Notes under the pieces: generated by a model
The model's database searches: none
Told to the model about the DNA's origin: nothing
The model's input: only the letters and a program-made list of their open reading frames with translations
Part shown: positions 1-64,000 of the stretch, piece after piece
Layout: the number at the start of each line of letters is the position of its first letter
How positions within the stretch are numbered: the stretch's first letter is position 1
From: an uncultured delta proteobacterium
GTDB lineage: Bacteria; Myxococcota_A; Polyangia; Polyangiales; B10-G4
DNA length: 64,000 bases
Assembly: GCA_963727445.1 (NCBI GenBank)
Contig: CAVSGI010000021.1
Coordinates: 352,001-416,000 of the forward strand
Reading direction: 5' to 3'
Position numbers and translations under genes: made by a program

Positions 1-1808
1 CCGGCGGCGAAGGTCGCGTAGGCGTTGGTCATCTCGAGGGGCGAGACCTCGCTCGCGCCGAGGGCGAGGGCGAGGCTGGGATCGAGATCGGAGGTGATCC
101 CCAGCTCGCGCGCGAAGCTCACCACCTCCGGCGGGGTCACGTCCTCGATCACGCGGATGGCGACGACGTTGATGGAGCGCGCCAGGGCCTCGCGCAGCCG
201 GATCTGGCCGGTGTAGTTCCAGGTCTCGTAGTTCTCGGGCTTCCACTCGTCGTAGACCGCGGGGGCGTCGAGGACGATCGAGGCGGGGGTGAAGCGGCGC
301 GTCTTGAGGCCGAGGCCGTAGACCAGCGGCTTGAAGGTGCTGCCCGGCTGGCGCGCGGCGTCGGTGGCGCGGTCGAAGCCGACCGCTCGTTCGTAGCCCC
401 CGACCAGGGCGAGGATGTCGCGGGTGCGTGGGTCGATCACCACCACCGCGCCCTGGGGGCCGAGCTCCATCCGCATCTCGGCGCGATCCTCCGGCTCCTC
501 GGGATCCGGCGCGCGCAGGAGCGACACCCGCACCACCGCGCCCTCTTCGTAGAACGCGCTGGGGGCGAGCCCCTCGGGGTTGTAGCGCTCGGGGATCGTG
601 ACCTCGCCCGGGATGCCCCCGACGTCGAGGAGGAGCTTGTCCCGCTCGTCGTCCGCGCCCACCACCGCGGCCCGATACGAGCGACCGGGGCGCAACGTCT
701 CCTGCGGCTCGATCCGCCGCTGGCTCCGGCGCCGCGGCTGGCTCAGCGGCCCGCGATAGTCGTGACGCTCGTCGAGGGCCTCCAGGTTCTCGCGGAGGGC
801 GACGCGCGCGCGCTCTTCGAGCCCCAGGTCGATGGTGGTGTGCACCGTGAAGCCGCCGCGCCGGTACGCCTCTTCGCCCACCTGCTCGCGCAGCGCGTGG
901 CGCGCGAGCACCAACACCTCCGGTGCGTTCGGGCTCGCCTCCGGCGCCGGGGCGAGCACCATCGGCGCCTCGCGCGCCTCGCGGATCTCTTCGAGGCCGA
1001 GGTCGGGCCAGTGCTCCTCGCGCTTGGCTTCGAGCTGGTCGAGGATGAAGCGCTGGCGGCGCCGCGCCGCCTCGGGGTGGCTGCGCGGGGACAGATGGGT
1101 GGGCGACTGGGGGATGCCCGCGATGAGCGACGCCTGGGTCAGGGTGAGATCCTCGACGTCGCAATCGAAGTAGAAGCGCGCGGCCTCCTGAACGCCGTAG
1201 CGGCCGTGGCCGTAGTTGATGTGGTTCAGGTAGAGGTGGAGGATCTCGTCCTTGGTGAGCTCCTGCTCGATGCGCCGTGCCAGGATCAGCTCGCGGATCT
1301 TTCGCGACATGGTCTGCTCCGGCGAGAGGAGCAGGAGCTTCACCAGCTGCTGGGTGATGGTGCTGGTGCCGCGCGGCCGGCTCCCGGTGAGGATGGCGCG
1401 CAGAACGGCGCGGACCAGGCCCGGATAGTCGAGACCCTCGTGCTGGTAGAAGTCGGCGTCCTCGGCGGCCAGCACCGACAAGACCAGCACCCGCGGGATG
1501 CGCTCCATCGGTACCACCGTGCGCCGCTCGGTGAAGACCTCGCCGAGGAGCTCTCCGTTGCGGTCCACCACACGCGTCGTCTGCGGAGGCTGGTAGCTCG
1601 ACAGGACGTCGGTGGAGGGCAGATCGCGGCCGAAGTACCACAGGACCCCGGCGATGCTCCCGACGCCGGCCAGGAGCAGGATGAGCGCCGTCAGCGCGAG
1701 CCTCTTGAGCCAGACGACGAGGCGGCTCTTCTTCTTCCCGCTCTTCACGGACCGCTGGCGCGCGGTCTTGCGCGCGCGGTCGACGCTTTTCGATGGGGCT
1801 CGGCTCAT
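1..1808 (-). CDS. mrcA: Class A penicillin-binding protein (PBP1A), 3' end runs off the window
   Basis: Manual translation from ATG 1808: basic N-terminus and TM helix; transglycosylase motifs AEDADFYQHEG, GTSTITQQLVK, RKIRE, LYLNHINYG; transpeptidase QPGSTFKP (SxxK) and ALARSINV (SxN). Absent from the ORF track because truncated. Confidence 0.92.
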   Translation of the reverse strand, partial: MSRAPSKSVDRARKTARQRSVKSGKKKSRLVVWLKRLALTALILLLAGVGSIAGVLWYFGRDLPSTDVLSSYQPPQTTRVVDRNGELLGEVFTERRTVVPMERIPRVLVLSVLAAEDADFYQHEGLDYPGLVRAVLRAILTGSRPRGTSTITQQLVKLLLLSPEQTMSRKIRELILARRIEQELTKDEILHLYLNHINYGHGRYGVQEAARFYFDCDVEDLTLTQASLIAGIPQSPTHLSPRSHPEAARRRQRFILDQLEAKREEHWPDLGLEEIREAREAPMVLAPAPEASPNAPEVLVLARHALREQVGEEAYRRGGFTVHTTIDLGLEERARVALRENLEALDERHDYRGPLSQPRRRSQRRIEPQETLRPGRSYRAAVVGADDERDKLLLDVGGIPGEVTIPERYNPEGLAPSAFYEEGAVVRVSLLRAPDPEEPEDRAEMRMELGPQGAVVVIDPRTRDILALVGGYERAVGFDRATDAARQPGSTFKPLVYGLGLKTRRFTPASIVLDAPAVYDEWKPENYETWNYTGQIRLREALARSINVVAIRVIEDVTPPEVVSFARELGITSDLDPSLALALGASEVSPLEMTNAYATFAA

Positions 1809-1906
1809 CCTGCCTCGGGAGCACGCAATGCGCGCGCCGAGACCTTACTCACGCCAGATCCCCTGCGCAATGCGCCCGACAGCGGCACCCCTGCCACGTC
1901 GCCGTG

Positions 1907-2605
1907 TCACCCGGACGACGGCCCGAGGCAATCGCGGACGACCTCTGCGGCGTCCTTCACCGAGGTCATCAAGTACTGCGCCAGGAGCGCCTCCCGCCGC
2001 GCCTCGTCGAGGTCCCCGCGGTGGCCCTTCGACGCGATCGCCAGGGTCACGGCGGCCGCCACCGACACGTTGAGGCTCTCGACGAAGCCGTACATCTCGA
2101 CGGCGAAGGAGCCGTCCGCGGCGCCGCGCATCGCCTGGCTCGCGCCCGCGTGCTCGTTGCCGAAGACCAGCGCGACCTGTTGTCGCGCCGCGAGGTCGTC
2201 GGGCGTGAGCTCACCATCCATCGCGGCGACCAGGACCTCGAAGCCGCGCGCGTGCAGCGCATCGACGCAGGCCTTCGCGTCGGCGTGGCGCACGATGTCG
2301 AGCCAACGATGCGTACCCTTCGCGACGCGGTGGGCGGCGAGGAAGCCGTGCTGGCTCGGGATCACGTGCACCTCCTGCACGCCGAAGGCGTCCGCCGAGC
2401 GCATGATCGCCGAGCCGTTGTGCGGGTCGGTGAGCTCTTCGAGAACCACCGTGAGGCTTCCGCTCCGCTGCGCGATCACCTCTTGCATTCGCGCGAGGCG
2501 CGCCTCGGTGACCAGCGGTGACAGGACGCGGACGATGTCGGAGGCGGGCGCGATCAGGCCCGCCTTTTCGGGAACCTCGTAGGCATCCGGGTCATCGCGG
2601 CGCAT
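1907..2605 (-). CDS. trmH: SpoU/TrmH-family RNA 2'-O-methyltransferase
   Basis: DPHNGSAIMRSADAFG, VFGNEHAG, ESLNVSVA motifs. Confidence 0.88.
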   Translation of the reverse strand: MRRDDPDAYEVPEKAGLIAPASDIVRVLSPLVTEARLARMQEVIAQRSGSLTVVLEELTDPHNGSAIMRSADAFGVQEVHVIPSQHGFLAAHRVAKGTHRWLDIVRHADAKACVDALHARGFEVLVAAMDGELTPDDLAARQQVALVFGNEHAGASQAMRGAADGSFAVEMYGFVESLNVSVAAAVTLAIASKGHRGDLDEARREALLAQYLMTSVKDAAEVVRDCLGPSSG

Positions 2606-2648
2606 CGCCCCTGGTCTACCACGCTTCCTTCCCGTATGACGTGCCTGC

Positions 2649-3320
2649 ATGTCGAGGGGTGAGTCGGCGCTCAGAAGGCGGATCTGCGAGCTCGCGAAGG
2701 TGCTCTACGAGCGCGGCCACAACGCGCCCGGCGACGGCAACCTCTCGGCGCGGCTCTCGGAGCGCTATCTCCTGTGCACCCCGTCGGGCGTGCACAAGGG
2801 GCTGCTCGAGCCTTCCCAGATCGTCAAGCTCGCCGCCTCCGACGGGCGGCCCGTCGACGACCGCCAGCGCGCGTCGAGCGAGCTTCGGATGCACCTCGCC
2901 CTCTTCCGGGCGCGACCCGACGTGCACGCCATCATCCACGCGCATTCCCCCAACGCGGTGGCCCTCACGGTCGCCGGCGTCTCCATGGACGAGCCGGTGG
3001 TGCCGGAGGTGGTGCTGGCGCTCGGCGGCGTCCCCACCGTCCCCTACGCCTCGCCCACCACCACCGACGTGCCGGAGGCGGCGGTCGGCTTCGCGGCGCG
3101 ACACGACGCCTTCATCCTCGAGCGTCACGGCACCGTGGCCCTCGCCGCGGACCTCGACACCGCCTTCATGCACGTCGAGGTGGTGGAGCACACGGCGAAG
3201 ATCACCGTCGCCGCCCTCGCCGCCGGCCGCGCGGCGCCTCTCGACGCCGATGAGCGCGACAAGCTCAGGCGGATGGGGCAGGCGGCGCGCGACGCGATTC
3301 GTTCGCCCCGGCGGCGGTGA
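2649..3320 (+). CDS. Class II aldolase/adducin-family protein (FucA/MtnB-like)
   Basis: GNLSAR, TPSGVHKG, SSELRMH, HAHSP, LERHG metal-binding motifs. Confidence 0.88.
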   Translation: MSRGESALRRRICELAKVLYERGHNAPGDGNLSARLSERYLLCTPSGVHKGLLEPSQIVKLAASDGRPVDDRQRASSELRMHLALFRARPDVHAIIHAHSPNAVALTVAGVSMDEPVVPEVVLALGGVPTVPYASPTTTDVPEAAVGFAARHDAFILERHGTVALAADLDTAFMHVEVVEHTAKITVAALAAGRAAPLDADERDKLRRMGQAARDAIRSPRRR

Positions 3321-3329
3321 GCCGCGCCG

Positions 3330-3956
3330 TCACTCCCAGCGGCACTCGAAGACCGCGCCGGCCGCGTTCGAGTGGCGCATCTCGCAATGCGGGTTCGCTC
3401 CGCCGGTGATCTCGAGGATCCCGCGAAGCATACCGACGTTGGAGTAGTGGTTGAGGCGGCTGTGGACGTGGGGCGGGTGGGAGAGCTCGATCCGGGCCTG
3501 GTGGTCGTCGACCTCGGTGCGCGTCTCGGTGCCGCGTTCGAAGAGGCCGTGCACCTTCGAGGAGATCTTGAGCAAGAAGCCAGGGCCCGCGACGGTGACG
3601 AGCTTTCGGTACATCCGGTTCTTCGCCATCGCGACGGTGCGCTGATAGGTCCAGTCGAGCACCGCCTCTTCGCTGGGGTAGAAGCGGTCGCACACCATGT
3701 GGAACACGGAGTCGCCATAGACCAGCGGCAGCCAGCGGGTCGGCGGCGGGGGATCGGTCACCAGCTCCACGAGCCGGGGCGGCAGGCCGTCGAGGTCCTG
3801 CGTGAAGTCGTGCCCCTCGAGCGCCGACCGGATCATGCTCCCCTTGGTCTGACACTCCGGATAGGAGTCGAGCCCCTCCGGCAGACGCGCCAGATACGCG
3901 GAGAGCGACGGGAAACGGTGGGGATCGACCACGTGTGGATCATACGCGTAGATCAC
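3330..3956 (-). CDS. Myxobacterial DUF2378 (TIGR02265)-like protein
   Basis: Size and pattern (KGSMIRS, PPPTRWLP, GMLRGILE, FECRWE end) resemble this family; recognised by eye only. Confidence 0.5.
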   Translation of the reverse strand: MIYAYDPHVVDPHRFPSLSAYLARLPEGLDSYPECQTKGSMIRSALEGHDFTQDLDGLPPRLVELVTDPPPPTRWLPLVYGDSVFHMVCDRFYPSEEAVLDWTYQRTVAMAKNRMYRKLVTVAGPGFLLKISSKVHGLFERGTETRTEVDDHQARIELSHPPHVHSRLNHYSNVGMLRGILEITGGANPHCEMRHSNAAGAVFECRWE

Positions 3957-4000
3957 GGCGGCTCATGGCCGAGAGTGACCGTCGCGCGCGCCGCAGCCTG

Positions 4001-4558
4001 TCAGCGGCGCCGCATGCGGGGCGTGTCGGCCGTCATGCTGCTCGCGGAGTCGTTGCCCGAGCCGGGTCCCGCCGCGGCGGCGGGGGTTCCACCGCCTGAG
4101 GAGGCGCCCACGCGGACACCGATCACCAGCGTGCCGCCCTGGTAGCGTTGCCCCGCGACGAAGAAGGGATCGCCCGGGGAGGCCACCACCGACAGCAGAG
4201 GCAGATAGTCGTTCTGCTCCGGGCGGTTGATGGAGACGCGGACGCGGTAGCGGCCGTTGGGCATCACCTGCTGCAGGACGATCTGCAGGCGGCGGCCGTT
4301 GGGCAGGTTGACGGTGGTCGGCTGGCCAGTGCGCAGGGACATGTGCGGCCGGTCGAGGACGGACATGGAGGCGTAGCCGTTGAAGGGCGGGCGCCGGAGC
4401 GCGGCGATGCTGCGAAGGGCCGGATCGACCGTCCCCTCCTCCTCCTTGGCGAGGATCACCAGCACCTCTCCGTCGACGGCGCGCTGCGCCATCGCGACGT
4501 TCTCGGACGAGAGCACCGCGACGAGCATCACGGCAAAGGCGAGAATGAGACGCTTCAT
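4001..4558 (-). CDS. Secreted hypothetical protein, third gene of the ECF operon
   Basis: Sec signal peptide; 4-bp overlap with the anti-sigma gene. Confidence 0.75.
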   Translation of the reverse strand: MKRLILAFAVMLVAVLSSENVAMAQRAVDGEVLVILAKEEEGTVDPALRSIAALRRPPFNGYASMSVLDRPHMSLRTGQPTTVNLPNGRRLQIVLQQVMPNGRYRVRVSINRPEQNDYLPLLSVVASPGDPFFVAGQRYQGGTLVIGVRVGASSGGGTPAAAAGPGSGNDSASSMTADTPRMRRR

Positions 4559-5148
4559 TGAGTCACCTCTTCGTCGCTGATCCAGACCACGGCGATGGGC
4601 TCGCCCACTTCACCTTCGACGGCGAAGACGGTGCCTGTGTTCTCTCCGAAGTCGACCTCCACCACTTCGCTGCCGTGCGGCGGCTCGACGTGCACCATCG
4701 CCTGCTCTTCCTCGATGATGAGCTCGGGTGACTCCGGTACCTGGTCGGTCTGGTCGTCGGCGACCTGGTCGTCGTTCTGTCCGGGTCCGATGATGGCGAA
4801 GAGCACGGCCGCGGCGATCGCCACCGCCACGATCGGGACGGCGACACGCCACGCTTCGGCGGCCTTCGGCGGCTTGCGGCTGGGAACCTCCCCACCTTTG
4901 ATCAGATAGAGGCTCTGGCCGGTCTTCGTCCCGACGCTGATGGTCTCGAACATCGCGTCCGAGTCGAGATCCTCCGCGTCGGCCTCGGCGGCCAGCACCA
5001 CGAAGTCGTGGATGCGTCCGAGAGCGTCGAGCCGTGCCTGCGTCTCCTCGGACTCTTCGAGGATCGCCCGCACCTCGCTCATCTCCTCTTCGGGCAGCTC
5101 GCCGTCGAAGTACTGCTGGAGCTTGTCGTCTGCCAGGGGCGCGGTCAT
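4555..5148 (-). CDS. Membrane anti-sigma factor
   Basis: LQQYFDGEL anti-sigma domain start, one TM helix, overlaps sigma gene; no HxxxCxxC zinc motif. Confidence 0.8.
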   Translation of the reverse strand: MTAPLADDKLQQYFDGELPEEEMSEVRAILEESEETQARLDALGRIHDFVVLAAEADAEDLDSDAMFETISVGTKTGQSLYLIKGGEVPSRKPPKAAEAWRVAVPIVAVAIAAAVLFAIIGPGQNDDQVADDQTDQVPESPELIIEEEQAMVHVEPPHGSEVVEVDFGENTGTVFAVEGEVGEPIAVVWISDEEVTQ

Positions 5149-5804
5149 CTCATTCCTCGATACGCGAGATCCCCACCCAGGTATTCGCTGAGGGAGTCCT
5201 GCATCTTTCGTCGTGCGTGAAAAAGTCGGCTCATGATCGTGCCCTTCGGCACCTTGAGGACGCTCGCCATCTCTTCGTAGCTGAGCCCCTCCACCTCGCG
5301 CAGCATGATCACCGCCCGGTGGTACTCGGGGAGCTCGTCGAGGGCCTTCTGGATGGCCATGGTCAGCTCTTTGCGAAGCACTGTCTTGCTCGGGTTGCCG
5401 TCGAGGATCTCGGGAAGGAGCGCACCATCACCGGCGACGTCGCCGCTCTCCCGCCCGACGCGATCGTCGTAGTCCAGATCGCGACCCTTCTTGGCGCGCC
5501 GGACGTGATCGATGGAGAGGTTCATGACGATGCGATAGAGCCATGTGTAGAAGCTGCTGGAGCCTTGGAAGTTACCGATGTGTCGGTGGACTTTGATGAA
5601 AGCGTCTTGAACGATGTCGAGCGCGTCCTGCTTGTTCTTCACCACACCGAATGCGACCGCGAACGCACGACGGTGGTATCGGTCGAAGAGCTCGCGGAAG
5701 GCGCTGTCGTCGCCATCCTGAACCTTCCCCACCAGCTCGCGGTCACTGGTGGCCGAGTCGGTGTCCTTTTCGGGCTTCGACGCCGGTTTACCTGTCGGAT
5801 TCAC
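5145..5804 (-). CDS. ECF sigma-70 factor (RpoE-like)
   Basis: Region 2 DALDIVQDAFIK and FYTWLYRI; region 4 GLSYEEMA and GTIMSRLFHAR. Confidence 0.93.
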   Translation of the reverse strand: MNPTGKPASKPEKDTDSATSDRELVGKVQDGDDSAFRELFDRYHRRAFAVAFGVVKNKQDALDIVQDAFIKVHRHIGNFQGSSSFYTWLYRIVMNLSIDHVRRAKKGRDLDYDDRVGRESGDVAGDGALLPEILDGNPSKTVLRKELTMAIQKALDELPEYHRAVIMLREVEGLSYEEMASVLKVPKGTIMSRLFHARRKMQDSLSEYLGGDLAYRGMR

Positions 5805-5886
5805 CGGATTTTCGCCCTTCTCGGAGACCGGCCCCTGCGAGCGAGGCGGGCTTCATCATCGGTGGTTGTATCATGGGGCACGGCGC

Positions 5887-5913
5887 TGAACGAGATTACA
5901 GGCGAAAACGTCT
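5887..5913 (+). promoter_or_regulatory. Possible ECF-type promoter facing uvrD/pcrA
   Basis: TGAAC-N17-CGTCT resembles the AAC/CGT ECF consensus. Confidence 0.3.
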
Positions 5914-5966
5914 CCATGGGGGAGCGCCTGTGTCATCTGTCTAGGGAGCGGTTAGGTTTGCTCGCC

Positions 5967-8229
<2,263 letters not shown>

Positions 8230-8250
8230 TGCGCGGCCTCGGGGGCCCCG

Positions 8251-9197
8251 TCAGTTGAAGCCGTAGTTGTAGACCGGCTCGCGCGGGTTCGTCCGGCTGA
8301 TCACCGCCCAGTGTCCGTGGTCGGAGAGGTTTTCGAGGTAGAGCGAGAGATCCAGCTCTCCGAAGGGTCTTCCTCTCCTTCGGGCCGCTGCTCGAGCGTG
8401 AGAAGCCTGAGCGTCCCGCCCTCCTTCATGAAGCAGCGGACGGAGGCGGCGGCGTCGGCGGCGACCAGGCATCCTTCGGCCCAGCTCTCGTTCAGGTCTT
8501 CGCTCACGAGCCCGACCGGGCTCTCGGGGTCGTCGCCGTCCGTGAGGAAGCTGTCGAGGGCTTTGCGCATGGCGGTGTCGAAGTCGACGGCGTTGTCGAG
8601 CGCCTCCTGGCGCGCGAGCTCTTCGGCGTCGATCTCCACGCCCGTGCCCTCGAGATCGTACTCGGCGAGGATGGCGGCGACCCGCGCGTCGAGCTCCGCC
8701 TGCGGCCCCTCGGGCGGGGGCGGGGCGACGGTCTCGATCGTCACCTCGTGGACGTCGACGCCCGTGCCACCACCGCCCGTCTGGTCGAAGGTGGTCGTGT
8801 ACGCCGCGACCGGGCTGAGCTCCATGCCGCTGTCGTTGCAGGCGTCGATCTGGAGGTGCAGCGCGACCTCGAGGATGGCGTCACTGGCGTGGGTGATCTG
8901 GATCAGCGATACCCGCGACGCGTTTTCGTCGTAGATGAGCGTCGTCGGCCACTCGTCGGCTGTCAGGTCGTCGGTGTGCGAATCCGAAAGCGCGCCCCCC
9001 TCGAAGGTGAAGTCCCAGCGCGAGAAGGATTGGAAGTCCCCCATCGCCGCGAAGGAGCCACGCAGTGCGCAGCTCTCCCCGTCGGCCTTCCCGCCGCGGG
9101 GGCCGAGGGAGCCGGCCGACTCCGAGGGTTGAGGCGGCGCGCAGCCGAGCGCCAGCGTGAGCGCCAGCGCGCCCGTACGAAGGGAAGCGATCTTCAT
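8251..9197 (-). CDS. Hypothetical lipoprotein (frameshift near 8350)
   Basis: MKIASLR...LALGC lipobox then GGKADG; C-terminus continues in another frame to YNYGFN*. Confidence 0.7.
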
Positions 9198-9318
9198 GAC
9201 GCATGCCCAGAGCAAGCGCCGTTCCCGAGCGGCCCTCAAAGGATCGTTGCGGAAACAGCGCGCCCGGCGTGCTGCGCCGCCGGCCAATCGACTGGCCGTC
9301 CTCCCCGGGGGGGGCGGG

Positions 9319-9642
9319 TCAGTCCTTCGACGCCTTGGCCTTCTTCTTCGTCTTCTTGTCGTCGGCGGAGTCCTTCTTCGACGCGCCGGAGTCCGAGCTA
9401 CTCGCGGAGGAGTCGCTCTTTTCGGAGGAGGAGGGCTTGTCGCCACCCTTGACGTTGCTCTTGCCCGAGTAGAGGTCGGCGTACCATCCGCCCCCCTTGA
9501 GGATGAAGTTGCCCGTGCCCACCAGGCGAACGAGCTTCATCTTCTTGCACTTCGGGCACTTCTTCAGCTTGTCCGCGGTGATGCGCTGTTCGATCTCGAA
9601 CTCGTGCCCACACGCGTCGCAGCGATACTCGTACGTCGGCAT
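9319..9642 (-). CDS. FmdB-family zinc-ribbon protein
   Basis: MPTYEYRCDACGHEFE...CPKC...FILKGGGWY and Ser/Lys-rich tail. Confidence 0.9.
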   Translation of the reverse strand: MPTYEYRCDACGHEFEIEQRITADKLKKCPKCKKMKLVRLVGTGNFILKGGGWYADLYSGKSNVKGGDKPSSSEKSDSSASSSDSGASKKDSADDKKTKKKAKASKD

Positions 9643-9688
9643 CTTGAGTACTCCCGGCTCCGTCGCTCCACTTCGAGGAAGCCGTCTC

Positions 9689-10490
9689 CTAGCCGCCCAT
9701 TTCGCGGCGCTTGAGCGCCTCGAGCGCTTCTTCGAGCTCGGCCATCTCGTCCTCGTCCTCTCGCTCATCTCGGCTTCTGTCCTCGACGCGCGCGGCCACG
9801 GCCGGGGCTTCGTCGGCGACGAGCCCCATCTCTGCTTGAGCTGCGTCGAGGTCCGCGTCGGCGCCCGCGCGTCGCCTCGAGGTTGGCGAACTTGTGCTTC
9901 AGCACGTCGCCGTGTACTCCTCGGCCAGCTCCGCGCCGGCCTCCGCCTCGGCCTCGATCTGGTCGATCTGGTCTCGGCCATCCGGTCGAAGGTGTCGAAG
10001 GCGCTCGTGTCCGAGAGACCGCTCATGGTCTCCTGGATGCTCTTCATCGCCTCGGCGCGGCGCTTGCGGGCGATGAGGACGTTCTTCTTGCGCTTCGCCT
10101 CTTCGATCTTGTTGTTCAGGGCGCGGAGCGCGGTCTTGAGCTGGTTGACCGCCTGGCGCTGCTTCTCCCACTGCTCCTGGAAGCTCTGCGCGAGGGTGCC
10201 GTGCTCCTTCTTGCGGAGCAGCGCTTCCTTGGCGAGGCCGTCGTCACCGGCGCGCACCGCCATCATGGCCTTGCGCTCCCACTCCTCGGCGACCGCAGCC
10301 TCGTTGTTGAACTGCTTCTGGAGCCGCTTCTCGTCGGCGATGGCGACGGCGACCTGCTTCTTGGCCTCGACGAGCTGCGGTTCATGTCGAGGATGACCTG
10401 ATTGAGCATCTTCTCCGGGTCTTCCGCCCGGTTGATCAGGTCGTTGAGGTTGCTCTTGATGAGCTGCGCGAGGCGTCCGAAGAAACCCAT
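9689..10490 (-). CDS. pspA: PspA/IM30 (bacterial ESCRT-III) protein, frameshifted
   Basis: MGFFGRLAQLIKSNLNDLINRAEDPEKMLNQ, LAKEAL, AFDTFDRM, coiled coil. Confidence 0.92.
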
Positions 10491-10500
10491 GGTCGTCCCA

Positions 10501-10896
10501 TCAGGCCGCGTCCGCACGAAACGCCGCGAGCGTCGCGTAGTGGTTGGTGAGGGCCATGGTGAAGTCGTCGATGGTGCCCTGGAACTCGTTGTAGTCGAGG
10601 TTCTCCATGCGAAGGGAGCAGGTGACCACCACGGAGCCGTCGGCGATCCCGTAGGCGCCGTGGACCATCTCCGTCGGCGTTGAGCTCGAGGAGCTTCTGA
10701 TAGAGCGCCGCCGCGTTCTTCACCTTGTCGAGTCTCCATGACCTTCAGCCGGAACACGCACAACGGGCCCGCGAGGCGCACCACGATGTTCTCTTTGCGT
10801 GTCCGGATCGTGGGCCATCCACATGTCGTTCGCCACCTCCTCGTAAGGGAGCCCGGAGCGGATGAAATAGGCCTCGATGTCTTCGCGCGTCCGCAT
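10501..10896 (-). CDS. CesT/YbjN-like chaperone-fold protein, frameshifted
   Basis: About 130 aa reassembled: MRTREDIEAYF...VVRLAGPLCVFRLKVM...LYQKLLELNA...HGAYGI...ENLDYNEFQGTIDDF. Confidence 0.7.
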
Positions 10897-10990
10897 GAAG
10901 GTCTCCTCGCCGCTGGAACGGGTGGAGGGTATTGGATGCAGCCAGGGTTCACAACGCCCCAGCGGCCCGTCGCATTTCGGGGCGGACGCC

Positions 10991-11892
10991 CTAATCCTGG
11001 TCGTCGCCGCCGGGATTCGACGAGCTTGCGGGTCCAGAGGATCGCGTCCTTGCGCTCGCCGGCCGCCACGATGCCGCGGGCCAGGAGGCCGGTCTTGCGG
11101 AAGCCGGCCGCGAGATAGACGGTCGCCAGCTCCAGGTCGTCGTTGGGGGCGAAGCCGAAGGCGCTGATGATGCCGCGGTCCTTGAGCTCCTCGCACATCA
11201 GGCGGAGCCCGCCGATCAGCGCCAGGCGCTCGGTGTCCGTGGTGGGCGTACGAAGGAGCTCGACCAGCGAGTGGCCGAAGCAGTCCTGGAACTCGGCGGA
11301 GAGGTAGTTGGCCTTGCTGCGGCGGAGGGCGCAGTCGTAGATAGAAGCGCTCCGCGTCGCGGCCGAAGGCGTCGAAGGTGTTGATCGCCACGTCCTCGGC
11401 GACCGCTGCGTCGCGCGCCTCGAGGGCCTCGTCCTCTTCGACCTCGTGGATCGAGACGCCCTTGATCGTCTCCGGGATCTCGCGGGCGACCTTCTTCGCC
11501 GCGGCGATGGTCTTGTCGGCGACCTTGAGCCCGCCGTCACCGACCTCGATGCTGGCGGTCTTCTCGCCGATGACGCAGCCACAGAGGTGACCGTCGCTCC
11601 GCTTGTAGAACCCGGGGATGGTCCCCTCGCGCACGAAGCCGACGCGGGTCCAGGACGAGACCTCGTCCTTCTCGACGAGGGTGATGACCTTCTTGATCCC
11701 CTCGCGCTTGGCGACGGACTGGATGAAGAGGCGCTTGGCCGGCAGGGCGCCGGCGCGGAAGTCGATCACGCGGATGAACTTCGTGCGGTGATTGACCAAG
11801 AGACAGAGAAAGGCGCTGTCGCTGCGAAAATGGATCTCTTCGACGGTCTCGATCGGCGTCTCGATCTTCTTCGCGGTCGCCTTGCGTGCCAT
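10991..11892 (-). CDS. Tandem-GNAT protein resembling beta-lysine N-acetyltransferase AblB/YodP, frameshifted
   Basis: N-half IRVIDFRAG...GFVREGTIPGFY; C-half SAEFQDC...AAGFRKTGLL...DAILWTRKL. Confidence 0.55.
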
Positions 11893-12035
11893 GCGTCGTC
11901 GTCTCCGGTGGGGCTCCGCCGCGGAATTGGACGGAGCGTCGAGCATTTAGGCCGAGCAAAGGTTCGTGTCAAATACAGGTGTGGTGACGCGCAAAGAGGC
12001 GCGATTACGTGGGATTTCCGGCCTCTTCTCGGGTC

Positions 12036-14129
12036 TCAGGGCGAGGGCGCAGCGCCGAGGGCCTGGTCGATGGCGTGGCGGAAGTCCTCGATGGGTCGCG
12101 CCCCCTGGATCAGCTCGCCGTTCACGAAGACCGAAGGGGTCCCGATATGAGCGCCCGCCGTCCGGATGGCCTCGATGTCCGCCTCGATCACGTCGTCGTG
12201 GCGGTCCGCGTCGAGCGCCGCTTCGAGCTCGGCGACGTCGATGCCGGCAATGCGGCGCGCGTAGCGCAAGAGGTCCGCGCGGGTGAGGGCCCGCTGATTG
12301 GCGAAGAGCAGATCGTGGTACTGCCAGAACCTGCGCTCTCCGCCCTGGCGAAGCACCTCCAGGGCCGCGCGATGGGCCTCGCGGGCGTACTCGTGGAAGG
12401 GGAGCGGGTAGTTGCGCCACACGATGCGGATGCGCTGTCCGTACTGTCGCTCGAGCGCTTCGAGTGTGGGGACCAGGCGCGCGCAGAAGGGGCACTGGAA
12501 GTCGCTGAAGAGCTGCAGCGTGACCGGGGCGTTTTCGGGACCGCGGCTGGGGGCGTTCGGCGCGGACGGGATCGTGTAGTGGGTCGGCGCGGGCGCGGGC
12601 GCAGGGGTCCCGCCCCCGGGTGCGCCGCCCAGGTAGACGATGGAGCGCGCGCCGTCGGCCACGGTGACGTCGTAGACCCGATCGCGGGGCGTTCCGGAGG
12701 AGACGCGCTGTCGCGCCTTCGCGAGCTCCTGATCGATCACGGTGACGAACTCTTCGACCGGCCGCGCGCCGGAGATGTATCGGCCGTTCACGAAGAAGGC
12801 GGGCGTCCCGCGGATCCCGATGCTCTGCGCAAAGGCCAGGTCGGTGTCGATGACCGATTGATGCGCGCGTCTGCCCATCGCGCGCTTGAAACGCCGAACG
12901 CTCAGCCCCGCCTGCCGCGCATAGCGCTCGAGGTCGCGCCGCTCGAGGCTCTGCTGATTCGCGAAGAGCAGGTCGTGCATGTCCCAGAAGCCCTGATCGC
13001 CTCGCTGGGCGCGGGCCTCGAGGGCCGCTCGGGCGGCGCTTTCGGCGTGGCGGTGAAAGGGCAGGGGGTTGTTCTTGAAGACGATGCGGAGGTCTCGGCC
13101 GTAGCGCCGTTCGAGCTCGGTCAGCGTCGGCTGAACCCGCCCGCAAAAGGGGCATTCGAAGTCGCTGATCTCCACGATCGTGACCAGGGCGTCGTCGGGG
13201 CCGCGCGTCGGAGAGGAGCCGATCGGCACGAAGTGGATCGCGCCGGGATCCGGCTCGGGCCGGCCTCGGTTCCCCGCCCTCGGTCGGGGCGGAGAAGGCC
13301 GTGGCGCTTCGGCGGCGGGCTCCGCGACGGCGACCGCCTGCGCGGACCCGTAGAGCTGGCTCTGCGCCACGCCGCGGGACATCGCTTCGCGCGCGAGGGC
13401 GATCTCTTCGTCGACGATCTCCTCGAAGGCGGGGTAGGGCTGCGCGCCGACCAGCTTGCGACCGTTGATGAAGAAGGTCGGCGTGCCGCGCGCGCCGACG
13501 CGGCGGCCGACGAACTGATCGGCGTCGATGGTGGACTCGTGCGCGCCGGTGTCGAGGGCCCGTGCGAAGCGCGCCGTGTCGAGGCCGATCTCGGCCGCGT
13601 AGCGCTCGAGGCTGGCGCGGTCGAGGCTCTGCTGATTCGCGAAGAGCAGGTCGTGCATTCGCCAGAACCCCTCGTCGCCTGCCTGGTCGTAGGCCTCGAG
13701 GGCGGCGAGGGCGGCGAGGCGCGCGTTCTCGTGGAAGGGGAGCGGCTGGTTGCGGAAGACGAGGCGCACCTCGTCCGGGTACGTCTCCAGGAGGCGCTCG
13801 ACGGTCGGGTTCACCCGGCTGCAGAACGGACACTGGAAGTCGCTGAAGAGGACGATGGTGACCAGGGGCTCGGCGGCGCCGCGCGCCGGTCGACCGTCGA
13901 CGCCCACCCGGAGGCGTTCGGCGTCGGCGCCGGCCAGGTCGCTGTCCACCGGCCAGGCCATCACCGCGTCCGCGGCCTCTTCGGGCGCCGACGACGCGGA
14001 GGCCGCGCTCCCTTCGACGGAGACGCGGGCCGGGGTCAGCGCGGGATCATTGATCCTTCCGGTGGGGCGACCCGAGGGGGCGCCACAGGCGAAGAACGAC
14101 AAAGCGACGGCGAACGAAAGGACTCGCAT
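12036..14129 (-). CDS. Lipoprotein with three DsbA-like thioredoxin domains
   Basis: FFAC lipobox; three SDFxCPFC and three GTP cis-Pro motifs. Confidence 0.9.
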   Translation of the reverse strand: MRVLSFAVALSFFACGAPSGRPTGRINDPALTPARVSVEGSAASASSAPEEAADAVMAWPVDSDLAGADAERLRVGVDGRPARGAAEPLVTIVLFSDFQCPFCSRVNPTVERLLETYPDEVRLVFRNQPLPFHENARLAALAALEAYDQAGDEGFWRMHDLLFANQQSLDRASLERYAAEIGLDTARFARALDTGAHESTIDADQFVGRRVGARGTPTFFINGRKLVGAQPYPAFEEIVDEEIALAREAMSRGVAQSQLYGSAQAVAVAEPAAEAPRPSPPRPRAGNRGRPEPDPGAIHFVPIGSSPTRGPDDALVTIVEISDFECPFCGRVQPTLTELERRYGRDLRIVFKNNPLPFHRHAESAARAALEARAQRGDQGFWDMHDLLFANQQSLERRDLERYARQAGLSVRRFKRAMGRRAHQSVIDTDLAFAQSIGIRGTPAFFVNGRYISGARPVEEFVTVIDQELAKARQRVSSGTPRDRVYDVTVADGARSIVYLGGAPGGGTPAPAPAPTHYTIPSAPNAPSRGPENAPVTLQLFSDFQCPFCARLVPTLEALERQYGQRIRIVWRNYPLPFHEYAREAHRAALEVLRQGGERRFWQYHDLLFANQRALTRADLLRYARRIAGIDVAELEAALDADRHDDVIEADIEAIRTAGAHIGTPSVFVNGELIQGARPIEDFRHAIDQALGAAPSP

Positions 14130-14160
14130 GGGGGGCGTCGCAATGTACTACGATGAAGTC

Positions 14161-15021
14161 GTGAGGGCATGGGGCGGCATGCTCTTCCTTATTGTCGGCA
14201 CGATCGGGTGCACGCAGCGATCCGCGCCCATCGAGCGGCTCTCGAGCTGCGCCTTCGACAGCCCGAGCGGCGAATGTCACCGTCTCCATTCTTCGCTCGC
14301 GCACGCCCACGCATTGGGGGGACAGCATGGCCGCGATTCGCGACGCGGCCCTCCGAGGCTATCCCTACGTCGAAGTGGACGTTGTCATGAGCAGCGACCA
14401 CGCGCTGATCCCGAGCCACTTCGAGGACCTGGACGTGTTCTCCACGTGCGCTGGGCGGGTCGATGATTTCAGCACAGCATCCCTCTCGACCTGTCAGTAC
14501 CTCGACGAGCCCGGCACCAGCCTCACGCCGATAGAGCAGGGCCTCGACGGCGTCACCTTCCGGGGCTTCTTCCTCGACATGAAGTTCACCATCCGAGACA
14601 TCGCCGACGTCGACGTGACCCAGTCCGTCGACGTGGTGACGGCGCTCGACTCTCGGCTCGGCCATCCCAACTGGTTGGTCGCCATGAGCTACGATCCCGA
14701 CGTCGCGCGCGGGCTGATCGACGCTGGCATTCGCACCGGCTACAAGGGCTATCCCGCCCCCGAAGAAGCCCTCGCCTTCGTCGAGGAGGCCGGGGCGATC
14801 GGCGCGGAGATGGCGTGCTTCGAGGCGAGCTCGCTGAGCCCCGAGGTGGCATCGCGCGTGCGCGTGAGCTCGGCGTCTGGTTGATGCCTTGGGAGGGCCG
14901 CGCGAACGTGAACGCTGCGCTGGTGCTCGCGCTGATCGACCAAGGGGTCGGTGGCCTCCTCACCGACATGCCCGACTTCTCGCAGGCCGTCTACGACCTG
15001 CGCTGCCCGAATGACCGCTAG
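14161..15021 (+). CDS. Glycerophosphodiester phosphodiesterase-like lipoprotein, frameshifted
   Basis: TIGC lipobox; YVEVDVVMSSDHALIPSH; C-terminal GVGGLLTDMP; pieces in three ORFs. Confidence 0.65.
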
Positions 15022-15068
15022 TGCCTGGTCCAATGACGTAGAAGGGTTCTCGCTCGTTCGTCGGCCGC
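15018..15068. mobile_element. Truncated MITE copy
   Basis: 51 nt identical to the reverse complement of 22680-22730; its TAG is the GDPD stop codon. Confidence 0.85.
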
Positions 15069-15113
15069 GGGGACGCGTCCCCGAGGGAGCGTGGAGGGGA
15101 CGGAAGTCCCCTC
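15069..15113. repeat. Two REP-like GGGGAC/GTCCCC palindromes
   Basis: GGGGACGCGTCCCC (15069-15082) and GAGGGGAC-GGAA-GTCCCCTC (15094-15113). Confidence 0.6.
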
Positions 15114-15183
15114 ACCAAGACCAAACCTCGTCTCGCTCAGCTCGTTCCGCCCGGAGGCGGTGCAGGACTCACCCAAACAACAC

Positions 15184-15218
15184 AAAAGAAAAGAGCCGGA
15201 CGCTTTCGCGCCCGGCTC
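15184..15218 (-). terminator. Rho-independent terminator of the triple-DsbA gene
   Basis: Minus strand GAGCCGGGCGC-GAAA-GCGTCCGGCTC followed by TTTTCTTTT. Confidence 0.85.
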
Positions 15219-15250
15219 CCCTCACTCTTTCGGGCCGAAGCCCGGTCGCG

Positions 15251-17281
15251 TCACTCGGCGAGCGCGCGGTCGATGGCGGCCTTGAAGGCCTCGAAGGGCT
15301 GGGCGCCCTGCACCAGGCGACCGTTGATGAAGAAGCTCGGCGTTCCGATGCGAGCACCGGCTTCGTTCACCGCGTCCACGTCCTGCTGCACGCGCGCCTG
15401 GTGGCGGCGCGAGTCGAGGGCGGAGCGGAACTGCGCCATGTTGATGCCGCCGACCTGCTCCGCGTACTGCTCGAGGTTCTCGCGCGACAGGGCGCGCTGA
15501 TTCTCGAAGAGCTTGGCGTGGTACTCCCAGAACTTGTCGCTGCCACCCTGACGGAAGACCTCCCACGCGGCTTCGGCCGCGAGGGGGGCGTCGGAGTGGA
15601 AGGGCAGCGGGTAGTTACGCCAGACGATGCGAACGCGGTTGCCGTACTCGCGCTTGATCTGCTCGACGGTGGGGTTCACGCGGGAGCAGAAGGGGCACTG
15701 GAAGTCGCTGAACTCCTGGATGGTGACAGCGGCGTTGCGCGGGCCGATGGTCGGCGCGTCGTTGGGGACGGCGATCTCGTAGACCTGATCGGCCGGAGGC
15801 GCAGAGGGAGCCGCGGCCGGAGCCGCCGCGCCGCCCGCGGGCTGAATGGTCTGCGGGGAGGTCGCGCCGTCGGCGATGGTCTCGGCGTACACGCGCGCGC
15901 GGGGCGTGCCGGCCTCGACCTTGGCGCGCGCCTTGGTGAGCTCCTCGTCGATGACGGCGGTGAACGCCTGCAGGGGCTGGGCGCCGCGGACGTTGCGGCC
16001 GTTGATGAAGAAGCTGGGCGTACCGGTGGCCCCGAGCTGACGCGCGAGGGTCTGGTGCTGCTCGATTTCCGCGTTGTGCTCGTTCGAGTCCAGCGCGGCG
16101 CGGAACTGCGCCATGTTGATGCCGCCGAGCTCCTGCGCCCACTGTTCGAGGTTCTCGCGGGTGAGGAGGCGCTGATTCTCGAAGAGCTTGTTGTGGTAGG
16201 CCCAGAACTTCTCGTTGCCGCCCTGCTCGTAGACCTCGAGGGCCGCGTTGGCCGCGGGACCTGCGTTCTGGTGGAAGGGAAGCGGGTTGTCGAACCACAC
16301 CACGCGCACGTCGTTGCCGTAGCGCTCGACGATCTGGTCGACGGTGGGCTCGACGCGGCCGCAGAAGGGACACTCGAAGTCGGAGACCTGGACGATGGTG
16401 ACCAGCGCGTTGGCCGGGCCCTTGGAGGGCTCGTTGCCGACGGGGACGCGGTAGACCGCGTTGGGGTCTGGCTGGGGCCGCGCCTGCGGCTGCTGGTCGC
16501 CGGCCGCCGGGGCCGCCGCTTCGCTGTCGCGGGCATTCTGCATGAGCGTCGCGTACACGCGGCTCGCAGGGGTGCCCTGCTCCACGATGCCGTTGGCGGT
16601 GGCGATCTCCTCGTCGATGATCTCCTTGAAGCGCTCGAAGGGCTGCGCGCCGGCGATCTTGCGACCGTTGATCACGAAGTGCGGCGTGCCGCGCGCCCCG
16701 ATGCGGGTGGCGATCGCCTGGTCCGCGCTGATCTGCTGCGAGTGCTCGTTGTTGTCGAGCGCAGCACGGAACTGATCCATGTTCAGGCCGACCTCTTGCG
16801 CCCAGCGCTCGAGGTTCGGACGGGTCAGCTCACGCTGGTTCTGGAAGAGCTTGTCGTGGAAGGCCCAGAACTTCTCGTTGCCGCCCTGCTCGAAAGCCTC
16901 CATCGCCGCGTTGGCCGCAGGGCCAGCGTTCTGGTGGAAGGGCAGCGGGTTGTTGCGCCAGACGACCTTCACCTTGCCGTCGTACTCGCGCATGATCTGT
17001 TCGACGGTCGGACCGACCCGGCCGCAGAACGGACACTCGAAGTCGCTGATCTCGACGATCGTGACCAGCGCGTCCTCGGTGCCCTTCCAGGGCTGCTCCT
17101 CCGTGACGGGAACGTTGAAACGCTCCACGCCGTCGTCTGGAGCCGCGCCGAGCGGGCCATCGGCGGCAGAGCCGATCTCCTCGCCGGCTTCTCCACCACC
17201 ACCACTGGAAGTGAGATTGCCGATCAGCAGACCGCCGACGAAGGCGATCAGGATCGAAATGATTGCAGAACCTTTGCTCAT
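15251..17281 (-). CDS. Membrane-anchored protein with three DsbA-like domains
   Basis: N-terminal TM (MSKGSAIISILIAF); three SDFxCPFC and GTP motifs; paralog of 12036-14129. Confidence 0.92.
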   Translation of the reverse strand: MSKGSAIISILIAFVGGLLIGNLTSSGGGGEAGEEIGSAADGPLGAAPDDGVERFNVPVTEEQPWKGTEDALVTIVEISDFECPFCGRVGPTVEQIMREYDGKVKVVWRNNPLPFHQNAGPAANAAMEAFEQGGNEKFWAFHDKLFQNQRELTRPNLERWAQEVGLNMDQFRAALDNNEHSQQISADQAIATRIGARGTPHFVINGRKIAGAQPFERFKEIIDEEIATANGIVEQGTPASRVYATLMQNARDSEAAAPAAGDQQPQARPQPDPNAVYRVPVGNEPSKGPANALVTIVQVSDFECPFCGRVEPTVDQIVERYGNDVRVVWFDNPLPFHQNAGPAANAALEVYEQGGNEKFWAYHNKLFENQRLLTRENLEQWAQELGGINMAQFRAALDSNEHNAEIEQHQTLARQLGATGTPSFFINGRNVRGAQPLQAFTAVIDEELTKARAKVEAGTPRARVYAETIADGATSPQTIQPAGGAAAPAAAPSAPPADQVYEIAVPNDAPTIGPRNAAVTIQEFSDFQCPFCSRVNPTVEQIKREYGNRVRIVWRNYPLPFHSDAPLAAEAAWEVFRQGGSDKFWEYHAKLFENQRALSRENLEQYAEQVGGINMAQFRSALDSRRHQARVQQDVDAVNEAGARIGTPSFFINGRLVQGAQPFEAFKAAIDRALAE

Positions 17282-17337
17282 GGAAACGTACCTCGTACAC
17301 CAGCGCGCCATCGCCCGCGGTGTGACAATGAAAACTG

Positions 17338-17427
17338 CTCGAAAACCAATGTTCGTTTGCTGACTTGGCGCATGGGCGAGCACCCGCGTCACCCGGCGTC
17401 ACCGGGTGAACGAGATGCTTTTTCGAG
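17338..17427 (-). promoter_or_regulatory. Structured intergenic leader between the uORF and the DsbA gene
   Basis: Outer CTCGAAAA/TTTTCGAG pair, TCGTT/AACGA pair, inner TCACCCGG-N5-CCGGGTGA hairpin (17389-17409). Confidence 0.45.
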
Positions 17428-17439
17428 GGCCCTGCGCGT

Positions 17440-17886
17440 TCAGCGTTGCGGCGGCCGCTCGACGCGCGCGCGGACCCCCGGGGGACCCATCCGCGTTTCG
17501 AACGCCAAAGGCGAGCTGCGCACACCGCGCTCGTCGATGTCGGGGGCGATCGGTGCGGCGCTCGCCGGCATCGGATCGGTGAGGGCGGGGGCTTCCGTCG
17601 GCCCCTCGACCGGGAAGCAACGGGGGTCGTCCGGGCTCAGACACCACAGCGTCCCGCCCTCGTCGTCCATTCCGAGCGAGTCGCGGCTCGGGACCTGACG
17701 GAGCCCGAGGCGAATCTCGAGCTCGACGTCGACGCTCTCGTTGCCAAAGGTGGCGATGAGGGGATCCACGACCGAGATGCCGCTCACCTCACCGCGCCCC
17801 ACGGCCGAGAGCATGCACTCGTCGGCGAAGGCCAGCGCGGGAGTCGCCGCCAAAAAGGCGAGGCAGAGGCAGAGGGAACGAGCCAT
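17440..17886 (-). CDS. Secreted Cys-containing protein ending ERPPQR, candidate regulatory uORF
   Basis: Signal peptide (ALAFA), WCLSPDDPRC, Pro-rich linker, C-terminal RVERPPQR*. Confidence 0.65.
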   Translation of the reverse strand: MARSLCLCLAFLAATPALAFADECMLSAVGRGEVSGISVVDPLIATFGNESVDVELEIRLGLRQVPSRDSLGMDDEGGTLWCLSPDDPRCFPVEGPTEAPALTDPMPASAAPIAPDIDERGVRSSPLAFETRMGPPGVRARVERPPQR

Positions 17887-18153
17887 GCGAAGCGGGGCGT
17901 CGGCGGTACGGCTTTCCGGCGTCAGGAGGGCAGTCTACCGTTTGGACCCTCTAGAGCAAGTGGGCATGAGCCGCAACGGAACAATTCGAATTTCCAGCAG
18001 AATCACGGCGCCAGAATTAGTGGCGCCCCCGAAGGGAGCCACCGGCCGAACGCTTGGCGGGAACGGGTGGAGAGGACTGCTCGGCCGGCTCAGTTGCTCG
18101 TCTTCAGGGGCGTCATCTGAGAAACGCTCGCCGAACTCGGGTATTCCTCTGGG

Positions 18154-18648
18154 GTGCCGAAGAAGAAGCTCAGCGCGGGACTCCTGATGGTCCGTCGCCG
18201 CGAAAGCGTTGGGGAAGTGCTCCTGGTTCATCCCGGCGGGCCCTACTTCCGCAACAAGGACATGGGGGCGTGGACCGTGCCCAAGGGCCTGGTCGACGAG
18301 GGGGAGGAGCACCTCGAGGCCGCCAAGCGGGAGTTCGTCGAGGAGACCGGCTTCGCCCTCGAAGCGACGAAGTTCGTCGCGCTGGGCGAGGTGCGCATGA
18401 AGAGCGGAAAACGGATCCAGGCCTGGGCCTTCGCCGGCGACCGCGATCCCGCGACGGTGAAGAGCAACACCTTCGAGGTGGAGTGGCCGCCGCGCTCCGG
18501 GAAGATGCAGAGCTTCCCCGAGGTCGACCGCGCCGCTTTCTTCGGCCGCGCAGAGGCCTTCGACAAGATCATCGAAGCGCAGCGGCCTCTGGTCGATGAG
18601 GCGCTTTCAGACGAGACGCTCGAAGCGCTCTTCGGAGAGGAGCCGTGA
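18154..18648 (+). CDS. NUDIX hydrolase
   Basis: Nudix box PKGLVDEGEEHLEAAKREFVEETG; VHPGGP; FPEVDRA. Confidence 0.92.
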   Translation: MPKKKLSAGLLMVRRRESVGEVLLVHPGGPYFRNKDMGAWTVPKGLVDEGEEHLEAAKREFVEETGFALEATKFVALGEVRMKSGKRIQAWAFAGDRDPATVKSNTFEVEWPPRSGKMQSFPEVDRAAFFGRAEAFDKIIEAQRPLVDEALSDETLEALFGEEP

Positions 18649-19271
18649 GCTACGCCGCACGCGTCACTTCCCTGGCCGCGGCCCTCGAGCAGCCCATCAG
18701 CGCCGAAGCGGCGGAGTCCCTCGCCCGCTTCGCGACGCTCGTCGCCACCTGGAACAAGAAGATGAACCTCACCGCGGCGCGCGAGCCGGGGGCGCTCACC
18801 GAGGTCCTCTTTGCCGACGCCCTGGTCCTCGCCGACCCGGCGCTCGTCCCCGAAGCGGCGAGCGTCCTCGACGTGGGAAGCGGTGCCGGCGCCCCCGCCA
18901 TCCCTCTCGCCCTGCTTCGACCCGACCTGTCGATGATCCTGGTCGAGCCACTCCACAAGCGCGTCGCCTTCATGCGCACCGCCATCGGCACCCTGGGCCT
19001 CGCCGATCGCGTCCAGGTCGTGGAGGGGCGCCTCGACCCTGGCGATCCGCCGCCCGAGGGCAGCCCCTTCGACCTCGCGATGTCGCGCGCCACCCTCGCC
19101 CCACCCGATTGGCTCGCCCTCGGCCTCGGTTACGCGCCGCGCGTGCTGGTGCTCACCGCGGCTGAAGCCCCGCCACGCTCTGACGCCGCCGAGCGCGAGA
19201 CCGAAAAGGTCTACGCGCTCCCTTCGAGTGGCGCGAAGCGGGTCGCGAGCGTCTACCGGCAGGGCGGCTGA
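18645..19271 (+). CDS. rsmG: 16S rRNA m7G527 methyltransferase RsmG/GidB
   Basis: WNKKMNLTA, LDVGSGAGAP, KRVAF, SRA motifs. Confidence 0.88.
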   Translation: MSYAARVTSLAAALEQPISAEAAESLARFATLVATWNKKMNLTAAREPGALTEVLFADALVLADPALVPEAASVLDVGSGAGAPAIPLALLRPDLSMILVEPLHKRVAFMRTAIGTLGLADRVQVVEGRLDPGDPPPEGSPFDLAMSRATLAPPDWLALGLGYAPRVLVLTAAEAPPRSDAAERETEKVYALPSSGAKRVASVYRQGG

Positions 19272-19293
19272 GCGAGCGCGAGGAGACTCCGGC

Positions 19294-19971
19294 TCAGCAG
19301 CCGCCGCTGACGCACATCACGGCCTTGTTGCAGGCCGGGCCCGAGCCGCAGTGGCAGAGGCCGGCGGTGCAGTTGTCGGCCTGGTTGGTGCAGCCCGCGT
19401 TGCAGAGGCCGCAGTTGTTGAAGTCGGTCTGCAGGTCGGCGCAGCCGCTGGCGCAGCACGCCATCCCCGCGGCGCAGGGTGCGTCGCCGGCGCCTTCGGT
19501 GGAGCAGACGCACGCGCCGGCTTCGTTGCAGATGTCCGCGCGTTCTTCCATGCCCATGCAGGCGGCGCAGCACGACGCGATCTCGTCCACGCGCCCGTCG
19601 CAGTCGTCGTCGATGCCGTTACACGTCTCGGGCGCGCCCGGATAGACGGTGTTCAGCCGGTCGTTGCAGTCGCAGTCGGGCGGCGCTTCGCCCGGGCGGC
19701 AGGCGTCGAAGGCGTCACCGTCGGTGTTGCCACAGGCGTCCTCCATGCCGTCGCAGTTCTGGTCCATGTGGTCGCCGCAAATCTCGAAGGTCGGGACGCA
19801 CGCATCGCCCGTGACCATGCTGTCGGTGCCGCCGCCGTCACCGGGAGGGACGCCGGTGTCCATCCCGGTGGAGCTGTCCGTCCGGCCTCCGTCACCACCG
19901 CCGCCGCCGTCGTCTCCGCAGCCCGCGAGAAGAAGGACAGACGCTAGGGCACAAGCAAACGCTCGCATCAT
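19294..19971 (-). CDS. Cys-rich lipoprotein with putative metal-binding (MopE-like) repeats
   Basis: LAGC lipobox; DCND...YPGAPETCNGIDDDCDG; DFNNCGLC repeat. Confidence 0.8.
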   Translation of the reverse strand: MMRAFACALASVLLLAGCGDDGGGGGDGGRTDSSTGMDTGVPPGDGGGTDSMVTGDACVPTFEICGDHMDQNCDGMEDACGNTDGDAFDACRPGEAPPDCDCNDRLNTVYPGAPETCNGIDDDCDGRVDEIASCCAACMGMEERADICNEAGACVCSTEGAGDAPCAAGMACCASGCADLQTDFNNCGLCNAGCTNQADNCTAGLCHCGSGPACNKAVMCVSGGC

Positions 19972-20023
19972 CGATGAGCTCCTGTTTCCTCGGGGCGCTT
20001 CGGCCCCTCGATTCGGATTGTCG

Positions 20024-21718
20024 TCAGTCCCGCCGGCGGCGCCAGAAGAACGAGGTCACGAGGCCCAGGAGCGCCCAGCCCAGCGGCTCCGTGCCGTTCT
20101 GCTGGGAGCCGACCGCGGTCTCGCAGGCGCAGCCCGAGCGACCGCCGGGCCGGCCGGGGCCGACGCCGCCGTCGCCGCCGACAATCGCGTCGCCGCCGGT
20201 GCCGGTGTCAGGGCCCGGTCCGACGCTTCCGTCGGGGCCCGGGCCGGTGCCGCCGTCGGGCATGGTCATCATCGGCCCATCGACGCACTCACCGGTGCGG
20301 CAGGTCTGTCCGGGCGGGCAGACCGCCCCCTCGCACGAGTCGTGACAGGTCCCGGCTTCGCAGTACTGGCCGGCGTCGCAGGTCACGAGATCGCAGCTGG
20401 GGTCGCTGCAGGTACCATCCGCGAGGCAGGTGAAGCCGTCGGGACAGGGGGTGCAGGGGCACGGCGCGCTGCAGGCGCCGTTCTGACACACCTGGCCCTC
20501 GCCGCAGGTGATCACCGCGCAGACGTCCACGCAGCGCCCGGCGACGCACGCCTGGTCGTGGGGGCAGGTGACGCCGTCGCAGCCGTCCACGCAGGTGCCG
20601 CCGGTGCAGCGCTGCCCGGCGGGGCAGGTGACGTCGACACAGGCCGCGTCCACGCAGGCGCCCTCGGCGCTGCACTCGAAGCCCTCGCCGCAGCCTCCCT
20701 CGAAGCAGGGCGGGATGCAGGCGCCCTGGTAGCAGATGTTGGGCGAGTCGCAGAGGCCGTCGCCGTTGTCGACCATTCCGTCGCAGTCGTTGTCGATGCC
20801 GTCGCAGCGCTCCGGGCTCGAGGTGCCGACGCCGACGCACTCGATGCCGCTGGCGATGCACTGGGTGATGCCGATGCCGCAGGCGCCGAGGGCGCCCGTG
20901 TCACACACCTCGCCGGCGTCGGGGCACGCCACCATTCCGCCGCTGACGCTGAAGCGCCACACGCCGGGCTCGCCGACGTTCGACGTGGTGCACATGTCGA
21001 GGATCGCCATGGTGAGCGAGTTCGGCACCGAGACGTAGTTGGTGCCGTCGTGCGCGTCGAAGCCCACCTGCGCGGGCGTCCCGCCGAAGCCGCCGGTTCC
21101 GCTGCTGGCGTCACCGGTCGTCCACTCACACTTGTTGTAGCGGAACTCGACCTCGAAGTTTCCTTCCTCACAGCCGACGGCGTTGGTGAGGATCATCTGG
21201 AAGGACATCTTGCGGTCGTCGTGCTGGTTGAAATAGCCGACGTTGTCCCAGGTGACGATCATCCGTCCCGGCTCGAGGTACCACCAGACGTAGTTCGCCG
21301 AGGGCGCGCCGCCGTTGCGCGTGTCGACGTCACCCCAGTACGGCGCGATCATCGGGTACGCGGTGCCGCCGCTGAGAGGAAAGGCGGACGGTGTGTAGGT
21401 GTAGAGCGTCCCACCGAAGGTGACGTTGCCGTTGTTGTTGACGACGACGTCGTTGAACGGCCCACCGAAGAAATTGAGCCCGGCGGGGAACGCGGAGGTC
21501 AGTGAGATCGTCGAGCTCGATCCATCGTCGTTGGCAGCCAGGACTCCGGTGGGCGAACCGCCGCCGGGGACAGGCAATAGCGGTACGCAGCCCGGCGTTC
21601 CACTTCCGGCGTTGTGCCAGCCCGGTGACGACGACGCGCAGAACTGCGCCTGTGCACTGCTGGTGAGCCACAACGACGCCACACAAAGAAAAGCCGCTGC
21701 CAAGCGATGATTGGCCAT
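20024..21718 (-). CDS. Nidogen-like (NIDO) domain surface protein with Cys-rich repeats and MYXO-CTERM-like tail
   Basis: NDDGSS, VNNNGNVTF, IAPYWGDVDTR; tail SGCAC...hydrophobic...RRRRD. Confidence 0.85.
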   Translation of the reverse strand: MANHRLAAAFLCVASLWLTSSAQAQFCASSSPGWHNAGSGTPGCVPLLPVPGGGSPTGVLAANDDGSSSTISLTSAFPAGLNFFGGPFNDVVVNNNGNVTFGGTLYTYTPSAFPLSGGTAYPMIAPYWGDVDTRNGGAPSANYVWWYLEPGRMIVTWDNVGYFNQHDDRKMSFQMILTNAVGCEEGNFEVEFRYNKCEWTTGDASSGTGGFGGTPAQVGFDAHDGTNYVSVPNSLTMAILDMCTTSNVGEPGVWRFSVSGGMVACPDAGEVCDTGALGACGIGITQCIASGIECVGVGTSSPERCDGIDNDCDGMVDNGDGLCDSPNICYQGACIPPCFEGGCGEGFECSAEGACVDAACVDVTCPAGQRCTGGTCVDGCDGVTCPHDQACVAGRCVDVCAVITCGEGQVCQNGACSAPCPCTPCPDGFTCLADGTCSDPSCDLVTCDAGQYCEAGTCHDSCEGAVCPPGQTCRTGECVDGPMMTMPDGGTGPGPDGSVGPGPDTGTGGDAIVGGDGGVGPGRPGGRSGCACETAVGSQQNGTEPLGWALLGLVTSFFWRRRRD

Positions 21719-21805
21719 CCACTACCTCCGCGCAGAAAGCCTACGATTATAGGGGCCTACACGCCAGCCGACTGTCATCTTCGCCTGTGGGCGGACAATT
21801 CCCCC

Positions 21806-22555
21806 CTACCTCGACCGCTCGTCGACCTCGATCGTGTCCCGGCTCACCTGGGTGCGGATGCCCAGGACGAGGGTCTCCTCACCCAGTCGGATGGTGTCCC
21901 CGAGCTCCAAGGGGTGGGGTGTGGTGAGGCGAACGTCGTTGACGTGGGTGCCGTTGTGACTGCCGAGGTCCTCGATTGTCGCCTGCGCGCCCTGCACGTC
22001 GATGGCGGCGTGCTGGCGGGAGACCGAACGATGATTCAGGACGAAACGGCAGCTCGTATCCCGGCCGATGAGCTGACGGCCCTCCACCAGCGGCATGGCG
22101 AAGCGGTCCGAGCGCAGCACGAGGACCGGCCGCTCCTCGAGGGCCGGAGGCGGGTGGGAGGTCTTGGGGCGGCGCTTGGCGAGCGCCCTCGAGATCGCGG
22201 TCGCGAGCCCGAGCTCGAGCTTGTCGCGGCCCACCCCGCCGTCCGCGCCGACCCGCGCCGCCAGGGAGGCGGCCTCCGGGCTCGACCGTTCGGAGACCAG
22301 GATGATGGCGACGTGGTCGAGGCGGTCGTTGCGCCGCACCAGCTCGGCGAAGCGGTCGCCGCTCATGACGTCGAAGTCGATGTCGACCACCACCACGTCG
22401 ATCCGTGACCGGACGATCTCCACCGTGGCCCCGATCGGAGAGTCTCGTGTAAAGACCGTCCAGCCCTGGCGGGAGAGCGCTTCGGACGCGCGCTCGCGCC
22501 CGTCCTTCCGCTCGAGGATGAGCAGGATGCGCTCTGCGCTTTCCCCAGGCCCCAC
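21806..22555 (-). CDS. Receiver-like domain plus FHA domain protein
   Basis: VVVVDID and IILVS (REC-like); IGRD...SVSRQHA...DLGSHNGTHVN (FHA); start approximate. Confidence 0.8.
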   Translation of the reverse strand: MGPGESAERILLILERKDGRERASEALSRQGWTVFTRDSPIGATVEIVRSRIDVVVVDIDFDVMSGDRFAELVRRNDRLDHVAIILVSERSSPEAASLAARVGADGGVGRDKLELGLATAISRALAKRRPKTSHPPPALEERPVLVLRSDRFAMPLVEGRQLIGRDTSCRFVLNHRSVSRQHAAIDVQGAQATIEDLGSHNGTHVNDVRLTTPHPLELGDTIRLGEETLVLGIRTQVSRDTIEVDERSR

Positions 22556-22566
22556 GAGGGGGACTT

Positions 22567-22729
22567 TAGTGCCTGGTCCAATGAGGTGGAAGGGGAGATC
22601 GCGACGGGCGTCGGTCGCGTCGCAAGGAGGGAAACCGAAGGACGTGCAGCGCACATTCGAGGTCTCCCGACGCCGCGAGGCGGCCGACGAACGAGCGAGA
22701 ACCCTTCTACGTCATTGGACCAGGCACTA
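22567..22729. mobile_element. Complete MITE of about 163 bp with 28-bp terminal inverted repeats
   Basis: Left TAGTGCCTGGTCCAATGAGGTGGAAGGG; right reverse complement TAGTGCCTGGTCCAATGACGTAGAAGGG (26/28 match); TA at both ends. Confidence 0.85.
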
Positions 22730-22785
22730 GCTCAAAAGCGTGGGGGGGCACAGGGAAACGGAGGGGCGCGGCCTCGCCGGAATTC

Positions 22786-23454
22786 TCAGTCGCGTCGGCG
22801 CCGCCGTCGGCCGCCGCCACCACCACCGCCGCCGGCGGGGATGATGCGGATGCGACGACCCAGACCTTCCCCGTCGCTCTTGGTCGTGACGCCGGGGAAC
22901 TTGGCGAGAGACAGATGGATGACCCGCCGGTCGCGCGCGCTCATCGGCTCGAGGGTGATGACCTTGCCCTGCTGCACGGCGCGCTTCGCCTGCCGCTTGG
23001 CCATGGAGATCAAGCCGTTGTCGTGTCGCTCGCGGTAGTCGCCGCTGTCCACGATCACGTGACGGCGACCGCGCGGAAAGCGATTGACGATCTTGTTCAC
23101 CAGGAACTGGAGCGCGTCGAGGGTCTGCCCCTTTCGCCCGATGGCGCGGCCGGCGTCGGGCCCCGCCACGTCGAGGACGATCCGTTCGCCGTCCTCGCGG
23201 ATGTCCACGCTGGTGTCGAGATCCATGCGGTAGAGCAGGCCGTCGAGGACGTCTTGAGCCTCCTCGGCCTTCCCGTCGCCGGGCTCTCCCCGCGACTCGT
23301 CACGGTCGTCGTCGTCGTCGTAGTCGCAATCGTCGAGGTCGTCACCGCCGACCAACAGGGCGCCGTCCATCAACGGCTCTTCGTCTCTCTCAGGCACGTC
23401 GGATTCTCCAACAGGTAATCGCATTCGCCGACCTGGGGTCGGCGAAGGCTTCAT
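22786..23454 (-). CDS. jag: Jag/KhpB (KH and R3H) RNA-binding protein
   Basis: IGRKGQTLDALQFL, PMSARDRRVIH, SDGEG; ATGA overlap with yidC. Confidence 0.9.
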   Translation of the reverse strand: MKPSPTPGRRMRLPVGESDVPERDEEPLMDGALLVGGDDLDDCDYDDDDDRDESRGEPGDGKAEEAQDVLDGLLYRMDLDTSVDIREDGERIVLDVAGPDAGRAIGRKGQTLDALQFLVNKIVNRFPRGRRHVIVDSGDYRERHDNGLISMAKRQAKRAVQQGKVITLEPMSARDRRVIHLSLAKFPGVTTKSDGEGLGRRIRIIPAGGGGGGGGRRRRRRD

Positions 23455-25304
23455 GCGGAACGCTTCCGCTTCTTCCTCTTTTTCCTCTTCTTGTCGAGAG
23501 AGGTACGGCTCACGACGCTCGAGCTCTTGTCGTCGTCTTCGTCGTCTTCGTCGGCCTGCTTCTCGGATTCGGCCTCGGCTTCCTCCTCGGCCGCCTTGGC
23601 CCGGGCCTCCGCTTCCTTCCGCTGGAGGTTCCGATGAATGTACACCTGCTGCCCCATGCCGAGAACGCTGTTCGTGACCATGTAGAGGCAGAGGCCGGCG
23701 GGCAAAAAGAGCAGGAACGAGGTGATCATGATGGGCATCACCCACATCATGATCTTCGCCTGGGTCGCGTCGGTCGCCGCCGGGGTCAGGCGCTGCTGGA
23801 AGTGCATCAGCACGCCGACGGTGACGGGCAGGATGAAGTAGGGATCCGGCGCCGAGAGGTCCGTGTACCAGCCCAGGAAAGACGCGTGGTAGAGCTCGAC
23901 GTTGGTCGAGAGCGACGCGTAGAAGGCGAACCAGACCGGCATCTGCAACAGGGACGGCAGACATCCGCCGAAGGGGCTCACACCGCGTTTGCGGTAGAGC
24001 TCCATCATCGCAGCGCCCTTCTGCTGCGGATCGTCCTTGTACATCTCGTTGAGCTTGTCGATCTCGGGCTTGATCATCCGCATCTGCCCCATCGACTGGA
24101 AGCTCTTCCAGGTGAGCGGGAGCAGGAGGATGCGCACCATGAACGTCATCATGATGATCGCGAGACCCCAGTTGCCGGCGATGCTGTAGATGAAACGAAG
24201 CAGCGCGATGAAGTACTTGGCGACGTAGGAGAACCAGCCGAGGTCCACCACGTCCGTGAGGTCGTGGCCCGCGGCGGCGAGGGCGTCGTTGTCCTTCGGC
24301 CCGATGTAGGCGAGGGTGCGGACCGTGTAGGTCTCGCCGGGGGCGATCTCGACGCGCGGATAGATCAGCTCCGCCTCGAAGAGACTGCCGTTGGGATCGT
24401 CCTCGGTGCCCCCGCGGTTGCTGGCTTCGATGCGACAGCGGGACGCCATCTCGCCGTCCGCCGCGAGCACCGTCGCGAAGTAGGTGTTTTCGGCACCGGC
24501 GAACTCCACCCCGCCACCGAAGCCGTGGCCGCCGGGCTGGTCGTAGCGCGACATGCCCTTCTCGCGGTCGAGGCGCGTCAGCTCTCCGTCGCCCCACGCG
24601 CAGATGCCGTGGCTCTTGAAGGGTGAGCGGCTCGCGAAGGACAGGATGCCGCCGATCTCTTCCTGCGCACGGGTGACGTAGTGATAGGTGCCGAGGTTGA
24701 CGCGCACGGGCCTCGGACCCGCGCTCTCGTTTTCGATCTGGATGGTCGACCAGATCTCGTAGGGGCCCTCGCCCGCTTCGAGGCTGCGCCGCACGCGGAA
24801 CCCTCGACCGTGCCAGGTCAGCAGCACCTTCGTCGGCGACACCTGCTCGGCGTGATAGACGGCGTCCGGCGGCATGTGCACCCCCCCGAGCACGGCTCGG
24901 AGCGGATAGAACTGCTCCTTGTCGGTGGTCACCATCTCCTGGTGCGAGCCGTCCTTCTCCGCGTAGCGCGGCAAGAGGAGCTGCATGCTGGTGAGCCCGC
25001 CGTTGAGGTTGCTGACCTCGGCGCGGAACTCCTCGGTGGTGATCGAGTAGAGGCGCTCCTGCGCGGCGCGCTCGGCGGGGTCGACGTGCTGCGCCGGGCC
25101 TTCGCCTTCGGCTTCGCCGTCCCCTTCGTCCGCGGTCGCGCTCTCGCCTTCGCTTTCGGTTTCGGTCGCGGCGTCGCCCTCGCCCTGCTCGAGCTGTGCG
25201 GCCTCGTCCGCGTTCGGCGCGAGGTACATGCTGTAGGCGAGGTAGCCGGCCCCGAAGACCAGCGACACCACCAGCATGGTGGTCAGCGACCGCCGATCAT
25301 CCAT
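23451..25304 (-). CDS. yidC: Membrane protein insertase YidC
   Basis: GNWGLAII, GGCLP, QMPVWFAFY, DLSAPDPYFILP, PAGLCLY. Confidence 0.96.
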   Translation of the reverse strand: MDDRRSLTTMLVVSLVFGAGYLAYSMYLAPNADEAAQLEQGEGDAATETESEGESATADEGDGEAEGEGPAQHVDPAERAAQERLYSITTEEFRAEVSNLNGGLTSMQLLLPRYAEKDGSHQEMVTTDKEQFYPLRAVLGGVHMPPDAVYHAEQVSPTKVLLTWHGRGFRVRRSLEAGEGPYEIWSTIQIENESAGPRPVRVNLGTYHYVTRAQEEIGGILSFASRSPFKSHGICAWGDGELTRLDREKGMSRYDQPGGHGFGGGVEFAGAENTYFATVLAADGEMASRCRIEASNRGGTEDDPNGSLFEAELIYPRVEIAPGETYTVRTLAYIGPKDNDALAAAGHDLTDVVDLGWFSYVAKYFIALLRFIYSIAGNWGLAIIMMTFMVRILLLPLTWKSFQSMGQMRMIKPEIDKLNEMYKDDPQQKGAAMMELYRKRGVSPFGGCLPSLLQMPVWFAFYASLSTNVELYHASFLGWYTDLSAPDPYFILPVTVGVLMHFQQRLTPAATDATQAKIMMWVMPIMITSFLLFLPAGLCLYMVTNSVLGMGQQVYIHRNLQRKEAEARAKAAEEEAEAESEKQADEDDEDDDKSSSVVSRTSLDKKRKKRKKRKRSA

Positions 25305-25542
25305 CGACTTCTCCGGTCTCCAACGCCGGCGGCGGGTCGTAACCCCCGGGGTTGAAGGGATGACACCGGCAGATGCGCTTGCAGCCGAGCCAGCCGCCCT
25401 TCAGGGGGCCGAAGCGCTCGATGCAGGCAGCCGTGTAGCGGGAACAGGAAGGCTCGAAGCGGCAGACGTTGCCGATGAGGGGGGAGAGCGTCCACCAGTA
25501 GATGCGGATCGCTCCGAGCATCAGCCAGCGGATCAGGCCCAT
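25297..25542 (-). CDS. yidD: Membrane protein insertion efficiency factor YidD
   Basis: CRFEPSCSRY...RCHPFNPGGYDP. Confidence 0.96.
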   Translation of the reverse strand: MGLIRWLMLGAIRIYWWTLSPLIGNVCRFEPSCSRYTAACIERFGPLKGGWLGCKRICRCHPFNPGGYDPPPALETGEVDG

Positions 25543-25928
25543 CAGCGCGCCTCCATCTTGCGCATGGCGCGGCTCGCCGTCCGCACCTCGTCCAGGACCT
25601 CGTGGTACCCGAGCTCGGGTGCACCCTTGCGCGCGATGAAGACGATGTCGCAGCCGGACGGAAAGAGGTCCCGGTTCCGGCGGAACACCTCTCGGACGAC
25701 TCGTTTGACGCGGTTTCGCTTCACGGCGGAGGAGCTCACCTTCCGGGTCACGGTGATCCCCAGGCGTGAGCGTGTAGAGGCTGTAAGGTCGGGTCGCGGG
25801 AGAACGACGAGAAGAAAGTGCGGAGTGTGGACTTTGCGCCCGCTACCCTGAGCTCGCCGGAACTCCCATGTCTTCCGCAGACGATCGTCGGGCGTGAAGC
25901 GCAGCCGAGCTGTCCCCGGCTCGGCCAT
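25542..25928 (-). CDS. rnpA: RNase P protein component
   Basis: RLGITVTRKV, AVKRNRVKRVVRE. Confidence 0.95.
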   Translation of the reverse strand: MAEPGTARLRFTPDDRLRKTWEFRRAQGSGRKVHTPHFLLVVLPRPDLTASTRSRLGITVTRKVSSSAVKRNRVKRVVREVFRRNRDLFPSGCDIVFIARKGAPELGYHEVLDEVRTASRAMRKMEAR

Positions 25929-25936
25929 GGGGGCTC

Positions 25937-26086
25937 TTACTTCTTGTAGGTGGAGACGGCGAGGCGCTTCCGGCCCTTACGACGGCGCGCGGCGAGGACC
26001 TTGCGGCCGTTCTTCGTCGCCATCCGGGCGCGGAATCCGTGGGTCCGAAGACGCCTCGTCCGATGGGGCTGATATGTGCGCTTCAC
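25937..26086 (-). CDS. rpmH: 50S ribosomal protein L34
   Basis: (M)KRTYQP...[24 protein letters not shown]. Confidence 0.97.
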
Positions 26087-26218
26087 AGCGAAATCCTCCT
26101 CGAAAGGGCGGGGAATCAAGCACGCGACCCCACCCCTGTCAACGCCACTTCTGCTCCCCGTTGCTTTCCACGTCGAGGTGAGCGCTATTCTTGATGAATT
26201 ACGCGATGATAGCGCGCC

Positions 26219-26898
26219 CTACTCGGTCCGCGGGAGCGAGGCAGAGGGCAGCAGGCCCGCGTCGAGAAAGCTGAAGTGCTCCGGATCCCCAAGATCACGT
26301 GGTCGACCACGCGGATCCCGAGCAGGGCCCCCGCGGCGGCCAGGCGCTCGGTCAGGGCCAGATCGTCGGGGCTGGGGCCCGGCTCCCCGCTGGGGTGATT
26401 GTGGACGAAGATCACCCCCGACGCGGCGTGACGGAGCAGGAGTCGAAAGACGTCGGCGGGCGCGACGGGACACGCCGACAGACCGCCGACCGCGATGGTC
26501 AGCTCGGCGACGGGGCGGTTCTTGGCGTCGAGGGGGATCGCCAGGAAGTGCTCCCGCTCCGCGCGCGCGTAGCGAGGGCCGAGCGCCCGAACCACGTCGC
26601 GGCTGGACGTGATCGCGCGGCCCCGCGACAGCGGCGCCGCCGCCAGACGTCGGCCCAGCTCGATGGCCGCGACAATCCGCGCGGCCTTCCCCACGCCGAC
26701 GCCGTCGATGGTGATGAGCTGACCGATCCCCGCGCGTCCGAGGCAGCCCAGCCCGCCCGTCTCTTCGAGTACCCGCGCAGCGAAGGAGCCGAGGCCTTCC
26801 TTCCCGTGACCGGTGCCGAAGAGCAGTGCCAGAAGCTCGGCGTCGCTGAGCGCCGAAGCGCCGACGCGGCCGAGACGCTCGCGGGGACCATCCTGCAT
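26219..26898 (-). CDS. radC: RadC (JAB domain) protein, frameshift near 26290
   Basis: GPRERL...LSDAELLALL, HNHPSG...PSPDD, VDHVI; tail FSFLDAGLL in adjacent frame. Confidence 0.9.
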
Positions 26899-27100
26899 GC
26901 TCGTCGCCGGATGCAGGGCTCGGGCCAGAATCTTGGCCGCGAAATCACAGTGGACGCGCGCGCCCGCGGGTGGCGGCCGCCGGCGGTTCGCCGGCAATCG
27001 CCACCGCTGCTGGAACCACGCCATGCCCTCCGTTGTCGAGAGCGGTGCGCCTTGACCCGATGCGCCGGTTGAGGCCAAGTGTCCGCGGACGCGAGCCGAA

Positions 27101-28360
27101 GTGAGCACGAGGGCCAAGAACAAAGTCGTTTTCGTCGCGATGTGGGGTGGCGCCATCGCCGCCGCCCTCATGATCTGGTTGGCCCAGCCGCACAAGGAGG
27201 CGGCGACCGACGCAGACGACAACGACCAGGACGTGCGCCGACCCGAAGGCGACACGGCGCCGGCGGAGAGTCGCATCGGCCTGCCGGTGAGCACGCCACC
27301 CGAGGGGCCGCCCACCACCTTCCGCAACAATCGCCGCCACACCGGGCGCAGCCCCTATCGCGGGCCCTCCTCGGCCGAGCTCTCCTGGGCCTTCGAGACC
27401 GCGGGCCGCGTGAACGGCCAGGCGGTGGTCTCGCCCGACGGCACGATCTACTTCGGCTCCCACGACCATCACCTCTACGCGCTCAGCCCCGTAGGGACCG
27501 AGCGCTGGAAGCGCGACCTGGGCGACGCGATCTACGCCACGCCGCTGGTCGATGCCGACGGCAACGTCTACTGCGGCTCCGACGCCGACGTGATGGCGTC
27601 CTTCACGGCGTCGGGCGAGCAGCGCTTCCGCCTCCGCGTCGAGGGCGACGCCGACACGGGCGTCGTTCAGGCGCCTGACGGGACCATCCACTTCGTCGCG
27701 GGCCGCCACCTCTACGCCATCGACTCCGAGGGGAACGTGAAGTGGCGCTTCGAGGCGCGCGAGAAGATCTTCAGCACGCCCGCCATCGACGAGGACGGCA
27801 CGGTCTACTTCGGATCACAGGACGACGAGCTCTACGCCCTCGCCGCCGACGGCCGGATGCGGTGGTCGTATCACACCGGCGGGGACAACGACGCCAGCCC
27901 GGTGATCGGAGACGACGGCAAGATCTACTTCGGCTCCGACGACCACCGCGTCTACGCGCTCGACCGCGACGGCGACCTGGTCTGGTCGACCGATCTCGAG
28001 GGCTACGTTCGGGGGCCTCTGGCGCTCGGCGCCGGCGGCGTCGTGCTGGCGGTCACCTATGGGCCGCGCCCGCGCCTGGTCAATCTGGACGGGGGCGACG
28101 GGCGCCTCTCCTGGTTCTTCCCGGTGACGGTCACCGACTCCACCGAGGTGGGCGTTCACTCGGGCGCACTCGTCGACCGCGACGGCGACATCTACTTCGG
28201 CGCCCACGACGACTACCTCTACGCGATCACCGGCACCGGGGAGATGCGCTGGATCTTCGAGGCGCACGGCGACGTGGACGGGCCGCCCATCCTCACCCCG
28301 GACGGTACGCTGATCTTCGGGGCAGACGACGGGATGCTCTACGCGCTGCGGACCCCCTGA
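27101..28360 (+). CDS. PQQ-like beta-propeller repeat protein, membrane-anchored
   Basis: About eight DGTIYFGSxDxxLYAL...W repeats; N-terminal TM. Confidence 0.88.
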   Translation: MSTRAKNKVVFVAMWGGAIAAALMIWLAQPHKEAATDADDNDQDVRRPEGDTAPAESRIGLPVSTPPEGPPTTFRNNRRHTGRSPYRGPSSAELSWAFETAGRVNGQAVVSPDGTIYFGSHDHHLYALSPVGTERWKRDLGDAIYATPLVDADGNVYCGSDADVMASFTASGEQRFRLRVEGDADTGVVQAPDGTIHFVAGRHLYAIDSEGNVKWRFEAREKIFSTPAIDEDGTVYFGSQDDELYALAADGRMRWSYHTGGDNDASPVIGDDGKIYFGSDDHRVYALDRDGDLVWSTDLEGYVRGPLALGAGGVVLAVTYGPRPRLVNLDGGDGRLSWFFPVTVTDSTEVGVHSGALVDRDGDIYFGAHDDYLYAITGTGEMRWIFEAHGDVDGPPILTPDGTLIFGADDGMLYALRTP

Positions 28361-28363
28361 GAC

Positions 28364-28729
28364 TCAGCCCACGCCCGCGATGTGGAGCACCCACTCGGTC
28401 ACGCCGCTGACCACGCTCATGATGAGCGCGGCCACCACGGCCGTTCCGAAGGAGCGCACCGTGAGCTTGCTCGAGAGCGCGTCCGTGACCTTGAGGAGGA
28501 TGGCGGTGACCACGACGCGGGTCACGAACGCGAAGAGGAACCCCAGGCCGAAGCTGGCGAATCCGATCACCAGAAAGAGCAGCCAACCGACGAGGACGTT
28601 GAGCAGCCCAAAGATGCCGGCGGTGAGGAGGTGGCCCAGAAAGCCACCTTCGATCTTCATGCCGTCGAGAAGCTCGGAAGCGGCCCAGAGAGAGAGCGTG
28701 ACGACGCCCCAGGCGACGAGAATGGACAT
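28364..28729 (-). CDS. Four-TM phage-holin-family (YvlD-like) membrane protein
   Basis: Four hydrophobic segments; GIFGLLNVLV; VRSFGTAVVAALI. Confidence 0.75.
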   Translation of the reverse strand: MSILVAWGVVTLSLWAASELLDGMKIEGGFLGHLLTAGIFGLLNVLVGWLLFLVIGFASFGLGFLFAFVTRVVVTAILLKVTDALSSKLTVRSFGTAVVAALIMSVVSGVTEWVLHIAGVG

Positions 28730-28785
28730 ACCCCACACATAGTTCCTCGCGGCGGGGACGCAACGCCACCGTTTTTGGGGGGCGC

Positions 28786-30432
28786 CTACTTCTTGTTGTT
28801 GCCGCCGCCGAAGAGCTTCGACAGGAACCCGCCGTCGTCCTTCTTCTTGCGCATGTTGGCCAGGCGCACCTCGCGCATCGCCTCGGTGTGGCGCGGGTTG
28901 ATGTTGATCACCCGGCGGAAGCACCTCAGCGCCTGCTTGTCGTCGCCCATGCGCTTGAGGACCATGCCCCGGTAGTAGTGCGCCTTCTCGTGGTTCTCGT
29001 TTCGCTCGATCGCGCCGTCGAGCAGCGTCATCTGCTCGTCGAAGGGCGGCTTGCCGCGCGAAAGCTGAAAGAGGCACCACGCCTTCATCGCCATCGAGTC
29101 GGGGTCCTCGGGGTTGAGCTCGGCGGCCTCTTCGGCGAGGTCGAGGGCGCCCTGCCAGTCGTGGCGCTTGAGGAAGACCTCCGCGCGCTGCATCGCCATG
29201 GCGCTCTCGACGATGGCGTTCACCTGCCGCGCCGACTCCGGCGTGCCGCCTCCGGCCTCGACGCTGCGGATGTAGTCCCTGCGCTTCCCCTCGTCGGTGA
29301 GCGTGTCCTTGGCCTTGGTCAGGTGATAGAAGATGACGTCCGCGAACTCGCGCAGGGGCATCAGCTCGGGCGGCAGGCGGTCGGGATGCCATATCTTCGC
29401 CTTCTCGAAGTACGCATCGCGGACGGCCTGACCCTTGTCGTTCTTCGAGATCTCGAGCATCTCGAAGTAGTTCATGGTGTCGACCGCGACGACGAAGTCG
29501 GCGACCTCCTTCCAGCGCCCCTTGAGCTCGTCGGCGAGCTCCGGGGGGACGGGCGGCGGCGCGCCAAGATGCTCGCCGCTCTGACCCGGCCGCGAAGAGA
29601 TGCGGCGCGGGCGGTCGGACCCGACGCCCGGTCGGGACGACATGCGGTGCGGACGATCGGAGTGACGCGGACCGGGCCGCGAAGAGAAACGCCCGGGTGG
29701 GTTGCTCGCGCGCATCGACGGGCTCGAGCTGTGACGCACCCGAGCCGCTTCGTCGGGACCGGTGATGGCGCGGTGACGTCCGGTGGTGGCGCCGGGTGAA
29801 CGATGCTGCCCCGTGACCTCGCGGTCGGTGTCGTCACTGGGGGTGAAGGGCTCGATGCAGCGGGTGATCGTCAGCAGGTAGAGCAGACGTCGCGCGATGC
29901 GCTCGTTGCCGGAGGTCTGAATGAGGTCGGCGGCGTCCGTGGGCTCGGCGCGGATCAGCTCGACGAACTGCTTCTCCTTGTCGCCGAGGCCGAGGGCGCC
30001 GAGGTTGGCCCCGGTGCGGATGCGCAGCTTGAGCTGACCGAGACGCCGGAGCACGGCATCGATGGCGTCGTCCCGGGCCGCCCCGCGAAGGGAGGCGGTG
30101 ATCAGCTCGAGAGGCTCGACGTTGGATGTGAGGACGCCGTCGCCGGCACCGACCAGGTCGACCTCGTAGAAGGCGTAGGGGGCGTTGACCCGGGTGAAGA
30201 GAGGCAGCATCGAGCGCTCGAGGCTCGAGCCGCGCTGGACGAAGCGTCCCGCCACCGGCTTGCCTTCGGTGAACCGAACACGGTCCTGACCGCGCGTCGC
30301 GGTGCCTTCCTCTGGCCAGATCACCAGCGTCCCGTTCATGCGTTGTTGCAGAACGTAGAGCAGCAGGTGCGCGAACGGCCGGGAGGCGAGGGTCCCCTCG
30401 GCGATCGGATCTGGAAGCTCGGCGGCCCCCAT
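28786..30432 (-). CDS. DUF4388-like domain + J-domain + TPR protein
   Basis: GTLASRPFAHLL start; NYFEMLEI...WHPDRL J-domain; C-terminal TPRs. Confidence 0.8.
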   Translation of the reverse strand: MGAAELPDPIAEGTLASRPFAHLLLYVLQQRMNGTLVIWPEEGTATRGQDRVRFTEGKPVAGRFVQRGSSLERSMLPLFTRVNAPYAFYEVDLVGAGDGVLTSNVEPLELITASLRGAARDDAIDAVLRRLGQLKLRIRTGANLGALGLGDKEKQFVELIRAEPTDAADLIQTSGNERIARRLLYLLTITRCIEPFTPSDDTDREVTGQHRSPGATTGRHRAITGPDEAARVRHSSSPSMRASNPPGRFSSRPGPRHSDRPHRMSSRPGVGSDRPRRISSRPGQSGEHLGAPPPVPPELADELKGRWKEVADFVVAVDTMNYFEMLEISKNDKGQAVRDAYFEKAKIWHPDRLPPELMPLREFADVIFYHLTKAKDTLTDEGKRRDYIRSVEAGGGTPESARQVNAIVESAMAMQRAEVFLKRHDWQGALDLAEEAAELNPEDPDSMAMKAWCLFQLSRGKPPFDEQMTLLDGAIERNENHEKAHYYRGMVLKRMGDDKQALRCFRRVININPRHTEAMREVRLANMRKKKDDGGFLSKLFGGGNNKK

Positions 30433-30558
30433 AGGGTCGGACGATGGTCTCACGACTCCCGGCGCCCGCCAAACGCTTCCTCCTGCTGGGAGCGGCTCCC
30501 ATCCGCGCCTGGGGAACCGAATTTGGCGGCTGCCCCCAATCCGGAGTACCCATGACCG

Positions 30559-31518
30559 GTGTCGCGCTCGGGAATCGGGGTGGTCATCAACCCCCTGTCG
30601 CGGAAGCACCGCGATGGCCCGAAGCGGGGGAAGCGACTGCGGCAAGTGCTCGACGGGGCCGGGGTGGTGGCCGAGGCCGGGACCCCCGAGCAGCTCCGCC
30701 GGGTGGCCGAGGACTTCCATCGCGCGAAGATCGACGTCCTCGCCTTGAGCGGGGGTGATGGCACCACCGGCTTCGTTCTCACGGAATTCGAAAGGGTCTA
30801 CGCCGAGGAGCCCCTGCCCAAGGTGGCCCTCCTCCGCGGCGGAACGATGAACACAATCGCCAACGGCATCGGTGTGCCTCGCGCCAAGCCCGAGAAGCTC
30901 CTCCGCGACCTGGTGCGCCGCCACAGCCGAGGCGAGGCCCTGGACTCCCGCCGCGGAGTCGCCCTGCGCACCGTGGCGGAGGACGGCATGGGCCGCTTGG
31001 GTTTCCTCTTCGGGATGGGACTGGGCTACGGCTTCCTCGAGGAGTACTACCGGCGCGGCGATCCGCACCCCACCCCTGCCGACGCTGCCAAGACCCTGGC
31101 CCACCTCTCGGCCAGCATCGTCTCGCGTGGCGAGACGGCGAAGCGGGTCGCGACCCCGGTCCCGGTGCGCATCACCGGCGATGGCCGCACCTGGGAAGAC
31201 CGCACCTACCTGACGGTGCTCGCCGGCACGGTGCCCGAGATCGGTCTCGGCTTTCGCCCCTTCTTCATGATGGAGGAAGGGGTCGAGGCCTTTCACCTCG
31301 TCGGCGTGCACGGGGCGCCGCCGCTGGTGGTCGCGCGACTGCCGAAGACACGCGCGGGCAAACCCATGGGGGACGACTGCGCCGAAGACGCGCTCCTCTC
31401 TCGCGCCACCTTCGAGTGTCCCGAGGGCACCGTGCGTTACTTCCTCGACGGCGACCTTCACCAGGCCGAGGGCTGCCTCGCGGTCGAGGTGGGCCCGAGA
31501 ATCCGTTTCGTGCAGTGA
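30559..31518 (+). CDS. Diacylglycerol/lipid kinase family protein
   Basis: VINPLS, SGGDGT, GGTMNTIA, LDGD. Confidence 0.88.
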   Translation: MSRSGIGVVINPLSRKHRDGPKRGKRLRQVLDGAGVVAEAGTPEQLRRVAEDFHRAKIDVLALSGGDGTTGFVLTEFERVYAEEPLPKVALLRGGTMNTIANGIGVPRAKPEKLLRDLVRRHSRGEALDSRRGVALRTVAEDGMGRLGFLFGMGLGYGFLEEYYRRGDPHPTPADAAKTLAHLSASIVSRGETAKRVATPVPVRITGDGRTWEDRTYLTVLAGTVPEIGLGFRPFFMMEEGVEAFHLVGVHGAPPLVVARLPKTRAGKPMGDDCAEDALLSRATFECPEGTVRYFLDGDLHQAEGCLAVEVGPRIRFVQ

Positions 31519-31524
31519 GACGCG

Positions 31525-32769
31525 CTACGGCGTCTCGGGCGGGCTCGCGGTGTTCTGCGGGTCGGCGGTGGGGCGCTCGATGAAATCGGCGCGGTTGTCG
31601 TCGGTGTCCTGGCCGTTGCCGCGCGTGGCGTCGGTGCCGGTGGTCATGCTGGCGGGGCTGGACGCGGGACCCGCCTTGCGCTCGTAGGTGTTCACCGCCT
31701 CGTCGACCACGGCGATCATGGCGTTGCCCTCGGGGTTCATGGCGGTGCCCCAACCGAAGCGGTCGAGCTCGGTGACGCCATTCACGATGCGTACGTGGCC
31801 GCCCAGGCCGTTGAGCCCGGAAGGCCACTGAGCGCCCGGGTCGAGGGTGGTGGCCCGCGAGTAGTTGCCCCCGCCGACCAGATAGAAGCCGTGGGCGCCG
31901 ATGGTCGCGCCAGGCGGGAACTGGGTGCGGTTGCTCCAGGTTGTCCCCGCCGAGGATTGGTACTGGATCTGGAGGCCCGAGACGTCGATGGGGAAGTCCA
32001 TCCGGTTGTAGATCTCCACGAACTCGTCGAGGGCGCCGCTCGGGCCACGCGTCGAGACCTCGCTGATCACCAGCGTGCCCGGGCAGGGCAGGGACTCGTC
32101 CGTCATTCCGTCGCAGTCCTCGTCGCCGCCGCCGCACACCTCGGGGCCGGTGGTGCAGGCGTCGCCGGTGGCGTCCGGCATGCTCGAGTCCGTCGCCGAC
32201 GAGTCCATCGTCGTCCCATCGGGCATCGAGGAGTCCATGGTGGTGGAGTCGAAGACCGAGGAGTCCATCATCGTCGACGAGTCCGTCGACGCGTCCATCC
32301 CCGCGTCGGGCAGGACCACCACGTCGGTGCACATGCCGGCGACGCAGTCGATGCCGGGATCGCACTCCACACCGAGGCAGGCCGCCGTGAGGAGCAGGGC
32401 CACGTGGTTGGTGGTCCCCGGCATGAAGCGGGCGACCACGGTTCGCCGCACCGCGAAGTCCCCACCCGAGAGCCCGGTGACGCTCACGCGCACCTCGGAG
32501 GCGGTGCTCGCCGGTCCGGGCAGGATGGCGAGGGAGTGGGGCCACGGCTCGGAGATCGCGAACTCCTCGTCGATCCGATACCCGTCGGGTGTCAACGCTT
32601 CGAAGCGGAGCGCGTCGATCTGGCCGGGCACCAGGAGATCCGGCGACGCCACGTCGACGATCAACGACGTCTTGTCGGTACAGCCCGTGAGCGAAGCAAA
32701 GCCGAGCAGGAGCGCGAGCGCCGCCATCCGCATGCGCGTGAGAGTGACCCCAATCACCCGCACGAGCAA
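31525..32769 (-). CDS. Lipoprotein with C-terminal lamin-tail domain
   Basis: LTGC lipobox; Asp/Ser/Met linker; LVISEV...DEFVEIYN...DVSGLQI. Confidence 0.8.
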   Translation of the reverse strand: MLVRVIGVTLTRMRMAALALLLGFASLTGCTDKTSLIVDVASPDLLVPGQIDALRFEALTPDGYRIDEEFAISEPWPHSLAILPGPASTASEVRVSVTGLSGGDFAVRRTVVARFMPGTTNHVALLLTAACLGVECDPGIDCVAGMCTDVVVLPDAGMDASTDSSTMMDSSVFDSTTMDSSMPDGTTMDSSATDSSMPDATGDACTTGPEVCGGGDEDCDGMTDESLPCPGTLVISEVSTRGPSGALDEFVEIYNRMDFPIDVSGLQIQYQSSAGTTWSNRTQFPPGATIGAHGFYLVGGGNYSRATTLDPGAQWPSGLNGLGGHVRIVNGVTELDRFGWGTAMNPEGNAMIAVVDEAVNTYERKAGPASSPASMTTGTDATRGNGQDTDDNRADFIERPTADPQNTASPPETP

Positions 32770-32784
32770 CAGCCGCTCAGAGAC

Positions 32785-34620
32785 TCACTCGCTTCCCTCG
32801 TCTGCCAGATCGAAGAAGACGCGCGTCTCCTCGTCTTCGCTGACGCGGACCGTGCGCTCGTGCGGGTTTCCGTCGCGGTCCTCGAGGCGGAGGCGTACCG
32901 TGCCCGCGGCAACGGTGGTGCGCAGGGGCGTGGTGCCGAGGAGGCGTCCGCCGGCGTAGACCTTCGACCACGGCCGGGTGTTGATCGCGAGGGTCCCCTG
33001 GCCCGCGCTCGCCACCTCCTCCATCGTCGTCGTGTCCTCGCGGTCGCCGCCGCGGCGGCGCCTCAGGCGGGCCTCGACGGTGGCGGTCTCACCCGCGCGG
33101 ATCTCGATCTGCTCGCGATGGGTGCGATGGCCGTCGGCCCGGATCTGTAGCGCGTGCGTGCCGGCGCTCAGCCCCTCGATGTCCAGCGGCGTCTCGCCCT
33201 CCGCCGCCTCGCCGTCGATGGTGACGTGGGCGCCGGCGGGGCGAGAGGCGACGCGGAGGGCACCCGTCTGTGGCTCGCCCGCCGCCTCCGTCTCCGCCTC
33301 GGTCCCCGTCTGGGTCCCCGTCTGGGTCCCCGTCTGGGTCTCCGTCTGGGTCTCCGTCTGGGTCTCCGTCTGGGTCTCCCGCGGACTCGGGATGGTGATC
33401 ACTTCGGGCAGAGGCTCGGGCCGGGTGAAGACCCAGATCCCCCCTGCGGCGAGCGCCAGCGACAACAGGACCACCAGCGCGCCGAGGAAGGCGATGGGCA
33501 GGACGCTCTGGCGCGGCGGCTCCTGCTGCGGGGCCGCGCTGACGACCTCGTCCTCCTCGTCGAGCATGGTGCCGCCCCCGAAGGGCACGGGCTCCACGCT
33601 GGGGCCGGTCTGGATGTCGTCGGCGAAGAGCAGGCCCATCAGCTGCGACACGGTCGAGGCGTTGATCACCTGCCTCGTCTCGGCGAGCCAGCCTTCGAGC
33701 GCGCGCTGCAGTGCGCCCGCGCTCGGATATCGGTCGTCGGGCTCCTTCGCGAGGGCCGTCTTCAGGATCCGATCGAGCGCCTCGGGAACATCCGGGTTCT
33801 TCTCGCGCGCGGAGGGCACCGGCGCTTCGATGATGGCGCGGAACGTCTCGTACTCGGTGTTGCGCTTGTAGAGGTTGCGCGCGGTGAGCGCTTCGTAGAG
33901 GCAGATGCCGAGCGCGAAGACGTCCGAGCGCCCGTCGATCGCCTCGCCGCGGCACTGCTCTGGGCTCATGTAGGCGAACTTGCCCTTCACCTGACCGTCG
34001 GAGGTCTTCGCGAGGTGACTCGCGGCCTTGGCGATGCCGAAGTCGAGGAGCTTCACGACGCCCGAGAAGCTCACCATGATGTTCTGCGGGCTCACGTCAC
34101 GATGGATGACGTTCAGAGGCTGGCCGTTGTCGTCGCGCGCGTTGTGCGCGTAATCGAGGGCCTCTGCGGTGGTCGCGATGATGCGCGCGCTGATCCCCGG
34201 CGGGACGGCGCCGTACTGCTTGCGCGCGGTCTTGATCAGACGGCCCAAGGGCACGCCGTCGATCCACTCCATCGCGATGAAGTAGTTCCCCTTGTGCTGG
34301 CCGAACTCGTAGATGTGACAGATGTTCGGATGGGTCAGCTTCATCGCGAGGCGCGCCTCGTCGAGGAACATCTGAACGAAGCGCTCGTCGTCCGAGACGT
34401 GCGGGAGCACACGCTTGATCACCAGCGTTCGCGAGGCCCCCGCCTGAGCCCGCTGGCGCGCGAGGAAGATCTCGGCCATGCCGCCGAGGGCGATGCGCCC
34501 CAGGATCTGATAGCGCCCGAAGGTTCCGACCGGGGCGATCCGGAGCAGCCCGGACCGATCCGACGACGGGCTTCCGCCGGCGGGAGGCGGGACGGAGCCG
34601 CTGTCGGGACGTGCGGTCAT
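32785..34620 (-). CDS. Membrane Ser/Thr protein kinase with PEGA domains
   Basis: GGMAEIF, HRDVSPQN, DFGIAK, YMSPEQ; TM; PEGA SRPAGAHVTIDG and NTRPWSKVY. Confidence 0.93.
   Translation of the reverse strand: MTARPDSGSVPPPAGGSPSSDRSGLLRIAPVGTFGRYQILGRIALGGMAEIFLARQRAQAGASRTLVIKRVLPHVSDDERFVQMFLDEARLAMKLTHPNICHIYEFGQHKGNYFIAMEWIDGVPLGRLIKTARKQYGAVPPGISARIIATTAEALDYAHNARDDNGQPLNVIHRDVSPQNIMVSFSGVVKLLDFGIAKAASHLAKTSDGQVKGKFAYMSPEQCRGEAIDGRSDVFALGICLYEALTARNLYKRNTEYETFRAIIEAPVPSAREKNPDVPEALDRILKTALAKEPDDRYPSAGALQRALEGWLAETRQVINASTVSQLMGLLFADDIQTGPSVEPVPFGGGTMLDEEDEVVSAAPQQEPPRQSVLPIAFLGALVVLLSLALAAGGIWVFTRPEPLPEVITIPSPRETQTETQTETQTETQTGTQTGTQTGTEAETEAAGEPQTGALRVASRPAGAHVTIDGEAAEGETPLDIEGLSAGTHALQIRADGHRTHREQIEIRAGETATVEARLRRRRGGDREDTTTMEEVASAGQGTLAINTRPWSKVYAGGRLLGTTPLRTTVAAGTVRLRLEDRDGNPHERTVRVSEDEETRVFFDLADEGSE
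33301..33380. repeat. 12-bp coding tandem repeat (QTET/QTGT linker)
   Basis: GTCTGGGTC(T/C)CC repeated six to seven times. Confidence 0.85.
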
Positions 34621-34646
34621 GGCGCGCCCGCAGTATAACGCGCGCG

Positions 34647-35570
34647 ATGAGCCGGACGAGAGCGCGTGGAGCAGGGCGTATTCTGGCGTACAGCCTCTGC
34701 GCAGGCGCTTTTCACCTCCTCGTCACCACGGCCGCCCTGGCGCAGGCCGATCCCGAGGAGAACCTCGCCGAGGTGCGGGAGATGATCCTCTATGCCCGCT
34801 ACGACGAAGCGATCGCCGCGGCCGAGGCGTTGGCCGGAGCGAGTGGGCTCACCGCTCGCCAGATCAACGCCGCGCTCGAGCTCCTGGCGACGGCGCGCGT
34901 CGCCACCGGGGACGACGCCGGCGCCCAGCGAGCGCTGGCCCGTCTCTACGCGCGAGACCCCCAGCACCGTCTGAGCGATCCCGATCCCAGCCCTCACGTC
35001 GCGTCGGCCTTCGCTCGCGCCCGCGAGGCTGCGCCCGAGCCGGTGGCGGTGACCCTCGACTGGGGCCTGCGCCCGACGGAGCGACGAGAGGCGCCGGGCG
35101 TCGCCGTGCGCATCACCGAAGGCGCCGATGCGGTGCAGGAGGTGCGCCTCTCCTATCGCCAGGGAGACGACACGAGCTTCAACCGCATCGAGATGACGCG
35201 TGAGGAGTCGGGCGTCTACAAGGCACGCATTCCGCTGCTCTCGGCCACCGGTGATGCCTACGACGTGTCCTTCTACGTGGAAGCATTCGCGCCTTCGCGC
35301 GCGCCCCTGGCGCGCCTCGGGAGCGACGCGAGCCCACTCTCGCTGACGGTTCCGGCCGCGCACGAGGGCACGAGCGTCGTCTCCTCGGGGGACGCGGACG
35401 GGACCGCGAACGACGAAGAAGGCGGCGGCGTCGCGACCAAGTGGTGGTTTTGGACCCTCCTGGTGGCCGTGGTCGCCGGCGGTGTGACAGCGGCGATTCT
35501 GCTCGGTCCGGCGAGCGAAGGGCCGGAAACGGGAAGCCTCGGCAGCGCGACGCTCGGGCTGAGCTTCTGA
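34647..35570 (+). CDS. Secreted TPR-like protein with C-terminal KWWFWT hydrophobic segment
   Basis: Signal peptide, TPR-like helices, beta-rich domain, ends LGLSF. Confidence 0.75.
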   Translation: MSRTRARGAGRILAYSLCAGAFHLLVTTAALAQADPEENLAEVREMILYARYDEAIAAAEALAGASGLTARQINAALELLATARVATGDDAGAQRALARLYARDPQHRLSDPDPSPHVASAFARAREAAPEPVAVTLDWGLRPTERREAPGVAVRITEGADAVQEVRLSYRQGDDTSFNRIEMTREESGVYKARIPLLSATGDAYDVSFYVEAFAPSRAPLARLGSDASPLSLTVPAAHEGTSVVSSGDADGTANDEEGGGVATKWWFWTLLVAVVAGGVTAAILLGPASEGPETGSLGSATLGLSF

Positions 35571-35603
35571 CTGACGCCCACCCGGGTTACCCTGACGTGG
35601 CAG

Positions 35604-37014
35604 GTGCAGGCCCAAGAGGCACAGGAAGAGAGCGACGAGGATTTCCGCGCGGGTGACGTGATCGCCGGCCGCTTCGAGATCGTTCGAACGCTCGGTCGCG
35701 GCGGCATGGCGACGGTGTACGAGGCGCTCCACAAGGTGACGCGCCGTCCGGTGGCCCTGAAGGTCGCCAATCAGAAGCTGGTGAACAATCAGCTCCTCTC
35801 TCAGCGCTTCCTTCGTGAGGCGCAGACCGCCAGCACCATTCGGCACGACCACGCCATCGAGGTGTCGGACGTCTTCGAGACCGACGGACGTCCGGTGATG
35901 GTGATGGAGCTCCTGAAGGGGCGCGACCTCGCGCGCTTCCTCGCCGACGGTCAGAAGGTGAGCCCGTCGCTGCTGGCGGAGATCTTCGTGCCTGTGCTGT
36001 CGGCGCTCGCCCACGCCCACGCCGAGGGGATCATCCACCGCGACATGAAGCCGGACAACATCTTCCTGCTCGAGAAGGGCGGCAAGGTCTTCCCCAAGGT
36101 TCTCGACTTCGGAATCGCGAAGGTGGTGGGCGAGGCGGTGGACTCGGATTCTCAAGCTCACGAGCACCGGGATGCTCCTCGGCACGCCCTTCTACATGTC
36201 GCCGGAGCAGGTCTCGGGGCGCGAGGATCTCGATCACCTCGCCGACATCTGGTCGGTCGGGGTGTGCATGTACGAGGCGCTCACCGGCGAGCTGCCCTTT
36301 CAGGGATCGAACTTCGGTCAGGTCTTCGCCGCCATCCTCCAGGCCGATCCCCCGCAGATGAAGGCGAGCGTGCCGCAGGAGCTCGAGGCGATCGTCCGGC
36401 GCTGTTTGGCGAAGCGGCCCGAAGACCGGCCCCAGGACTGCGGCGAGCTCGCGGAAGCGCTTCGCGCCTACGGCGGCACCGACGCGGGCAAGTACCCGGC
36501 GCCCGCGACCTCCAGCGGACGCTTCCACGTGGTGCGCCCGGACGAGGTGGCCGCGAGCGTGGCGCCGACGCTGGCGGAAGAAGATGGCGCTGCGACGGGC
36601 TTCGATGACCAGACGGTGAACCTGCGCCGCCAGGGCCTCGGCGCGGCGACCTATCTGCTGATCGGTGTCGTAGCTGCGATCGGTCTGACCATCGTGCTCG
36701 CCGTGTGGCTGTCGCAGAGTGAGGTGGAGTCACCTTCCGTCGGCGGCGATCGGGAGCCTGTCATCGAAACCGAGCCCGCGCCTTCGCCCGACCCCACGTC
36801 GGCGGGGGTGACTGCCGCCGCGGCTCCGGAGCCGGAGCCGGAGGCGATCGAAGAGCCGCCGGCGGCTCTGGAGGAAGAGACGGGAGCGACGGCCGAGACC
36901 GGTGCGATGCGGTCGATGCGACGCGGCCGGCGCGGGCGAATGGGCGCGCGGGGCGACAGGACCGAACAATCGGCGATGGGCACGCCGATGTCCGGTATCA
37001 TCGACCAGCTTTGA
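35604..37014 (+). CDS. Membrane Ser/Thr protein kinase, frameshift near 36155
   Basis: GRGGMATVY, VALK, HRDMKPDN, DFG; GTPFYMSPEQ and TM in next frame. Confidence 0.9.
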
Positions 37015-37950
37015 GCCTCTTCCGCTCCTTCCTCCTCGTCCTCGCCCTCGTGTCCGTGGTGGCCTCACCCGCGCTGGCGCAGCAGCGGGAGGCGAGCGAC
37101 CCGCGCGCACGCGCGCAGCCGATCTTCAACAGCGGCCTCGAGCTGGTGGAGCAGCAGCGCTGGTCCGAGGCCCTCGACCGCTTCGTCTCCGCCTACGAGA
37201 TTCTACGCGTCTCCCACCATCGCCTTCAACATCGCCTACTGCCAGCGCGCCCTCGGGCGCTACGTCGAGGCGCTCGATACCTTCGAGGCGTTCCTCGGGA
37301 GCGAGCTCTCGGGGCAGGCGGCGTCGCGAGAGGCGGAAGCGCGGGGGTACGTGCGCGAGCTCGAGGCCCGCCTGGTCACCCTGGAGATCGAGGTGCCCGC
37401 TTCCGAGCGCGAGGGGCTCGAGCTCCTGGTCGACGGTCGGGCGGTCGAGCCCGCGGCCCAGATCTCCATGCGCCTCGACCCGGGGCCGCACACGGTGCAC
37501 GCGCGCCGCGAGGGCTATCAGCCGCTCTTCGTCGATCGCGAGATGTCACCCGGCGACCGCGAGCACGTCGAGGTGAGGCTCGCCGAGCGCCCGGCGCGAC
37601 TGACCGTGGCGGCGAACGTCGACGATGCCGAGGTGCTCCTCGATGGCGCCGCCATCGGCGTCGTGCCCTTCGACTCCGAGATCGCGCCCGGCCGTCACGA
37701 GATCGTGGTCCAGAGCGAAGACTTCGTCCCGCATCGCACGGTGCTCGACGTGGCCTCGGGGGACACCGCCCGCGTCGAAGCGGATCTCGAGGAGGAGCCC
37801 ACGCCGATCTACGCGCGTTGGTGGTTCTGGACGGGGATCGCGGCGGTGGTCGCCGGCGCGGTCATCGCGACCTGGGCGCTCACGCGTCCCGAGCCGGAGC
37901 CGCCACCCTACGATGGCGGCAATCTGGACTGGGTCGTCGGCCAGCCCTGA
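37011..37950 (+). CDS. TPR + PEGA domain protein, frameshift near 37210
   Basis: Signal peptide, TPR, two PEGA-like repeats, RWWFWTG hydrophobic segment. Confidence 0.82.
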
Positions 37951-37957
37951 GTCGCCC

Positions 37958-39271
37958 TCAGCCATCGCGCGCGCAGCGAAAGCCGATCAGCTTGCTCACG
38001 CCTTCGAAGAAGAACTGACGGTTGGGCACCATGGGCCGGTAGGCGGCGCCGGGATCGTTCGTCGCCCGCCAATAGCCACCGCGCGCCGAGCGTCCGTGGG
38101 TGAGGTCGTCGGCGGTGGTCTGGCAGAGCGGGCTGATCCCGTAGTTGCCGGGAAGCCAGCACCGCTCGATGTACGTCTGGAAGTCGTCCGCCATCCACTC
38201 GACGAGGTTCCATCCCAGGTCGTGCACGCCGAGCGCCACGTCGAAGTCGCGCACGCCGACCGGTCCGGGGCCCTCGGTCACCACGGTTTCTTCGGTGAGG
38301 AGGTCGCCCCAGGGGTACAGGCTCTCCTCGGGACCGTTGCCCGCGACCCACTCGAATTCCGCCTCGGTCGGCAGGCGCTTTTCGTCGAAGGCGCAGAGCT
38401 CTTCGCCCAGATAGGGACGCAGGCAGTTGAGTGGAAAGGCATCCATGGATGCGTCCATGGGATCCGCGGGGAGGGTGCACGCGGGATCGGAGGTGGCAGG
38501 GGTTCCGGGCGGCGGGCCGGTGGGCACGAAACCGCGCGCGACGGCGTCGCGGTAGCGCGCGACCGTGTACTCGTGACGATCCATGAAGAAGGAGCGGACG
38601 CTCACCAGATGCTCGGGCACCCCGTCGAAGCCCGCGCCGAGGCCCTGGCGGCGCACGTCTCCCATCCAGTAGGTGCCGCCGGTCACGCAAACCTCTGAGT
38701 CGAAGAGGCCGCTGTCGTCGGCCGGGGCGCCTTCGCAGGGATCGCTCACCTCCGTTCGGAAGGTCCCCACGCGGCTCGGCGCATCGGGATCGCGCTCCGG
38801 CGCATCGCGGATGGGGGCCAGCGCGCCGCCCACGCAAGAAGTGTCCTCGGTCGCAGGGATGCCCGCGCATGCACCTTCGAGAAAGATCTCTTCCGCCAGG
38901 ACGCCGTCGCCGAAGGTGAGCGTGAAGATCCCCTCGATCGCGCTCTCGGGCAGGGCGCGCCCCGCCGAGATCCGGCCGATGGGAAAGAGCGTCGCGCGCA
39001 CGCGTCGCTCGCTCCCGTCGAGCGGCGCCTCGACGCCGAAAGACAGGGGCCAGTCGTCTGCCGAGGAGATCGCGACCTCGCGGGAGCATCCGTCGCAGGC
39101 CGGCTGCCACGCGCCATCCACCTCCGCGAGGACATCGACCCGCACCCGCTCGGCGAGCACGGGCGAGTCGAGATCGGTGTCGATGAAGACCAGCGCCTGC
39201 GGGCGCGGTGGCGCGACCTGATCGCAACCGGCGACGAGGACCAAGAGTGCGAGCGCGTGCTGCGCCTTCAC
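37958..39271 (-). CDS. Lipoprotein with FGE-sulfatase (SUMF1/EgtB/PvdO-type) domain
   Basis: VAGC lipobox; MDRHEYTV, RLPTEAEFEW, DLGWNLVEW, GFRCAR. Confidence 0.85.
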   Translation of the reverse strand: MKAQHALALLVLVAGCDQVAPPRPQALVFIDTDLDSPVLAERVRVDVLAEVDGAWQPACDGCSREVAISSADDWPLSFGVEAPLDGSERRVRATLFPIGRISAGRALPESAIEGIFTLTFGDGVLAEEIFLEGACAGIPATEDTSCVGGALAPIRDAPERDPDAPSRVGTFRTEVSDPCEGAPADDSGLFDSEVCVTGGTYWMGDVRRQGLGAGFDGVPEHLVSVRSFFMDRHEYTVARYRDAVARGFVPTGPPPGTPATSDPACTLPADPMDASMDAFPLNCLRPYLGEELCAFDEKRLPTEAEFEWVAGNGPEESLYPWGDLLTEETVVTEGPGPVGVRDFDVALGVHDLGWNLVEWMADDFQTYIERCWLPGNYGISPLCQTTADDLTHGRSARGGYWRATNDPGAAYRPMVPNRQFFFEGVSKLIGFRCARDG

Positions 39272-40734
39272 GGTGCTGCCCTCACGCAGCGAAAACCGTT
39301 GGCGAAGCCCTCGAAGGGCGCGCCGGGAGTGCCGATGGCGCTGTCGTGGGGGCTGCCCTTGCGAAGCGAGACCGGCAGCGAGCCCAACACGCCCGACCAG
39401 ATCCCGCCCTTCACGATGTAGGTGGTGGTGGTGCCGGTGTCGCAGACCGGGTCCACCAGGAACGGCGCCTGCCAGCACTCGTCGGTGAGCGGGACGAAGG
39501 AGTCCCGCGTCCACTCCTGCAGGTTGCCTTCGAGATCCATGATGCCCTGTGCGTTCGAGTCCGTGGCCATGCTGCCTACGGGCTGGGGGCCCTCTCCGAG
39601 GGCTGCGCACTGCCCCGTCCCACCGAGGGTGGCGAGGTAGGCCACGCCGAAGCGATCGGAGAGGGAGCGACCGATACGCGCGAAGACGGCGTCGTCACAG
39701 GTGGGCGGTCGATCGCCCCACACGTAGATGGTCTCGCGACCGCCGCTGGTCGCGGCGTACTCCCACTGGGCTTCGCTCGGCAGGGAGCGGCCCCCGTCGA
39801 ATCGACAGAAAGCCTCGGCGGCCTCCTTGCTGATGCAGTTCATGGGGAGCTCGTCCGTGGAGCCGTCGGTAGTGAAGTGGCAGAGGTCGATCTGGGAGCG
39901 GGTCACCCATTCACCGGCGGGGAACTCGAAGCCGCGATCCATCGCGTCCCGAACGCGCCTGACGGTGACTTCGTAGCGGTCCATGTAGAAAGGGGACAGC
40001 CGCACCAGGCGTTCGGGAATCGACGCCCAGCTCACCCCCACGCTGGCGTTCACGCCGAGCCGGCCGTCGCCGAGGAAGAAGATGCCGCCGCGGATGCAGG
40101 CCTCCTCATCGTGGAGGCCCGAGTCGGGGCGGGGCTCACCGCTGCACGGCCTGTCCTGGGCGGTGTCCCAGGTCCCCGCGCGGGGCGGTGCGTCGGGATC
40201 GGGGGGACCGTCCAGGGTGCTGATGCCGACGTCGGGCGCCGCTGGCGGCTCGAGCCCGCTCGCGACACAGGTGCGCATCGCCTCGAGGTCCGCGGTGAAG
40301 CCCATGCAGTCGCCGTGAAGGATGACCAGGCTCTGCCGCACGCCGCTGTCGGGCACGGCGATCGACACCAGGCGATCGACGACGAAGGCCGGGAGCGGAT
40401 CGTCGGGTGCGAGGTCGGCCGTGAGCTCCGACGGATTGCGCCCGGCGATGTGGGAGGCCTCGTAGACCCTCAGGCGCATGAGCGTGGGGGCGCCGTCGCT
40501 TCGAGCGGCCACGCCCAAAGAGACCGGCCAGTCGTCGGTGTTGGGGCGGACGTAGGTGCGCGAGTCCGACACGCTTCCGTCGGGTTCGAGGACCTCGATG
40601 CGCAGGGTGTCGGCGAGGGAGGGGACGGGAACGTCGGTGTCGACCCAGAGCAGCACCTGCGCGCGCGGGTCGACGTCGGCGGCGCATCCCGCCACCACGA
40701 GCAGCCCGAGCACCATCGCGAGAGCGCGCTTCAC
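39268..40734 (-). CDS. Lipoprotein with FGE-sulfatase domain (tandem paralog)
   Basis: VAGC lipobox; MDRYEVTV, LPSEAQWEYAA, DLEGNLQEW, GFRCVR. Confidence 0.87.
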   Translation of the reverse strand: MKRALAMVLGLLVVAGCAADVDPRAQVLLWVDTDVPVPSLADTLRIEVLEPDGSVSDSRTYVRPNTDDWPVSLGVAARSDGAPTLMRLRVYEASHIAGRNPSELTADLAPDDPLPAFVVDRLVSIAVPDSGVRQSLVILHGDCMGFTADLEAMRTCVASGLEPPAAPDVGISTLDGPPDPDAPPRAGTWDTAQDRPCSGEPRPDSGLHDEEACIRGGIFFLGDGRLGVNASVGVSWASIPERLVRLSPFYMDRYEVTVRRVRDAMDRGFEFPAGEWVTRSQIDLCHFTTDGSTDELPMNCISKEAAEAFCRFDGGRSLPSEAQWEYAATSGGRETIYVWGDRPPTCDDAVFARIGRSLSDRFGVAYLATLGGTGQCAALGEGPQPVGSMATDSNAQGIMDLEGNLQEWTRDSFVPLTDECWQAPFLVDPVCDTGTTTTYIVKGGIWSGVLGSLPVSLRKGSPHDSAIGTPGAPFEGFANGFRCVRAAP

Positions 40735-40743
40735 CCGCTCATT

Positions 40744-41754
40744 CTACACGCGCCCTCGCAGCGGTCGCCTGCGCCGGCGCGAGCGCGACAGCAAGAAGAG
40801 GAGCGAGAGCGGCGCGGCCGGATCGGGAGCGCCCCTTCGTGCGGTGTCGCAGGTACATCCACCACCGCCCCTGAAGGTCGAATCGCCGGGACCCGTCGCC
40901 GATCCGTCGGGCCGGCCGCCGCCGGTGTCGGGTGCCGCATCCGACGCGCCCCCGTCGTAAGGACCGGCGTCCGCCACCGTCGTGCTCGACCAGCCGCAAT
41001 CCTCCGGTACTGCGCCAAGGCAGATCTCGTCGAAGCGCACCGAGCTCGTGCCGCCGACGCCGCCCGCGCCGCCCACGACGAGCTCATGCAGGGGGCTCAC
41101 GTGGCTCCCGCCGACCAACCAGAGCGCAGAAGCAAAGCGTGTAGTCATGGGCACGCCGTCGATACGGATCTCGCATTCTTCGAGCGCCCCGTCTCCTCCC
41201 GTCCCGGTCATCGCGATGGAGGCCTCGACCAGGTGTGCGGCGTCGTCCGGCACGATCGGAGCCCGGCAGGGGAGCGACTCCACCACGTCCTCGGCACTCT
41301 CGAGCTGCCATGCGAGCTCCGGGCCCTCCTCGTTGTGGTATTCGAGGAGGATGTCCGCTTCGCCAGTGCGCGTGTAGACGCGCACCAGCTCGACGAAGGT
41401 GCGCGGCGGGTCGGGTGAACCGACGAAGTCCGGACTGAGCTGGACGTAGAACGAGACCGCCAGACGTTCGGGATCGGGAACCCATGGAACGGGCTCGGGA
41501 TGGAGGCGGTACTCCGAGCCGGCGTAGGGATAGGAGACGTCGAGACACGCGCCCGCGCCCACACCGCAGTCCGGGGCGATGGTCAGATCTGCGCTGCTCA
41601 GCTCGACACTGGTCTCGCCGCAGAGGCCATCCGCCAGGCAGGCCGCCGTCCAGGTCTCGAAATCGATCCGCCGCTGGGCGGTGGCGAGGGACGGCAGCGC
41701 GCCGATCGACACGACGACGAGGAACGAAGCGCCAGCCACCTGCATGAGACCCAT
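40744..41754 (-). CDS. Secreted protein with MYXO-CTERM-like tail
   Basis: Signal peptide; FRGGGGCTC...LSLLFLL...RRRRR. Confidence 0.75.
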   Translation of the reverse strand: MGLMQVAGASFLVVVSIGALPSLATAQRRIDFETWTAACLADGLCGETSVELSSADLTIAPDCGVGAGACLDVSYPYAGSEYRLHPEPVPWVPDPERLAVSFYVQLSPDFVGSPDPPRTFVELVRVYTRTGEADILLEYHNEEGPELAWQLESAEDVVESLPCRAPIVPDDAAHLVEASIAMTGTGGDGALEECEIRIDGVPMTTRFASALWLVGGSHVSPLHELVVGGAGGVGGTSSVRFDEICLGAVPEDCGWSSTTVADAGPYDGGASDAAPDTGGGRPDGSATGPGDSTFRGGGGCTCDTARRGAPDPAAPLSLLFLLSRSRRRRRPLRGRV

Positions 41755-41772
41755 TCCCGAGGGGTTCCGGGC

Positions 41773-42993
41773 TCAGAAGAGCTCTTCGCAGGCGTAGGAG
41801 GCGGTGACGGTGTGCGTGCCGCCGTCGGTCAAGGTGTCGCAGGGCGCCCCGAAGAGCTCGAAGACCGTGTTGTCGGCGTTGGTGTAGGCCCAACCGTCGG
41901 TCATCGAGTCGGTGTGCATCACCTCGGTCCCGTCGAGCAGGATGCGGACGCGGCGCGGATTCTCCGGGGCGACGTCCATGTGGAAGCTGCACCCCACGAA
42001 GCCCGAGGCGATCGAGCTGAGCGCGGACTCGAGCGCGGTCTCGTCGCCCGCTTCGTAGTACGCCGGGTCGCTCCCGCGCGCGGTGCCGCCGCGCCGAGCC
42101 ATCTCGGACAGGACGTCGGCGAAGGCCTCGCTCCCCGGCAGGCCGATCACGTAGACGGGGATCGCGGGCGTGCCGGAGGCGGCCGCTTCGATCGCGGCGT
42201 AGGTCTCGGCGTCGTCCAGGCAGAACTGCGCGCTCATGCAACCACCGCCCCCGCCGCCGGTCGTGCAGGTGCACGAGTCCGCGGAGAGCGAGTCGTTGCA
42301 GTTGGGCGCGCCGTCGGTGGCCAACAGGATCGCCGGCGCGTGGGTCTCGTGGCCGGCGCGCGGCATCTGCAGGTAGTCGGTCACGTTGCGGATGGTGGCG
42401 GCGGTGGGCGTGGCGCCGCCCGTGCCGTCGCGGGTGAGGCGGTTCACGATGGCGTCGGCGGTGTTCGCGTCGGGATCGATGAGCACGTCGCCCGCGGTGC
42501 AGAGGTTTCGGCCTTCACCCGCGAAGCTGGCCATCCCGAAATCGATCTCCGCCTCGAGGGCGTGGGTGACGCTGTCGACCGCTGCGAGCATCGCGTCCCA
42601 CTTCGAACGACCCGTGCCCGGGATGTCGTCGTCCATGCTGAGTGAGCGATCGACGACCAGCATCAGGTCGGAGGTCTCGGCGTTGACCGAGAAGTCGAAC
42701 TCGCCGCAGCCGGTCATCACGTCCGAGTTGGTGGTGGAGTCGCCGCCGCCCGCGTCGCCAGGCGGCACCTGGCAGGCGCCGACCATGCACTCGAGGCCGG
42801 CGGCGCAGTCCGCGGTGGTCACGCACTCGGCGCCCACGCCGTCGCGCGCGCATACGCCGGAGACGCAGGTCAGACCCGAGGCGCACATCCCGTCATCGGT
42901 GCAGGCCTCGCCTTCGCCGAGAGACCCGGAGCAGTCGCAAGCGGCGACCGCAACGCAGAACACCAGCGCGACGGAGGAAATCGAATGCCGCAT
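41773..42993 (-). CDS. vWA-domain lipoprotein (CglB-like architecture)
   Basis: AACDC lipobox; Cys-rich repeats; MIDAS DRSLSM, TPT, LATDGAPNC. Confidence 0.85.
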   Translation of the reverse strand: MRHSISSVALVFCVAVAACDCSGSLGEGEACTDDGMCASGLTCVSGVCARDGVGAECVTTADCAAGLECMVGACQVPPGDAGGGDSTTNSDVMTGCGEFDFSVNAETSDLMLVVDRSLSMDDDIPGTGRSKWDAMLAAVDSVTHALEAEIDFGMASFAGEGRNLCTAGDVLIDPDANTADAIVNRLTRDGTGGATPTAATIRNVTDYLQMPRAGHETHAPAILLATDGAPNCNDSLSADSCTCTTGGGGGGCMSAQFCLDDAETYAAIEAAASGTPAIPVYVIGLPGSEAFADVLSEMARRGGTARGSDPAYYEAGDETALESALSSIASGFVGCSFHMDVAPENPRRVRILLDGTEVMHTDSMTDGWAYTNADNTVFELFGAPCDTLTDGGTHTVTASYACEELF

Positions 42994-43092
42994 GCCAAGA
43001 CCTCCCATGGCGCTGGCTCTCGGAGTCGAACGCCACCCCCATGGTGGGCAATCGCCCGCAGAAATGGAAGTGCGCTGCGCGACGCTCTTCCC

Positions 43093-43818
43093 TCAGCGCG
43101 TGCAGGCGTTGAACTCCGCCGAGCACTGCTCGCGGCACATGCGCTCCATGCTCTCGCAACGCGCCTGACACGAGGAGTCGCTGAGGCTGCACTCGCGATC
43201 GCGGCAGTAGCTGGTGGAGTCGTGGCAGACGTCGCGGCAGCGCGAGAGGCGCTCGTTGCAGCGGCGTCGTCGCGCCGCGCGGCTCGGGCCGCCGCCGCCG
43301 CGCGCGCCGGCTGGCGCCTCTTCGCCCTCGGGGCGGAGCGAGACGTTCACCTCCGAAGCGATGCCTTCGCGGATCTCCACGTCGACCTGATAGGGCACGT
43401 AGCCCTCGGCGCTGAGCTCGAGGCGGTGGGGGCCAACGGCGGGCGCGAGCTCGGCGGGGGTGGTGCCCGAGGCGTTGCCATCGATGAGGAGCGTCGCGCC
43501 CGCGGGCGTGGATTCGACGCGGAGCTTGGGGGCGAGGTCGGCGGGATCGAGGGCGACGGCCGCGTCCTCGGGTGTCATGACCGGCTCCGGTGGTCCAGCG
43601 AGGGCGTTCACCGCCGCGCCGCTCGCGCCGCCCCCGATCACGCCGCCGATGGTGCCGGCCGCGCCGCCGATCACCGCGGCCGCGACGAGGAGCCTGGTCG
43701 CGCCGGCCCAGTCCGCGACCAGCCCAGCGGTCTCTTTGGCCGCATCGAGGCCGGCCTCGGCCGTCTCGGCACGCTCGCGCTTCTTCTGCTCGGCGTCTGT
43801 CTGCGGATCGGTCGGCAT
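43093..43818 (-). CDS. PEGA-domain protein with Gly-rich TM and Cys-rich C-terminus
   Basis: ESTPAGATLLIDG...G.H.LEL; 10 Cys in the last ~55 aa. Confidence 0.75.
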   Translation of the reverse strand: MPTDPQTDAEQKKRERAETAEAGLDAAKETAGLVADWAGATRLLVAAAVIGGAAGTIGGVIGGGASGAAVNALAGPPEPVMTPEDAAVALDPADLAPKLRVESTPAGATLLIDGNASGTTPAELAPAVGPHRLELSAEGYVPYQVDVEIREGIASEVNVSLRPEGEEAPAGARGGGGPSRAARRRRCNERLSRCRDVCHDSTSYCRDRECSLSDSSCQARCESMERMCREQCSAEFNACTR

Positions 43819-43909
43819 CGGCGCGCTCCTTACGCTGGCCGGGACGACACGGCAACCGTCCTCCGGCGCGCACCCGCCGAAACCGAGAAACCGCCCAGCG
43901 TCCCCTAAA

Positions 43910-46623
43910 TTAGCGGGCGAGGATCTTCAGGTCGGCGATGTTCACGCGATCGAACGCGCCGGAGCGTCCGCCGAGGCCGGCGGTGTACTGCTCGAAGTGA
44001 GCGAAGGCGCTCATGTTCACCATGTCGTCGTCGCTGCGGATGGTGATGCGGTAGCTCTGGCCGGCGACGAGCTCCACCGGGACGAAGCTCGAGCCAGACC
44101 AGCGCGACCAGTCGCCGAGGTGGGGCATCACCACCGGGCCGTCGGCGACGATGGCCCCGGACGAGAGGTCTTCGACCACGATGCGCTTGATCCCGCAGGT
44201 GATGCCGGTGGTGACGCTGCCCGCGCCGTTGCCGAAGGTGAGCTGCAACAGATGCGCGCCGCTGCGCGTCGCCGTGTAAGAGGGAACGGTCAGGGTGTGG
44301 CCGGGGTCGCCCCATCCGTCGTAGTGGAAGCGCCCGTGGTCGGTGGAGGCGGTGCCGCCGACCGCGGTCATCGCGTCAGCGCCGATGGTGGTGATGCGCT
44401 CGTAACTCGAGCCCCAGAAGCACGTGGGCGGCGAGTGCTGTGAGTGGTTTTCGCTGCCGACGAAGGTGGTCTCGACCACCTAGCAGGGGCTCTGATCGGC
44501 GCTCGGGCTGGCTCCGGTGTCGACCCAGGTGGAGGTGCTTCCCGGCAGCGCGTCGGCGACCACCTCGCCGTCGCGGTAGATGCGGTAGGTGACGTCGGCG
44601 GCCGCCTCGCCGCGCAGGTCGAGGGCGAGCTGCGACGCCGCCGGAGACCGCGGTGAGGGAGGTGATGCGCGGGGTCTTGGGGCCGAAGACGTCGCGGTAG
44701 TCGGCGTCCGAGACCTCGGTCAGCGAGCCGGCGTCGCCGGTGCCCGTCGCCGAGCATGACGTCGATGCGCGTCTCGCTCGGGAGCATCGCGTCGCCGATG
44801 TCGCCGTCCGCGGGGCCGGCGGCGCCGTCCACCGTGATCGAATCGACGGCGAGGCGCCGGTGCCTGCGTCCTCGGGCAGGTGCAGGACGACGGTCACGGT
44901 GCGTCCGCGGTAGGGGAAGTCGTTCAGGACCAGCGCGTCCGTGCCGGCGAAGAGGCCGGTCGCGCATGGCGGCGGTCACGAAGGGGGCGACGCGAAGGCC
45001 GTCGCCCGTCGCTTCGAGGCCGAAGAGGGTGTGGTGGACCATGGAGAGGTAGCCCGCGACCGACCAGAGCTGCCGCTGCGAGTTCACCACCGGGCCGCTC
45101 GTCGAGCCCTCGTCCACCCAGGGCGCGCCCGAGCCCGCCTCGAAGTTCTCCATGTTGGAGAGGTTGAGCGCCGCGCCGCGCATGAGCGCGTTCACCATGC
45201 GCTCGGCGACCGCGCCGTTGTTCGCGACCTTGGCAGCGCGCAGCCAGTAGGCGTTCACGAAGGGCCACTCGCCGCGGTTGTGATAGATGGGCGTGTCCTG
45301 CTGCTCGGGGAAGACGACCACCGCGCCCGGGCCGTAGTGGGGGTAGCGCGAGAGGACCTCGGCCGCTTGCGCGTCGGTGGCGACGCCGAAGATCACCGCG
45401 AAGGCCGAGGCGAGGAGATCGAAGCGGCGCACCGGCGCCGGGATCGAGGGTGGTGGTCACGAAGGTGGAGAAGAGGCCCTCGTCCGCGAGCCAGAAGCGC
45501 GTCGGAGATGGCGGCGCGCAAGCGCGTCCGCCCAGCCGCGGTAGCGATCGCGCGGCGTCGGTGTCGCCCGCCTCGTCGGCGAGGTCCGCGGCGATCTCCA
45601 TCGCGCGCAGGTGCAGGAGGTTCGTGCCCAGCGCCTTGCTCATCCCGATGTGCACCACGTCGTCGGCGGTCCATTCGGGATAGGTCTGCTCGCGCCAGTC
45701 GAGGAAGGACTGCTCGCCATGGTAGAGGCCGTCCGCGTCGTCGTAGACGATCTCGCCGGTCGTGCTCGAGGGTGTTCCGGATCGCCGACATAGGCGCGGT
45801 CCCGGAAGTCGTCGCGTGCGCTCCCGTCGAGGTAGGCGAGGGTGGCCGCGGCGCCGAGCGCCCAGGAGACGCGATCGCTGCTCACGGGGTAGCTCCCGCC
45901 GGTGCCGGTGTCCTGAACGATCTGGAGGTTCCCGCCGCCGCGGCGCTCGCTCAGCTTGAAGGAGAGCGAGCTCGCGGCGCGCGCCGGGTCCATCGCCGAC
46001 AGGCCCAGGTCCATCGCGTAGGCGGTGTCCCGCGTCCAGACGTAGTGCCAGAGGCGCCCCGTCTCGAAGCAGCCGCCCGCGTCGCACGAGACGGCGGCGC
46101 CGTCGTTGAAGGCGTAGTCGCGGATCGAGCTCACGCTGTTGTCGCGCGCCTCGGAGAGGGCGAGGGCGTGGAGCGCGTCGAACATGGTGTTGCCGGTGCG
46201 CGTCGTCGGCCAGCCGTCTTCTTCGACGACGGTGCGCGGGTTTTCGGGCTCGCCGTCGCGGAGCGCGGCCGTGCTGCCCAGCGTGTAGGTGCGACGGCAG
46301 GCCGCGGGATCGTCGATGCTCGCGGTCGCGGTGCCGAGCGCGCCGACGAGCTGGTCGGTGCCGGTCGGGTCGGCGCCGTCCGGGGACACGCAGTGCGCGG
46401 GGAGCGAGCCTCCATCGGGGAGCGAGCTGTCGGCGGCGCCGTCGGGGGGCGCGCCGTCGGGGGGCGCGCCGTCCACGCTCCCGTCGGCGGCGCCATCGGG
46501 GGACGTCATGGAGGAGTCGTCGCCGCAGCCGGAGGTGAGGAAGGGCAGGAGGGGCAGGAAGGGCAGGAAGGGCAGGAGGAAGAAGCTCCCGAGGAGCGCC
46601 GCGCCGCCGCGACCCTCAACCAC
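43910..46623 (-). CDS. Lipoprotein six-hairpin glycoside hydrolase (amylo-alpha-1,6-glucosidase-like) with C-terminal CBM-like domain, several frameshifts
   Basis: TSGC lipobox; WHYVWTRDTAYA, GEQSFLDWREQTYP, YHNRGEWPFV, VVNSQRQLWS in successive frames. Confidence 0.72.
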
Positions 46624-48991
46624 CGGTGCGCCCCGTGAAGATCGCCGTGCCGCCCGCCTCGAGGGTGAGGAGGATCCGGGTGCCGGAGAGGGTCGCAGTG
46701 CCACTGCCGGCGATCGCTTCGAGGGAGGTGACGCTTCCGAGCATCGTCCCGGTGAGCCCATCGATCGCTTGGCTGCTCACCGCGGCGCCGCGGTTGACGG
46801 CGACCACCGCGAGCTCGCCCGGGTCGTCGTGGGCATAGGCGTACACGTAGAGGGTGTCGCTGACGAAGAGCGGGACGCGCCGTCCGCGGCGCAAAGCCGC
46901 AGAGCTCGCCCGCGCCTGGCCGAGCTCCCTCAGATCGTCGGCGAAGGCGGCGCGCTCGGAGGACAGGGTGGTCTCGCCCATCGCCACTGAGGCGAGGGAA
47001 TCGGTCCACACCATGTCGCGGCGATTGTCGGGGTCGTTGCCGCCGGCCATGGCGACCTCGTCGCCGTAGTAGAGGAAGGGGATCCCGGGCAGGGTGTAGA
47101 GGACGGTGAAGGCGCGGCGCAGGCGGCCCATCACCGCGGGGTCGGTGGGCGCGCCCGGGAGCGAGGTGCACGGCGCTCCGTCGGCCCAGCGACAACCCTG
47201 CGAGGGGTCGAAGCCGGCGCGCGACGCCATGCGGTTGGTGTCGTGGGTGCCGAGGAAGCGGACGTGCAGGCCGCCCGGGGAATAGCGCGTCTCGAAATCG
47301 GTGACGACGTTCTCGACGTCGCCGTAGGCCATGCGGTCGGTGACCAGGCCGTCCTGCAGGCGATGGTGCGTCGGGAAGTCGAACTGGCCGTCGAGGGCGT
47401 TTTCGCCCACGTAGGCGTCGATCCAGGCGTAGCCATCCGGGTAGGTCTCTCCGCAGCCGTAGTCCGCGGAATCCCATTGGCCGACCGCGGTCTCGCCCAC
47501 GAGGTAGAGGCGCTCGCCGCCCTGCCCGAAGCGCTCCGTGAGCTCCGCGCGCAGGTTGTAGATCGAGTTGGTCTCGACGTGCTTGACCGCGTCGATGCGG
47601 AAGCCGTCGACGCCGAACTCGTCGACCCAGAAGACGGCGTCGTCGATGAACTGCGCTTCGGCCTCGGGGACGCGCCAGTTGATGTCGGGCAGGTAGCTCG
47701 CGAAGAGGCAATCGAGGGGGCGCTCGCTCCAGCCGCAGCCGGGGTCGATGCCGCAGACGCAGCCGGTGCGGAACCACTCGGGGTTCGAAGCGTAGTACTC
47801 GTGCTGCTCGTGGACCTGGTTGTTGATGAGGTCGAGGAGCACGCGGATGCCGCGGCTGTGCGCCTCTTCGACGAAGGCGTGGAGGGCCTCGTTGCCACCG
47901 AAGCGGGGCTCGACCTCGCGTCCGCGGATGGGCCAGTAGCCGTGGTAGCCGGCGAAGCGGTGGTCGCCGTCGCGACCCTGGAAGTCGCCCTCGGCCTGCT
48001 GATTGAGCGGGCTGAGCCAGATGGCGTTGATGCCGAGCTCTTCGAAGTAGCCGCTCTGCATCACCTGAAGAGCGCCCCAGAGGTCGCCGCCGTGGAAGTC
48101 CGCCGGATACTCGACAGGTGAGCCCACGGCGCGATCGATGTCGCGGTTCCCGTTTGCGAAGCGGTCGACGACGATCATGTACATGGTGGCGTCGCGCCAT
48201 TCGAAGGGCGATTCCTCGAGCCAGAAGGGAAGGTCCACGGGCTTGGCGTCACGATCCATCGCGTCGGTCGCGTCGACGCTCAGCACGTGGCGGCCCGGTG
48301 TCAGGCCGCTCAGCGTGACGTCGAAGGCGGTCGCGTCCGTGTCGAGGGTGGTGGCGGCGGCCGGGAGGCGTGCGCCGTCGAGGTCGAAGGCGACGGATGT
48401 GATCTCCGCGCCGTCCGACGCCGACAGGAGGTTGACGCGGGTCGTCGCGCTCGCCGTGGCGAAGTCCGTGTGGATTTGGCTGCCGACGATCTCCGGACCG
48501 GCGTCGCAGGCGGGCATCCGAAGCGCGCTGTTGAGGCAGTCGCCATCGTACTTCCGGTGCGTCCCGTTCGGATCGAGGATCGAATCGGTGCCGTCGATGA
48601 TGAGCTTGTAGGCGTAGAGGGCCCCGGGGGTGAGGCGATCGCTCGGCTCGAGGGTCACCTCGAAGGTGCCGTCGCCGTCTGCGTCGAGCATTTCGATCGG
48701 CGCGTCGGCCCAGTCGGTGAACTCACCGGCGAGCTGCACTCGGCTCGCGCCGACCGGCGGGGCGTAGCTCAGGGTCAGGGCGCAGGAGCGTGGAGGGGCC
48801 GCGAGCGGCGGGATGGCCGCGTCGACGGTGCCGGAGTCCCCCGCATCGGAGGCGTCGGGCGCGGCGCTGTCGGGCAGGGTCCCGTCGCTTGTCGCGTCGC
48901 TGCCGCCGTCTTCGGGGGCGCCATGGTCCGTGCAAGCGCCGCAAAAAAGCGGAAAAAGCACGCTAAGGAGCGGAACTAACCTCTGAGTCAC
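46616..48991 (-). CDS. GH13 alpha-amylase-family lipoprotein with CBM48-like domain
   Basis: GAC lipobox; LAGEFTDW; DRFANG, YHGYW, GFRIDAVKH, VGE, GTHD catalytic motifs. Confidence 0.92.
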   Translation of the reverse strand: MTQRLVPLLSVLFPLFCGACTDHGAPEDGGSDATSDGTLPDSAAPDASDAGDSGTVDAAIPPLAAPPRSCALTLSYAPPVGASRVQLAGEFTDWADAPIEMLDADGDGTFEVTLEPSDRLTPGALYAYKLIIDGTDSILDPNGTHRKYDGDCLNSALRMPACDAGPEIVGSQIHTDFATASATTRVNLLSASDGAEITSVAFDLDGARLPAAATTLDTDATAFDVTLSGLTPGRHVLSVDATDAMDRDAKPVDLPFWLEESPFEWRDATMYMIVVDRFANGNRDIDRAVGSPVEYPADFHGGDLWGALQVMQSGYFEELGINAIWLSPLNQQAEGDFQGRDGDHRFAGYHGYWPIRGREVEPRFGGNEALHAFVEEAHSRGIRVLLDLINNQVHEQHEYYASNPEWFRTGCVCGIDPGCGWSERPLDCLFASYLPDINWRVPEAEAQFIDDAVFWVDEFGVDGFRIDAVKHVETNSIYNLRAELTERFGQGGERLYLVGETAVGQWDSADYGCGETYPDGYAWIDAYVGENALDGQFDFPTHHRLQDGLVTDRMAYGDVENVVTDFETRYSPGGLHVRFLGTHDTNRMASRAGFDPSQGCRWADGAPCTSLPGAPTDPAVMGRLRRAFTVLYTLPGIPFLYYGDEVAMAGGNDPDNRRDMVWTDSLASVAMGETTLSSERAAFADDLRELGQARASSAALRRGRRVPLFVSDTLYVYAYAHDDPGELAVVAVNRGAAVSSQAIDGLTGTMLGSVTSLEAIAGSGTATLSGTRILLTLEAGGTAIFTGRTGG

Positions 48992-49184
48992 GGATCCTCC
49001 CGGCGGGGAACGTGGCCGATCGGGGACCCGGGCGCAAGGCAGTGCCGGATGGGGGCGGGACAAAGGTGGGCTGGGGGCTTCGGGACCAGGGTGCACGGCC
49101 CCTCGACCTTGAACCACCGCGCGCCGGAAAGCCCGCCGACTCCGCCGACTTGCGAGCCCTGGGTCATTGGATGACGATCGACGC

Positions 49185-50933
49185 ATGTCCGCGAATCTCA
49201 TCGCCCTCCAGAATCGCTTTCTCGGCCGGGGCGAGACCGTCTATGACCGCCTGGCGAGGCTCCGCGAGCAGAAAGGGGCCCTGGCCGACGAGGATCTCCT
49301 GGCCCTGGCCCGGGAGCTGAGCCTGCCGCCGGCCCACGTCCGGACCGTCGCGAAGTTCTACGACGAGCTGAAAGAGAGCGCGCCCGCGGCCGTGCACCTG
49401 AGGATCTGCAACGGGGAGGCGTGCGAGGTGGCGGGAGCGGACGGCTGCCGGGAGCGCGTCGCGGCCGCCGAGCTCGGCGACGACGTCGCGGTGGGCTACG
49501 TCACCTGCGTGGGGTACTGCGGGAGCGGGCCGAATGCGCTGGTGCAGATCGGCCACGCCGAAGCGGTGGTGTCGCTGCGCGGCGACGGGCTGGACGCGGT
49601 GGTGGCGGCGGTGAAGAAGGGGGCGCTGCCCGCCCTCGAGGAGCCGGACAACGCGCTCTACGATCCGCCCGAGGGCAAGAACGTGCTCATGCGCACCATG
49701 CGCGCCGAGCCGGGGCTCGAAGGCGCGAAGGCGGTGGGCGCCTATCGCGCGCTGGAGAAGGCGCGCGCGATGGATCCGGAGGCGGTGATCGCCGAGGTGA
49801 AGGCGTCGAAGATCCGCGGGCGCGGCGGCGCGGGATTTCCGGCGGGGATCAAGCTGTCGTCGGTGCGCGGCGCGCCCTCGAAGATGGACCGGGTCGTGGT
49901 GCTGAACGCCGACGAGGGGGACGCGGGCGCGTACATCGACAAGGAGCTGATGGAGCGGGCGCCCCACACGGTGATCGAGGGGATCGCCATCGCGGCCCAC
50001 GCCGTGGGAGCGAAGGAGGCGATCGTCTATCTGCGCGGCGAGTATCCGACCTGTCATCGCGTCTGGATCGAGGCGGTGAAGGAGGCGGAGACCGCCGCGC
50101 TCCTGGGCGAGCTCGAGATCCGGACGGTGCGCGGGCATGGCGCGTACATCTGCGGCGAGGAGACGAGCCTGCTCCGGAGCCTCGAGGGCGTGCCGGCGCA
50201 GGTGTCGCCGAAGCCGCCCTATCCGGCGGTGGAGGGGCTGCGCGGCGCGCCGACGCTGGTGAACAACGTGGAGACGCTCGCGGCGTTCCCCTTCATCGTG
50301 AACGAAGGTGGCGCTGCTTACGCGGCGCTCGGACGCGGGGAGAGCCGCGGCACCAAGCTGGTCAGCCTGAACACGGCGGTGGAGAAACCGGGGCTCTACG
50401 AGATCGAGCTCGGCACCACGCTGCGCACGCTGCTCTTCGAGATGGCGGGGGGGATGGCCGACGGCAAGAAGTTCAAGGCGGTGCAGATCGGCGGGCCCCT
50501 CGGCGGCATCTTCGGCGAGCAGCATCTCGACGTGCCCATGACCATCGAGGACCTCGCGGCGGCGGGCGGCATGCTGGGTCACGCGGGGGTGGTGGTGTAC
50601 GGCGACGACGTCGACCTGGTGAAGATCGGGCGCGGGCTGATGAAGTTCTGCGCGGTGGAGAGCTGCGGCAAGTGCTTCCCGTGCCGCATCGGGTCGGTGC
50701 GCGGGACCGAGCTCTTCGACAAGATCCTCGCCGGGGAGGGGAGCCAGGCGGACATCGATCTGCTCGCGGAGCTCGACGAGACGATGCGGTTGGGGTCGCT
50801 CTGTGCCCTCGGCGGCGCGATCCCGATGCCCATCGACAACCTGCTAGCCTGGTTCATGGACGACTTCGCGAAGTACGTCCCAGGAGCGAAGACTCCCGCC
50901 ATGGTCGCGGCGCGGTACGAGGTGAATCGATGA
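49185..50933 (+). CDS. NAD-dependent formate dehydrogenase diaphorase subunit (NuoE-NuoF / FdsG-FdsB fusion)
   Basis: CNGEAC/CVGYC [2Fe-2S]; RGRGGAGFP, NADEGD, YICGEETSL, ESCGKCFPCRIG. Confidence 0.9.
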   Translation: MSANLIALQNRFLGRGETVYDRLARLREQKGALADEDLLALARELSLPPAHVRTVAKFYDELKESAPAAVHLRICNGEACEVAGADGCRERVAAAELGDDVAVGYVTCVGYCGSGPNALVQIGHAEAVVSLRGDGLDAVVAAVKKGALPALEEPDNALYDPPEGKNVLMRTMRAEPGLEGAKAVGAYRALEKARAMDPEAVIAEVKASKIRGRGGAGFPAGIKLSSVRGAPSKMDRVVVLNADEGDAGAYIDKELMERAPHTVIEGIAIAAHAVGAKEAIVYLRGEYPTCHRVWIEAVKEAETAALLGELEIRTVRGHGAYICGEETSLLRSLEGVPAQVSPKPPYPAVEGLRGAPTLVNNVETLAAFPFIVNEGGAAYAALGRGESRGTKLVSLNTAVEKPGLYEIELGTTLRTLLFEMAGGMADGKKFKAVQIGGPLGGIFGEQHLDVPMTIEDLAAAGGMLGHAGVVVYGDDVDLVKIGRGLMKFCAVESCGKCFPCRIGSVRGTELFDKILAGEGSQADIDLLAELDETMRLGSLCALGGAIPMPIDNLLAWFMDDFAKYVPGAKTPAMVAARYEVNR

Positions 50934-53641
50934 CCATCCAGCTCAGAGTCGACGGTATCGACGTGGAGGTCGAGGAGGGCGCGTCCATCCTCGACGCAGC
51001 GCGCAGGGCCGAAAAGAACGTTCCGACCCTCTGTCAGTCCGACGCCCTGAAGGACTACGGCGCCTGCCGCATGTGCCTGGTGGAGGCGAACGGGCGGACG
51101 GTGGCCAGCTGTCACACGCCGGCGGCGGCGGGGATGGAGGTCACCACCGAGTCCGAGCAGCTCGCGCGGGTGCGCCTCAACATCATGGAGCTGATCGTCA
51201 GCGACCATCCGCTCGACTGTCTCGGCTGCGCGGCGAACAACCGCTGTGAGCTGCAGTCGACTGCCGCCGAGGTGGGCTTTCGCAAGGTTCGCTACCCCGA
51301 GGTGGCGCAGCACAGCCCGGCGCCCGACTTCTCTCACCCGTTCCTGAAGCTCGACATGGACAAGTGCATCGCGTGCGCGCGTTGCGTGCGCGTCTGTGAC
51401 GAGGTGCAGGGGAGCTTCATCCTGGGGATGGAGGGGCGCGGTTGGGACCTGCGCGTCATCTCGGGTAACGCGCAGTCCATGGCGGACGCCGACTGCACGA
51501 GCTGCGGTGCGTGCGCGGTGGAGTGCCCGGTGGGTGCGATCATGGATCGCGCCGAGGTGGCGCTCGGGGTGCCCGACGCGGTGACGACGACCACCTGCGC
51601 GTACTGTGGCGTGGGCTGCACCCTCGACGTGCACACCAAGGGAGAGCGCGTGGTGATGATCACGCCGAACCCGAACGGCTCGGCGAACCACGGCCACGCG
51701 TGCGTGAAGGGCCGCTTCGCCCACGAGTACGCGCGCTCGCCGGAGCGCATTCAGAGTCCGATGCTGCGCCAGGAGGACGGGAGCTTCGCGCCGATCGGGT
51801 GGGACGAAGCGCTCGAGATGGTCGCGAAGAAGCTCGAAGGCGTGGTGAAGGAGCACGGGCCACGGGCTTTCGCGGGGATCTCCTCGTCGCGCTGCACCAA
51901 CGAGGAGAACTACCTCTTTCAGAAGTTCATCCGCACCGTGGTGGGCACCAACAGCGTCGACAATTGCTCGCGCGTCTGCCACAGCCCGAGCGCCTTCGGC
52001 CTGAACAAGGCGCTGGGGACGGGGGCCGGCACGAACAGCTTCGAAGACATCGAGCACACGGACTGTGTGATGCTGGTGGGCGCGAACCCGACCGAGGCGC
52101 ATCCGGTCTACGGCGCGCGGATCCGGCAGGCGGTGCTGGGCGGCGCGAAGCTGATCGTGCTCGACCCGCGCAAGACGGAGCTGGCGCGGCTCGCGAACGT
52201 GCACATCTCGCTGAATCCGGGCAGCAACGTCGCGGTGATCAACGCGATGCAGAACGTGCTCCTCGAGGAGGGGCTCGTCGACGAGAAGTTCGTCCGCGAG
52301 CACACGGAGGGCTTCGAGAAGTATCGCGAGGAGATGAAGGACCAGACGCCCGAGTGGGCGGAAGAGATCAGCGGCGTGCCGGCCGATCAGATCCGCGAGG
52401 CGGCGCGGCTCTTCGCGAGCGTCGACCGCGCGCTGATCCTCTGGGGGCTCGGCGTGACCGAGGCGGCGCACGGGAGCAACGCCGTCTTCGGGCTGGTGAA
52501 CATCGGGTTGATGACTGGGAACATGGGGCGCCTCGGGACCGGAACCAATCCGATCCGCGGGCAGAACAACGTGCAGGGCGCCTCCGACATGGGCGCGCTG
52601 CCCAACGTCTTCACCGACTACCGTCCGGTCACCGATCCGGTCGCGCGCGAAGAGCATCTCGCCGTCTGGGGCAAGGAGCCGCCGTCGGACAAGGGGCTGC
52701 GCATCCCCGACATGTTCGACGCGTGCCATGAGGGACGGCTCAAGGCGATGTGGATCACCGCCGAGGACGTGGTGCAGTCCGACCCGAACACCGAGCACGT
52801 CGTGGGCGCGCTCGAGAAGCTGGATTTCCTGATCGTGCAGGAGATCTTCATGAGCGAGACGGCGAAGATCGCGCATCTCGTGTTGCCGGGCGCGACACAC
52901 CTCGAGAAGAACGGGACCTTCGTGAACTCGGATCGGCGCATCCAGCGCGTGCGCGCGGCGATCCCGCCGATGAAGGGCACGATGCCCGACGGCGACATCT
53001 ACCAGCTGGTGGCGGAGCGCATGGGCGCGGACCTCGGCTTCGGAACGCCGCCCGATCCAGCGAAGGTGATGGACGAGATCGCGGCGCTCTCACCGCTCTG
53101 GCGTGGTGTGAGCTACGCGCGGATCGAGGCGCCGGGGTCGTTCTTGCAGTGGCCGTGCACCAGCGCCGAGCATCCGGGCACGGCGATCGTTCACGAGGGC
53201 GGAGAGTTCTTGCGGGGCAGGGCGCTCTTCACGCCGACGCCGTGGCAGCCGCCCGCCGAGCTTCCCGACGCGGAGTATCCGTTCTTCCTGACCACGGGCC
53301 GCCAGCTCTTCCACTACAACGTCGGCACCCAGACGCGCCGCACGGCGGTGGTCGAGCTCACCAAGGCCGAAAAGGAGCGCGTGCGCCTTCACCCCAAGGA
53401 CGCGCGTCGCCTCGACATCCGCAATGGCGAGATGGTCCGCGTCGTCAGCCGCCGCGGATTCGTCGAAGTCGAAGCCGAGGTCACCAAGGCCACCAAGCCC
53501 GGCACTGTCTTCATGACCTTCCACTTCCCCGAGACCCGCACCAACCTCCTGCTCTCCTCCGCCGCCGACGAATACACCGGCTGCCCCGAGTACAAAGTCA
53601 GCGCCGTCCGCCTGGAAAAGCCCCCCCTAGCCGCCCAGTAA
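50930..53641 (+). CDS. fdhF: Formate dehydrogenase alpha subunit (FdsA/FdhF type, Cys ligand)
   Basis: N-terminal Fe-S clusters, CAYCGVGC, NCSRVCHSPS, RGQNNVQGASDMG, PEYKVSAV. Confidence 0.93.
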   Translation: MTIQLRVDGIDVEVEEGASILDAARRAEKNVPTLCQSDALKDYGACRMCLVEANGRTVASCHTPAAAGMEVTTESEQLARVRLNIMELIVSDHPLDCLGCAANNRCELQSTAAEVGFRKVRYPEVAQHSPAPDFSHPFLKLDMDKCIACARCVRVCDEVQGSFILGMEGRGWDLRVISGNAQSMADADCTSCGACAVECPVGAIMDRAEVALGVPDAVTTTTCAYCGVGCTLDVHTKGERVVMITPNPNGSANHGHACVKGRFAHEYARSPERIQSPMLRQEDGSFAPIGWDEALEMVAKKLEGVVKEHGPRAFAGISSSRCTNEENYLFQKFIRTVVGTNSVDNCSRVCHSPSAFGLNKALGTGAGTNSFEDIEHTDCVMLVGANPTEAHPVYGARIRQAVLGGAKLIVLDPRKTELARLANVHISLNPGSNVAVINAMQNVLLEEGLVDEKFVREHTEGFEKYREEMKDQTPEWAEEISGVPADQIREAARLFASVDRALILWGLGVTEAAHGSNAVFGLVNIGLMTGNMGRLGTGTNPIRGQNNVQGASDMGALPNVFTDYRPVTDPVAREEHLAVWGKEPPSDKGLRIPDMFDACHEGRLKAMWITAEDVVQSDPNTEHVVGALEKLDFLIVQEIFMSETAKIAHLVLPGATHLEKNGTFVNSDRRIQRVRAAIPPMKGTMPDGDIYQLVAERMGADLGFGTPPDPAKVMDEIAALSPLWRGVSYARIEAPGSFLQWPCTSAEHPGTAIVHEGGEFLRGRALFTPTPWQPPAELPDAEYPFFLTTGRQLFHYNVGTQTRRTAVVELTKAEKERVRLHPKDARRLDIRNGEMVRVVSRRGFVEVEAEVTKATKPGTVFMTFHFPETRTNLLLSSAADEYTGCPEYKVSAVRLEKPPLAAQ

Positions 53642-53785
53642 CGGGGACGGTCTACACTTTTCAACTTTCCCCCCAACCCTCTCGGCGGCCCCACGCTCCG
53701 GGCGCCCCTCAGAAGCGCCCCAACGGGGACGGTCTACACTTTTCAACTTTCCCCCCCCGCTCCGGGCGCCCCTCAGAAGCGCCCC
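53640..53785 (+). repeat. A-B-A-B repeat block, left boundary of the cassette
   Basis: A = AACGGGGACGGTCTACACTTTTCAACTTTCCCCCC at 53640-53674 and 53722-53756; B = CGCTCCGGGCGCCCCTCAGAAGCGCCCC at 53694-53721 and 53758-53785. Confidence 0.92.
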
Positions 53786-54702
53786 TGCACGCCGAGCCCA
53801 GCGACGTACCGCCCCACGATCGGCGTCACCCGAGCCGTCGGCGTGCTCCCGTCCGGCATCAGCCCCAGGTCGTATCTCTCCCACGCGCGCTCGTAGGGAG
53901 ACTCGATGAACGAGAGCGCGCCCATCATCGCGCCACCGATCGCCAGCCCGCCCCCCGTCACCAGCCCGATGGTTCGCGGCTCCTCGCGGTCCTCGAGCGC
54001 GCTCACGCCCATCGCGATGCCTCCGCCCAGCGCCAGGGCAAAGCCCGCCACGATCGAGATGTAGCGCGCGAGGCGGCTCACCTCTGCCATCGCCCGAAAC
54101 TCGCCTTCGAAGCGTCCGAGCGTCCGCGCGTCGAGCCCGCGCTCGCGCGCCGCCGCGAAGCGCGCGTAGAGCTCCTCGGCCGGCGTCTCGGCGGCGAAGT
54201 TGTAGATTCCGATGCCGACGCTCATCGCGCCAATCGCGATCATGGCAGCGCTCAAGCCGAGGGTCGCCTGCCGGCTACCGATCGTGAGCGTGTCGTCGGC
54301 CACGAACCACACGCCTATCCCCACCAGCGCGGCTCCCGCGACGATGCCGAGCGGCGCCGCGATGTAGCGGAGGACCCGCGCGCTTCCGTCGAAGGAGCCG
54401 AGCCAGGCGTCGAGGCGCGCGACGTCGACGTTTGTGAAGGCGGGCGAGAGCGTCATGCCGGCAACGGGCGGCGGCGGCGCCGGAGCGACTTCCTGCCCCG
54501 CCGGCGGCGGCATGGGGATCTCGTCCGCGTTCGAAGGTGCCACCTCCGCTTCGACCGACGAATCTGGCGGCGCTCCGCCCCCGCCCTCCTCGGCTGCGTC
54601 CCCACTCGCGTCGACCGTTTCCCCCGGCGGCTGTGCAGAGGCGCGAGCGGCCCATGCCGAGAGGAGCAAAGAACACGCGAGGAGAGCAGCGATCCGAGGC
54701 AT
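53773..54702 (-). CDS. Hypothetical exported/membrane protein
   Basis: Signal peptide, Pro-rich linker, four Gly-rich hydrophobic segments, ends GLGVQGRF. Confidence 0.7.
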   Translation of the reverse strand: MPRIAALLACSLLLSAWAARASAQPPGETVDASGDAAEEGGGGAPPDSSVEAEVAPSNADEIPMPPPAGQEVAPAPPPPVAGMTLSPAFTNVDVARLDAWLGSFDGSARVLRYIAAPLGIVAGAALVGIGVWFVADDTLTIGSRQATLGLSAAMIAIGAMSVGIGIYNFAAETPAEELYARFAAARERGLDARTLGRFEGEFRAMAEVSRLARYISIVAGFALALGGGIAMGVSALEDREEPRTIGLVTGGGLAIGGAMMGALSFIESPYERAWERYDLGLMPDGSTPTARVTPIVGRYVAGLGVQGRF

Positions 54703-54766
54703 GACCCGACGTGTAGCAGCGACGCAGCAGCCGTCCACGCGACCGCCGGTGTGGCATCCTGCGCCC

Positions 54767-55816
54767 ATGCGTCGCCCGCGCGCCACGATCGCGTTGCTTT
54801 CGCTGCTGCCCCTTCTCGGCGTGTCCGCGTGCGGGGACGATCAGAGCGCCCCCGGGACCGAATCGCCGGCCGCGTCGGATCAAGAGTTGCCCCCCGCTGA
54901 CGAAACGCCCGCGGAGCCATCGCCAACCCCGCCACCGGAGCCGACCGCCGACGCGCCCTCCAACCCCGAGCCGGCCTCCGAGTCGCCCACCCTCGACAGC
55001 GCCCAGGCCATTCGCGCCGCCCTCATCGCTGCGCGACCGTCTCCCGCTGCCGTCTGGGCGCTCACCGATCCCGACCGCGGTCTGGATCTCGACTTCAACT
55101 GGGCCGTCGGCCATTTCGTTTACACCGCGTGCAGCACCGAGGACCTCGCGACCTGGCGTGAGTGGGCGCGCGAAGACGGGCTCTCCTTCTACCGCATCGC
55201 CGAGAGCGATCCGTTTCAGTGCACGTCCGACCTATCGCTCTGCGCGTCGTGCCCCGAGGACATCTCCACCTGCGAGCGCGGCAGCGTCTTCGAGCTCGCG
55301 ACCGATGGCGACGGGCGGCGCTATCTCTACGGCGTGATCATGGCGCCCGCGCGCTCGGAGGCGCTGTGGGATCTGACGCCGACGACGCTCGAGGGCGCAC
55401 GCCGCGCTCGGGTCGATCTCGGCTCCGCTGCTGAGACGGGTGCGAAGTGCGCGATTCGCAATCAATTGCTCGGAGGCGATATCGATTCGCTGTGGGTCGA
55501 GCACGTGCCCGGCGCGGGTGCGCGCGAGGTGCGTCACCTCGAGGGTGATGAGGCGCGAGACTTCGCGCGCGACCTCGGGGCGCGCTTCGGCCTGTCCGCG
55601 TATTGTCTCGCGGAGAATTGCGTCGCGGCGGGCGACGAGGGCGAGCTCTTCGGCGTGTACTACCGACGCGGGCGTCGGCGTCGGCGTCGTCCGCCTCCGG
55701 CGCCACAGCTGACACTCGTCACGTACGGACCGGCTGCGTGCGAGGGGTGCGCGCCGGAGCCGTCGGCGGAGGTGCGACGTGAGGCGCGGCGCCGGCGCAG
55801 ACGACGACGGAGGTAG
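54767..55816 (+). CDS. Hypothetical lipoprotein with Arg-rich tracts
   Basis: VSAC lipobox, Pro/Glu linker, Cys pairs, RRGRRRRRR and terminal poly-Arg. Confidence 0.7.
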   Translation: MRRPRATIALLSLLPLLGVSACGDDQSAPGTESPAASDQELPPADETPAEPSPTPPPEPTADAPSNPEPASESPTLDSAQAIRAALIAARPSPAAVWALTDPDRGLDLDFNWAVGHFVYTACSTEDLATWREWAREDGLSFYRIAESDPFQCTSDLSLCASCPEDISTCERGSVFELATDGDGRRYLYGVIMAPARSEALWDLTPTTLEGARRARVDLGSAAETGAKCAIRNQLLGGDIDSLWVEHVPGAGAREVRHLEGDEARDFARDLGARFGLSAYCLAENCVAAGDEGELFGVYYRRGRRRRRRPPPAPQLTLVTYGPAACEGCAPEPSAEVRREARRRRRRRRR

Positions 55817-55822
55817 AGCGCC

Positions 55823-55849
55823 GAAAGTTGAAAAGTGTAGACCGTCCCC
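55823..55849 (-). repeat. Inverted copy of repeat A core, right boundary of the cassette
   Basis: GAAAGTTGAAAAGTGTAGACCGTCCCC is the exact reverse complement of 53643-53669. Confidence 0.92.
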
Positions 55850-57346
55850 TTAGGGGATGGTCCAGGTGGTGCCTTCGGGGGAGTCGAGGAGCTCGACGCC
55901 GAGGGCGGTGAGGTCGGCGCGGAGGGTGTCGGCTTTTTCGAAGTCCTTGGCGGCGCGGGCGGCGGCGCGGGCGGCGATCTTTTCTTCGACGAGGGCGGCG
56001 TCGACGCCTTTGGCGGCGGCGCGGCGGTCGCGGATGCCGAGCAGAACGCCGTCGGCGTCCTTCTGGCCGAGGCCGGTCTCGGCCTCGAGGCGCGAAAAGC
56101 CTGCCTTCGCTGCCTCGACCCAGCTCGTCGCGACCTTGCCCTTCTTGCCCTTCGCCTTTTCGGCCAGCTCGTTCACCGCCTTCAAGAACGCGTTCACCTC
56201 GGCGAGGGCCGCCGGGAAGTTCAGGTCCTCGTCGAGCACGGCCGTGAGCTTCTCACCGAACTTCGCGAGCTCCTCCGGCACAGCCTCGTCCTTGTCGACG
56301 ATGCGCCCCGCCGGGATCTGCGACAGCCGCTTCTTGGCGTTGTAGAGATACTCGACGCGCCGCTCCGCCTCCTCGAACTGCGGGAAGCCCGTGATGTTGC
56401 CCTCGTCGTCCACCGTCCAGTCGAGGTTCAGCGGCGCGCGGTAGTGGCTCGTCATGTTGAACCAACGCACCGCCTCGGGGTCCACGCGCTTGTAGAGCTC
56501 CCGCGCCGTGAAGAAGTTGCCGAGGCTCTTCGACATCTTCTCCTTGTTCACCTCGATGAAGCCGTTGTGCACCCAGAAGCGCGCCATCTGCTTGCCGGTC
56601 GCGGCTTCGCTCTGCGCGATCTCGTTCTCGTGATGCGGAAACACCAGGTCGAGCCCGCCGCCGTGCAGGTCGAAGCTCTCCCCCAGGTGCGTCATGCTCA
56701 TCGCCGAGCACTCGATGTGCCACCCCGGTCGTCCCGGCCCCCATGGGCTCGGCCAGCTCGGGTCCCCTTCGGTCGCCGCCTTCCACAACGCGAAGTCCGC
56801 CGGGTTCTCCTTCTTGGCGAGCTCTGCGTCGCTCGTCCGCCCGCTCGCCCCACTCTCGTGGTCTTCCATCTTACGGTGGCTGAGCTTGCCGTACTCGGGG
56901 AACGCCGACACCCGGAAGTACACGTCGCCTCCCGACTCGTAGGCGGCGCCCTTGTCGATGAGCTTCTGAATCAGCTCGTGGATCTGCGTCAGGTGCTCGC
57001 TCACCCGCGGCTCGATGTCGGGGTCGACGTTGCCGACCGCCCGCATGTCTTCCTGGTACGCCTTCTCGAATCGCTTCGCGAGCTCGGTCGGCTCTTCACC
57101 GTTTTCCTTGCTGCGCTTGATGATCTTGTCGTCGATGTCGGTGACGTTGCGGACGAAGGTGACCTTCATGCCGTTCGCCCTCAGGTGGCGGACCAACAGG
57201 TCGTAGACCGTCGCCGACCGGACGTGCCCCAGGTGGGCGTAGTCATAAACCGTCGGCCCACAGTAGTAGACCCTGGCGTGGCCCGGCTCGGCCGTCTCGA
57301 AAGGCTCCTTCTTGCTCGTCAGGGTGTTGTAGAGGCGCAAAGTCAT
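55850..57346 (-). CDS. cysS: Cysteine--tRNA ligase
   Basis: CGPTVYDYAHLGH, DFALWK, GRPGWHIECSAM, KMSKSLGN. Confidence 0.97.
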   Translation of the reverse strand: MTLRLYNTLTSKKEPFETAEPGHARVYYCGPTVYDYAHLGHVRSATVYDLLVRHLRANGMKVTFVRNVTDIDDKIIKRSKENGEEPTELAKRFEKAYQEDMRAVGNVDPDIEPRVSEHLTQIHELIQKLIDKGAAYESGGDVYFRVSAFPEYGKLSHRKMEDHESGASGRTSDAELAKKENPADFALWKAATEGDPSWPSPWGPGRPGWHIECSAMSMTHLGESFDLHGGGLDLVFPHHENEIAQSEAATGKQMARFWVHNGFIEVNKEKMSKSLGNFFTARELYKRVDPEAVRWFNMTSHYRAPLNLDWTVDDEGNITGFPQFEEAERRVEYLYNAKKRLSQIPAGRIVDKDEAVPEELAKFGEKLTAVLDEDLNFPAALAEVNAFLKAVNELAEKAKGKKGKVATSWVEAAKAGFSRLEAETGLGQKDADGVLLGIRDRRAAAKGVDAALVEEKIAARAAARAAKDFEKADTLRADLTALGVELLDSPEGTTWTIP

Positions 57347-57410
57347 GAGGCGGCACTTGTAACGCACGCCCCCCACCTTGGCCACCCACGGACCGTGTAA
57401 GCTCGGACCC

Positions 57411-58073
57411 ATGAGCGAAGAGCGGCGCTTCGCATACCTCCACGGCTTCGCCTCCAGCCCCAGCTCCAAGAAGGGGCTCGCGCTGAGGCACCGTTTCGCT
57501 CAGCGGGGCGTGACGCTCGAGCTCCCCGATCTCAATCAACCCAGCTTCGAAGAGATCAGCCACGACGCCTGCCTCGGTGCCCTCGACGCCATGGATCGCA
57601 TGCAGGCCCAGGACACCGGCGCCCGCTGGTGCCTCATCGGTTCGAGCTTCGGAGGCTGGCTCGCCGCCCGGTGGGCCGAGCTCCATCCCGAACGCGTCGA
57701 GCGCATGGTGCTCCTTTGTCCGGGCTTCGATCTCGCGCAGCGCTGGCCCGAGATCCTCGGCGGCGAGCAGATGGCGAAGTGGGGCACCGAGGGCCACCTC
57801 TACATGCAGGACGCGACCGGCACCTACGCGCCCGTTCACTACGGCTTCTACGTCGAGGCGCTGCGGCAGCCCGGCCGCCCCCGAGTCCCCTGCCCGACCC
57901 TCATCATCCACGGCACCCGCGACGAGGTGGTCCCCATCACCTCCTCACGAGACTACGCGGCGGCCCACGGGCTGCCGCTGCTCGAGGTCGACGACGATCA
58001 CGGGCTCGCCGCCTCCGTCGACCGTATCGCAGCAGCTACTTTCGACCACTTCGGTTTGGGCGCGAGCACTTGA
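57411..58073 (+). CDS. YqiA/YcfP-family alpha/beta hydrolase
   Basis: YLHGFASSP, GSSFGG, HGTRDEVV, DDHGL. Confidence 0.88.
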   Translation: MSEERRFAYLHGFASSPSSKKGLALRHRFAQRGVTLELPDLNQPSFEEISHDACLGALDAMDRMQAQDTGARWCLIGSSFGGWLAARWAELHPERVERMVLLCPGFDLAQRWPEILGGEQMAKWGTEGHLYMQDATGTYAPVHYGFYVEALRQPGRPRVPCPTLIIHGTRDEVVPITSSRDYAAAHGLPLLEVDDDHGLAASVDRIAAATFDHFGLGAST

Positions 58074-58179
58074 AGAGGCGCCTGGCATCACCGCCGGTGG
58101 CTCCCAACGTGACCACTTCGTGACGGCCCCTCACCTCGAATTGTCACGTCTTTTCGCCAGACCCACCGCCGGCCGCACT

Positions 58180-58195
58180 CGGCACGCCGTTCGCA
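58180..58195 (+). promoter_or_regulatory. Putative sigma-54 promoter of the PP2C gene
   Basis: CGGCACGCCGTTCGCA has GG-N10-GC spacing, 30 nt upstream of the start. Confidence 0.5.
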
Positions 58196-58225
58196 AACTC
58201 ACGGTCCAAGCTTGTGGAGGATGCC

Positions 58226-58963
58226 GTGAAGTCTCGAGGTTTCGGACAGACGCACATCGGGGGACGAGAAAACAACGAGGACGCGCTCCTCGTCGCTGAG
58301 AAACTCGGCCTCTACGTCGTCGCGGACGGGATGGGCGGCTACGAGGGAGGCGAGATCGCCTCCCAGATGACCGTCGAAGGTCTCCACCGCTTCTACGACA
58401 TCGTGGGGCCCGACGGAGAGGTCGGCATGACCACGCCCGGCTCCGGGGACCGCACGGTCGCCGAAGACATGATGCGCCTCGCGATCCGTCAGGCCAGCCA
58501 CGACATCGAGAAGATGCGCCACGGCCGTCTCGAGTCGATGGGCTCCACCGTCGCCGCGGTGCTCCTTCGCCAGGACAAGGCGCTCATCGCTCACGTTGGT
58601 GACAGCCGCGTCTATCGCATGCGGCGCGGCGTCCTCGAGCGCATGACGCGCGATCATTCGCTCTACGCGGAGCTCGAGGAGGCCGGCGTCGTCTCCGTGG
58701 GCAGCCTCGCCAGCCGCAACGTGATCACCCGTGCGGTCGGTGTTCCCGGATACGCAGTGCCCGACGTCCGCATCGTCGACACCCGGCCCGGCGACACTTT
58801 CTTGATGTGCAGCGACGGCCTCACCGACGACGTCCCCGACGGCGACATCGCCGAGGTACTCGCCGCCTTCGAGCCGAAGCTCGCCGCCGAGCAGCTCGTC
58901 CAGCGCGCCTGGCTCGCAGGCGCGTCGGACAACATCACCTGCGTCGTCGCCCGCGTCTGCTGA
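58226..58963 (+). CDS. PP2C-family Ser/Thr phosphatase
   Basis: NNED, VADGMGG, HVGDSRVY, TRDHS, CSDGL, DNIT. Confidence 0.93.
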   Translation: MKSRGFGQTHIGGRENNEDALLVAEKLGLYVVADGMGGYEGGEIASQMTVEGLHRFYDIVGPDGEVGMTTPGSGDRTVAEDMMRLAIRQASHDIEKMRHGRLESMGSTVAAVLLRQDKALIAHVGDSRVYRMRRGVLERMTRDHSLYAELEEAGVVSVGSLASRNVITRAVGVPGYAVPDVRIVDTRPGDTFLMCSDGLTDDVPDGDIAEVLAAFEPKLAAEQLVQRAWLAGASDNITCVVARVC

Positions 58964-59019
58964 TAGCAGCTCAGTCCGCGCTACGAGTCGGCTCGAAGTG
59001 ACGTGCTAGGGTCGTCCGC

Positions 59020-59904
59020 GTGATGGATCGACCGAAAGAGAAGCTCCGCGTTGCCGCCGTCCAGATGGACGTCGTCCCGGGTGACCTGAACGCCAACCGC
59101 GACGCCCATCTCGCGCGCATCGCCGAAGCACGGCGTGCCGGGGTCGACGTGCTGGTCTTCCCCGAGCTCTCGCTGACCGGCTACGGCATCGCCGCGCGCG
59201 CCTGGGAGGTGGCGATCCCCCTCGAGCATCCGCTCCTTTCGGAGTTGGCGGACGCGGCAAAGGGCATGGTCGTCATCGTCGGATTCGTCGAGGAGGGCTA
59301 TGCCGCCCAGTTCTTCAACGCGTGCGCGGTGCTGAAGGACGGCGCCGTCTCTTTCGTCCATCGCAAGCTGAACCTCCCGACCTACGGCGACATGGACGAA
59401 GGCAAGCACTTCGCGGCCGGACGCTACGTCGAGGCCTTCTCCGTCGGCTCCCCCTGGGTGGGCGCCTGCCTCATCTGCTCCGACCTGTGGAACCCGGGCC
59501 TGGTACATCTCGCCGCGCTCCACGGCGCCACGGTGCTCTTCGTCCCGACCAACTCCTCCCGCGATCCCGGCCGCGGCACCGTCGCCAAGCCCGATTGCTG
59601 GGACGTCTTCCTGCGCCACTACTCGCTCATCTACGGCCTTCCCATCGTCTTCACCAATCGCATCGGGACCGAGGGCGACTACGAGTTCTGGGGCGGCTCT
59701 CGCATCCTCGATCCCCACGGTCAGGCCATCGCAGCCGCCTCGGGCACCGAGGAGACGATGCTCGTCGCGGAGCTCGACTTCGCCGCCGTCAAGCGTGCGC
59801 GTTTCGAGCTCCCGACGGTCCGCGACTCGAACCTCTCGCTCATCCACCGCGAAGTGGATCGGCTCATCCACAACATCGGCGTGCCGACCGTGGTTCGATC
59901 CTGA
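59020..59904 (+). CDS. Nitrilase-family carbon-nitrogen hydrolase
   Basis: E-K-C triad in VFPELSLTGY, HRKLNLPTYG, LICSDLW. Confidence 0.9.
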   Translation: MMDRPKEKLRVAAVQMDVVPGDLNANRDAHLARIAEARRAGVDVLVFPELSLTGYGIAARAWEVAIPLEHPLLSELADAAKGMVVIVGFVEEGYAAQFFNACAVLKDGAVSFVHRKLNLPTYGDMDEGKHFAAGRYVEAFSVGSPWVGACLICSDLWNPGLVHLAALHGATVLFVPTNSSRDPGRGTVAKPDCWDVFLRHYSLIYGLPIVFTNRIGTEGDYEFWGGSRILDPHGQAIAAASGTEETMLVAELDFAAVKRARFELPTVRDSNLSLIHREVDRLIHNIGVPTVVRS

Positions 59905-59928
59905 GCTGGCCATAGTAGACTGGGCGCG

Positions 59929-61203
59929 ATGCCGTCCGAAGAGACCATGGGCCAGCTGGAGCTTCTCCACGAGCGCCTCGAGCTCGCCGCCATGACCTCC
60001 GCTCGCGGGCGCGGCATCGCCATCCTCTCCATCCGCGTCCACGAGCGCGGCATGCCGCTCGAGCCCTCTGCCGACCTCTGCGACGCATACACCACCGGCG
60101 TTCGCGAGCGGATCCAGCGCTGCCTCCGCCGGGTCGACACCCTCGCCAGCGTGGGTCCGCTTCACTTCATCGCGCTCCTCGAGCGCATCGAGAAGGGCCC
60201 CTTCGCCGTGCACGTCGCCGACGAAATCCTTTCCGGCATGCGCAACATCCAGGGCCGCGACGGAAGCGACGTGGGCCTCGTCGCCAGCGTCGGCATCAGC
60301 GTCTATCCCGACGACGCGTCGAACGTCGACGACCTGGTCCGCTACGCCGACGCCGCCTCGCACGCGGCGCAACTCGGCGGCGGAAACCTCTTCGGCTTCC
60401 ATTCGGGCGCCATGAACGAAGAAGCGAATCGACGCATCGTCGTGGAGCGCGCCCTGGTCGACGTCCTCGACCGCGACGAGCTCTCACTCAGCTACCAGCC
60501 CAAGATCGACACCCGCGACGGCAGCATCTCCGGTGTCGAAGCGCTCCTGCGGTGGCACAACGAGAAGCTCGGCCACGTCTCCCCGGCCGAGTTCATCCCG
60601 GTCCTCGAAGCCAACGGACGCATCGAGGAGATCGGGATCTGGGTGCTGCGACGCGCCTGCGAGCAGGCGGCAGAGTGGGAGCGAGAGGGACACGGCATCT
60701 CGGTGGCGGTCAACGTCTCGGCCCACCAGCTCCGTGGGGGCGACTTCGAGTCCGAGGTCCATCGCGCGCTCGAAGAGAGCGGCCTGCCGGCGGAGCGGCT
60801 CGAGCTCGAGCTCACCGAGGGCGTCCTGGTGGACAACCTCCAGGCGACCCGCGACACCCTCGAGCGCTTTCGGCGTCGTGGCGTGCGCGTCGCAGTCGAC
60901 GACTTCGGCACCGGCTATGCGTCCCTCTCCTACGTTCGTCACTTCCCGATGGACGTCCTCAAGATCGATCGCCAGTTCGTCCGCGGGCTTCCGGTCGATC
61001 AGGAGAACGCCGCCATCACCAGCGCCATCGTCGCCCTGGCCCAGAGCCTGCGCATCCAGACGGTGGCCGAGGGTGTCGAGACCGAGGCGGAGGAGGAGTT
61101 CCTCCACAGCCTCGACTGCTTCGTGGTGCAGGGTTTTCGACACGCGCGGCCGATGACCGTGAGCCAGCTGGCCGAGTGGAGAAAGGCACGCCCCTGGGCG
61201 TGA
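59929..61203 (+). CDS. Degenerate GGDEF + EAL c-di-GMP phosphodiesterase
   Basis: YQPK, EALLRW, ELTE, DDFGTGY, LKID, AEGVET; GGDEF position reads GPLHF. Confidence 0.9.
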   Translation: MPSEETMGQLELLHERLELAAMTSARGRGIAILSIRVHERGMPLEPSADLCDAYTTGVRERIQRCLRRVDTLASVGPLHFIALLERIEKGPFAVHVADEILSGMRNIQGRDGSDVGLVASVGISVYPDDASNVDDLVRYADAASHAAQLGGGNLFGFHSGAMNEEANRRIVVERALVDVLDRDELSLSYQPKIDTRDGSISGVEALLRWHNEKLGHVSPAEFIPVLEANGRIEEIGIWVLRRACEQAAEWEREGHGISVAVNVSAHQLRGGDFESEVHRALEESGLPAERLELELTEGVLVDNLQATRDTLERFRRRGVRVAVDDFGTGYASLSYVRHFPMDVLKIDRQFVRGLPVDQENAAITSAIVALAQSLRIQTVAEGVETEAEEEFLHSLDCFVVQGFRHARPMTVSQLAEWRKARPWA

Positions 61204-61206
61204 CCC

Positions 61207-61692
<486 letters not shown>

Positions 61693-61721
61693 GGCGCCGG
61701 ATTATCACATGGGCGGAGCCG

Positions 61722-62765
61722 TCATGGGCGCGGTACGGCGAGATAGACCAGGAGCGGGTGATGGTCCGAGCCGTTCGCGGGCAACAAGTCGGCGTCGAGG
61801 GGCCGCACTTTGCCTCCGGCGTAGACGTGATCGATGCGCATCGACGGGATGATCGCGATCTTCGCGGGCGCGGTATGGCCGAAGCCGACGCCGGCCCAAT
61901 CCCACGCGTCGCGGAGCACGACGGCGAGTTGCTGATGAAGCGCATTGAAGGGCGTGGAGTTGAAATCGCCGGCGAGGGCGATCGGACCCGCGTCTTCCCC
62001 CCGCGCTTCGATCATCGCGAGAAGCTCCTCTTCCTGTCGTTGGTGGATCACGTAGAGCGCCGGCGTCAGCGGCGGCACGAGGTGCATGCAGTGGACTTCG
62101 AGAGGCGCGCCCTCCACGTCGACCACGGCCCGGATCTGCGGGATGTGCCCGAGCTCGTAGGTCTCGACTTCGGACAAGGGGCGCTTCGAGAGCAATGCGA
62201 TCCCGAAGGGCGAGTCTTCCGCCTCGACGTATCGGTGTGCGTACGCTTCGGTCACCACCTTTTCATCGAGGGTACGCGCCCACGCATGGGTGACCTCCTG
62301 GAGACAGAGCACATCGGCTCCGGCTGAGAGCAGAGACACGATGGTTGGGTCGTGCTGCAGGTTGTCGACGTAGAGGTTGGCGGTGACGAGCCGGAGGGGC
62401 GCGCCTTCGCCGTACGCGGGGTCGTGCGGCCAGACGTCTTCGACCACGGGGGCGCTCGCGAGCACCGCGGCGGGGATGGCGAAGAGGACCAGCACCCCCT
62501 GCCTGCCGACGAGCGCCGCGAGCGCCGACACGATCGCCGCGGCCGCGATCCACGGCAGGAGCATGTCCGCCACCGTGAGCAGCCAACTCGCGTCGGGTGC
62601 GACTTGCTGGAACAGGCCCACGGTGAGTGCGACACCGGTGACCGCCCAGGGAAGCGCCCACCAGCGGCTCTTCGGGCGATAGGGCGCGGGTTCCTTTCCA
62701 GGTTCGGGGGGCGGACGAAATCCGTCCGGCGTGTCTATACCGACGGTGCTCGGTGCCTGGTTCAC
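61722..62765 (-). CDS. Membrane-anchored endonuclease/exonuclease/phosphatase family protein
   Basis: Three TM; LVTANL, LQEV, AGDFNS, IDHVY, SDHHP. Confidence 0.88.
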   Translation of the reverse strand: MNQAPSTVGIDTPDGFRPPPEPGKEPAPYRPKSRWWALPWAVTGVALTVGLFQQVAPDASWLLTVADMLLPWIAAAAIVSALAALVGRQGVLVLFAIPAAVLASAPVVEDVWPHDPAYGEGAPLRLVTANLYVDNLQHDPTIVSLLSAGADVLCLQEVTHAWARTLDEKVVTEAYAHRYVEAEDSPFGIALLSKRPLSEVETYELGHIPQIRAVVDVEGAPLEVHCMHLVPPLTPALYVIHQRQEEELLAMIEARGEDAGPIALAGDFNSTPFNALHQQLAVVLRDAWDWAGVGFGHTAPAKIAIIPSMRIDHVYAGGKVRPLDADLLPANGSDHHPLLVYLAVPRP

Positions 62766-63559
62766 CCTCCGCCCGTCCGTTCGAGGTAGGCGAGGTAGAT
62801 GGCGTCCAGCACTGGAGCAGCGCGGCCTTCGATCCTGTGATGCACGAAGTCCGAGACGTCGGTCTCGCTCGGGTTGATCTCGACCGTCGGGATCCCTTTG
62901 GCCCGGGCCAGGAGCACCGGCTCGGCGATGTACGGGAAGAGGCTCGAGGTGCCGATCGAGAGCACCACGTCGAAGCCCCGCTCCAGCTCGCGGACCAGCG
63001 TTCGCACTTCGTCGTCGGGGAGCATCTCACCGAAGAGTACCGCCTCCGGCCGCAGCACGGCGCCGCACTCGGGGCACAGGGGCGGCATCGCGATCGAGGA
63101 CCAATCCTCCACCCGCGTGCGATAGGAGCAGCGCGTGCAACGGAGCCGGCGCACGTCGCCGTGGAGCTCGATCACGTTCTGGGCGCCCGCCTCGCGGTGG
63201 AATGCGTCGACGTTCTGGGTGAGCGTCCACGTCCGTGGAATGTGGCGCTCGAAGGCGGCGATCACCTCGTGGCCGCGGTTCGGTCGCGCGTCCAGAAAGG
63301 TCCGCGCGATCTGGTCGATGTACTTCCAGACGACCTCGGGCCGCTCGGCGAACATCGTGCCCGAGAGCAGGTCCTCGATGGGCAGGCCTTCCTCGGGGAC
63401 GACATCTTCGTAGAGCCCGCCGATCCCGCGGTAGGTCGGCAGCCCCGAGTCCGCGCTGATGCCGGCGCCGGTGATGAAGAGCGCGCTCTCGGCGCCGGCC
63501 AGGATCTCGGCGACGGCGCGGATTTGTTTCTCTTCGAAGCTCTCGTCCTCGTCCGACAC
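62762..63559 (-). CDS. cobB: Sir2-family NAD-dependent deacylase
   Basis: GAGISADSGLPTYRG, TQNVD, ELHG, two CxxC, IGTS, EINP. Confidence 0.9.
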   Translation of the reverse strand: MSDEDESFEEKQIRAVAEILAGAESALFITGAGISADSGLPTYRGIGGLYEDVVPEEGLPIEDLLSGTMFAERPEVVWKYIDQIARTFLDARPNRGHEVIAAFERHIPRTWTLTQNVDAFHREAGAQNVIELHGDVRRLRCTRCSYRTRVEDWSSIAMPPLCPECGAVLRPEAVLFGEMLPDDEVRTLVRELERGFDVVLSIGTSSLFPYIAEPVLLARAKGIPTVEINPSETDVSDFVHHRIEGRAAPVLDAIYLAYLERTGGG

Positions 63560-63568
63560 GCCAGGCAC

Positions 63569-63778
63569 TCAGTCCCTGAGGAGGATCTTCCTGAGCACCA
63601 CGATGCGGCGAGCGCCCTCCGCGTCGAGCTCTCCACGGGCTTCGAGGGCCTCGAGCTCGAGATACTCGGCATCGAGCGGTGGGAAGGTGTGCCGGTCGAG
63701 CTTCTTCATGTTCGCCCGGAGGAACGACTCGCAGAGCTCCAGGTATTCGAGGAAGCGCGCGTGGGTCTTGGGATCCAT
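63569..63778 (-). CDS. Small hypothetical protein
   Basis: 69-aa ORF filling the hisD-cobB gap, co-oriented. Confidence 0.55.
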   Translation of the reverse strand: MDPKTHARFLEYLELCESFLRANMKKLDRHTFPPLDAEYLELEALEARGELDAEGARRIVVLRKILLRD

Positions 63779-63800
63779 TGCTAGTGCCTGGTCTCTCTGA

Positions 63801-64000
63801 CTACTTTCGCGCTTCGACGGCGCGTGCGTGTGCTTCGAGCCCTTCGAGCCGCGCGAGGGAAGTCAGGAGATCCGCCTGCCCGCGAATCGCCTCTCGCGAG
63901 TAGCGGATCATCGAGCTCCGCACGACGAAGTCGTAGACGCCGAGCGGGGAGGCGAAGCGCGCAGCCCCACCCGTCGGCAGAACGTGGCTGGGACCCGCCG
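63801..64000 (-). CDS. hisD: Histidinol dehydrogenase, 3' end only
   Basis: Manual translation [24 protein letters not shown]...[18 protein letters not shown]; not in the ORF track. Confidence 0.9.

Follow-up and report, generated by a model that had tools for sequence, protein, structure and literature searches.

Between the genes for the formate dehydrogenase alpha subunit (fdhA) and cysteinyl-tRNA synthetase (cysS), this genome (G000 below) carries two genes enclosed by inverted copies of a 27-bp repeat. The arrangement raises the question of whether the locus is an active site of cassette exchange for surface genes, as an earlier note on this DNA proposed, or the trace of some other history. 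The window is the whole stretch of 64,000 nucleotides that was analysed, and coordinates without a contig name are positions in it. Its relevant features are listed here, with TIR for terminal inverted repeat; gene calls come from a simple caller of our own, with unreliable starts and short genes.

50930..53641, + strand: fdhA, formate dehydrogenase alpha subunit, left host gene (TIGR01591, 799.8 bits, cut-off 666)
53643..53669, + strand: TIR copy 1, outer left end, GGGG end towards fdhA; exact 27-mer, identical to the TIRs flanking a Y1 gene on contig C9
53689..53721, + strand: duplicated 33-nt piece of the inner flank with a copy of the gene A stop codon; direct repeat of 53753-53785, 97%
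53725..53751, + strand: TIR copy 2, local tandem duplicate of copy 1; exact 27-mer
53773..54702, - strand: gene A, 309 aa, no known family
54767..55816, + strand: gene B, 349 aa, no known family
55823..55849, - strand: TIR copy 3, right end, GGGG end abutting the cysS stop; exact 27-mer
55850..57343, - strand: cysS, cysteinyl-tRNA synthetase, right host gene (PF01406, E 3e-123)

Layout of the locus and the enclosed genes

The three copies of the 27-mer in the window are exact, with none expected in 100 shuffles, and their coordinates bear out the earlier observation of inverted repeats at the stop codons of the two host genes. The fdhA stop codon TAA (53639-53641) ends one base ahead of copy 1, the cysS TAA (55850-55852) directly adjoins copy 3, and copy 3 lies 6 nt from the stop of gene B. 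On the left, the 33-nt direct repeat includes the stop codon of gene A, which indicates that gene A was in place before the left copy was doubled. Local duplication of flanking sequence is also found between tandem copies of the repeat genome-wide.

Genes A and B are divergent, as had been described, and Pfam and NCBIfam searches with either returned no significant match. Gene A has a predicted signal peptide, a Pro-rich linker and four hydrophobic segments, and gene B is predicted to be a Cys-rich lipoprotein with a lipobox-like VSAC; both are predicted to encode envelope proteins. The pair is single-copy in this genome, where gene A also has two distant paralogues. Database relatives number 8 for gene A (55-66%) and 6 for gene B (45-69%). 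An alignment search with gene A found 7 loci (27-36%), while gene B, searched with a stricter first filter, gave 0 matches in 300 genomes of the class, and a metagenome scan with gene B gave only 2 weak loci of about 30 residues each. In the sister genome G001 (86% complete), gene A lacks a one-to-one orthologue. The G001 orthologue of gene B has no TIRs and shares 64% identity with it, an unremarkable value (24th percentile of 111 hits). The codon use of gene B is atypical (1.4th percentile).

The repeat family and its transposase

The 27-mer is identical to the TIRs around a Y1/HUH transposase gene elsewhere in this genome (C9:566257-567771); the earlier note had suggested a look for a RAYT/IS200-like tnpA flanked by the repeat. 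The product matches Y1_Tnp at 26.4 bits (cut-off 23), and its ORF contains HIH as HUH motif and YVSNNP as class-2 Y---NP motif. In the downstream frame, Bac_DnaA_C is matched with E 1.3e-5 at 25.6 bits, below the gathering score of 31.5; the gene is frameshifted in this assembly. The C9 layout (>>>> gene <<<) is that of the window, and both of its ends lie 1 nt from the stops of convergent genes. In contrast to C9, the window has no transposase gene between its TIRs, as already reported, nor any Y1 match elsewhere, and the region of A and B shows no similarity to the C9 interior. G001 carries an orthologous intact element with a TIR variant of its own, in which the transposase is one 334-aa ORF.

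Tabulating the 27-mer against stop codons, which the earlier note had also proposed, gave 176 copies, grouped into 55 clusters of which most are short doublets, with 28 of 91 outward ends docked at a stop codon. Docking is thus a family-wide trait and gives no support for a special site. Facing pairs occur in 37 of the 55 clusters, 36 with spacers of 15-44 bp and one of 104, and only the C9 locus and the window have a facing pair that encloses genes. A strict repeat pattern was found in 0 of 40 relatives, the G001 variant having escaped it; a looser pattern picked up G001 and none of 299 further genomes from the same order, and a genome contig collection, from which near genomes may be absent, gave 0.

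The earlier note had read the repeat as a REP element processed by a RAYT HUH nuclease. Its reliance on a RAYT-related HUH nuclease encoded elsewhere was borne out by C9, and the 27-mer is indeed no simple palindrome. The REP assignment, with a canonical RAYT, was rejected: neither strand of the 27-mer folds stably, GTAG is internal to it and missing from the orthologous G001 repeat, and REP_Tyr_transpos (NF047646) scored 25.3 and 31.1 bits against a cut-off of 80. On domain order and motif, we assign the 27-mer as the TIR of a predicted TIRYT-type Y1/HUH transposase element. The start motif GGGG[AT][CG]A[CG], published for the majority but not all of the TIRs in the parts of the TIRtron/TIRYT literature consulted, is matched at 7 of 8 positions in all three TIR types here, position 7 being G and not A.

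Silent sites beside the repeats

The genes next to the repeats carry a strand-specific halo of altered silent sites, confirmed at the window and at two further TIR sets. It has two zones: up to about 300 nt from the repeat, C is favoured on the GGGG strand, and beyond that the bias is reversed. In the last 250 nt of fdhA, 43 of 46 fourfold C+G sites are C on the GGGG strand; at the cysS end the count is 53 of 55 silent sites, and in the last 150 nt of cysS all 33 fourfold sites are C. The shift spans the last ~300 nt of both genes, with cysS saturated. Both enclosed genes are affected at their 3' ends (25/35 and 24/34 sites C on the strand of the adjacent TIR, expected 0.41; p 3e-4 and 5e-4), that of gene A being G-rich on the sense strand. 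This near-saturation, outside and at the ends of the cargo, implies long residence of the repeats.

Elsewhere, the inner sites of the 8 other scorable one-direction clusters show no C shift (92/197, p 0.29), nor do the undocked ends of a young family with 43-bp spacers (305/515, expected 0.57), and inside three transposase genes an inner shift is clear only at the 5' end. Counting against the halo, the repeat-free cysS of G001 is already C-rich, with 49 C and 8 G in its last 300 nt. We did not find such a halo around TIRs described in the parts of the literature consulted. The one-strand shift in the neighbouring genes likely records the activity of the enzyme.

Origin of the locus

On balance, we lean towards reading the window as one old, fixed TIR pair that holds two single-copy passenger genes, and not as a site of active exchange. 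What first settled at a convergent junction would have been either a TIR doublet or a whole TIR-transposase-TIR unit, and A and B would have come to lie between its ends in one event, inserting into the spacer or taking the place of the transposase gene; a single interior insertion would explain both missing partners. A transposase acting in trans would then have nicked the GGGG strand repeatedly at each end, and nick-primed resynthesis, as modelled for BIMEs by Ton-Hoang 2012 (PMC3333891), would have made tandem copies with duplicated flank and kept the ends identical. The same strand-asymmetric processing would bias substitution to C and away from G on the GGGG strand within ~300 nt, with the reverse further out. 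Small adjacent deletions would be tolerated only as far as the stop codon, leaving old ends docked there, and loss of G would turn TGA or TAG into TAA, a step weakened by the absence of a pooled G>A excess in the G000 flanks (46 vs 44). Nicking by any TIRYT is not shown in the parts of the literature consulted. E. coli offers a precedent, where tnpA-REP has been excised leaving BIMEs or replaced by hicAB (PMC3333891).

Several observations stand against a single pair: adjacency of fdhA and cysS, or an empty site, was seen in no relative, and the G001 neighbours of both genes differ. These differing neighbours, like those of gene B, are uninformative because 7 of 11 convergent junctions with both orthologues in G001 are no longer adjacent there. 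In addition, the inner shift may reflect the age of the site and not pairing.

The main rival, which we hold possible but doubtful, is that two independent lone TIR copies landed at neighbouring convergent junctions around resident genes. Since A and B are divergent, both of their flanks are convergent junctions, the preferred sites of the family (28 of 55 clusters vs 1349 of 7213 junctions genome-wide), and docking at the host stops would set the inward orientation. Outside the window, 13 one-direction clusters lack a partner, several of them stop-docked with a convergent gene 6-30 nt away, an arrangement shared by the right end in the window. One, at C13:281591, carries short flanks of another element (C13:224053), which suggests that half-elements may move alone. 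Clusters are also clumped, with 14 neighbours within 30 kb vs 8 expected (p 0.011), and gene B has an ordinary orthologue in G001. An 8.1-kb interval between close clusters on C10, rejected as a further cassette, is mostly host DNA syntenic in G001; a similar candidate on C2 (3.7 kb) has no G001 match except one flank gene. Against lone copies, the chance of any facing pair closer than 2.5 kb among 15 one-direction clusters is ~0.01, a post hoc figure. In G001, moreover, the TIRs form 26 doublets and one transposase pair with 0 of 54 copies lone, so ends normally occur as pairs. The C shift at both cargo 3' ends, not seen at other one-direction clusters, also favours a single pair, as two decayed doublets would leave the opposite shift in A and B.

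It is improbable that a rearrangement, by deletion or translocation, joined halves of two once-distant elements around A and B. Between G000 and G001, convergent junctions are frequently disrupted, only 4 of the 11 with both orthologues being still adjacent, and in G005 the genes met ~3.7 kb beyond cysS are orthologues of genes that lie ~24 kb away in the window; however, recombination of complete doublets should leave doublets and not halves, at least two further events would be needed, and the inner shift on both sides is left unexplained.

Least likely, and very unlikely in our judgement, is active exchange of surface genes mobilised in trans: an anatomy shared with the transposase locus, ends 100% identical to the family consensus, the codon use of gene B and the missing G001 orthologue of gene A would fit it, but the cargo is single-copy, no second facing pair around host genes exists among 55 and 24 clusters here and 27 in G001, 0 of 25 fetched loci of A or B relatives have a facing TIR-like pair, both genes, cysS or fdhA, the cargo ends carry the long-residence shift, and the cognate transposase is frameshifted. 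Nor did the comparison of the fdhA-cysS interval, advised in the earlier note, reveal empty or alternative cargo, G001 being rearranged. Related-strain contigs from two low-depth read runs (shares of words 0.20 and 0.05), short and at depth 2-3, cover the same A, B and A/B junction, and none bridges a repeat junction or holds an empty or alternative allele. Three read joints that skip the cargo were rejected as empty sites, since they hold 17-39 other letters, which in one joint match the spacer of the doublet at C20:193601, and belong to other doublets.

Known systems and significance

MITEs and other non-autonomous TIR cassettes have inverted ends, no transposase and coding cargo, as in the window. 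Unlike them, the window shows no target-site duplication, and neither a second copy nor an empty site was seen; the enzyme here is an HUH nuclease and not a DDE transposase.

The closest likeness is to TIRtrons, TIRYTs and their dispersed TIR families (Di Nocera et al. 2013, PMC3733652), which form subclass 2.1.2 of Quentin et al. 2018 (10.1101/279083) and RAYT group 1 of Bertels et al. 2017 (PMC5581495). As far as the consulted parts of these sources go, the systems share a Y1/HUH gene with Y---NP and a C-terminal DnaA_C-like HTH, non-palindromic inverted repeats starting GGGG on either side of that gene, and repeats dispersed as singles, dimers and groups. The family here, with 176 copies, is larger than the "moderately abundant" published ones. 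It also differs in having a pair that encloses two passenger genes, and neither stop docking with a TAA excess nor the silent-site halo is reported for TIRs in those parts.

The E. coli REP/BIME/REPIN system with TnpA-REP (RAYT) likewise has doublets, tandem arrays, an extragenic and convergent bias and a single cognate nuclease gene, and at its REPtron locus the gene can be lost or give way to a module of two genes (PMC3333891). The hicAB replacement loses the BIMEs, whereas the window keeps both ends (PMC3333891). REP ends are said in the consulted part of PMC3733652 often to supply stop codons; the repeat here does not have the hairpin and 5' GTAG guide of REPs.

Taken as a cassette, the locus is of modest interest, being a single fixed derivative with passenger genes of an element that has been named but little studied, and not biochemically. 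More surprising is the halo, which matters more than the cassette and bears on what RAYT/TIRYT nucleases do in vivo. We tentatively suggest that TIRYT nucleases might keep nicking chromosomal TIRs over long spans of time, such that local strand-asymmetric synthesis rewrites silent sites over ~300 nt, trims the flank to the stop and makes TAA, and that a pair of ends can fix passenger genes. If true, TIRs would act as local mutators that are programmed by sequence and carry a clock that can be read. The strand-specific two-zone footprint centred on the repeats would show, without any data beyond the sequence, which strand is cut, how long the patch is and how the sites rank in age.

Two genes between facing repeats

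The 27-mer occurs in three copies around two genes at the junction of fdhA and cysS:

49167..50933, gene preceding fdhA, by its motifs a putative fused NuoE/NuoF-type (gamma-beta) subunit
50930..53641, + strand, fdhA (TIGR01591), stop 1 nt upstream of copy 1
53643..53669, + strand, copy 1
53725..53751, + strand, copy 2
54702..53773, - strand, gene A, 309 aa
54767..55816, + strand, gene B, 349 aa
55823..55849, - strand, copy 3
55850..57343, - strand, cysS, stop directly abutting copy 3

All three copies are exact and lie where the earlier note had placed them, with none in 100 shuffles. The 2071-nt interval between the arms contains genes A and B, neither of which had a significant family match in profile searches; as read off the sequence and alignments without a predictor, gene A has a predicted signal peptide and hydrophobic segments, and gene B a predicted lipobox. 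A 33-nt piece including the gene A stop codon is duplicated and flanks copy 2. Source records of A and B relatives are Myxococcota, Sandaracinaceae or Deltaproteobacteria by name, and contigs of related strains carry A, B and the A/B junction at about 94-100% identity, with no contig bridging any repeat. No one-to-one orthologue of gene A was found in the sister genome of the same genus, G001. In a further relative, G005 (locus L006), cysS is followed about 3.7 kb on by orthologues of genes from window 25-31.5 kb (window ~25200-31500 and 55850-58900 compared), a gene order indicating that a 24-kb block with the fdh genes is extra in the window's genome, G000, relative to G005.

The repeat family and its transposases

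The 9.47-Mb G000 genome holds 176 copies at up to 4 mismatches, 126 of them exact, in 55 clusters. A facing pair is present in 37 clusters, 36 with spacers of 15-44 bp and one of 104 bp, and a roughly 43-bp spacer is common to 19 of these by a heuristic count. Tandem copies are local duplications comprising outer tail, repeat and inner head, the pattern expected of nick-primed amplification (PMC3333891). The HUH gene flanked by the 27-mer that the earlier note proposed seeking does exist: a Y1/HUH gene on contig C9, between one pair of clusters, with HIH and YVSNNP motifs. Judged by an intact 334-aa G001 orthologue, its frame shifts at about residue 196, and a DnaA_C-like tail lies in the second frame. 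The G001 gene has its own 26-bp terminal inverted repeat (TIR) variant and lies at another locus. By sequence, the 27-mer and the Y1/HUH gene appear to match TIRtrons, i.e., genes for TIRYT (a Y1/HUH transposase) with flanking TIRs (PMC3733652), and subclass 2.1.2 (10.1101/279083), which that work equates with RAYT group 1 (PMC5581495). In the literature searched, the name TIRYT was used by the first two of these works only. The likeness to GTAG-type REP elements drawn previously was rejected, as no fold was found for the 27-mer and GTAG is absent from the G001 TIR variant.

The 54 TIR copies in G001 comprise 26 doublets (facing pairs with a short spacer) of ~60 bp and the transposase pair. 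For 5 of the 26 doublets, the two flanks map to G000 positions no more than ~100 nt apart, without a repeat in the vicinity, which indicates that doublets move. Searched with a loose repeat pattern, another 299 genomes of the order gave 0 copies. One G001-type doublet (L043:6264-6324, G001 contig C437) lies near the position orthologous to the G000 cluster at C10:328703; this suggests an old site common to both genomes, at which the repeats were altered along with the enzyme.

Several further observations concern single ends and other elements. The one-direction cluster at C13:281591 and the right half of the doublet at C13:224053, 57 kb away, agree over ~14 nt of the inner flank and ~9 nt of the outer, which suggests that single TIR ends can be copied together with short flanks. 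Sequences resembling tRNAs lie ~60-100 nt away from the lone copies at C21:174381 and C6:189756. There is also a second TIRYT element, intact and coding for 327 aa (G000 C10:487559-488613, L004:1392-2446). Its TIR, which likewise starts with GGGG, differs from the 27-mer and is present 67 times, in 24 clusters; on the left the element is docked after a stop, and on the right it adjoins a ligA-like 3' end. Two more Y1/HUH genes (L002:552-2428, at G000 C9:168 kb, and L001:913-1114) adjoin arrays of 6- or 12-nt-period repeats, which in L002 lie on both sides of the gene, with 117-nt inverted arms 1.3 kb apart. Hexamer microsatellite runs are numerous in G001, often at contig ends.

Stop docking and the silent-site halo

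By our own gene calls, 28/55 clusters in G000 lie at convergent junctions (background 1349/7213), and 28 of 91 outward ends fall 0-3 nt after a stop, versus ~0.7% of random intergenic positions. Docking is a generic feature of the 27-mer family, and a reading of the docked fdhA and cysS stops as the mark of a special site is not supported. TAA is found at 15 of the 28 docked stops and at 226/7240 stops overall; for the four TAA-docked genes compared (cysS, fdhA and those at C8:197201 and C13:426960), the G001 orthologues end in TGA or TAG. Docking is less frequent in G001 (6/54) and in the second TIR family of G000 (4/44).

Silent sites beside the TIRs are shifted in a strand-specific halo. 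Within the first 150 nt of all 91 outward flanks, genes on the strand on which the TIR starts GGGG have C at 1099/1405 fourfold sites (control 0.52) and other-strand genes have G at 63/105 (controls: sense G ~0.36); past 300 nt the shift is reversed. In the window, the last 150 nt of cysS have C at 33/33 fourfold sites and fdhA at 26/30, and both genes are G-rich by 300-600 nt. In halo comparisons, most with one outgroup, 10 G000 flanks set against G001 orthologues gave 145 G>C versus 51 C>G changes near the TIR and 124 versus 215 far from it; 36 G001 flanks gave 406 versus 299 near, with no clear far zone, and 108 control pieces 1161 versus 1141. Nucleotide A is raised at twofold purine sites (105/318 versus 0.18), but polarised G>A, a result against the halo, shows no excess in G000 flanks (46 versus 44).

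Ends that are docked, lone or have a unique spacer show the strongest shift (0.84-0.86), and undocked ends of the 43-bp family show none (0.59 versus 0.57, with fewer coding sites close by), and so the halo behaves as a clock. It is weaker in the second TIR family (935/1470, expected 0.55). The inner 3' ends of A and B carry it (25/35 and 24/34) and, among 5294 genes ranked by G-rich ends, place within the top 0.5% and 0.8%; inner sites of other lone clusters do not carry it (92/197). As a further counter-result, the cysS end in G001 is C-rich although repeat-free. Alternative accounts of the halo are a target preference for C-rich strands and selection on RNA. Our literature search, with subscription papers largely outside its reach, found no account of a TIR-centred silent-site halo or of TIR pairs with passenger genes.

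Origin of the gene-bearing pair

Among the 55 clusters, facing ends surround genes only at the C9 transposase locus and in the window. We lean towards a TIR doublet or TIRtron at a convergent junction having taken in A and B once and stayed. That the window holds two independent half-sites is possible and distinctly less probable: 13 other one-direction clusters in G000 have no partner, but the chance of a facing pair among 15 such clusters is ~0.01 (post hoc), no lone ends occur among the 54 copies in G001, and one event covers both missing partners. A rearrangement seems improbable. Slightly less probable still is active exchange of cargo, as in the cassette-exchange site of the earlier note, since the cargo is single-copy and, in the 25 fetched loci of A or B relatives (13 of them again with A, 3 with B and 9 with neither), no instance was found of both genes together, of cysS or fdhA, or of TIR-like ends facing each other. 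Gene B also has a repeat-free orthologue in G001 at 64% identity, the 24th percentile of 111 hits; its codon score, however, is at the 1.4th percentile.

Both orthologues were present in G001 for 11 of 24 convergent junctions examined and still adjacent in only 4 of the 11, so G001 is uninformative on the ancestral state. The stretch C2:159352-163142, with a doublet 3.7 kb from a lone copy, lies in a region without a G001 match except for one flank gene and is possibly a second cargo-bearing site.

If a single uptake did take place, A and B would have entered the doublet or TIRtron and remained, and the ends would long have been worked on in trans, with the left end duplicated, the repeats homogenised and nearby silent sites rewritten; we infer every enzymatic step here. 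The repeat belongs to a known, little-studied kind, of which the passenger-carrying pair and the halo mark it as a variant, and the interest of the locus comes mostly from the halo.
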